A stretch of 46,535 nucleotides of DNA, counting the filler, from Streblomastix strix (taxonomy: Eukaryota): the NCBI GenBank assembly GCA_008636045.1. It is 2 parts of 2 records of this genome, joined end to end, with 100 filler letters (N's around TTAATTAATTAA, not from the genome) between each part and the next. Parts side by side here need not be neighbours in the genome. Positions count along the whole stretch, not along the records: positions 1 to 23,224 come from SNRW01000295.1; 1 more part is not named here. One strand, 5' to 3'. The notes beneath the pieces were generated by a model. That model did no database searches. It was not told where the DNA came from and saw nothing but the letters and a program-made list of their open reading frames with translations. This document shows, in pieces, positions 1-46,535 of the stretch. The translations under genes were made by a program, and so were the position numbers. Within the stretch, counting starts at the first letter, position 1; the number at the start of each line of letters is the position of its first letter.

Positions 1-701
1 TCAATCTAATTTTTATTTTAATCTGAAGGATTTAAAGGATTTGCTATTTATGAAATAGATGATTAATTTACATTTGTTGTTTACTGTTCATTGTTATTTG
101 AAATCTAATTAGTACTATTTGTATTCAAATCTATGTTATTTTATATCTACTGTTTTATTTCATTAATTTTACTAAATATATTAATTGGCTTACGAGCTTG
201 CATCTGTTAAAATCCATTTGAAGGAGCTTAACCATCTGCAAATGATTATGTCGATCTAAAAGGATTCTGAACCTTCATTGAGGATTATGGGTTTAATTAT
301 TATTGAGTATTTGCTCTATTATTCTATGAAATGGTTTTAGGCGATGAATCTCCTTATTATTTTATCTCATGAATGTTTAATTTTGATGTTATTTAATTAG
401 GAAGTGTATTAACCCCAGTGTGAAGTGCACTTCTCTATTTAATCTATTGAGTCTGTGAAAGATTGTTATTCTACTGAGGAAATATAAATGTTTGTGTTCT
501 TCCTAATAAAGGCGTGGATGTTTTCTATAATAATGGAGATAATGTCTAATTTGGTAATTATTATTATTATTCATTATCTATTTATAATGGGTTAATATGT
601 GGCGGTTTTGCAGATGCCTATCTTTCTGGGCTCAAAATCTTCTCATTCAGTAATTAATATTATTATTATTATTATTGTTGTTATTGTTATTATTATTGTT
701 G

Positions 702-778
<77 letters not shown>

Positions 779-3192
779 TTTATTATTTTTATTATTATTC
801 CATTAATTACTTTTCTAATAATTACTGCTAATTGATCAGCTTCTGTAATTCTAAGTTTGGCTGGATAACACCTGTTTTAGCTGATAAAGATCGTCCTTTG
901 AGTGAAATTGATGATAAAGCAAAAGATTTGGAGCTCAGAAATGGAGGAGGAGTTCGAATTGGACCTGATTTCGAGATTGGAGGTTATTGTTGGCGTTGTT
1001 ATTAGGATAGTAAAGATGCTTCTTATAATAATTACAGCGGATTAGTTTACATATTTTATAGACGTGCACTGTTAATACCAGTTTTATCAGGAGGATTACT
1101 ATATGTTGGTTTATGAAGGATAAATGGATTTTTTATATTCTATAATTATTACTATTATTATGAATGTAATGGCAAGCTTTAGTTGAGTTATCGTTCTTGT
1201 GGAACTTAAGCCTTAGAAAATGATTATTATTATCTGAATGGAGAAGAAAAAATTTATTGCATGGGCTAATTGATCATTTTTCCTTATTAATTCTACAACA
1301 TATTCAATTATTATTACTGATTAAATTAACTCATTTACTGCTATTAATTAAAGCTGAAAGTGTTCCCACGAATTTACCCTATCATTTTAGCATTCATAAT
1401 CTAGTTCATTCCATTATTGCTCCCAATTAGTGAGTTTTGACCCAAATACTGATTGTATATATCACGGTTGGCAATCTTGGGTAGTATCTGGAGTAAGAAT
1501 GTTGAAGATTGCTCAAACTCGGGTATTTAGAATGTGGACTGTGATTTGAGTATATTCTGGAGTTGCTGTTACGAGAGAGTGATTTGTTAGGATTGTAGTT
1601 ATGCTGCATTCTAATCTTTATTTGAAGATGACTTCTATTGTTATTATTATTATTATTATTATTATTTCACTTTCTCAATCTCGTTCATGGCATTCTATAT
1701 AGCCAACTATTTCTATCTGTATTACTCCTTATTATATCTCGACACAACAAGTTTCATTTGTTCACTGATTTCTGCCTCCCAATCAAATGGATTAGACAAT
1801 TATATGTTGTGCTTCTTAGCTATTCGTTGGATATACTTCAATATGGGTGTGTAATCATACTGCTATTTTAGTCTATTCTAGTGTGGTTTTGTTTATTGTT
1901 AAGTATTTGATGCTAGTGAACTAAATGATAAGGTCAAGTTTGATGATAAATCGCTTATCTATTGTAGAGTATTAATAGTTACTGATGATTAATTGATATT
2001 ATTCTGTAATGTTTATGTTCCTTATTTGTTAATTTCAACTGATTATGCACTATATTATGAACCTGACTTCTGCATATTATCTTGTTAATGAATATGCGGT
2101 GATGATTAATTATTGCTATTCATCTAATTATCATTCTCAATACTTTTACTATAATCAATACTGCCATTCTACTCTTTGAATATTTGTATGATCTTTCGGT
2201 ATATATCCAGGAATTCCATTGGAAGTTCTGAGTAATTTCGATGTGTTGGTTATTTATGGGGGGAACGTGGACTCAATTGGGGTTTCTGTGAATGTATATA
2301 TGATATAGGATATAATATGAATATAATTATATTCAAATAAAGTATATATTCTTCTTTATAACTATATTCACACATTAAATACTGGATTCTCACAATTTTC
2401 AGCCATAACATACACAAGTTGGATCAAATCGTCTTCTGGCTTATATCTCACATTTGAATTTAAATTGTTTTGCATCGATATTTATGGATCTATTTTAGGA
2501 GATTTAGGAGAGTTATTTTATTAGTTGTCTTAATCAACTAAGGAATTAATCTTCTTCATTTGTTTGAAATCTACTAAATATACAATTCCTGCAGTCTTGG
2601 CATTGCTTCCAATTGAAAAGCAGTCCTAAATTCAATAATTAAATATAACAATAGATGAAACTAAATATAAATAAAATATAATAATACTGCTGTAACTGCA
2701 CTATGCATAAGTCCTGTTCGGTGAAGTGATTAAAATGCTTCAAATGCCTGATAGCCAAATTTCAGTATGTGAAAAAGATCTAGTTTCCCTGATGCGCGTC
2801 TTCGAGCAAGATCACTGGTAACATAAGAATGAAAAATCAATAGTGAAACAAATACAAGTAAAATAAAATTGTAAAAATTAAAAATTCAAACATTATGCAT
2901 ACCTCAAACAAGGCCCAAGTAATTCGGTTGCTAAGTAGTTGTATTCCTTCCATACTCCACAGGAAAAATATTTAGCAAAGTGTTAATTTCCACTCATTGT
3001 TATAAGGACTTCGGCTTCCTTAGTGAAACGCTCATTATCGTTGACATCTTTCTCTATTTAGACTGACACTAACTTTTCGCCAGACTATGCTCCAGTTCCA
3101 TCCTTTATAGAGGCTGCAAATATAGCTGAACTTTTCGCTGCAGCTAGAATTCGCTCACATAAGTACTTTCCGTCTATTATTTCTCCTATCAT
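1..3192 (-). CDS. CK1/TTBK-family kinase-like protein (pseudokinase) with long Q/N-rich tail; intron-containing; runs off the left edge; an upstream exon is possible
   Basis: Code-6 translation gives MIGEIIDGKYLCERIL...KLVSVQIEK...EAEVL...YLATELLGPCLSDL...LHRTGLMHSAVTADCFSIG...VYLVDFK, with GT-AG introns at about 2901-2818 and 2687-2626. ELLGP-L-DL is typical of CK1/TTBK. Confidence 0.75.
657..799. repeat. (TAT)n/(ATA)n microsatellite, probably poly-Asn inside the minus-strand gene
   Basis: Long imperfect trinucleotide run read directly from the sequence. Confidence 0.95.
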
Positions 3193-4396
3193 GAAGAGCA
3201 GCTGCGATAGTTTTGTAAAATATAAAAAAAAATCAGAAATTATTCTAATTTTGTAGTAACGACAAAATAGAAAATTAATTATTATAATATGAATATTTTC
3301 AATGGATTGTTAAACAAAAAATTATAATAAAACTTGGTTTATATTGGAAATTAATCAAAATTGATTTTCTCGCTCATAAGATATGGATTTGATTAGGGCT
3401 GGCAAAAAATCTCGGCCATGCCCGGAAAAGCCGGGTTTTGAATTTTATTGACCCGGTTTACCCCGGCTATCTAATAAAATTTTATAAGAAAAAAAAATTT
3501 TTGAAAAAAATTTTTTTAATTGAATGTTTTAACTAATAAAATTATTATATTTTTTATTTTTATTTTATATATGTTTGAATTCTTATATATAATTTATAAA
3601 ATTACCTCTCAGTTTGGAATTAGCATTTTTTATTTTTTGCCAAATTGCGTTGAATACGACCACCAAATGTTAACATTTTCTGTTTAAATATATTTACTAA
3701 CATGATTTATATACATTTTCTCAGAAAATAAGTATTTTTTCATTATATACAAGGTTAAAAAGCAAGGATATTTTTATGAAAGAAAAATAATGACTACGTT
3801 GAATAATAAAATGAAATCAGACAACCATTTCTAAAGAATTGAATTTTGTAATTTATTAATTCAAATAATAATAATAAAATTGTAACATATATATAATGCT
3901 AAAATTAGTATTAAAATAAAATCTTGTCGTAGCTCTAATCTAATCATAAATTCTTTCTTTAAGTTAGCAAATATAACTTATAACAATAAATGGAGTGAGA
4001 ATAAACAGAAACAAATTAGATTAAACTATTCACACTCCATAAAATAGGAGAAATAAAATAAAATTAATTCCTGGTAGCTCGCAATTTTCAAGAATTATGC
4101 CACCATAAATATATCATACATATATTGTTACATCATACAAATATAAAATATAGAGCTAGAAACAGCAGCGTATGACCGGCCCGGAAAAACCTACAGATAT
4201 CCGTTTTAGGACCGGACACCGTTTTAGGGCCGGACACCCATACTGTCTTGAAATTGCGGAGGTTTTATGTAGTTCTCCAAACCTAGAAGATTTTAAGTAT
4301 TTATTTTTATAGAACAATTATATTAATAAGTAACTAACATAAATAAATTTAAAATGAATGTGAAATGTAAATCATTAAATGGATAATTAATTTTTT

Positions 4397-5615
4397 TCAA
4401 TTTTGATGCAACTCTCCAAGAAATAGTTCAGCCATTCTAGCATTAAACTCAGCTTCATCGATTCTTGCTACATATCTGCCATCAATTAATTCAGACGTGA
4501 TTGCTGCTCTTTTGAATGCTGAGCGATTCTGTGAAGGTGTTGTTGCTGCTTCCATTGCTGCCACGAGGCGTGAGATAGTTTGTGCCTAAGTTCTTACATC
4601 TGAATTTGCATTAGCCTTTCATAATTCCTATTTTAGTAAAGCAAATGTAAGCAAATCCTCTACCTAAAATGCGTGGCTACTATGTGGAGGAATAAATACA
4701 GATCTTATGCGAGCGTCTGCAAATATTTGCAAGGTTTATTCTTTTTTATTTGCTTTATGATTATCCATTAACAAAACAGCTTCTTCATTTTCTCCCAGCA
4801 TTGTCGGCCGTAAGGAATCAACGTACGGAATTAGAACGTCAATAATCCAAGCCCTGAAGATGGCAGAATTTACGTATCCCTTCGGTCGTGTACTATTACA
4901 ATATAGACATTAAACCTATGACCTGTAGAATGTAAATCAGCATCTAGTATGACTCGTTTTGTAACAACAAGCGGTGGCAACGTATCGCAGCATAAAGTTA
5001 TACCAGGCATAACGGTGTGAAGGTTACCATTTCTTTTGACCTTATAATGCAATTACTGGTTTGTTGATCCTGCAGTTACCAGCATAAGCTTTGGTTTTGC
5101 ATCTGGCCAATCTTGTGAATCGGATTTTTCAATAGCAGTAATTGCACACGTTTGTTTGCCTGCTACATAATTGACGAGATCGGAATGATATTTATCGCAG
5201 TCCAATCGATTTACTTCCATCTTTCCATTTTCTCGAGGGTTGCATCATCTTTCAACAACTTCATCATAGTGACGGCAGAGAAAACTCTCAACGAATGCTC
5301 TTCCAACTTACGCATGAAATTCATCCATAATATATGTAATGAATGCGGAATATATATACGATTTGCCCATTTCAAATTATTCAATTAGTTTCGCAGTCAT
5401 TATACCTTCATCATAATCGGTAAAACGCTTTCGATTGTGTTCTTCTCATTTGACTTTCCCTTTTAGACCCGTGAGCTCATACAATCGAGATTTTTTTAGC
5501 ATAAAGAGCTCCTCATGCATACGATACGAAAATGTTACTTCGAGCAATCACTATTATACAATGACAGTTTTCCAATACCTTAACTTTTCGTGATGTTTTG
5601 AGGTCAAAACTCCAT
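4397..5615 (-). pseudogene. pogo-like DDE_1 transposase, degenerate (frameshifts and stops)
   Basis: ITAIEKSDSQDWPDA (degenerate NxDESG), HTVMPGITLCCDTLPPLVV, EAVLLMDNHKA and FIPPHSSHAFQVEDLLTFA; the N-terminal region resembles a CENP-B/Tc5 HTH. Confidence 0.85.
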
Positions 5616-5630
5616 GATTCAAGCCAAAAT

Positions 5631-5843
5631 GGTCGTTCTGGATAATTAACCTTATTTATCAACGATTCTAGCATATTTTTATCATAATTTATACACTTTG
5701 TTCAGAATACTGGGAATCTAAACAATTATTTGAAAATGGAAAATTGTGGAAAATCAACGCTTAATATCAATGATTCTAACACATTTTTATCATTATTTAC
5801 ACGCATTGATTATATAAATTACTAAGAAACAAATGCCAAAAGC
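5631..5843 (+). repeat. Left terminal inverted repeat of the pPolB element
   Basis: Reverse complement of 13277-13491 with few mismatches. Confidence 0.92.
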
Positions 5844-5867
5844 GCATCAATTCCAAAAAAAATGAAA

Positions 5868-6546
5868 TCAATCAGAACGTTGAAAATATGGTTATTAATT
5901 AGCTTTTCGATAATTAACTCCAAACATGTGTTGCATAATTTCTTCAGATGATTTAGAGGGAAGTGCATTTTATTTTCGTAATTACTCTATAAATTTATCA
6001 TGATCGGACATCTTAGGTTCATTCGTTTGAATAATTTTATTATATATCATTGCATCAACCAAAGCGTAGATATTTCGAATGTAATCTCCAAGCAACTCAT
6101 GATCAATAAAAGCTATTACATTATTCAAATCTTTTTATTCTTCATTTGGCACATTCAATAAATAATCGTCACGAAGTTGTTAACATTTTTTATGATCAAT
6201 ACATGATTCAATTCCAAAAAATCCACATAGCACATCACAAGTTGCTTCTAACATTTAGCCCAACTCACTTTCGAATAAAGCTCCATTAACATCTTTAGAG
6301 TCAACTCCTGATGTTGGTTAATTATTTTTGTTATCTTATTATGAATAATGATTAATCAAGAATTTATTTACAGATGATTTAAAAGAATTTTTATCATTTT
6401 ATTCACTTTATTCACTTTAATCTCTTTATTCACTTAATTATTCAATTATTTTTTCCATAATTAATTTGCATCACCAACATCCTGAATTATCGGATAAATT
6501 TATTTTGAGAATGATGTCTAATTTGCTGGATCTATTAATGTTTCAT
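5868..6546 (-). CDS. Hypothetical protein of the pPolB element (5' part probably frameshifted)
   Basis: Open code-6 frame ...PTSGVDSKDVNGALFESELGQMLEATCDVLCGFFGIESC...QHMFGVNYRKANQQPYFQRSD-TGA; no motif recognised. Confidence 0.5.
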
Positions 6547-6862
6547 TTTAATTTATATTTAAGTATATTTCTAGCGATTTTTAGGTAATACGTCTAAATA
6601 TAATCTATCACGTCGACGTACAATACGATGAATTAATATATGTATATATTTATTAATGTTGAATGATTTAATTTAATCGAGTGCAGGGTTGTCTAACATG
6701 AACTGTCTAATCTCTTCAGGTGATGTTAATTTTGATAAATTCTATAATATTTCTAATAGGTATTGAATTATTTGTGACATATTTCGAAGCTATAAAAATT
6801 CTAATATTAATTATCATAATCAACTTTTAATCGTCTTTCTTAACTTTTTATCAGGTTCAAAA

Positions 6863-9800
6863 ATGGCTAGAAAATATTTTCTAATTTCTGAAGTTCGTGA
6901 TATGCTCAATCAACTTGATGTTCAATATGATCCTAAATCAACCAAACCAATAATTGAATAACTATTACTACAAACAATCAAAGCATAAGGTTACAATGGA
7001 ACAAAGAGTAGCATTACTAAGATAAGTGAGTTTGTTCGCAATACTGTTGCAACTAAAAATTAATAAAATTACGAACAGAATAGCATCAAAAATTCCGCCG
7101 ATGGTAATGATACAACTAGCAACGAAGTTGCCGCCGAAGGTAACGATGAGACTAATGAATATGATGATGAATAAGAGTTAGTATAATTATAATAATTAAG
7201 AATCAAAGCAAAATAAGAATTGAAACTGGCCACAGAAAAATTGGATGAAATTAATAAGTAGATTGAACTTAGATAGTAAGTGACAAGACTATAGCAATGG
7301 AATAATCAATTAGCTATTGATAGCCACTAACTCAATGAGATTATGGCTATCAATCTCGTCAAGAAATCTATGAGAAATCGTTAACAAATCAATGAAGCAA
7401 AGAGATAACTATAAGAGTTAAAGGATAAATAAGTGTAAAAAATTAATGAAATATAATAATAGAGAATCAATGATATGAATATAATCAATAAGGACTATGT
7501 AACTAATATAAGAGCCTAGTTAGTTCACAATTTAGACTTGATAAAACCAACTTAAGCAGCTAGGAAAATCCAATGATAATATTAACGATATAAACAACGA
7601 AAAATAATAAACCACTTCATTAAAGATCTCAGTAATACATTCTAGCAAGTGAAACGAATTAGAGATGAAAGATTATCAGATATTAACAATAATAAACTAA
7701 CCGAAGAAGAATACACAATTAGATAAGCAAAATTAACTGAATCACTACTCGGATTCTATAAAAATAAATAATTAAAAGAACCTGATCTCAAATTCTCTAA
7801 CGAATATAACGCTAATATTGATGATTAGCGCAAGGCATTTAGGTTTTTTTAGTCTGATGATTTGAAACTATTTAATGAGATCCTAATTGAAACAAGAAAT
7901 AGATATAGAGAATAGAATGAGGTTGATCTTACTGGGTTATCTGATGGATCAGCATAAAGGAATAACATATAAAATAGAGAACCATATCATTCATATTACT
8001 TTAATAAATTTACTCACATTAAATAATTCGATGATAAACTAGCATAAGCACATGAATTACATAAACATAGAAAACATAAGATAGCTGTGGATTTCGGAAG
8101 CATCTGGTAAACTATTGAATCGACTCATACCAAGAAGGGAATCAGAAACGACTATAGCTACCATTACTATAAACCATCATTAGAAAATTCATATAAAAAT
8201 TACCCAATAATTATACGAGATAATGCTTCACTTAAACAATTCAAAGATAGAGTTCATGATATGATTTACGAAGATTAGTCACCTCTTCACTAAGAATCAA
8301 ACACTAGAAAAGTTGCACTTTATTCTTTTGTTATTATAGTTTATAAATTACCACTTGGAACAAAATTATGACCTGAAGTATAATTGTTTAATGAGCATGA
8401 TTACACTAGATCAAATGATTGCGATTATAATATTTGTTGGTTCATCGCTGCTTCATTTCAATTATATCCTGAAATAAATTAAACAAAAACCAGTATCGCT
8501 AATGCAATTGAACTATTCCTATAGTTTAACGATCAATTTCATAAAGATGAAGGAAAATTAAACAAATAATAAAAATAATTGTTGAAAGAGTGTGATGGAT
8601 TCAATTAAGATACGGATCTAGAAAAATTCCTGTAATGCTTCAAGCTAAACGTAATGACTTATGAATATGATCACTCTGAAAAATAATTCAATAAAACTAA
8701 CGAATATATTGTTAACTAGGAGTGTGTAACTACTCATATTTTACTAGCTCAATTATCTATTCAAGGTGATGAAAATCCATAATTTCATGCGATATTAATT
8801 AAAAATATTGATCGAGTAGTTGGTGGATACTTATGTAAGAAATGCAATCAAAAATTATTCGATAGGTCTAGTGATAATTTCAGTACAGAATTGAAGAAAC
8901 ATATAGAATCATGTAAGGGACCTGATCAAATGAAGCATCCAAAACTGGATAAATTATCATAGCCATTTATATCATATCTCAAATCTAATAAAACTATTCA
9001 AAATTTATTCGCGATAATTAAAACAAAGCAATTCCCAAAGGATAATGAACATGGAGTAAACGGTATACTACAAACTACAAAAAATTATATGTGTATTGAT
9101 GCAGAAACTGTTGAAGATTAAGCTTAAGATGCTGAGTCAATTTACGCATAACTCAAACCATTATCTATAGTTATTAGCACATAAATTAACAACAAAATTT
9201 AATCAAAATACATCGATATTCGAACATAAAATTTCATGAACAAATTCATAGAGTAAATGTATGAGCTAGCGAACTAGGTTAATGAAACAAATTTAGCATG
9301 TAAACGGCTTGTCAAATTCGATAACGAGAATGAATAATAAAAACATTAATAAAAGATTCATCAAGTAGCAATCTTCGGATTCAACTCAAAGAAGTTTGAT
9401 TTTAACCTCATATTTCCATATCTAGATTAATATCCTAAAATCATATTCAAAAATAACTCATATCTCGGGTCAACTACTCAACAGAAGTAAGTGACAATTA
9501 GACATATAGATTATCCTTTCGAGCTAGTGTTCAAGGATGTTCTTACATTTATCCCTCCGACTACTCCAGATAATTTTGTTCATAAGTATGGTAATGGAAC
9601 TAAACTAACTAAGGGTAAATTTCCACATGGATCTTTCAACGTACTTAATTACAATCAGTTCTTATCATCAACCGAACCATTTGAACATAAAGATTTTTAT
9701 AATTAAATTAGTCGGAAAAAAGTTAGCGATAAAGATTATTAAGAATACGTTGATGATTTCAACAGTTTCGATGAAAATAGGAACAGAAAATTTAAAGATA

Positions 9801-11937
9801 AATGGTCCTATCTGAAGTACTATAATATTCATTATGTAGAGTGCATGTTTGCTCCAATCAATAATTTAATAGAATTATATTGGTAGTAAGATATTTATAT
9901 GTTATCTTAAATATCCTTATCTCATATTGCTAACTCAATTAAGTAAAATTATGTTTGGAAAGATTTCGACATTAATGCTGATTACAACATAGAAAACGAC
10001 CGTAAAGAATATGAATTTTATTCAGAAAAAATGGTGTTAGAAAGTAGAATCATATATACAACAGGATAACAAAGCAGGAAGAGATACAACAAATAACGTA
10101 ACTGCTGATGATATAGATTGGGCTAATGAATTGAATCCAAATAAATGCTGCTACTGCTAAGCTAAGTTCACTAATGTAAACATGCCAACTCATGAACGAA
10201 TAGACAACAACATTGCTCACACAAAATATAACTGTAAACTGGCTTACTAACTATGTAATTCTTCACGATCAAACAAAGATGCTGATGTGGCGAAATTAAT
10301 GATATAGATGTACAAGTACGCTATTGCTAAGAATCTACCTATGACAATTGATGATGAAGAAGTATATTGGTTTTTACGCAATTCTATCCATGGTGGATTA
10401 TCATAAGTATTCCATCAATATAACTTCAAAGTACTAACCCACATAAATAAACTAAGGTATAATCCTGAAGACAAAAACTTAACCGCTTACGATTAAGATT
10501 ACATCATTACGCATATTCTAGATCTTGATTTCAACTCATTATATCCATGCGCTTTCTGTGGAATTTATAATAAAAATAATCCGTATAATGGATATAAAAT
10601 GTATATGCCCGGGAGAGTTACTATGCACATTAAAATACGTGAAGCTAACGACTAAGTTTATCGAGAAACTAAACGAAAAGAAATGATGAATATCATTAAC
10701 TCAGAAGATCGATTTTCTGAAGAAAAAGGTTAGTTATTCATAGCATCAGTTAAGGGTCATATCGATAAGAATCACATTAATGAACACTTTAACTTTCCAC
10801 CTATCTGGAGGAAGCGAACTTATAAAACTGATAAGAAAACAGTTGGTAAATTCACTTATGAAAAAATGTAAAAATAAGGAATGTCTGCTAATAAATTAGA
10901 AACAAAATTAACTTCATTGCTATCAAATCATGATGAATTCATGTCATTTAGCTCATACTACCTTTGGCTATTGATTGATTATTGTCATTTCATTATCGAT
11001 GATGTTGAAGAGATAGTATTATTCACCAAACATACCGCGTTCAAATCATTCGTAGAAGTGATGACTGAGAAACGTTAACAAGCAATGCGAGAAGGTAATT
11101 AAGCTAAATAACTTTATTTCAAAAATATAATGAATAGTTCAAATGGTGCTGATGGATAAAATAATGAGAAATTTGATAAGATTGGTATATTCAATAAATA
11201 ATAAACATATCTAAAATAATTGAATAAAAGCTTCACTAACACTCGAAAGATTTGCGAAGACCGATATATTGTATCAATTAACCCTGATTCATTCTCTGCT
11301 CACAAGTGCTTATAAGAAAGTATCTTCACTTAAGACAATTCTAAGTTCTGGTTTTTATGCTTCATTTACTTCTTCTTATGCAAGTGTATTGATACGGATA
11401 GAGTTCAATTCTGCTGCATGAATACTGACTCCATGTACTAAGCAATTAGTGGTTCAACTATCGAGGGGTATAAACAGTAATTCAAATATGAAATTAAGGA
11501 TCAAGAATTCTGGGAAAATCATTACAAAGAGTGGTTACCATGGGAAGGATGTTCGATTGCTGAAGAAACGAAACTACTAGGTTGTGCTATTGAATTATGG
11601 AGAGAAAGCATCATCTGTTTAGCTCCAAAATGTTATTCTGCAATTGATGGGGAGGTTGATGATGTAATAAGAATGAAGGATGTTAATGAAAAGAATAGTG
11701 GTTTAAGAAGAGATGATTACATTAATTGTATTGAGAATAATTCAAATGTATCAGTTCCAGTTACTTAAATTTAATTGAAAAAATCGAGTGATGTCAATGG
11801 TAAAAATAACTAAGTCTGCATTAACAGGAGTAGTTGATAAAATGATAGTAATTGATGGCGATATTTCCAAAGGTTAATCATATCCATGTGCACCTCAAAT
11901 TTTTGGAGTTGATGCTTCTAGTTATCTTTATATTTGA
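6863..11937 (+). pseudogene. polB: Protein-primed family B DNA polymerase (Polinton-type pPolB) with long N-terminal region; disrupted by in-frame TGAs and a frameshift near 10030
   Basis: ExoI CIDAET (about 9090), ExoII GFNSKKFDF, FKDVL, KGKFPH, SIHGG, motif A DFNSLYP (10527-10547), motif B KNIMNSSNG, motif C NTDS (11421), LAPKCY; CxxC...HxxxC zinc finger at about 8835-8915. Confidence 0.93.
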
Positions 11938-11952
11938 TCATTTATTTATTTT

Positions 11953-13289
11953 TCAAAAGTAATATCGAACTCTTATAAATAAACATTACGTAATGAACCA
12001 ATGTTTTCGCTAACTTTTTTACAATAGTATATCGGTAATTCTACAATAAACAATTATTAGTATTATGATATGAATTATCTTAATAATTTACATACCACGT
12101 TACCGTTTCTATATTCTATGAATTCTGCTAGCTCATTAAATTATCTTCTTCTTTTCACGTAAGAGAAAGCGGTCTTTGATAAATCAAGATGAATCATCAA
12201 TATGTTACCTTGTTTAAAATCTAATAGTCCTTCCGTTTTTTATTTTTGTTTAATAACATTTGACTCTTATTCCTTAATTCTAATGAATGCACCTTCAATA
12301 TCTGAGTTATACTATATTTCCTCAGGTGAAAATTTATTATCATACGATAGATGTGGTGTCTTGTTATTGATATAGACTAACTGTTACAATTTTTCAGGAT
12401 CAGCAAAATCATTATTGCTTGTACCAAATCCATTACGAATAGTCTTAACTACTGAGTCAACTATTCCATTGTGTTATGTGAACGGTGATCCTGTGAAAAA
12501 GCACTAAATTCCTTACTCTTCTAAGAACTATTGTACATCCTTTCCTTTGAATGATCTTTCATCATCTCCTCTGATATTAGTTACATACTATTAATTTATA
12601 AGTTTCTTCAGTGCAGTAATCAATTGAGATGCTGATTTATTGATTATTGGAAATACTATCAAATATTTAGTATTAACATTAATTGCAAATAAATAATTAA
12701 CTTCTCTATTTTTGCTATTTCGTTCAAACACAAGATCAATCTCCCAAGAACCAAATTAGTTACTAAAATATGGTCTATAAAATTACTTCAGTGGTTTTAT
12801 CTAATAATCTTAGACTCTTTATTAAATTTTCTATGTTTCGACATTATTGATTTTAGCATAAACTTTCACTTTAGTTCTCCAAGGAAATTTAATAATCTTA
12901 AATGTTTCATTTTCCTAATCACTTACTTACTCTTATTATTCATCCTCATCTTTTAATTTTATCAGTTTAGGACGACCACTTTTCCCACGTTTTCGTACAT
13001 TATATTTCATTGCTTCTTATACGTAAATTTCATACTACAATGCAGTAGATTTTTCTCCAATAATTACTTTCTCCGCGTTATTCAATAACACTTAATATTC
13101 TCGTTTGTTCTTAAATATTTTGAGTTGTGTTATGAAATTTGACAGATTCAACAATTCCTTTGCTCTAGCTAGACGTGTGATTTATTGCTATATATTTAGT
13201 GTGTCATTACCAGACTAATCTGTATCCGCAAAATAATATTTCTTAATAATATTGAATAAAATTTATTGCTCGGTCAGCGCTTTTACCAT
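11953..13289 (-). CDS. Retroviral-type (RVE) integrase of the pPolB element
   Basis: RPYFSNQFGSWEIDL, YLFAINVNTKY, IRGDDERSF, FFTGSPFTQHNGIVDSVVKTI, NKTPH; an N-terminal GRPK AT-hook-like motif. Confidence 0.88.
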
Positions 13290-13491
13290 TTGTTTCTTAG
13301 TAATTTATATAATCAATGCGTGTAAATAATGGTAAAAATGTGATAGAATCATTGATACTAAGCGTTGATTTTCCACAACTTTCCATTTTCAAATAATTGT
13401 TTAGATTCCCAGTATTCTGAACAAAGTGTATAAATTATGATAAAAATATGCTAGAATCGTTGATAAATGAGGTTAATTGTCCAGAACGACC
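13277..13491 (-). repeat. Right terminal inverted repeat of the pPolB element
   Basis: Reverse complement of 5631-5843. Confidence 0.92.
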
Positions 13492-13619
13492 CATTAGCTC
13501 ACACAATCGAGATTTCTTTGGCATAAAGTGCTCCTCAAGTGTTCCATACGAAAATATTATATCTTAGTCAGTTTTAATTTAATATGCTCAACTGCTAACA
13601 TTTTACGCTCTGAACTCAT
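13492..13619 (-). pseudogene. N-terminal fragment of a second, diverged pogo transposase copy
   Basis: IFSYGTLEEHFMPKKSRLCELMG matches TFSYRMHEELFMLKKSRLYELTG at about 5466-5540. Confidence 0.75.
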
Positions 13620-14124
13620 GGAAATAAATTGAATTTATCAACCCAAAGATTTTTGTGAATTGATTTAATTTATTTTATATTAAAGTAATAAGTTAATAAT
13701 AATCAAAGAATTTTTTATTATTTAAATTAAAAAATATGCTAATTGTTTGGTTTTAAAACGGTGTACGGGCTTAAAACGAATATCTGTATTTTTTGACAAA
13801 AATTCACCGGGCCTAGATTTGTTTTAAATATAATTTCATCCATGTTGTAATGTTAACATAGAAGGTTTAACATGAAATATATTGTATTAACATTATTTAC
13901 AGTCCGTAAACCAAGAAATTTTATTTTGATTTAAATACAATAAAATGAAAATATTTTATTGGTTCTATTTAGAATAAACATATCCATTAGTTATTCAGCT
14001 AATAATGTGAAATGTATTTCATATATTTATTGATCTTTGATCTAACTGTTTGATTTATTATATTGGGTTAATAAATCTATTTATCATTAATACAATTATT
14101 AAATCAGCATTATAGGTATATTTT

Positions 14125-15689
14125 TCATTACTTTTTTTCAAATAAACAGCATTTAAATGCTTCTATTTCCTCAAATGTTCCATATTCTTCCATTTACTCT
14201 GATAATTCTTTATGTGTTTGTTAAACTTATGCATCTTCAAATATTAATCCATGAAGATGATAACATAAATAAATAATATCTGCAAGCATATATTAAATAG
14301 TGTCATAATCTTCAATTACATTTCCTCCAGCTAAAGAAATAGTCTCAATAATAGAAATTGTGTATCCATGTTAGAAAAGTGCTGTTTTTGCTTCAGATCT
14401 GCCAAGAATTCTAATTTTACTCAAACAGAGTAAAATATTTGTCTTAATTTATATGTTTTTATTATAATTTTCTTTATTATATGAATTATATCCAAATCTT
14501 TTGAATTTAGTAAGTTCAATAAGAGTTGGAATTAATTATGAATTGTTGTTGATTGTATAATTTACATTTGTTTCACTGTTTAAAATAAAGAATTAGAGAA
14601 ATCTGACTGTTTATAATATGAATTAAGTAGGATAATACTTTGATATTAGTTATGATGGTGTTGAAGAAGAATGAACTTAGTCAAATTTTAATAAAGAAGT
14701 TTTACTATTACTATTATTCTTTTTATTCATTTTTATAGATTTTGTTTATTCAGCGATATTATTAATATGCAGAATTATATGTGAAGTGATATTAAACTGA
14801 TCATCTGTAAAGTATTTCATGTATTTTATGTAGTGCTCAGAAAATTAAATGAGTATTTTATATACAATTGATTGGAGATCATATATAATAGAAGAAGGAA
14901 TAATATTCAATCTATGGATGCAATGCAGGCTGTCATCACAATTAATGTGAATAAGTGGGAAAATGATGTTATTAAGTTATAATTAATTTAATAAATAAAG
15001 ATTATTACTAACAGTAAGATTAATCGATTCTAATAATTTTGATATATTGATTATTTGTTTATTAATTTCATCGCTTTATAATTGTTTATCTAATCAATAT
15101 TTTCTGTTTATTTGTTAGAATTAATCATTTTCATCAGAATGGATATATTTCTCGATACATGTTAAGTACATATGTCAAGACCTCAAGAATACACTCTTTG
15201 ATTCTCATATATAAAACATAATACATTAGCCAGTTATTGTGATATATCAATATTTGATTGCAATTTGTATTCTTGTTCATCAAGTGATAATTTGGCTTGC
15301 AATAACACTTCAATCTATTCAGGGAGTTATGATTCACATACATATTTGAAGTAATAATTACACTCTGAAGTATTTCTAATTTCACTACCTCTTATAAGGA
15401 GAATTTCAAGGAATTTCAATAAAGCAATTTGTGGTAAAGTTTCGCATTAGCCAATGTTAAGCAGAATTACTTTGAATAATTTTGTCTGTATGCCTGATTT
15501 AAGTTTATATTCATCAAGTTGCTGGGCTTCTTCACAGAGTTGGAGAATCATATTAGTTTGTTACTACTCGCTCAATTAGCTATTAATAAATATTTCTTTT
15601 ATCTTTTTAGCATTGATTGTTACACTACAAAATTGTGTTTATTTGTTAGTGTAATTTTCATTACTATCTGCTTACAAACTATTCAACAT
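14125..15689 (-). CDS. Hypothetical helical host protein (frame break near 15385; possible pseudogene)
   Basis: Long code-6 open stretches from MLNSLQADSNENY to EEYGTFEEIEAFKCCLFEKKQ-TGA; no family recognised. Confidence 0.45.
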
Positions 15690-16676
15690 GATAATTCAAT
15701 CTAATAAGATAAAATTTATAAAATAAATTAATAAAGTATAGTGAAAATATTCTTAATTTATTTAAAATAAAATTCAAAGCGATTTATCCATGAATATGAT
15801 ATTAAATGACTAATAAATAAAAGTTTTATTATGAACATATGTTTGTATATAACATTTATTTTGTATAATATCGATTAAAATTTTATTGCGTTCAGTAAAT
15901 TGCAAATTATTGGAATGTTCAATTAAAGGAAATATTGTTGTTAAATTATAATTATTAAATATAATATCGATAGACAAATTTTTATCTTGCAAATTCAAAT
16001 GCTGTATTTATATTTTAGTATTTCCTTGTCAGGTAAAAGTGAATTTTACGATTTAGCAATTTTTCAGAAGCTAAATTAAGATTATCAAGAGTTGAAATAT
16101 TTCAATTCCTCTTTATTGTGATAATATTACACTTATTAAACAGCATTTAACATAATATTTGCAGAGAGCGGAACAAATTGCCTATTCTTTCCATATCTTG
16201 CCATATTTTCATTTCATTCATCAAATTTCAGTTTGTAAATATTTATTAAAATTAATTATTTTCTAATTTGACCTATAACAATGATAAGATTAGCAGCTAT
16301 TTTACCCACAAATATTAATTTGAATCAACGCATGTTACGCTCTTCTTGAATAAAATGTATTTATTACATTAAAATATTCTTTACGAAATATACATTATAG
16401 ATCTATTAATACTAAAACCAAAAGATATATTTATCAAAACCTAATTTGAAAATATGAACGATATTTAATATTTTACAAAAGTTAATAAATCCATGCAAAT
16501 TTACTTATTTTTATAATATACTATTTAATATTTTGTTATATATGCTTTATTCTTTGAATTCATATTTATATAATTTTTTAAAATTAATACAATAAGAAGA
16601 AAATACTTTATTAAATAAAAATTATTTATTCTCCTTATTTTGATCTTTTTGCTCATATTAATAAAATTAGACTAAA

Positions 16677-17262
16677 ATGAGTACAGAAACAGAATAGCCT
16701 GAAACTCCAGCTACTTAACCTGTAGAACCCGAAGTTTACTCTGGTAATCTTAGCTTCTTAAACTAAGGGATATCGTAAGATAAAATTATTCTCTTAATTT
16801 TATTCAATATTTATATATTTTTTCTTTTCAGTCCAAAAACACTTAAAATATTGAATATCGCTTTTATATTTATGATACTATCCAATATATCAATGGTAGT
16901 AGCATCAAAGTTGAACGGAGAAGTGAGTATCCATGTAATTATTCTCTTATGCATGAGTGTACTATTCATCTCAATCTGGTTCTGGTGTGGTTTTAATATT
17001 AATAATATCTAAATAATATATATTACATGTAAATTATCTTATATTTAGGTATATTAACAATCTTAAGAAGAGCGGTATTTTAGATTAAATGTATTAAGAT
17101 CATGCAATTGCTGAATAGAAAGCGAAAGAGGCTCAAGAAAAGGCACGTGCTGACGCTATAAAGGCTGCTCTTGATATAAAAGATGATGAACATAATGATA
17201 ACGAAGAACATTAACAAAATAATGAAGATGAAAACATTGCTGATACTGAAAAACATGAGTGA
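16677..17262 (+). CDS. Small two-TM ER membrane protein, Pkr1-like (V-ATPase assembly factor); 2 introns
   Basis: Spliced product MSTETEQ...FLNQGISPKTLKILNIAFIFMIL...SIHVIILLCMSVLFISIWFWYI plus a charged tail; SIH-hydrophobic-W pattern resembles Pkr1. Confidence 0.55.
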
Positions 17263-17807
17263 TTTTTTGTCAATACATTTTCATATTAAGTTTGCATACT
17301 TTTTATTCAACCAACAGATGTAATTTTTTTTAGTTATGAAATTTTTTGTTTATATGCTTGCTTATATATTTGAAAAATATTATACTATTGTAATTATTGA
17401 TGGTTGATAGCGAGGTATTCAAGGTCCAAATAATCCAGGTTCGATAATACAGGCTTTTTGCCTTTTTCAGGTGATATACATATATTATATTCACATAGTA
17501 GTTATATATTCAATTATTTGTAAATACAAATGAAATATTGACTTTATGTCGAAAAAATTGAACATTTTATGCATTTTCAATTTGTGCCCTAACCATTGTA
17601 ATATAAATTAAATATCATATTTATTTCTGGCAATAATAAGTGTCTACCCAAATAATATATAACGAATAATTTATTACCCATCTAATAGACTCTATATTGA
17701 GTTTCAAAAAAAATATTTTTAAAACACGAAAATCACATGCAAAAAGAATTTAAAATTGATTTTTTTATTTATAATAAATTATTTTATTGTTAGTAATTCT
17801 TCAAGTT

Positions 17808-19394
17808 ATGACACCGTTCAATCCATTTCGTATAGCCGCTGATTTGTGCCACATAGCATCAAGGGTTCTTCTCATTCACACAATTCACCATAGATAGTCA
17901 GCCGAAGGTAAATAATTAAATAAATAACTATTTTAATTGGACTTTATCTTCCATTTTTTACCAATTGCAGGGCTGTCACTTAAAACTCAAGTGCTTTATT
18001 TCATCGTCTTTGTCACACGATATGTAGGTTAGATTTTTTATTCATGTAGAATTGTTATATATCTGCTCATATTTACATATAAATACTCAAAATTACTCAT
18101 TTTCATTATATTTGTGCATTTTAGATCTATTTTGGAACTGGAGTATACTCTACAACATATTCTTTAAGATTATCTACATTCTAACTACGGCACTGACATG
18201 TTATATGATTGGAATCAAATATAAAGGTCTAATATATTATATTATTTGAGATTAATATAATATAATATAATATTTTTATTAAATTATTCCTTTATTAATA
18301 ACATTATTGTTTGTTATATATATAATATATATAATCATAATAGGAACGTATAAGGATTATCAGGACAGATTCAATTACCTGTACTTAATAATACCTGCAT
18401 TTGTGCTTTGTACGATATTCAACAACAATCACAAGAGGCCATTTGAGTATATGTACTCATTCTCATTGTTTCTGGAGGTGTGAAATATATTGGAATAACA
18501 TATTGTATTTATTATTATTAATTAAGATTTAGTATATAATTGTTTAATGTATTATTTATTAAATTAAACATTACCTTTCTCATACCAATAACTTAATCTA
18601 TATTTATTTCCTATTTAATATTCATATTTCATATTCTAAATATCAGTCAGTAGCCATTCTTCCATAACTGGTTCTTCTTCAGGAATAAGAATCGGTTGAG
18701 AATATCACTGGGAATTATATATTCATGCTGGGGTTCTATAGGTATTGGATTATGTATTATATATAATTATTATATATAATTATTATGCATATAATATATT
18801 ATTTTATGTTTAATTGCATTCTTTTTTATACATTAAACAATATTAAATAATAAACATTCAATTTCTATTTATTTATATTCTTAAATTATATCATTTCAGA
18901 GTTCTCTACATTATGAACTGGATTTGGAGACTTGCTACTGAATAAGGGTATGAATTATTATTACTATATATGTAAATATATAATATATTATTGTTGATGT
19001 ATATAATTAAATATTAGTTCTACTTTTTCATATTTATTATATGAAATTCATTAACTTAAAGTTATTTAATATTTTCTTTATTTGTATTGTTTAATTCTCA
19101 TTTTTATTTTCTTTATATAATAATATAAATATTTATTATATTTCAGTTACCGAGCGTGGATTCAGTGGACTTGTGGAATTGTGCAATCTCTGCTTTATGC
19201 TGATTTCTTCTATTTGTACTTAAAGTATGTAATATGTAATTTAATATATAGGAAAATATATATTACTATGAAATTTAGTTTATATATATTTATTTAATAT
19301 AATATCTATATAATATATAATTATATTATTTTCTTTCATATAATTATTGCTCAGAGCGAGGGCGAATGGAAAGAAATTAGTATTGCCTGGTTGA
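17808..19394 (+). CDS. ERD2: ER lumen protein-retaining (KDEL) receptor; multiple introns
   Basis: NPFRIAADLCH, GLSLKTQVLY..VFVTRYVDLF, FLESVAILPQL (Q = TAA), YIFMLGFYRVLYIMNWI, GIVQSLLYADFFYLY. Confidence 0.97.
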
Positions 19395-19921
19395 TTATGC
19401 AGATATTTATGAATATGATGAAGATAAAGATAATAATAAATGGATAAATATATCTAATTCTTCTTTCCTTGTTATTCATTTCATAATGAACTTTATTAAA
19501 AACTTGAAATGATAATGATTTGATTAATGATAATTTTAAATAATGCCGAAGAGTTCTTTTTAATTTACCATCTTTTATTATCCATATATTTTTCAAAATA
19601 AAATAGAATAACTAAAAATTTTCATTATAAAACTTAAAATTGAACTATTTTAATCTAATTAATTAATATTTTAATAGCCTAATCCAAAGTTCGATATAAA
19701 ACAATTAAAACAATTTTACTCAAAGTTCAAGAATAATTACGCATATTTATATATTATTTTATGCAAGTTATAATATTTTCATATATTTTATCAAAAAATT
19801 ATTTAATTATATTTACACAATTCGTGAAAACATTGATTTTATTTTATTTTTTAATATTTTCAAGGAATATCTATTATTTATCTTTATATATTTATAAAAA
19901 TAACTAAATTAATAAGGATTA

Positions 19922-22900
19922 ATGAATTCACCCAGTAAAGTCAACTTGTAATAGGTATAATTTATATAGAAAACTACATCGTTTTTTTATCAATCATTCC
20001 TTTCACTTTTTTAGGCTCAATCAAACAATAAATTGAAAATTAAAGAATAAATTGGACAAAACCATACAAACTTATTATAATTGTTCCAGAAATAGCCTGA
20101 ATACTCAGAAATGTGTGAAAATCCGAGGAAATTTGTTCCTCTGCTTATTTCTCAGTGCATGGTGTGCAAAAACTCTATAACATATATAATTTTACTAATT
20201 TTCTTGTTTGATATAACTTTTTCTTATTTTTATTACTTATTTCATCATAGGGAGAGATAGCTCAATTTACTGAACCTTATTCAAATTAAAATGAAACGAA
20301 CAGTTAATCTCCTTCAAAATTTTCTTCGTCTTCTCTTTCTATTCTGGTGAAACTTGCAAAAGAGAATATGAAATGTAGAAGGATAGTGTCTGAATCCACA
20401 AGTTTAATCAAAGCACTTATTCATTTACTTTGGAGAAGAACAAACAACGAAAAATTAGGGAATAATGATTCAAATTAGAAAAGTATATCAATTTGCTTTA
20501 TTATAGTAATTATAATTCAATTATTTTCCTAATTTATTTTCTTCCTTTATATACCATATATTATATATCATAGCTCAATCTCCATCCTCAACAATAGTCA
20601 CTCCTTAAATATTCAGATAATTAAACTCACCTTCTTCTTCATATTCATTTAATTCAATTAGTTCATTGAATGGATAATCAAATAAATAGAAGAGAAATCA
20701 AGTAACATCTCCATACAGATAGAAATCCCTTGTTAATGTGTTTGAGAGCTAGAATTCATTCAAACATAATTAATAGAATAAGTAATTTTTTGAAGGAGGA
20801 AATGATATATAATAATAATAGTAAAATAAAGAATAATTAGTTCTGAGTAAAGAAGAAAAGAAGAAACAGTAATAAATATTCAATGAATTGGTTGTTTCTG
20901 CTTTGGAATTGTTTGAAATTCTTGTTGAGAGTGGAGAACTATCTATTGAGGTATAAATAATAATAATATATTATTATGTAAAATATCAATTATTTATTAG
21001 TAAGATTAAATATTTATTAATTATTGTTTTATTATTTGTTTCATCTAAATCAGGAATTGGGAGGAGTTGATTCATATGTTGCTGCTTCATAATTGAGAGA
21101 TTTAAATATTACTGATGTGTGGAAAAGAAAATAAATAAATAAAAATATAAGTAAAATGAAAATTTAAATTTTTTTGATTTTTAATCTTATAATAATACAA
21201 ATTTATTTATCATATATAATTTACTTACCTATATAACAATATAATATACTTTAACCAGATCTCAATTAAGTCCTAACAATATATCTAATAATGGTTATTA
21301 AGAGGATATCCTAATGTAGATATATACCAATATATTAAACAGAAGAAAGAGAAAGATAAAGAAAAACAAATAATCTAAAATAGCAAATTGCAAATAGAAG
21401 AAAGATTATCATGGTAAACATAGACAACAGTACCATATACAGCATCATCTAGTATATCAATATCATATACATAGTAATAATAGTAATAACAGTAATCATC
21501 TTCATCTTCCCCATAAAGAGAAAGATTCTCACCATCTCCAGCAGCACTCTGAAGAATAAGGATTGATTCATCATTCATTCCATTTGCTCATTCATCATAT
21601 GCATTGCCTGATGATGGTATTGAATCTATAGATTAATAATAATAAGAAGAATAAGAATATAATGAATTAAATAAAGATAAGAAGAATAAGAATAAGAAAA
21701 TAAAGAATAATAAGAAAGAATAAATACCATTAAATGAAGTAACACCAACAAATTCACTTTCATCTTCATCATATATCAAGACACCATTGAATAACAACAT
21801 TAATATTACTTCATTGAACGATCTAGAAATAATAGAACATAAACAGCAGGATATATAAGATATCAATAACCTTGATACAATAATAAAGAAGATCAACAAC
21901 TCAATAACAGTATCAACATAGAATACAATTAAGTAATTAGAGCAATCTGTTGGTTATAAGGAAGATGAAAATAAGAGATTGAAGGTAGTTGTTAGGAAGA
22001 AAGGAGATAAAGAAGAGAAGTTGAAATGTATGAATAATTAATATATTATATATTATTTAATAATTAATTGATTAATCTATTTAATAAATCTATTTATTCA
22101 TATTATTATATATTTAATCAATCTATATATTTATTTCTATATAATTTAATCTATTTATTAATTATTTAATCTATTTATTATATAATTTATTAACTATTTA
22201 TTCATTTCTATATAATTTATTTGTTAATATATTAATTAGCCTCAATTAGAGAATTAGTAGATACAGGAAGAGAGAAAGATCGATTAATTGTAATATTAGA
22301 AGAGGAATTAAGGAGATTAAAGAGACATTAGAAGGAAACTGAGAAGAAACGTATGATTAGTTGAATATAAATATTATATGAATATTAAATATAATAGAAT
22401 ATTAAATATAATAGAATTAAAATATAATAGAATATTAAATGAATACAAATGAATGATAAATTATTTATATTATATTAATGTTATATTATATTTATATTAA
22501 CAGTCAATTCATTAATGGAATCATAGTAAGATTAATCTGTAAATCCATTAAATACACAAAAGAATATTTCATTGGTTCAATAATTTGATTAGACTAATAA
22601 TGGATCAATTCTATTAACTGTAGGAAGATTCTTTGAGTATGCTTTATTATAGAAGATATTAATAAGAAAGAAATTTGAATTATAATAAATAATATTATTA
22701 GTAATAATTATTATTATTTATCTTTATTATCTAATTTTCTATTTACTATTATCACTCGAATCAAGTTCCAACAACCAATCTCTCGCAGGATAAGCATTTG
22801 TACTCCTCGATCGCAGAATAGACAAACTACCTTCACAATAACTAAAGATACTCAGCACGTAATTCTATACTCTATATTCAGATCTAGCAAAGATACTCAT

Positions 22901-23224
22901 CAATTATATGGACTTTGAGAGAGATATAGGATCAGATAATGCATAGAAGATGATAGATGATGGAGATTACAGATTTATGAGAGGTAAGATTCCAGGTCTG
23001 AATAATAAGTTGGTCTGGGGGTGTGAAGCTGATCAATAAGGTGTTGGTAATGAGGATGATATGATGGATATGGATATTATAGATGATGATGAATTGGATA
23101 ATAAGAATAAAGGTAAAAGGAAGTGTTATGCATGTAGATACTTTCTTAGATAGAAGAAGAAAGAAGAAAAAGAAAGATAAAGAATAATTGAATAAGAAAG
23201 ATTAAGAGAAGAAGAAGAATATGA
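19922..23224 (+). CDS. Large multi-exon hypothetical host protein (Q/S-rich, coiled coil), cut by the gap
   Basis: Successive code-6 open exons separated by AT-rich GT-AG introns; exon boundaries approximate. Confidence 0.6.
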
Positions 23225-23324
23225 NNNNNNNNNNNNNNNNNNNNNNNNNNNNNNNNNNNNNNNNNNNNTTAATTAATTAANNNNNNNNNNNNNNNNNNNN
23301 NNNNNNNNNNNNNNNNNNNNNNNN
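23225..23324. other. Artificial contig linker N44-TTAATTAATTAA-N44
   Basis: Exactly 100 bp, symmetric, with a six-frame-stop core. Confidence 0.95.
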
Positions 23325-23729
23325 ATATATTATTGCCATGGCCCCAAGCCGAGAGAGAAATCATTGTGTGGATAAAGGCCAAAATAATTATTTATTTATT
23401 TATTTTATCGCTGTTTTACGCGTTTTTGAGGCCTTAACGGTTAAGTTAGCCCATTAATTTAGCTATTAGTGAAGCAAGATTCCTTGCACTATACTACGTT
23501 TTTCTGGCTATAATTACTCCGAATTAGAGTAATAATTAATTTTCAAAATTTTTTAAAAAATAAACATGGGTGCAAATTACCTTTTCTCTAACTGAAATTA
23601 ATATGTTGGACCAATTTGGTTCAGACCCCAATTAGTTCGTCGGCCGGAATTCGGCTAACACCGTTTATTTTTATTAAATGGAATAATTTATCACTGATAA
23701 AGTAAATCGGTTAATTAATATGTTGAATT

Positions 23730-24737
23730 ATGAAGGAATTTATTAATAACATTAATTACTTGTTCAACGAACACATTAATATTATTGATTAATTTCAAGG
23801 TAAAAGTATCGAATAATGGAATAAATTATATGTAGATGAATACAATACCAAAAATATATAAAAGTAAAAATAAAAATATCATGAAGTTAATCAATATCAA
23901 TATTAACCCTGTGAAAAGATTTAAGATTATAAATTAAAACCATTAGCAAAATATTAACGTCCGTACTTTTCTCCACAGTTAAGATCATGGGAAATTGATA
24001 TAGGATTCTTCAAATAATTATTGTTATTATTTATTATCAATGTCAACATTAAATATTTTATTATTTATCCAATCCGAACAAAAGAGAAAAAATAACTAAT
24101 TCCAGCTCTAGACTAGCTAATATAATCCGAGTACGTGACAATTATTAGATCAGATGGGGAAGCATCATTTGGAAATAAATAAATAAGGGATCTATTAATG
24201 AAACATAATATATAATATTTTTTTAACAAATCCCTATTCACGAATAAAAATAGAGTGGTAGATAGCGTGATAAGAAATATGAGGAGTAAATTAATAAATT
24301 TACAAGTATCTAATCATGTATTATAATAAATAGCTGACGAGTATAACAATACCAAGCATAGTTCATTCAACAATAAATATTCTCCGACATAAGTAAATGA
24401 ATCACGTGATTTAGAAGGTAGTTACATTCGTCAAAAGTAAAAAGAACTAGAAGGTAAAATTAATCTATAAAGAAAAGATCAATTATTAAATTTACAAGTA
24501 GGTAACATTATTTTGATCCACTTAGATTTGGCTAAAACAAAACATTAATTTGATAAATAACGTAGAAACTTTAATGAGCTTGCTACCTTTATTAAATATA
24601 ATCATGGTAATGTAGTTTGTAAGCTATTGATGTCCTATAAGGATATAACTGAAGTTGAAGTTCCTAGTTATTATACTAAATTTATATCTAGTGACCTTGA
24701 TTAATTGGAAGATAAATTCAAAAAATAATTTTTATGA
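23730..24737 (+). CDS. Retroviral-type (RVE) integrase, homologous to 11953-13289
   Basis: RPYFSPQLRSWEIDIG, IINVNIKY, IRSDGEASF, NRVVDSVIRNM, YNNTKHSS, GNIILIHLDL, RRNFNELA; open frame of 336 codons. Confidence 0.9.
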
Positions 24738-24760
24738 ACTTTTTATTTTTAATTCAAACC

Positions 24761-25039
24761 ATGGAATAAATTAACGAAGTAATTTAAGATAATGTTCCGA
24801 CTAAAATTAAAGGAAGGCCTAAAAAATATTTTACTACTGATGTAGCTAAATAGCGAGCTAAAGAATAAAGATAGTAGTTTAAATAGCGATAAAGGGATAA
24901 AGTTAAATAATTTAGAAAAGATGTTACGGCAAAATAATTAGTTATACCCAAACTACTAAATAAATATATAATTTAATAGGAGGACATTAATCATATTATG
25001 ACAATACTCGAAAAATATGTAAATAAGACATAAAATTGA
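24761..25039 (+). CDS. Small basic AT-hook-like protein
   Basis: MEQINEVIQDNVPTKIKGRPKKYFT followed by a basic helical region; 92 aa. Confidence 0.65.
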
Positions 25040-26328
25040 TCATTTCTTTTTTTAATAATTATTTTTGTCCCTTTAACGTTTTGTTTAACTCTCCTTTTGA
25101 AATTTAGTTCTTCTTCTTTCTCAGCATATTTAACAACGATTATTTATCTAATTTAACCTGAGCTTATCTTAGTACTGTTTATCCTTCATTAGTATACCAT
25201 TAATATTTCCAATCTGGAAAATGTTATTAATTGAAAAATTAGTTAATTGCTTATTTACCTCAACCTGTTGCACCAACTACATATTTTATTCCATTTATTA
25301 TTTCATCATTAACTTCTTATGCTTCTTCACCCATTTAATTTTTAGCTTAACTTTACGACATTTGTCCCTAAATAAATTTACTCGTTTATGGTTAATTCAA
25401 CTCATCGACTACCTTCATAGCTGTTAACTATATTTATCTTAATTATCTCAATACACTACTACTTGGATCATTAAATTATTAATTTGGTTATTACTAATTT
25501 AGTTATTATTAATCTAATCGCTATTATATTGCGTCCTCTTTCGGTGAAGCTTATTAGGGATTTTATTCTACATCACTTTCTTTATATATTTCTTTAGCTA
25601 ATTGAACTCCTTTTTATCCATATTGGTTCAGCTATATTAATTCTACATCAGGCGATATATGTTAGGCCATACATTCCATTTAATTTCCGGGTTCATGTAT
25701 TCGAACGTTAATATTGAAATCTTATTCTCTCTCTATCCTCTTAGGATTAATTTGTACTGGTAATGGTTATTTAATATCGCTAAAACGGGGATCTTTTATA
25801 CCTTCATTCTATTTAACTATTCTATCAAAAGTTTTATTATGTTTCTTTTAACATTAATTCCCTTTATTCTTATTGGTCATCCAACAATTATCAGGCATCA
25901 TCATTCTGTACAATTCTTTTCATTAAATGTTTATCCTAAATTATTTCTTCCCAATCAGGACCTAAAATAACTTTACTGGCATCTTTATATGATGTTGGTG
26001 TAATTGTATTTTTAAACTCTCTAAGCCCTTCATCACTTATTTCTAATTTAGGATCTATTGCAATAAATTAATTCCTTAATTATTCAAAGGCCATATCACC
26101 ACGTATTACTTTAGATGGATCAATTTAATTAGTATGTCGTATATCTATGTCCAATAATTTTCGCTCTTATCTCATTCCTTTGATGGAATATGGATATTTT
26201 GTGGATGAGAACTATGGTAATTGATTAATATCAATTATGTGTTTATTATACCGTATATTAATACCTTCACTAAGATCTGATGAATCTGAATCTGATTTTT
26301 TACTCTTACTCTTATGCTTCTTACTCAT
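25040..26328 (-). pseudogene. Hypothetical viral protein(s), frameshifted
   Basis: Starts MSKKHKSKSKKSDSDSSDL; long code-6 open segments with breaks. Confidence 0.45.
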
Positions 26329-27483
26329 AAGTAGTAGGCAAAAGAATCTCACTGCTTTATGAAATTTAAACTTAAAAATTACGGAAAAATTAATAGTGGA
26401 TATAATCAATCGTAATAAAAATGAAAATAATTTTTCGATAAAATGAGTGAAAAATAATTAATAAAAATGATTTATGGATAGGATTTATTGATATAATTTT
26501 TATATAGGATTTATGAAAATAATTTATGGATGTGAAATGAATGAAAAATGAAAAATGAAAAATGAATAGGATTTATTATAATAATTTATGGTGATCGCTA
26601 ATGTAATAAGGTTATTTTTTAGGTTAAATTACATTGGGCAGTGAGATTCTTTTGCCTACTACTCTTGGAAATTAATTTATGAACTCAATCTTACATAGTT
26701 ATTTAATTTTTGAGAATTTTTTAATGATTAGAGATTTTATGTTTATTTGTAGTGAAACAGTGTAAGAAAATATGGGGGACCTTCAAGGTTTTCAATGATA
26801 TACGATGGATGAAAAATGATTAATCATAAGGATGAATGATAAAAAATATCTTATACGGAAAATATAAATAAAAAATTAAAAATAATTGAGGAAATTGAAG
26901 GTGACCAATAGATTCAGAATCACGAATAAGCAACATTTTTAAATTCTTCGTATGTGATATGACCTTAGTGAAGAGTATGAATGAGATATGAAAAATTGAA
27001 AAAATTGATAAGATTTCAATAATCAATTTAAATATTTTAAAAATAATATATAGCCAATAAAAAATCAATATATACAGTAAAAAATAAATGTTTTCTGAAT
27101 GACTTGAAAATTGATGCATTAGTCAATGTTGATACCCTGATCAGAAATATGATGATAAAAGTTAGTAATGAGACTGATGATTCGGTAAAATTAAGCGAAA
27201 CAATGAAAAAGATTAATGGAATGGATAAATGAAGTGAATTGTCCTTGTGTCCTGAGTTTCTTGAGTGTCTTGAATCATAAGCTGACACCTTTGATTCCCA
27301 TCATATTAGACAAAATGCTATAAAGTTAGCGAAGTTGAGAAATGATATGAATTGCCTATGTGTCCGGAATGTCTTGAGTGTCCTGAGTCTCAAGTTGATT
27401 CCTAGGATTCCTGCCATATTGGACATAATTCCTTAAAGTTAGGGAAGTGGATAAATGAAGTGAATTGTCTGTACAAATAAAAA

Positions 27484-27650
27484 ATGGCAGCCTCTTTGAA
27501 AATGGAACACGGATTTGTTTCACCATTAGTAAGTGTGTGCTAGCGGAGTGGATAAATGAAGTGATTTGTCTAGGTGGAACAAGAAACGGAACGGAACAAA
27601 TCCTAGAGACGCCTGCAAATTCTGTCAGCAATCTGCCATAAGCCATAAAT
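27484..27650 (+). repeat. About 165-bp repeat, copy 1 (upstream of primase-helicase)
   Basis: ATGGCAG...TTTGAAAATGGAACACGGATTTGTTTCAC...GCCATAAAT, repeated at 30539-30705. Confidence 0.9.
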
Positions 27651-27702
27651 TAAATAAAAATTTGTTTTAAGAAACTATTTGAACTTTTTATCCGAAAGCA
27701 AA

Positions 27703-30510
27703 ATGGCAACAGAAGAATTTTCAAATGACAAATCAAACTAACAAACAAATGTGAAATGTGAGACACTTGAGAAAGGACCTAAACGTAAATTTACTCGCAA
27801 ATCGAAAGCAAATGAGAAAGCAAAAGAGATGATTGATCAAATGATTAATGAATAAACGAATGAATAGACGAATGAATAGACGAATGAACAAACTATTGAA
27901 GAGAAATATGACTAACACATTCATGAATTACGTAATTAGTATGGAGGAACTGATAAAGAATAGGATGAAAGGCACTATTTAATATATCTATTAGAAAAAA
28001 AATAGAGAGGATAACATATTTCTAGAAGTAATGCAACCATTAGTGAAATTACATATGTAAGAAAAAGATTCGAAAATAATAATGGAACGCATTAACGATG
28101 CTATGATTAACACAGTAAACTATACAAAAATTAGCTAATATGAAGGAAAAAATATTAAATATCAAGGAAATTAATTGATTTATCATTAATGGATAAAAAT
28201 AATCTATGTGTAGTTGATATCGATATTCATAAAGAAAAATCAATAGAAGAGATTGATAAAATAAGATAAAATCTAATTGATTCTCTTCCACCAAATGTAG
28301 GTTTAGTAAATACTGCTCAAGGATGATTACGTATCTATTGCAATAGAAATTTCTATCTATTATTTTTTAATTATAATATAAAAGTAGCTATAATAGATAG
28401 TTTTGATATTGATGTATTTGCATAAATGACTAAATATAAAATTGAAAATGGATAAGAGACTAAAGAAATAGTATAGAATGGAGTTGTTGCTCCTATCACA
28501 GCTATTCGAGAAACTAAAAATAACTAATGAGTTACATTCAAGTATGAAGCAGTTAATGATTGGGAAAATACATCACATTTAGCGAGCTTGAGAGAGATAC
28601 TTGACAAATGGAATATAGATATTGAGATGTCATATAAAGATTACGCATAACAGCAACATGATAGAATATATGGAGTACAATTAAAACATGATGGAAAAAT
28701 TTAATAAATGAATGAAGAACTTGCATAAGTATGTGTTAATGGATTGAAGAATCTTGATAAACATAATTATCTTTAACCAATCAATATGGAAGAATCTCCT
28801 CTAAGTACATTCTGTGGATTATATGGAATCAGTAATGAATCTATTAGAACTGAAGGATTAGTTAACATACGTAAATTCAATAAGCTAACTGCAAACGCTG
28901 ATAAGAACTACGGATAAGCTTCATCTAATGGTGAATGCAAACCAAATCCATGGATTCTAACAAAAATCTTAAGATACCTTAATAAAGACTACTATGAATA
29001 GATAATTAAACTATTATTGAAAAAGAATTATGAAGCAAAAAAGAAGGAAAAATAAATATTAATTAACAAAACATTGATTCCAAATAAAATTGAACTAACT
29101 GATGATTTCACTCTATTTGACATGTAAGAGAAAGCAGCTAATGGAGAATATGAAAATGAACAATAAATTGCTATGGATTTAACTAGATTATTAGTCTACT
29201 ATGAAGGCGATACTGAAGATATATATGCGATTAAAGGATATGATGCTATTTGCGATACATAAGTTTTATATCATAAGTTAGAAGGAACAGTCTATAAATA
29301 ATTAGAGAAAATTAATATTATATTTCAAGAATAAGAAAATTGATGAAAAAGATAATTCAAAACCATTAACTGTAAAATATATCTTTAAAAAAAATATGCT
29401 TCAAAATTTGTTAAGAAAGGATGCAAATTCATTAGTGAAAATCCAAAGATTCCTACTGAATTCTAAGGATATAAGTATATGAAATTAGATACAATAGATT
29501 ATGAATGCTTGCAGATGTTCTTTGATTTGTTTAAAGAATCTATTGCTGCAGGTGATGAAAGAGTCTATGAATACATCCTTAATTGGATGGCATGGTTGAT
29601 ACAAAATCCTGGAAAAAAGTCTAGAGCTGCAATAGTGTTACAAGGTAGATAAGGAATAGGTAAAAATAGATTCACTGATATGATTGCTGAACTAACAAAA
29701 TCGATATAGTTTCTCTAACATTACAAATTTAGATGAATTCACAGGAAGATTCAATTTAGTAGTTGAATTTAAAATGTTTGCAGTACTGAATGAAATGATG
29801 AATTATAATGACTCAAAGAAAAGTGTTGCAACAGTAATGAAATCAACTATTTCTGATTTAACTATAAGAATTAATGAAAAGAATTAGCTTAGAAGAACGG
29901 CTGAGAATGTAATGAATATAATCTATGTAACAAACGCTGATATGCCTGTATAGTTGGACACTGATGATAGACGTCATTTAGTATGCGCTTGCAAGACTGT
30001 TCATTAAGTGAGTGAAGAATATAAAGAAGATGTTGAATATTTTAATGAATTAAGCTAGAGCTATACTTAAGAGTTTTATGAAAACTTGATGACATTTCTA
30101 CTTAAAAAAAGATATTTCATAGTTCAATCCAACATTAATTCCAATAACTGAAGCAAAGAAATAATTGATAAATGTTAGTTGATCTCCAATAGATGATGTG
30201 ATTATGGAATATTATGAGCAGTTCAAATAAGGAATTCCAATAGCTCTTGTAAATTTAATGCAAACCATAGAATTGGTAAATGAAAACCTATAAGAATGCG
30301 ATGATACATAAATGTTCAGAATATACACCAAGAATTAATGGATTAAGAATTAGAGTGTACAAATTAATTGAGGATTAATTGAGATATTATGATAAAATGA
30401 TGAGTGAAGAGGATATCGAAACATCTAATGCAAAATACTAGAAATATAAGAAATCAATTGAAAATAATGAGTTCATTGATTAGATAGTATAAGAGACAAA
30501 AGAAGAATGA
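27703..30510 (+). pseudogene. Prim-Pol (AEP) primase fused to a D5-like SF3 helicase; several frameshifts and stops
   Basis: LCVVDIDIH, VNTAQG*LRIY (degenerate TxxGGxHxY), ILNWMAWLIQNPGKK, Walker A GRQGIGKN (29644-29667), FAVLNE, NIIYVTN, DDRR. Confidence 0.88.
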
Positions 30511-30538
30511 AAATGAATTTATTTTTGTTCAAACTTTT

Positions 30539-30705
30539 ATGGCAGGCACTTTGAAAATGGAACACGGATTTGTTTCACAGATAGTATGTGTGTGCTAGTG
30601 GAGTAGGCGAAGGAAGTCATTTGTCTAGGTGGAACAAGGAACGAAACGGAACAAATCCTACGGACGCCAGCAATTTTTGTCTGCCATCTGCTATATGCCA
30701 TAAAT
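30539..30705 (+). repeat. About 165-bp repeat, copy 2 (downstream of primase-helicase)
   Basis: Direct repeat of 27484-27650. Confidence 0.9.
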
Positions 30706-30928
30706 GAAATTATTGATGTGATGTCTTGGAGATGTGACCATTATTTTTGGAAATGAATGATTCCATGATAATTGAAAATCCTTCAATATATTTGTGAAAA
30801 TGAGGGTGGAACAATTTTAAAAGCTGATTATTTGGATGTCTACCATAAATGAATTCATATGGTAGTGCAATTTAGGTAAAATATCTATTAATTGTTCAAA
30901 TTAAGATTCAAAATGAAGGATTATAAAA

Positions 30929-31071
30929 TTATGGCAGATGGCAGCACTTTTCCACAAACTCAAAAATTTCTGTTCCGTTCCGTTTCACGTTTCACTTAGA
31001 GATTTATATAATATTAACTATGATTCTAACACATGCTCACTAGTATGTGGAACAAATGGAATAATTTCAAA
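30929..31071 (-). repeat. Diverged inverted third copy of the 165-bp repeat
   Basis: Reverse complement shares TTTGAAA, ATTTGTT-CAC, AAACGGAACGGAACA and CTGCCATCTGCCAT. Confidence 0.65.
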
Positions 31072-31342
31072 TTCAACCCCTGATATAAAGTTTTATAATT
31101 ATTATTAGTTTTCATTAGCGCAAAAATAAATCATATTCATTGATTATATCGATCAATTATATCGCTAATTTAAAGTAAATTCTGTACGTTAGTTATGATA
31201 GTTTTCTAAAGACGTCGAATCAAAAGGAGTTACAAATCGTTAGCAGATGCACGGAATTTCTATCGTTGAATTCTATATTTTTATTAGGCACGGGATCGTT
31301 ACTCTGCGGCAATGCGTTCGGCTTCACATGCTCACAAATAAA

Positions 31343-32134
31343 TCACGCTCTAATCATATTCAGTAATTTTATAATTAATTTACTAGTATTATCATCTAAA
31401 TCTAAAGTGTAATATTATTGTTTTGTTCGTTAATTATCGTTAATAATCTTATAAAATCTATTCAAATCTATCTCTTGTATCTCTTCTCTGTAAATAGCAG
31501 CATAATCACTCTTGATCGATCGTTTATTCATTTTATCTCCAAAACTAATTCCTTTAAATATTTCATTCAATAATTGTTTTTCTTGCTTGTTATATCTTAA
31601 CGCAATTGATAGAGGAACAAATGAGTTTGATAATTAATATATATTTTCCAAGAATAATAATCGACCCATTCCACTGTTCCCATCTTCATGCGGATGAATA
31701 CGTTCGTATAATAAATAACACGCAAACAGAACAATAATCTTATTAGATTGATCATACTCATAAACGAAGTCCAGTAACTATTACAGTTCATTTGGATCGA
31801 TTTTTTCATGTTAAATTCCAACATTAGCTGCAGAAATTATTTTTGAATTATTCTTATTATTAACATAAACATTATAATGCCTAAATGTCTCTCTATTGAA
31901 TAGTGCATAGTATATTTCATCGATCTATGGCACTTCATTACTCTTCAGATAGTCAATTGCATCATTAATTTTACCTTTTGATAATATATACTATTCAATA
32001 CAGTTAGTATCCATAATATCCTTATACATTATTCTATCTGCATCAATCGTATCTATTACCTTTCCTATTTAGTCATATCCATCATCATTGAACGTTATTG
32101 TAAATTCTTTAATTTTTATCGATTATCTTGGCAT
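31343..32134 (-). CDS. Fic/Doc-domain protein
   Basis: FRHYNVYV followed by YERIHPHEDGNSGMGRLL (31661-31696), versus consensus HPFxDGNGRxxR; open frame of 264 codons. Confidence 0.85.
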
Positions 32135-32328
32135 CTTTTAAATAATAAATGAAATGATATTCGTTATAGTTGTTGGAACTTCTTTAGTGTTCATCGCTAT
32201 TGCAAATATTGGCTTGTTTCTTATTGCTGCATCTGCATATAATACGCCAACCAAAGAAGAAGAAAAGACTCCAATAAATTTATCATTTTATTCGTGACTA
32301 TTAGACCTGTTATTTTTAGTTATAATAA

Positions 32329-32922
32329 ATGTTATAGAGTCGATCAGTATCACTATCTGAAAGAATATCATAAAAAGAGGTAATGTCACCACGTTTATCC
32401 GTATCAATAATTCCAGCAATTGTAGAAGTTGGTTCTCCATTCGAAAAGGAATAAGATAAAGTGTCTGTTCAATCTGTTTGTTCAAGAAGAAGATCATCCA
32501 TATTTGAAGAAATAATAATACCTGATCCATCAGTATGTCGATGGCTACTTGAAATAATTTGTGAAGATGAACACATAACCAAAGAATCAGCACGTTTCAT
32601 ATTATCTGAACATTAATTAATAAGAGTAATTGCATATACATTTGATGAAGTGGAAAACTAAGTTGTACTTAATTCAGATGATGAAGGATGCTGGGGTTAA
32701 TTTATGCACGATGGCACTAGAACATTAACAGATATAACAATAAATAATGTTAATATTCTTACTCTAAATATCGATAAAGTCAATCTTCTCAAATATTCAT
32801 ATAAAATATGCTTATAAAAAATAGGAAAAATAACTAGTATATTAGATCTTGGAGATATCTCATCAAAATTAATGTTTGCTGCAAGTAAAAGATTAATAGT
32901 AGTTCTATCACAAATTCATTGA
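32329..32922 (+). CDS. Hypothetical viral protein (197 aa)
   Basis: Uninterrupted code-6 ORF MLQSRSVSLSERISQKEVMSPRL...LSQIH-TGA. Confidence 0.6.
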
Positions 32923-32949
32923 TTGATCTATATTATTTTTGGTAATTAA

Positions 32950-35820
32950 ATGGCTGATGCAGACTTACACTCACTAGATGTGCTCATAAAACATGATGAA
33001 ATTTTGTTCGAAAACATTAGATATAATTCAATTAGCTTAGTTGAATAGGTCGAAAATACTAACAATCAAATCAATATGATAAATAATGCGCCTACACATG
33101 ATGTATATACTAGACCTGAAGCAAATGAAATATTTGATACAAAAGCTGATAAAACTGAGACATATACTAAAACAGAAACCGATACTCTACTTGATGCTAA
33201 AGCAGATAAAACTGACACTCATACTAAAACAGAAACAGATACTCTACTCGATGCTAAAGCAGATAAAACTGACACTCATACTAAAACAGAAACAGATACT
33301 CTACTCGATGCTAAAGCAGATAAAACTGAAACTCATACTAAAACAGAAACAGATACTCTACTCGATGCTAAAGCAGATAAAACTGAGACATATACTAAAC
33401 CAGAAACAGATACTCTACTCGATGCTAAAGCAGATAAAACTGAGACATATACTAAAACAGAAACAGATACTCTACTCGATGCTAAAGCAGATAAAACTGA
33501 CACTCATACTAAAACAGAAACAGATACTCTACTCGATGCTAAAGCAGATAAAATTGACACTCATACTAAAACAGAAACAGATACTCTACTCGATGCTAAA
33601 GCAGATAAAACTGAGACATATACTAAAACAGAAACAGATACTCTACTCGATGCTAAAGCAGATAAAACTGAGACATATACTAAAACAGAAACAGATACTC
33701 TACTCGATGCTAAAGCAGATAAAACTGAGACATATACTAAACCAGAAACAGATACTCTACTCGATGCTAAAGCAGATAAAACTGACACTCATACCAAAAC
33801 AGAAACAGATACTCTACTTGATGCTAAAGCAGATAAAACTGACACTCATACCAAAACAGACACAGATAATCAACTCGATGATAAAGCTGATAAAACTGAA
33901 TTAATTGACTCATATTCCAAGACAGAGGATGATGCTCTCTTATTACTGAAAGCTAATGTTGCAGATTTAACGAATTATGTTGATTTAACTTCTGCTCAAA
34001 CAATAACAGGATAAAAATAATTCGGAGTAATTAGTGTTTCCAGCATATCGAAATTGAGTAAAAATGATGCTTCTATTCTTCTTGCAGATGGAGGAGATAT
34101 GTTAGTTAGTTCATTAGTGACTTAATCATAATTATAAGAAGTTAGAGATATTGCTACAGGAAAGTCAAAAACATATGTATTCTCAACATAAGGAGAGTTG
34201 AATGACTGGATGGCTGATCAGGAGAATGTAGCAAAACTAGTAATTGGAGAAAATTTATATATTGTTGATAAAGAAGTTACTGATTATTGGTGAGATGGAA
34301 CTAACTTAAAAGTACTAGAAACATAATTACCTGATATGAGTAATGTTATCACAACCCTAGGAACAGCTACTGGAGGAGGTAATGCTATTATTGATATATC
34401 AATTGATGGAAATATACTAACACCAGCGAAAAATAAAAATTTTTTAGATGCAGATTACGACCAAAGTATTAGTGGTTAAAAGATATTTAATATAACAATA
34501 CATTCAGTTGGAATCATGGTTTAAACATATGATAATTCAAGTATCGTTTATGCTGAAGGAGGAGTTCGATCAATTGCAGATATTTATAGTGCTTCATATT
34601 ATAAATCGGAGGATGATGCACTCTTATTGTTGAAAGCTGATAAAATATAACTGATTGATTCATATACTAAAGGTGAAACAAATAATCTCTTAAATTATAA
34701 AGCAGATACTGGAGTTTCTTATACTAAAGGAGAAGATGATGCACTCCTATTACTTAAAGCTGATAAATCAACAACATATACCAAAACAGAAACTGATCAA
34801 TTAATATGATAAGTTGATATAGGAGATGTTGATTTGACTGATTATTACAATTAAACAAAAACTGATGAATTATTAGGAGAAAAAGCAGATACAACCGAAC
34901 TATCTAATTATGTTACGTTAGGTACTTCATAGACAATAGCAGCAAACAAGACTTTCAATAATGCTTGTAGATTCGTTAATTCTATAGATGGAATGTCAAC
35001 AGTTACTGGATCATCATTTATCAAATAAGGTGCAGATAATTCTGTCGTATTACTTGGAGCTGGTGGCACTAAACCACTTTCAGAATTTACTGGTAATCCA
35101 ACTGATTTATCAAATTATTATAGTAAAAGTGAAACTTATTCAAGAACAGAAACAGATAATAAATATGTTAGATTGGAAGGTTCATTTCAATAAATAATTA
35201 AAAGAAGGTTAAAATATGTAAGTTCATTTGGTTAAACATATGATGAGACATAAGATCCAGTTGGAAATACATATTTGACTTTGTCAGAAATTGATGCAAA
35301 ACTAACAAATTATGTTAATACTGTTAATAATTAATCAGTAAATGGAACTAAGATATTCAATGCAAATGTTAATGCAACAGGATTTGTGAAAACAGGTAAA
35401 GATGATACATCAGTCTTATTGGCTGGAGGGGGAGATTTTGGTATTATCATCATTTGGAGGATTAGAATTAGTAAATATTACTTATACTAATGATGTGGTT
35501 AATCCAACTTCAATAATGTAACTAAAATGTTATAGATATGGATCACTTATCAATTTTTATGGTTATATATATATATGGGTAATGGAGTAGGAGCATCTGG
35601 TGCTTCAGTTGCAGTTTGCACACTTGCATATGCTGGATTTCTAAAGTATTAATTTTAAGCAGGTGATATAGTTTTTGCTGGCTCTGCACCACATGTTGCA
35701 AATTTCAGATTTGGAACTGATGGAAAAGTTACTATAACTATTAGAACCCTATCTGGAACAGCGGGTTTAGCTGGTTCAGCATCAGCATATATCAACATTA
35801 CATATCCCGCAGCAAATTGA
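32950..35820 (+). pseudogene. Phage-tail-fibre-like virion fibre protein; 2 in-frame TGAs and 3' frameshifts
   Basis: 19-aa repeats DAKADKTETYTKTETDTLL, QTITGQKQF/QSVNGTKIF units, FVKTGKDDTSVLLAGG, and a C-terminal YRYGSLINF...FGTDGKV...YINITYPA head. Confidence 0.75.
33136..33900 (+). repeat. 57-bp coding tandem repeat, 13 copies plus a partial
   Basis: GATGCTAAAGCAGATAAAACTGAxACxxATACTAAAACAGAAACAGATACTCTACTC repeated. Confidence 0.97.
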
Positions 35821-35893
35821 AAACAATAATGGAACTATTGATATTAGCATTACCTATCAAACTAGTCTATTACTATTATTTTTGAACTATGAA

Positions 35894-37501
35894 ATGTACA
35901 GAGTTTACCTAGATGAAGCATTATTAGAAGCTGCAGGGCTATTAGAATTTCCAGAATATTATGCGTATATTCTCGAGAGAGATCAAGAGCAAGTTCCACC
36001 AGCGTAACGAATACCGATCGGAGAATAAACTTTATAAAGATAAGTGAAAGAAAATGATGATAGTCTCTTTAGCACAAACGAAGAGTTCGTTCCTCCTGTT
36101 TCAAATGCTCCTATAAAATTGAATTTAAGTTCATAGCTAGGACGATCTAGTTTCTTAGCAATTGGAGGATCAAATCCATAATTAATTGTTTACGGTGATC
36201 GTGTTACATTAACCGTACCATATAAAACTACTGGATTATTTCCCGGAGGATATTTATTCAAAAGTTATCCAGAATCTGTGAGACCAAAAGAGGGTGATAA
36301 AGTGATTGCATTAGTTGGAACAAATTCTACGAATAAAAATAGTATATTTTGTTACATTGATTAGAATGGACCATTTATCATCAGTACATCATAGATTCCA
36401 TCAAAAATTGCTATCATACTAAATATATCTTATTAAAAAAAATATAAATTATCAAAAAAAATAAATTATGACGCAATTAATGATGGACGAGTTGATATAA
36501 TGGATATTTGGCATGTTAATGGTAAAGGAACATTCGAAACATCATCACATGTATATGAAACTGTGAAAAAATAAACTGATTTAATTGCAACAGGATTATT
36601 TGGAGATGTTAAAGTAAATTATTTGAATAGTGATATAAAATTATTGGATGAATTAGCAATTTATAAAGCAGATAGAGCAGCATTCTTCATTAAAGAAGGT
36701 CCGTTTATTATATTTAATTTTGGTGCTAAGTTAGGATAAATAATATAATAATAATCGAATTCAGATAATCAACAAACCGTTCATAGATTATTTTTGACAA
36801 TAACTTAAAAATTACTTCCTCTAAATTTGAAATACATGCCATTTCGTACTGAACAATAAGAGTATATAGCGATGTGCTTATTCAAAGATATATATGATAA
36901 ATCATTAGCAGTAGAAGTAACTGTAAGTGGAGTATTGAATTAATATGATTGTGAATTTCAAGGAACATATACACTGGAAAATTATAAGAATCCAACATCA
37001 AATGAAGAACTAAATGCACTTACATTAGATTCAAAAGAACCTGATTCTCATATTGATGAAGTGATAATAAAACACGATGGAAAATTAGCAACATCATCTT
37101 TACAAATATATACCATAACTAATGTATTCAATTAAATTCAACTTATAACACCTTTTGATCAAGGTGGACATGCTAATAATTCATTCTATATTGTTGATGA
37201 TGGGACTTGCAAAGTATGTGTATTCAATCTTTATTTTGAAACAAAAGGATAAGAAACAAGTATATAAGAGATCGATAGGATTCCAGATTCTATATTACCA
37301 ACTGATGGTAAAAGTATAGGATTTCTTGCATCTGTCTACTGAAATGCTGGTGGATATATTATTTGGTTAGGTATGTGTTATTTCGGATTCAATTAATAAT
37401 ATAAAATGTAATATTGCTTTTTGCAAAATGTTCAAGAAGTAATCCCTGAATCATCAAATGAAATTTATAAATATTGCTCAAGTGGAATGTATTATCTATG
37501 A
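35894..37501 (+). pseudogene. Beta-rich protein with tandem receptor-binding-head-like domains; internal TGA at about 37340
   Basis: LIVYGDRVTL...YPESVRP, FIKEGPFIIFNF...LLP, FYIVDDG...IPDSILPTDG. Confidence 0.5.
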
Positions 37502-37554
37502 GACATTGATTCGATAAATTGATGCAATTACGTTTATTTTTGCGCATTAAAATC

Positions 37555-37884
37555 ATGGCACCGGGAATATTCAGTAAGCTTAAAAAATTAGTCTAGGTAG
37601 TTGATAAAGGAGTCAATTGGATGAAAGATAAAGTAATTAAACCAATAATGCCCATAACAAATGCACTTCTCTAATCATTGGTACCAGCAAGAAGTATGGT
37701 GGCGAAAAGAATTAGTGCAGGATCATCAGTGGTTGATGCTTTATTTGGATCAAATAAATTGTAATCAAAATAATAGTTCAGATAAGATTTTAATACATTC
37801 AGATAAGATGATTTCTTAAGGAAAAAGGTTCCGATTGATATAATAAGCAACTACATAAAGCTTATTGGAGATGAATTTCAGTGA
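37555..37884 (+). CDS. Small protein with N-terminal amphipathic helix (adenovirus protein VI-like candidate)
   Basis: MAPGIFSKLKKLVQVVDKGVNWMKDKVIKPIMP; lies immediately upstream of the MCP. Confidence 0.6.
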
Positions 37885-37937
37885 ATCATTACTCGAGTTA
37901 ACTAACATATAATCAGATTATTTTTGTGCAATTATAC

Positions 37938-39659
37938 ATGAATCGCTAGCATATGAAGATTCATATTCATAATTCACAGGAAAACTTGTAAATTATTGTG
38001 AACTTGTTAAAGACATTCGCAATTCAACCATTTTAGAACGATAGGGAGCACCATTTTTCAATCAAAAAGATCAAACCAGAATCATAAATGCCGTCATTAT
38101 TTGATAAGGAAATTATCATCAGTTTATCCGATTCGGATCATGATATAACGCAAATGTAAAATTCATTCTTTACATTTGAATTTTAAATATACCTGTTATT
38201 CGATAATTAATTTGATAAATTTGATGATGTTTATAAAGAAGATACTTTCATATTTGTTGGATCGAAGAATTCTGCTGAATTGATTAAATAATATGTTCTA
38301 TATCATAGAGGAAAGACCATTGATGGATCTCTCTAGAACGAAGCAACAACCGAGTCATTTATTTATAATACTATCAAACCAAAATCAGAGAAAAATAATA
38401 ATTGATTTGTCCATTCACTTTATGAAAGTGTACGTAAAGATGACATATCCTGCTGCGGTAGATATCTTAGCATTAAAGAAATTTCAGAAGTACTAGCTCC
38501 ATAAACTTCATCTCCATATGCTATGCCTGGTGGCTTCACAATATCAATTCCCCTGGATGATTTACTCATTTTCTTTGCTTTCTCCGAATATCCTAATAGT
38601 CTATTTGGTGATCTCAAAATTTAATTCAAGATTAATCCAAACGCATTCGTATTCTGCTAAGTAGATCCAGTACTTTCAATGGCCAAATATTATATAATTA
38701 ATAAAGATGAGTTATTGAGCTCAGGTCAAGATAAGCTTAAGGATATTGATCTATTCTTCCGCAACTGGAGTCTCACTTTCTAATATACTAATATGTACAC
38801 ACAAATTGGATGCACTGCTGATTTGATAACTGGAATACGTGCAGAAGAGCTAACTCTTTCAGGATTAAAGAATCTCGTATGTGATATTAAACCAGTTACA
38901 GTATCCGTAAGAAACTATATTATAGAAGCTGTAACAGCAAATATGTGTGGATATAAAGCATCAGAAACTTTTCTCAATCGTGTATGTTAAATTTATTAAA
39001 GTCGTCCATTTGTTGTTCCTGTATAACGTATTGAATCATGGGTATTTCCAAGTGCAACTTCATCTGCAGGAATAAAAACTATTTAAAATATATCTCTTTC
39101 TCATGTTACTGATATATGCTTATTATTCTCTAAAGATGCTAGACATGTTACTTGTTATGAAAATCCGTGCTATTTTGATATATAAATTAACTCAATGAAT
39201 AGAAATTTCTCAGATTTCCCAAAGAACACTCTTAATGAATAATTCTTCACAATGCAATTATAAGCTAATAATCTCGATAATATATTCGAAGCATGTGATG
39301 AATACGAAGATCCACTCGCAACTCCAAGGGCTAATAAAACACGAAGATACAATCCAGTTAGTGATTATACATCATTCTTCATCACAATATAATGTGAACG
39401 CAATAGCAACGGTGCATTAACATTTGATGGATTAGATTCTAAGAGCTAGAATACTACAATTGAACTTAAAGGACATCTAATATTCGCTGAAGAAGTAGAC
39501 AGTTATTATAATGTTGATACTAATGGAAAACATCCACCTCCTCCAATTCTGTGCACCGTACATGATACTTTCTGGCTAATCAGTATTAGAGATGGAATAT
39601 CTTGCTTATACGATACAACTCATTCATTTGATTAAATTATTCACTAGGTTACTGCTTGA
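37938..39659 (+). pseudogene. Major capsid protein, double jelly-roll PLV/Maverick type; 5' part frameshifted
   Basis: About 570 codons, beta-rich: FIFVGSKNSAELIKQY, ISIPLDDLLIF..YPN.LFGDLKI, RPFVVPVQ, C-terminal LTFDGLDS; flanked by penton-like and ATPase genes. Confidence 0.78.
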
Positions 39660-39688
39660 TATCAATAGAACATTATTTTTGTAATAAA

Positions 39689-40063
39689 ATGCCATTTGGT
39701 ATGACCTCAGCTCCTAATGCAAAACGTTTCGTAATATTGTAGGATAATTGTACGTATGTTGATGGAATGTTTAAAGTACAGTTGCCTTATGATTTTGTTA
39801 ACTCAAATAATCAGCTAAAAATAATATTCGTATAGTGTAAGATTCTTAATACTCCTGATATTGTTTCAATTCATTCAACATTAATATAAGAATAATAATA
39901 TTATGATAGTTTTGTAAGGTTTTGTAATGAAACAAGTACAATTATTGAATTTTAATAAATGAATCATTAGTCAATTATATTGATTTGGTTCAAAAATAAT
40001 ATGAATCAGAAGGTATCATAAACGGATATAAAATTTGTTCTTGAATTGATGTTACAATATTGA
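39689..40063 (+). CDS. Putative minor capsid (penton-like single jelly-roll) protein, 124 aa
   Basis: VQLPYDF, IVSIHSTL, ILIWFKNN...KFVLELML; directly after the MCP. Confidence 0.55.
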
Positions 40064-40065
40064 TT

Positions 40066-40229
40066 ATGAACGAGCCTCTTAAATTTGAAGGGACCTATTT
40101 GATATGGAGATTAGTGGTCAAATTATCGGTTCATTTTGACGGGTAAAATTTTACCCAACAACTTTTAATATGAAGATAAATGGTCAAATTATCGGTTTAA
40201 TTGATCAGCTAAATGTATCCTCTCGATTT
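40066..40229. repeat. Mini-array: two 30-bp direct repeats alternating with three palindromic spacers
   Basis: ATATGgAGATtAgTGGTCAAATTATCGGTT at 40102-40131 and 40168-40197 (27/30); spacer 40201-40229 is the reverse complement of 40509-40537 (28/29). Confidence 0.85.
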
Positions 40230-40296
40230 ATTTTTAAACATCAATTAATAATCATTCTTTTCAGTTTTCTAATTCAACTTTTTTACTAATCTGAAA

Positions 40297-41153
40297 ATGG
40301 AATCAAGAGTCGAAATAGATAATCACTAAACATTCACCAAAACAACATACAATGGAATTGATATTATTTCTCGTAAATCTGATAGTTACGATAATACATC
40401 AAAGTTAGTAATTACATTAAAGAAGCATTAATTTAGTAAATAAAATTAATTATTTAAGTCAAAGAATTGGATAGAATATTACGATCATTTCATTAAATTT
40501 CTTCAGGAAAATCGAGAGGATACATTTAGCTGGTCAACTTTTATAGAGCAAATAGAGACATATGCATATAAATATAGAGGTTATTGAGTTCATCCAAAAC
40601 TAATAAATTATATATCAATATGGGCTTCACCTAAATATGCTACAATTGTTGGCGAAATAATGGATAAAATTAACGAAACAACTATTGCAGAACATGAAGC
40701 TGATAAAACTTAAGCAATAACAGATTAATTCCATAGTGAAATAAATACAGTTACTGATACATTATCTGATAGAATGACTGAATTGAATTAAAAAGATAAT
40801 TAGCACCTAGAGCTGTTTCAAATGGTAAAGAAAGAACATATATATTGATAGTTGAAGAGGCTAATGAAGATGAATAGCTTGAAGAATAGCAGGAAGATCA
40901 TATTACAATACGAATCAGAAGAATTATTAGAAAAGGCTTACGTTCCGCAAAAATAGAACGATATCGTCGTGAATCATTACTTTTTGTTGACAATTTACCA
41001 ATAGCTATGACGATTAATGAGAAAATTAAAGAAACTCTATAATCAAGACAAGATGTAACAATATGGTCAACTCATTATACATTCCCAGAAGACTAATTAG
41101 ATTTCAAAATTGATATAATATAAGCTATAATTAATACAGAAAGAGTACATTGA
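40297..41153 (+). pseudogene. KilA-N (APSES-like) DNA-binding protein; in-frame TGA and a frameshift
   Basis: FTKTTYNGIDII, SKNWIEY, YRGY*VHPKLINYISIWASPKYATIVGEIMD. Confidence 0.88.
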
Positions 41154-41185
41154 TAGTTTGGTTAATTTATTTTTGTCTAATTGAA

Positions 41186-41590
41186 ATGTCTCGTATACTA
41201 TTCGATAGTAAGTTAGTTAAGAGTCATAAATCCTAAGACAAAATATAACCATTACCTGAACTAAAAATAATCAATAAAACTGATTTACAACCATTAACGT
41301 TTGATTTGACTGATGAATTCCATTAATATTATGCAGCTAATAAAGAATCTATTGATAAAATGCCATCTATAAAATTAAATAAGCGATGTAAAATAGATGG
41401 ATATATCTTCACAAAATAGAATGAATAAATAGCTTTGAAATAAGCATAACATAAGTAATCTGAACAAATTGAACTTGCTAGTCAATAAGAATAAATCAAA
41501 GAAATAAATGCAAAATTAACGTATTTAATTAGCTTCTTTGAATAAAAATAACAATCAATTTTTTATTAAGTTGATGAATACGTTCATTGA
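41186..41590 (+). CDS. Hypothetical viral protein
   Basis: MSRILFDSK...DEFHQYYAANKESIDKMPSIKLNKRCKIDGYIF, followed by a coiled coil. Confidence 0.55.
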
Positions 41591-41805
41591 GAATCAGATA
41601 ACTCGTACCATTGTTCCATCATTATTATACTGTACCAGTAATGCTTCTCGTTTGCCTAATTGCACATATTCCCTCCATAATGTTTCTTTATCTAATGGAA
41701 TGCTTGATTAATAGAAGAATAAATTGAATTTTTATCTGTTGAATGCACCAAAAAAGTATACTGTATTCACATTAGACTTAATGCTAGCATCCAAACCAAT
41801 TATAT

Positions 41806-43958
41806 GGAGTCGCAATATGAAATTTCCTAAAAATGGCTAAAAGTGATAATTCACAAATTTTTTATAAATAAACGATTATTATAATTATTAGTTAGTTACA
41901 ATTTTTATATTAAGAAAAATAAAACCATCAAAAACAGTATTTTTTTTGGCCCCATTGAGAAACTTTTCAAAAAATTATCTTCTTACTGAATCAATTATTT
42001 TTAAAATTATATAAATAATGTTAAATAATTTTATTTTTTAAGTAAAATTTTATGGATTGAATTTGAAATAACTAGTTAGATTTTCCAAAAATTTGAAAGT
42101 ATTATTTTCAATTTTTTTATATTTCAGGTTTTAAGATATAAAAAGTAAAATAATTTATATATTTTACAATGTTTGTATATTATTTATTTATTTATTTATA
42201 GTAATCGTTAAAAAATCATGCATATATACAGTAAAACTTAATTGATAATCGTATAATTTGTATTTCTTATTGTATTATAGTTTAATCAAGGGATATCTTA
42301 TAAATAGTGATAAAAAAAATAAAGTATCAAATGAAACATTATTAAGAATGATAGTTGCCATATTAAGGTTTGAAAGAATAGCAAAAATTAATAATATTTT
42401 ATTAAATTATAAACACTATATATATAACTTATTTTAAATATAATTAAATATTTATGAAAAAAAAATATTTCACATTAGTAAAGCATTTATTGATAGTCAT
42501 TCTGCGAACTTCACCACAAGCCGCTATTATTATTATAATGGTTATAGTGCAAGTTGCTCACATTTATAAATTTTTTATTATTTCCTGAAAATTCTCCATC
42601 TATAACTCCATCTTCTTCTCCTTATTTTATTTGTACTATAGTAACACTTGGAGATCGTAAATTTTACTTGTTTTTTAATAATTTAAATAAATAGAATAGA
42701 CAATATATATATATATAATAATATAAATTATTTAAATATTCATTTTTATTTTTATATTATTAATATCTTTATTCTTTAATGTACTATTATTTAATTAGGT
42801 TCCGAATTGATTGGTGACATAGAAGAGTAATAAAGAATTATTAATATAGAGGGAATTACTGCTTATTATTCTCAAACTTCTTGTATTGATAGCAACACAA
42901 TTAGATGTAATATCTCATTTGGAAATATATATGAAGAAGAAATATAATGAAGTTGTTCATGTCTACACTCTTGAACAAGATTTTGAAGCACTTGCAGCAG
43001 GTGATATGGCAGCTATTGGTGAGAATCGACAACATTTATAAATACTGCATCTATATCAGCATGTATAATAAATATTTGCAAAAGAAGTTTTAACATCTGT
43101 TAGGTATAAATAAGTTATTTATTAATAAATGTGAATATAATGTTGATTTATTATTAAATATAATTAATTAAATACACACATATATATTGTTAAAGTATAA
43201 AATAATAATTATAAAATAAATAAATCACATTTAAAATTATTATTAAAATTTTATTCATATATTTATTATTAATTCAATTAAGATTTAGAATCTCTCTTTG
43301 CATTTCTAAATTAAATAGCATTAGAAAAGTTCAAACGAATGTATGTAATTAATATTCAAATAAATTTAATAAACATATTAAATCCTAATTCGATATTTCA
43401 AAAGATTTGTTAATATAATTTGTAAAAATTATGAAATAAAAAATATATTTCCATATAATTATGCACTGAATGACATATTTTATACTCCTAAACTTTCCAA
43501 AACTTTTCCTCAATGGGAACCGTAATTCGATAAATCTTCTACAGATTTTCGAAATAATTTGAAATTGGTAGTCATTTCATGCATACAATAATAATCTCTT
43601 AACAAATTTAACCGCTATCTGGAGTTCCAACACAAAATTAAAAAAATATTTTTTTAAAAAAACAGGATTCTATATTTATTCGGAAAATAATTTACACAAA
43701 TTATAAATTTTTATTTAAAAAGTAATATTTATAATTAATACATTAAATAAACATGTTAATTGTAAAAACTATATCGCTGATCATTAAATACTAGCAATTT
43801 AATTTTTCGGAAAAATAGAATTAAAACGCATATTTCTCTTTAAAACTTCTTAGAATATTTTTTGTTACAGTTAAAATTTTTTATAATACATTAATGTATG
43901 TATTTATATGTATGAAATTAAAAATTATCAGGAGTAGGAATTTTCATATTCCAACTCC
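41806..43958. mobile_element. Non-autonomous TIR DNA transposon, 2.15 kb, 4-bp TSD
   Basis: 24-bp TIRs GGAGTCGCAATATGAAATTTCCTA / inverted GGAGTTGGAATATGAAAATTCCTA (21/24); TSD ATAT at 41802-41805 and 43959-43962. Confidence 0.88.
42799..43027 (+). pseudogene. Captured fragment of an ABCC/MRP transporter NBD1
   Basis: SELIGDIE...GITAYYSQTSCIDSNTIRCNISFG..YEEEIYNEVVHVYTLEQDFEALAAGDMAAIGE matches the G-AY-Q...NILFG...GD-TEIGE pattern. Confidence 0.8.
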
Positions 43959-44576
43959 ATATGTTATAAGCATAAGAAGTAAGTGATTCTCGGCTATTTA
44001 TTTTTGAATAGTTTCTTGTATAATGGATTATTCTTACTTTTGAATATACTCATAGCTTCATCGAACAGTACTATTATATATAGAAATTTGACAAAAAAAT
44101 ACTTTGCTTCTATATTTGATAATATATCCTATTTTGATTCATCATTCATTTATTTTTCTAATTTCTTTTCAATTACTTCATCATATGCTTATTTACATTC
44201 GATTAATTCTTCTAATTCCTCATTTGCTTCAGCGTATGGTACTATTTTTGTTGGAATAGTTATTAAATCTTTCATTTTCTTATAAGTTATATCATTATTG
44301 CTACCAGTAACATATATGAATAGTGTATAACATTTATTAGATAATTAGCTCAATTTGATTAACTCTTTGAATACATTATATGATTTACCGCTTCCACGTT
44401 ATCCTATGAGTAGATTGATAGAATTATATGAGAAATTTAGTTCTTTATGAATCATTGATTATATTTCATGTTAATTAGTTTTCTATTTACTAAGCAATTA
44501 CTCTACATATGCGTTAAGAGACATTTGTTTGTTATTAATTATTTCATTCGGTTAAGAACGTTTTCTTATTATCAAA

Positions 44577-46063
44577 ATGACTATATTATAGGAAATTAGA
44601 ATTTTACAAAAACAAATCAATAATATCAAAGAAGTTGCTAAAAAGAGCAAAAATAAATAATTTACTAACAATACTAAATAAACATTAGATGAAATAAAAT
44701 AATATCATATAGGGATACTCAATCCAAAAAAAGAAAATTATACTGCAATTATTGAAACTGCCAAAAGACTAAGAAATTTGAAGAATAAATATACGAATTA
44801 AGTAGAATTGCATAACATATCACATGAATAATAAAATGTTCCTAATCCTTTTTAAACTTATATTGCTAACTAACCTATGACTTTAACTTAGAATCCTCTA
44901 GCTGTTCGATAATAAAAATAATCATAACCTTAAATTTCTCAACCAATTTTAGTTACTCAATCTATTTAACCTATAGAATCTATAGAATAAACTTAATAAC
45001 AGATTTTTACTTAAAACCAAAACATGTCAGCTAACGATGAAAAAAATCAAATTCTAATGGGTTCAATAAATGAATAAAGTTAACCTATTCAATAATAGAT
45101 TTTTAACTGAAACCAAAACATGGAGATAGATGAATTAGATGACTTTGTGGCAGTACCAAGAAACCTGATTCGAGAATAACTACTTCAAGACTAACTACTT
45201 CGAGCAGCAGTAGAATCCGATGGTGATTATTCAGAGACTAAAGCAAAACGAAAAGCATTAGGAAACGCACTTGCTCAATTAATTGGATACTTTAATAGAG
45301 ATGTTAAAAAAAATCATGAACTTGCTTCGTTTGCTTCGGCACGAGAACATGCAACTCGTTATCCCAAATACGGCTTACGTGTAGAAGCAGAAGATCTAGA
45401 TATAGATAAAAATACTCCTGATAACACAGTTGTTTATAGGAAAAATGGAAATATTTATGCAATTGATGGATTCTATATCGCATCGGGTTTTGGCGGAATG
45501 AATAAAAAGACTGCATAAAGAATATTAAAGAGCAGAGATACCATGTAAGGTTACTTTGGAACTGGAGATTATGCAACTAGACATACAAAAAAAGGCAGAA
45601 ATAAAAAAATTGCAGTTGAGAACAGTTTACTGACACCATACTAGAGATATTAAGGATTAGTCAAAGGAAAAATCACTAATGATAATCATTGGATAGTTAG
45701 TGACGAATAACCATCAGTATATAACGCATTCAAGAAATTGGTATCATAAAATATGGAAAATATCAGAGCTCGATCAAGTAAAAGTATTGGACCAACTTTA
45801 GAAATGGTTTCAAGATTTTGGAATGGAATATTGGCATAAGCAACTTGTTAACTTGATCCATAAGGAAGTTGTATTCAAGAATATAGAACTGAAAATCCTA
45901 ATTCATAGACATAATTAACAGATGTAGATATCGCAAAACTTATATTCAATACAAAGAACAAAGAAAAGAAATTGGATGTTGTAGCATATCAGATTATTCA
46001 GTCACAAGTAGGTAATATAAGATTATACTAATTGATAATGGTTTCCAATGAATAGACCGATGA
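44577..46063 (+). pseudogene. Hypothetical viral protein, Q-rich, frameshifted; 3' end approximate
   Basis: Long code-6 open segments from MTILQEIRILQKQ. Confidence 0.45.
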
Positions 46064-46084
46064 TATTATTTTTGTTAAAATCAA

Positions 46085-46535
46085 ATGGCTAATAAAATTA
46101 GAATCATTAAAGTGCAAGAATTAATGCGATTGTTTGATCCAAACACTGTTATACCTATAAATGAAAAGGAATAACGTACAAAATTATCTTAAAAATTTAT
46201 GTAAATTAATTACTTTGGAAAAAGAAATGATGAATAAAATGTTCAATTAGCAATAATTGAACATGTTGAAAAATGTTTAGCTTAAGAGGAATAACGAATA
46301 AAATAATAAAGATAATAGATGAAAGATATAATGACATAGCTAATTAAGAAAGAATTTCCATAGCAAGAATAACGTCATGAACACTAGCTTGAGCACTTTA
46401 ATGAGATACATAATCGTAAAGCATTAGAAAATTTTCTTAATACTCCCGAACTAAATTTAGACTAAATGTTTAAAATAAATGAAGAAGAAATTGATGAGAT
46501 ACATTAAAAATATATAATTAAACCATTCCATTAAA
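46085..46535 (+). CDS. Hypothetical viral protein, runs off the right edge
   Basis: MANKIRIIKVQELMRLFDPNTVIP... open to the end of the window. Confidence 0.55.

Follow-up and report, generated by a model that had tools for sequence, protein, structure and literature searches.

The locus lies in the SNRW01000295.1 part of a Streblomastix strix window of 46,535 nt (the whole stretch of DNA that was analysed, filler included). It consists of a unit of 7861 nt (5631-13491), in agreement with the 7.9 kb given in a preliminary description of this DNA. The unit is bounded by a left TIR (5631-5845) and a right TIR (13277-13491), each 215 nt long and 96% complementary to the other, which bears out the 210-bp repeats reported earlier for both ends; among the other inverted pairs of the window, the longest is a palindrome of 65 nt at the N gap. 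The left TIR has an internal repeat of ~108-nt period and its outer end is possibly at 5628-5635, and the last 4 nt of the right TIR (13488-13491) also match the host DDE transposon. Because blastn extends the pair to 5628/13495 with a 1-nt indel (219 nt, 95.9%), the terminus is exact only to ~4 nt either way. Within that range the ends read GGTC, GTTC if the four host-matching nucleotides are host, or AATG if extended. Canonical Polintons begin with 5'-AG, and AG appears in none of these versions. The TIR motif occurs twice in the whole window, both times at the unit ends. A likeness of the TIRs to 113-bp repeats at 27214-27571 was set aside, with scores of 47.5-50 against a background of 44 ± 7.7 (428 windows).

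Under translation table 1, we observed no frame of at least 100 aa within the unit, and under table 6 its genes appear. Three code-6 genes (ORF1, pPolB and an integrase) lie within the TIRs with nothing further, and they make up about 90% of the 7.9 kb. The earlier statement that MCP, penton, packaging ATPase and maturation protease have no room here was upheld, and none of the four virion genes has a match in the unit. A tblastn search of the unit with frames of at least 60 aa (MCP, penton, ATPase) from the capsid-encoding virus in the right half of the window returned only the integrase region and two weak matches (E = 0.009).

ORF1 (5868-6458, minus strand) encodes an orphan protein of 196 aa. 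Its codon score of 0.120, compared to −0.114 ± 0.041 after shuffling, was equalled in 0 of 2000 shuffles and marks the frame as coding by codon usage. No homologue was found among proteins of 107-343 aa or in five genomes, nor a close annotated one among the S. strix gene models. The AF2 model is all-helical and lacks a jelly roll, at low confidence (pLDDT 38). Our guess is that its product probably has an accessory role, in DNA binding or in replication. The adjoining spacer (6459-6862, 404 nt) shows no coding signal in any frame, and the 3' end of ORF1 and the spacer differ between copies (joints 5780-5966, 6412-6558 and 6587-6860).

The pPolB gene (6863-11937, plus strand) is a single gene of ~1690 codons for a protein-primed family B polymerase. 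The earlier gene list of pPolB, RVE integrase and one hypothetical gene thus holds, with the correction that this copy of pPolB has decayed into a pseudogene: TGA stops interrupt it at 7574 and 8369, the frame shifts near 10026 and again near 11778, and ExoIII, motif B and motif C are altered. As judged from the sequence, the polymerase of this copy is dead and the copy can no longer replicate itself. The motifs missing here are retained in relatives, and the family polymerases have every Exo and Pol motif, with a spacing of 198 aa from motif A to motif B. Pfam DNA_pol_B_2 left the window pPolB itself and 29 closer homologues unmatched, and its cut-off was passed by 6 of 29 scanned profile homologues. 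The family polymerase also carries an HNH-type Cys/His insert, matched by Pfam HNH below cut-off in 2 of 29 homologues; the top PDB match of the family profile was PacI, a weak one (E 0.58-0.68), and PDB sequence searches with the polymerase gave zero matches under E 0.1. The AlphaFold model of the C-terminal half of pPolB is poor (pLDDT 34). The TP, vOTU and TPR domains of the polymerase are accordingly putative.

Annotated S. strix polymerases are ~80% identical to that of the unit, which runs colinear with independent gene models over its full length, from P0076 at the first codon to P0096 at the last. Twenty-two of the 281 collected proteins are at least 62% identical to it, and the 17 whose species name was checked are all from S. 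strix. None of these 22 contains additional sequence similar to the virion genes of the window, and two have integrase-derived segments. Two polymerase motif patterns gave 0 matches in IMG/VR. Ten IMG/VR loci matched by the polymerase alignment were set aside, their match being limited to the HNH stretch, as was the sole JGI metagenome locus returned (L001), a Polinton-type polymerase of a different kind.

The RVE-type integrase (11895-13289, minus strand) is an open frame of 464 aa with a putative start codon within the right TIR. It stands tail-to-tail with pPolB, and the two 3' ends overlap by 43 nt. Pfam rve matched at E 1.6e-7 with 32.0 bits, 0.6 bit short of the 32.6-bit cut-off, and retroviral integrases were matched weakly by the integrase profile. 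The catalytic triad is D185-D242-D278 (D-D35-D) and is unchanged in 31 of 31 aligned homologues; the usual third residue in such integrases is E. The homology to the integrase in the right half of the window (23727-24737), as first described, was confirmed at 42% over 301 aa (E 4e-72). No close annotated homologue was found among the S. strix gene models (best 55%), and IMG/VR, searched with the integrase protein and alignment, contained zero relatives. In phylogenies of both enzymes, which the preliminary description had suggested as a check, the polymerase clade received an SH-aLRT support of 100, and the integrase formed an end branch of its own (0.73, by a quick tree method; best identity 51%).

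Both flanks of the unit are DDE transposon remains. The left flank (4194-5630, minus strand) belongs to a decayed pogo-like transposon of the DDE_1/DDE_3 type (Pfam DDE_3, E 8.7e-8; DDE_1, E 9.2e-8), here called copy A; it is the 3' part and ends in a TA|CAG TIR. The right flank (13492-13786, minus strand) is the 5' part of copy B, a different copy of the same family. Copy B at 13488-13559 is 83% identical to copy A at 5466-5537, so that the flanks overlap by ~165 nt and do not abut; one contig, at a depth of 20, links 5467 to 13491. Polinton insertions have TSDs of 5-8 bp. We found no clean TSD at the unit ends, the sole symmetric 6-mer pair being AGCCAA/AGCTCA (4/6) at 5628/13495. The GGTC ends and missing TSD had been pointed out before. 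The lack of a clean TSD stands, but it is unusable as an argument and uninformative about the family, because the flanks are two different DDE copies rather than halves of one site and four right-end nucleotides match the host. After insertion, the flanks were likely rejoined between the two DDE-transposon copies, by adjacent deletion or recombination, with a microhomology of 4 nt, and this rejoining likely erased any TSD.

Further copies were sought in contigs from runs X1-X3, where 21 of the 731 loose ends, 15 of the 67 joints and 26 of the 4276 pieces are listed. Run X1 contigs cover the whole unit with a median depth of 1212 (range 601-2676) in 23 bins at 5705-13547. By comparison, the outermost bin of the right flank has a depth of 51, and near-identical contigs of this locus (0-6 differences) have 18-26; contig depth is not a copy number. 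Three of the four internal junctions are bridged, in two studies, by contigs that are 7-13% diverged. These are the TIR-ORF1 junction (44 differences over 344 nt in X1 record 2), the junction of spacer and polymerase start (60 differences in X2 record 9, with further support from the joint 6412-6558, which has a depth of 383) and the integrase-TIR junction (X3 record 23, second study). The polymerase-integrase junction is seen indirectly, in the joint 11891-12065 and in X3 record 21, which covers the overlap region only. Moreover, the last exon of S. strix gene model P0081, an 81-86% identical polymerase, is the antisense of the unit integrase 3' end; in P0116, by contrast, the polymerase is followed by an integrase piece of like orientation, an arrangement that the unit does not have. 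Among the contigs listed, none bridges the right outer junction or extends from one TIR to the other as a further complete copy, and neither an intact copy nor a recent insertion with a TSD came to light. Since a second full-length copy was not seen, a capsid partner or a longer parent is possible.

Relatives of both enzymes lead to capsid-coding elements. Three loci (L086, L020 and L018) have the unit-type polymerase and integrase beside an MCP homologue, and L086 also has an ATPase. Because distant relatives pair the same enzymes with capsid and ATPase genes, the unit is apparently a reduced Polinton. By sequence relationships, it has closer relatives than the right-hand virus. Two further contigs, L103 (7749 nt, integrase tail-to-tail with another pPolB type) and L021, were considered as mini elements and rejected, the TIR being absent on the contigs. 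A short inverted repeat at 26330-26663, which begins AGTAGT, was rejected as an element end, as it has no TSD and a start codon adjoins it.

Taken together, these data suggest that the unit is one decayed member of a 7.9-kb family of capsid-less Polintons, likely present in many copies, in an oxymonad-like host that is likely a termite-gut protist. We consider it probable that this family arose from a capsid-coding Polinton, likely when the entire virion module was lost, and that it would spread by self-synthesising transposition. pPolB and integrase are kept, the virion module is lost and there is more than one copy, which is direct for this copy and indirect for the others. The distinct mini-Polinton family proposed at the outset is therefore supported by many copies, by junctions common to diverged copies in two samples and by separate branches of its enzymes. 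We put forward more tentatively that the family may be an autonomous minimal Polinton of three genes and 7.9 kb, free of capsid and helper, with a D-D35-D integrase, and may have reached tens of copies within the genome of an oxymonad, beside hundreds of capsid-coding relatives. The TIRs, the gene content, the polymerase and integrase motifs and the many related copies are directly observed; the steps of spread follow the Polinton model (PMC11071308). A linear copy would be released, the N-terminal domain of the polymerase would prime synthesis at each TIR end, and the vOTU-like domain would cut the priming domain off. The polymerase would then replicate the 7.9-kb molecule, and the D-D35-D integrase would insert the copy at a new chromosomal site. 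Within one nucleus, a particle would be dispensable.

The unit could instead be a satellite, or one half of a split (bipartite) Polinton, the half for replication and integration, with the capsid genes on a separate element that perhaps has the same TIRs and packages the unit. We regard this as unlikely. One of six listed X1 loose ends, at 5863 (209 nt, one contig), departs from the map 18 nt inside the left TIR boundary, and a 14-mer taken from it is unmatched in ORF1. The TIR depth, estimated from mixed bins at ~2200-2700, is about twice that of the interior, which fits either double placement of TIR contigs or extra TIR-bearing partners. MCP genes abound in the host, 820 being listed for S. 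strix in the supplement of PMC10120064. However, outside the two unit ends the window holds no TIR motif, and blastn found the unit TIR neither in the right-hand virus nor in 120 loci examined. That virus has an integrase on a separate branch and, at 46085, a probable start of its own polymerase, so the earlier suggestion of a satellite of the right-half virus is not supported. Derivation by internal deletion from a longer Polinton that codes for a capsid and has the same TIRs, the short form being a minority or amplified only in trans, seems quite unlikely too. The dead polymerase, the variable ORF1 3' end and spacer, and the relatives that adjoin virion genes (MCP in 3 and ATPase in 3 of 16 polymerase-bearing whole contigs, most of them short) would fit it. 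Against it, the short junctions recur in copies that are 87-93% identical in two studies, with no dominant break point apparent among the listed rows. In addition, polymerase and integrase are in tandem in four G001 contigs tied to virion genes (L018, L020, L086 and L092) but tail-to-tail in the unit, and a single deletion is therefore insufficient.

An assembly mosaic of collapsed repeat copies, with artefactual size and ends, is improbable. It would be in keeping with the two different DDE flanks, with the 0.54 of the unit's words contained in run X1 and with the fact that no listed contig spans the unit. It could account for the flanks, but not for the gene content: the left outer junction lies inside a single contig (5366-5720, 6 differences), the polymerase matches the gene models in order throughout, and the internal junctions are seen again in other copies. 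We give hardly any credence to an integrative linear plasmid unrelated to Polintons. pPolB, TIRs and the absence of a capsid are common to both kinds of element (PMC4405056, PMC11071308), but the unit has an RVE integrase, has no RNA polymerase, capping enzyme or helicase, and carries enzymes that group within those of capsid-coding Polintons. The integrative linear plasmid named in the preliminary description has no support, as the unit lies in a chromosome and is related to Polintons that code for a capsid.

It has long been asked if Polintons should be seen as viruses or as transposons. Capsid-less Polintons were called 'pure transposons' (PMC4405056), and an MCP was later found in their flagship case, T. 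vaginalis (PMC10120064). The question becomes testable again here, because the element is too small for a hidden capsid gene, contains both enzyme types and has many diverged copies. If our reading is true, the family would be a clean case of Polintons with a pure transposon lifestyle, given that the T. vaginalis example proved to have a capsid. It would also show how few genes suffice for self-synthesising transposition with protein priming in a eukaryote and would be a compact starting point for biochemistry.

Polintons/Mavericks are defined by pPolB and a retrovirus-like integrase (PMC5499653). Like the elements of the Metamonada MCP group (Bellas et al. 2023, PMC10120064), in which both of its enzymes have relatives, the unit has pPolB and an RVE integrase between TIRs of 100-1500 bp, and it uses genetic code 6, as reported for S. 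strix endogenous viruses. At 7.9 kb, it lies below the 13-25 kb given for Polintons (bioRxiv 2023.08.22.554363), and it differs from them in the absence of MCP, penton, ATPase and maturation protease, in its tail-to-tail gene order and in the D as third catalytic residue. As it does not code for a capsid, we do not class it as a polintovirus. Capsid-less Polintons likewise keep polymerase and integrase and have none of the four virion genes; such elements make up 9 of the 72 in Table S1 of PMC4028283 (11,092-42,550 bp), and the unit is 3.2 kb below the smallest of these nine. A short capsid-less Polinton in oxymonads was not reported in the literature searched, whose coverage left out most subscription papers and Repbase. 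The HNH-type insert resembles that of pPolB2-class polymerases of nematodes and oomycetes, whose HNH is PacI-like, the PacI matches of our family being weak. In the preprint that describes pPolB2 (bioRxiv 2023.08.22.554363), HNH is called unique to the oomycete and nematode enzymes, whereas here it is found through a gut-protist clade. Finally, fungal cytoplasmic linear plasmids and transpovirons are, like the unit, capsid-less derivatives of the Polinton replication module. As characterized in sections of PMC4405056 and PMC11071308, they are without an RVE integrase and carry an RNA polymerase and capping enzyme or a Tlr1-like helicase; the unit shows the opposite, with three genes only, one of them an integrase.

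We found that the unit at 5631-13491 is bounded by inverted repeats (5631-5845 and 13277-13491) of 215 nt that are 96% complementary and reach 219 nt once one indel is allowed, so the preliminary description was right to treat them as terminal inverted repeats (TIRs). Translation with table 1 leaves no open frame of 100 aa, table 6 gives long frames, and the window accordingly uses code 6. Under this code all three described genes are present: a hypothetical gene, ORF1, on the minus strand at 5868-6458, called from codon usage; a single pPolB polymerase gene on the plus strand at 6863-11937; and an RVE integrase on the minus strand at 11895-13289 (Pfam rve). The codon-usage score of ORF1 was reached by 0 of 2000 shuffles, and the same score chose the correct frame for 3 control genes and gave no coding signal in the 404-nt spacer. 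The predicted ORF1 structure is a helical, low-confidence model, and no homologue was found among proteins of 107-343 aa. Virion genes had been described as missing, and frames of the capsid-coding right-half virus, used as queries, gave no virion-gene match in the unit.

The polymerase appears as four ORFs in this copy. Streblomastix strix gene models 77-82% identical to it cross both TGAs and the first frameshift, the homologue P0076 shares its first codon, and further S. strix models cover its end; extra bases near 10026 and near 11778 are absent from other contigs. Family members carry motifs ExoI-III and A-C together with an HNH-type insert; in this copy the Asp of ExoIII, the Tyr of motif B and the first Asp of motif C are gone. 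Neither the window polymerase nor 29 closer homologues match Pfam DNA_pol_B_2. At a threshold of E 0.001 a profile search gave 1785 homologues; when 29 of these were scanned, 6 passed the DNA_pol_B_2 cut-off, which by transitive homology makes this a protein-primed polymerase. PMC11071308 describes a vOTU domain lying between the terminal protein and the exonuclease; judged by position, the Cys motif at 8429 and the His motif at 8783 mark a putative domain of this kind. In the polymerase tree the window protein groups with four S. strix proteins (support 100); the sister group is a second S. strix clade, about 52% identical in the compared region. Two polymerases of the mini-element clade, P0117 and P0119, end in a primase-polymerase-like domain (Prim-Pol E 0.006 in P0117); P0119 is listed under Methanobrevibacter, which probably reflects a mis-binned contig. 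P0076 and P0121, also of this clade, have consecutive locus tags on one 14,440-nt S. strix contig, which suggests adjacent or nested copies.

The integrase frame is open (rve E 1.6e-7), and its Asp residues at 185, 242 and 278 correspond to a D-D35-D triad in 31/31 aligned homologues. The third catalytic position is Asp, not Glu, across this gut-protist family, including 11895-13289 and the right-half integrase; the term DD35D was absent from the matches listed in a literature search. A quick tree nests the integrase in an S. strix radiation (support 95); its branch has length 0.73, and its sister is a clade of 14 rows (99). Phylogenies of both enzymes, as the preliminary description had proposed, put them among S. 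strix relatives, and the right-half integrase groups elsewhere with another protein. Judged from the genetic code and the identity values, the host is likely an oxymonad, either S. strix or a near relative.

The right-half virus (23700-46535) is decaying, capsid-coding and Polinton-like. It comprises an integrase (23727-24737), D5-type primase-helicase pieces (28531-30151; DUF5906 E 1.8e-11), a Fic-like gene (31343-32596), a fibre with 57-bp repeats (32923-35490), the major capsid protein (MCP; 37875-39659, TGA at 38403), a penton-like gene (39689-40063), a gene that we take to be KilA-like (40174-40587), a split ATPase (41594-41872 and 43928-44704) and, running off the end of the window, a probable pPolB start at 46085. 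Over 93 aa this final frame is similar (E 2e-11) to the N-terminal end of polymerases from a third S. strix clade. A 53-nt inverted repeat (87%) at 26330-26663, beginning AGTAGTAG, has one arm abutting the start codon of a minus-strand gene and no target-site duplication (TSD); it is perhaps a divergent promoter. Around the helicase region lie 113-bp tandem repeats (27214-27655) and a duplicated 172-nt segment (85%; 30539-30710). At 31140-31355, a small basic gene piece is 87-93% identical to C-terminal exons of several S. strix integrase models (P0002, P0005 and others). In other elements it thus sits beside a different integrase, and the right half may be mosaic.

Among GTDB genomes, a scan picked out 12 loci on contigs assigned to bacterial MAGs; these contigs look like eukaryotic-virus contaminants. 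Locus L086 carries polymerase, integrase, ATPase and MCP genes one after another, while L020 and L018 combine polymerase and integrase with MCP. Compared with the jelly-roll capsid clusters of the atlas, the L018 protein scores 0.96; it also matches 37875-39659 (E 2e-38), a gene that by eye matches the S. strix MCP in the supplement of PMC10120064. Among 16 whole contigs with the polymerase, MCP occurs in 3/16 and ATPase in 3/16, most others being too short to tell. Since relatives of both enzymes lie beside MCP and ATPase, the mini element likely belongs, in reduced form, to a lineage of gut-protist Polintons that encode capsids, its polymerase and integrase now tail-to-tail. MAGs G001-G005 (L012-L023, L083-L104) carry Polinton contigs of eukaryotic appearance, with 25 integrase, 34 MCP and 41 polymerase matches in G001 alone. 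On 7.7-kb and 4.9-kb contigs, L103:339-6003 and L021:1-3749 have an integrase tail-to-tail with pPolB and no visible capsid genes or TIRs; their integrases group together (100), and they are possible independent short elements of another gut protist.

The unit is flanked by pogo-like DDE transposon sequence, whose TA|CAG termini lie at 4194 and 13786 and whose TIRs are 85% alike. Because 13488-13559 duplicates 5466-5537 at 83%, both coding a transposase N-terminal helix-turn-helix-like stretch, the flanks are not two halves of a single site; the match to host sequence begins at 13488, leaving the final 4 nt of the right TIR ambiguous. The depth of a contig joining 5467 to 13491 is that of a single locus; an intact DDE copy would give such a join. 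The simplest reading is post-insertion rearrangement or an assembly join; in either case a TSD is not expected, and the contrast in TSD and end sequence with canonical Polintons cannot be drawn from this copy.

We consider the unit to be probably a capsid-less self-synthesising transposon family; this part of the preliminary interpretation is supported, and its TSD/end contrast and right-half helper find no support here. Across three runs from two studies, contigs reach all or nearly all bins of the unit. In run X1 the median depth is 1212 over 23 bins at 5705-13547, versus 18-26 for near-identical contigs of the locus, which we read only as many copies since depth is no measure of copy number. 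That the short layout is a family trait is supported by contigs 7-13% diverged that bridge the TIR-ORF1, spacer-polymerase and integrase-TIR junctions, the last in the second study; for the polymerase-integrase junction the support is one joint and gene model P0081, which ends in an exon of antisense integrase. Of 281 compared proteins, the 22 close to the window polymerase include none with a virion-gene segment and two with integrase pieces, one in opposite orientation, a weak test as neighbours are seldom fused in gene models. Against a family trait, no contig among the matches listed spans the whole unit, and one loose end among them departs just past the left TIR. By arithmetic on run depth the TIRs also have about twice the interior depth, an excess that could come from double placement or from additional elements bearing the TIR. 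An assembly mosaic, in which the layout would be a product of joining, is very unlikely.

That this is a deletion derivative of a longer, capsid-coding element is unlikely, though capsid-coding relatives exist. A split Polinton half or a satellite is rather unlikely. The suggested satellite relationship to a right-half relative found no backing, with no common TIR found, the right-half integrase elsewhere in the tree and nothing to mark that virus as the helper. A plasmid, in a unit pairing polymerase with integrase, is extremely improbable.

Among the papers listed by literature searches, none describes this short form. Capsid-less Polintons as such are an established idea (PMC4405056). Table S1 of PMC4028283 has nine elements that lack every one of the four virion genes, the smallest of 11,092 bp, and the T. 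vaginalis Polinton once classed as capsid-less has since been credited with an MCP (PMC10120064). Between its exonuclease and palm parts (10140-10270) the mini-element polymerase carries a PacI-like HNH insert, which recurs throughout its clade (homologues P0075-P0251), even though bioRxiv 2023.08.22.554363 describes such an insert as unique to oomycete and nematode pPolB2.

Follow-up and report, generated by a model that had tools for sequence, protein, structure and literature searches.

A short array of repeats and spacers directly precedes a KilA-N gene in a 46,535-nt stretch of DNA from Streblomastix strix (hereafter the window), and this array is a family trait of the element copies. Sequence comparison assigns the three spacers to the sites of three distinct KilA-N types within the element family. 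These sites lie inside the KilA-N genes, in a segment that is no random variable loop and is likely to be the predicted binding site of the encoded protein itself. On balance, the array is probably a panel of predicted docking sites, one for each KilA-N specificity type, placed before the KilA-N start for cross-regulation or for an immunity like that of the aba element.

The array and the adjacent KilA-N gene

The direct repeats start at 40098 and 40164, and their 29-nt cores agree at 26 of 29 positions. The original prediction described two 30-bp repeats with a period of 66 bp; the period holds, but the repeat is 36-37 bp long, because public contigs running repeat-spacer-repeat show a 37-bp repeat (40097-40133 in the window) with 29 letters between the copies. 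On the plus strand, repeat 1 (40097..40133, 37 bp) is common to other element copies, and repeat 2 (40164..40199) is a diverged copy on comparison of the two. Spacer 1 (40068..40096, plus strand) is a sense copy of an in-gene site of the FNLKGP type and reads TSLLNLKGP, where paralogs have SGLFNLKGP. Spacer 2 (40134..40163, plus strand) is a copy of a GQNFTQQLL-type in-gene site, and spacer 3 (40201..40229, minus strand) is an antisense copy of the adjacent gene's own site. The leader from the array to the KilA-N start (40230..40296, plus strand) is common to copies that continue into a different KilA-N type; these leader-sharing copies were seen as loose contig ends past 40302 in runs X3 and X4.

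Spacer 3 is the reverse complement of 40509-40537 at 28 of 29 positions, as had been predicted, while no inverted 29-mer exceeded 23/29 when the 2-kb region was shuffled 100 times. The match stops abruptly at either end, and contigs of run X1 carry spacer 3 without the single mismatch. The spacers had also been described as having TGA...TTT borders and palindromic cores. The borders hold loosely, and in 12-bp arms the bases pair at 7/12 positions in spacer 1, 10/12 in spacer 2, and 6/12 in spacer 3 and its gene copy.

The repeat core occurs exactly twice in the window, both times within the array. With repeat 1 used alone as the reference, 70 public contigs were recovered from four runs of three studies; the letters flanking the repeat differ from contig to contig, and other copies carry other spacers. 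Since the array is kept in other copies, it is not a one-off inverted duplication, the outcome that the original prediction had named as its refutation. Among viral contigs, the search with the repeat core gave 10 chance matches, the paralog alignment found no relative, and the query P0035 gave one weak match. Metagenome contigs yielded one distant locus (L011), whose KilA-N gene has no adjoining array, and genome contigs yielded no two-repeat match. The open minus-strand frame of the array had no match in protein collections, which were searched for arrays inside gene models. A scan for sigma-70 promoters and terminators stayed at chance level, with models that are not apt for this host.

The KilA-N gene (40297..40830, plus strand, end approximate) encodes a KilA-N domain, a long helix, and then likely a DUF3627/T5orf172-like domain. 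The KilA-N domain (PF04383) scores 37.7 bits in Pfam against a cut-off of 23.8 (E 1.9e-9), and the segment 40509-40537 within it encodes NREDTFSWS, in agreement with the original prediction. The gene is broken in this copy by an in-frame TGA at 40585-40587, and the frame is lost further downstream. The structural model of the intact paralog P0002 matches Mbp1 (E 1.9e-4; Z 8.6, rmsd 3.8, 91 aligned), and in this model the in-gene segment encodes a low-confidence loop between the long helix and the wing strand. As a lead from modelling, the C-terminal domain may resemble DUF3627/T5orf172 (feature score 0.86, TM 0.6-0.7). Relatives among P0035-P0127, found in metagenomes and in Histomonas meleagridis (P0100), are likewise hypervariable at the in-gene segment.

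The in-gene site and the KilA-N types

The in-gene site of the window (40509..40537, plus strand) has its centre 54 nt before the GYxVHP codons. For comparison, 164 KilA-N loci from phages and bacteria (L012-L175) were collected, 13 of them without the anchor motif; 130 were left after removal of duplicates. A palindrome with at least 10 of 12 pairs is present in 72/130 of these loci, whereas each of two equally large control windows gave 0/130. Its centre lies most often at -53 nt from the GTWxHP codons, close to the -54 of the window's segment. The broken pairs of 34 palindromes in the viral set comprise 6 G-U, 10 A-C, and 17 other pairs. Because they lack a G-U bias, double-stranded DNA is likelier than an RNA stem as the form in which the palindrome acts. 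Back-translated paralog segments have a mean palindromy of 8.2 versus 7.6, 7.8, and 6.7, a score that is saturated by codon degeneracy.

The bases of the palindrome change in step with the helix of the helix-turn-helix (HTH), which makes the in-gene segment likely to be the protein's own binding site. This was seen in 74 selected loci with a clear even-centred palindrome. Of all alignment columns, the helix residue before Tyr has the closest tie to arm position 5 (0.93 bits): D or E occurs with C in 39/39 rows and H with G in 26/26, and other residues are found in 9 rows. Arm position 7 tracks the residue three places earlier, with E accompanying G (8/8), R, K, or H accompanying C (24/25), and L, D, or Q accompanying T (28/32), rows with unpaired bases being excluded from these counts. 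Arm position 8 is unpaired in 31/74 of the loci, as though it were unread. In a tree built without helix and site, arm position 5 changes 14 times. A tree-aware test found five independent pairs on supported branches, 4.7 of them going the same way and 0 the opposite way, which is not significant (p 0.0625). In prokaryotic KilA-N genes, helix and site thus covary strongly in these alignments, though short of formal proof.

Within 4 kb, the in-gene site recurs at none of the 130 prokaryotic loci (best at most 21/29). The array is therefore not a general part of KilA-N loci, and as far as tested, such arrays seem special to the present element family.

The spacers were assigned to KilA-N types at the protein level, by scoring their six-frame translations against all retrieved proteins. 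The original prediction expected other copies to carry sequence like spacer 1 or spacer 2 in the gene, and in translation both spacers do match the same in-gene segment of paralogs. TSLLNLKGP of spacer 1 matches SGLFNLKGP in P0023, P0028, and P0056 with a score of 33, equalled in 2/500 shuffles with the first protein set and in 5/300 with the enlarged set; a weaker likeness of the FNLKGP type extends beyond the spacer, over about 50 nt from 40055 to 40105. Spacer 2 matches (S/F)VGQNFT(Q/H)Q of P0054, P0059, and P0065 (score 36, 2/300 shuffles), with nine consecutive residues, encoded by 40141-40167, identical to P0059 and P0065. This match came with the second protein search; against the first 49 proteins, spacer 2 had none (246/500 shuffles). 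Spacer 3, the antisense site of the adjacent gene, has no significant match to paralogs other than that gene.

The spacers of other arrays were read by eye, without a statistic: 16 of the 21 listed (from a total of 27) look like sites of five types, across three studies. They comprise five of the SAG..QP type, three of FNL.GP (two by the right arm only), two of CGGN.PY, three of G....QQ, and three of RED...S or similar. Examples are C-G-G-N-S-P-Y beside CGGNPPY (P0012), T-S-P-F-N-L-N beside ISPFNLNG (P0020), and S-A-G-P-I-Q-V-Q-P beside SAGPKKDQP (P0017). The other five of the 21 listed share one further palindrome type, for which the retrieved proteins include no matching paralog. This type, with 6-bp arms and a 4-nt centre, is found in X1, X3, and X4 beside 40127-40139, and may mark an unsampled KilA-N type.

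The unit exchanged between elements appears to be the whole KilA-N domain on a shared C-terminus. In a set of 25 proteins from S. strix, the KilA-N domains average 37% identity between types, while the 45 residues that follow the domain are at least 80% identical in 113/246 pairs, and contigs depart from the window's sequence at 40302 and return near 40657-40660. A 682-bp contig of X4 contains the array and leader and then Q-V-K-T-A-T-E-I-Q-N, the start of P0010, which is of the CGGN type. Its last spacer has at least 5 differences from spacer 3 and an unchanged-looking start, among the 40 of 195 differences listed. The codons of the second HTH helix (40432..40458, plus strand) encode a variant that is paired with the variant of the in-gene site in paralogs. 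At the protein level, 24 proteins show seven helix/site combinations and no mosaic, and 0/20000 permutations gave as few; this count covers the three best-sampled types, whose labels were set by eye. Plain linkage or kinship alone may account for the pairing within the element family.

Possible functions of the array

The operator array, given as the third alternative in the original prediction, fits these observations best. Each KilA-N protein would bind its own in-gene palindrome, probably as a dimer, and elements would swap the whole KilA-N domain by recombination with the upstream region kept. An array with one site per type would stay readable by whichever domain is plugged in, or by the proteins of co-resident relatives. 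Binding at the array could repress or gate the KilA-N promoter, or could mark the element as self, as aba does for BstA. Any plugged-in domain might in this way regulate its own gene, and relatives might cross-regulate the element or spare it. Each spacer may stem from a short tract of a gene that was copied into a 66-bp unit duplicated in tandem. The symmetry of spacer 3 is broken at the same positions as that of the gene segment, which suggests physical copying; the likeness of about 50 nt around spacer 1 fits an old duplication. Several observations speak against the docking sites, among them the five listed spacers of a type that no retrieved paralog matches, the non-significant tree-aware test, and the absence of second copies from the 130 prokaryotic loci. 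In addition, the site in the window pairs at only 6/12 positions and so makes a poor palindrome, and in the fungal KilA-N protein PCG2 the wing and not the helix reads the bases (PMC4862756). The covariation of helix and bases was measured in prokaryotic genes, and the evidence from the S. strix element family is the pairing of helix and segment.

The original prediction favored cassette switching, in which the spacers would be silent donors and the protein would vary whenever gene conversion or inversion put one of them in place of the 29-bp in-gene segment. It is favored by the identity of spacer 3 to the gene segment even at palindrome-breaking positions, by centres that vary within a type in spacers and gene segments alike, and by type-specific outer arms that could supply micro-homology. 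However, the repeats have no homology to the gene flanks and the identity ends at the 29-bp segment, the spacers are in mixed orientations, the type of spacer 1 is only 27-30% identical to the domain of the adjacent gene, and helix and site are paired without mosaics in 24/24 proteins. The X4 contig joins the array to another KilA-N type, and its last spacer keeps a start like that of spacer 3 as far as it is readable. Inversion of 40230-40508 would break the gene rather than vary it, and the product of the segment is a low-confidence loop in the P0002 model. No strand-changing joint was seen in assembled contigs, a weak argument since contigs drop rare variants. Switching of 29-bp cassettes is accordingly improbable. 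Shufflons, diversity-generating retroelements (DGRs), and antigen gene-conversion cassettes likewise keep a second copy of a variable gene segment near the gene; here, flanking homology and adenine-specific differences are absent, and the whole domain is apparently exchanged. Neither a recombinase dedicated to switching nor a reverse transcriptase was identified at the locus. A DGR has a reverse transcriptase and a template-variable pair of repeats, about 100 bp long, whose mismatches are adenine-specific. Such a system was rejected: the pair here is 29 bp long and inverted, with one C/T difference, and the 15 open reading frames (ORFs) scanned include no reverse transcriptase.

The sizes of 37 + 29 bp are CRISPR-like, and the array could be transcribed into small guide or antisense RNAs against the KilA-N mRNAs or genes of rival elements; palindromic spacers would pair with such targets in either orientation. 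An RNA role is less likely because the array folds no better than shuffled sequences (z -1.6), has no Rfam match at E<=5, and has all its assigned spacers at one palindromic spot, which antisense would not need. The repeat hairpin is weak (-2.8 kcal/mol), the palindromes show no G-U bias, and the Pfam scan of 15 ORFs revealed no effector-like gene, so that RNA guides are quite doubtful. CRISPR and TIGR arrays share with this one a constant repeat, here 36-37 bp, and unique spacers, here about 29 bp, with matches in the DNA of mobile elements, but here the assigned spacers all fall on a single palindromic spot within one gene family and the host is a eukaryote. No Cas domain or Tas gene was found among the 15 ORFs of the window that were scanned with Pfam. 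A CRISPR-shaped passport made of DNA, by which the endogenous virus would capture the KilA-N sites of rivals as 29-bp spacers between 37-bp repeats and gain immunity or control without an RNA step, is rather unlikely. If spacers are actively acquired, a eukaryotic virus would have an adaptive memory that works through DNA alone.

The array could also serve as a decoy or origin platform, whose sites titrate KilA-N proteins or recruit them for replication or packaging while the adjacent gene is not regulated. The aba element takes effect as DNA and, when supplied in trans, has to be present in several copies (PMC8585504), as such a platform might. A single site per type would be a poor sponge, however, and the array directly precedes the KilA-N start codon; such a platform deserves about as little credence as RNA guides. 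Least probable is a neutral by-product, in which template switching carried palindromes prone to form hairpins into a tandem repeat between the genes, with no function there. The broken state of the adjacent KilA-N gene in this copy would agree with it, as would the likeness of the FNLKGP type that runs past spacer 1 as in a stray duplication. Against a neutral origin, the repeat is kept in 70 contigs from three studies, the spacer length is steady at about 29, and the sites of five types are collected at one place upstream of the gene.

Docking sites of this kind have relatives among known regulatory systems. Lambdoid operators provide several sites for one repressor type outside the ORF. As in the lambdoid immunity types, an HTH protein and a palindromic site change together here, and sites lie upstream of the gene; the site of the KilA-N genes differs in that it doubles as coding sequence for a stretch of the protein, and the upstream sites would serve different paralogs. 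The BstA protein of the Salmonella prophage BTP1 has a KilA-N-like domain, and its locus contains the cognate DNA element aba, a single stretch of 63 bp that covers the gene start and ends in CCCGCC direct repeats (PMC8585504). The S. strix locus resembles this system in the KilA-N-like protein, the short DNA element in its own locus, and the cognate pairs that differ between variants (PMC8585504). It differs in that the site is a mid-gene palindrome and sites of several types are gathered in an array with repeats between them. No aba-like 63-bp element with terminal CCCGCC repeats is present in 40060-40330. BstA/aba is the nearest tested precedent, and the likeness suggested here is known from sequence and not from defence activity.

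In the literature covered, mostly open-access main texts, neither the in-gene site nor the helix code nor arrays of this kind were found described; within it, the array is real and probably a variant of operator and immunity-type systems that was not described earlier. Medina et al. 2016 state that non-fungal KilA-N domains are little known as to both their function and their recognition sequence (PMC4862756). The locus and the comparison offer a testable answer: the KilA-N site would be written inside the gene, and a two-residue code would predict its bases. They also suggest that specificity types, comparable to the immunity groups of phages, are what the many endogenous viruses sharing one protist use to read each other.

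The surrounding element

The genes of the window are read with TAA/TAG as Gln, and the nearest relatives of the KilA-N protein in the protein search are named Streblomastix strix. A Pfam scan of 15 ORFs found an integrase-like gene, a piece of a DUF5906 primase-helicase, a Fic-like gene, and a P-loop ATPase around the locus. Only DUF5906 and KilA-N lie above the curated Pfam cut-offs; the rve integrase (E 1.5e-4) and the P-loop ATPase (E 1.6e-5) each lie below. The putative capsid ORFs of the window matched no family in Pfam or PHROG. The ORF upstream of the array (39689..40063, plus strand) had been labeled penton-like, a label that was not borne out, with no PHROG match and no Pfam match over the curated cut-off.

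The array-bearing element is virus-like and likely comes from a termite-gut protist. Polinton-like endogenous viruses of metamonads occur in S. strix with the TAA/TAG=Gln code, according to the part of the published account consulted (PMC10120064). The window shares with the viruses described there the Gln code, candidate integrase and ATPase genes, and nearest proteins from S. strix, while that part of the account contains neither KilA-N nor arrays (PMC10120064), and the capsid gene of the window is unconfirmed.

Several other features were observed in the window. A 7.9-kb element at 5631-13491 lies between 215-bp inverted repeats (96%); it contains the pieces of a DNA-polymerase-like gene (8654-11837, PHROG E 0.0016) and, on the minus strand at 11895-13352, an rve integrase, and no capsid gene was seen in it. 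At 26330-26663, a 53-bp inverted repeat (87%), its copies 228 bp apart, surrounds short AT-rich repeats and is possibly an end or origin of the large element. Four 31-bp repeats with spacings of 113, 113, and 101 bp (27214-27655) precede the primase region, and a 172-bp stretch is repeated 3 kb downstream at 85% (regions 27214-27655 and 30539-30710). The Fic-like gene (HPHEDGNSGMGR; 31343-32530, minus strand; Pfam E 0.0012, below the cut-off) lies within the element, and in a fibre-like gene at 33100-33920 a 57-bp unit recurs in tandem about 14 times and encodes (TKTETDTLLDAKADKTDTH)n.
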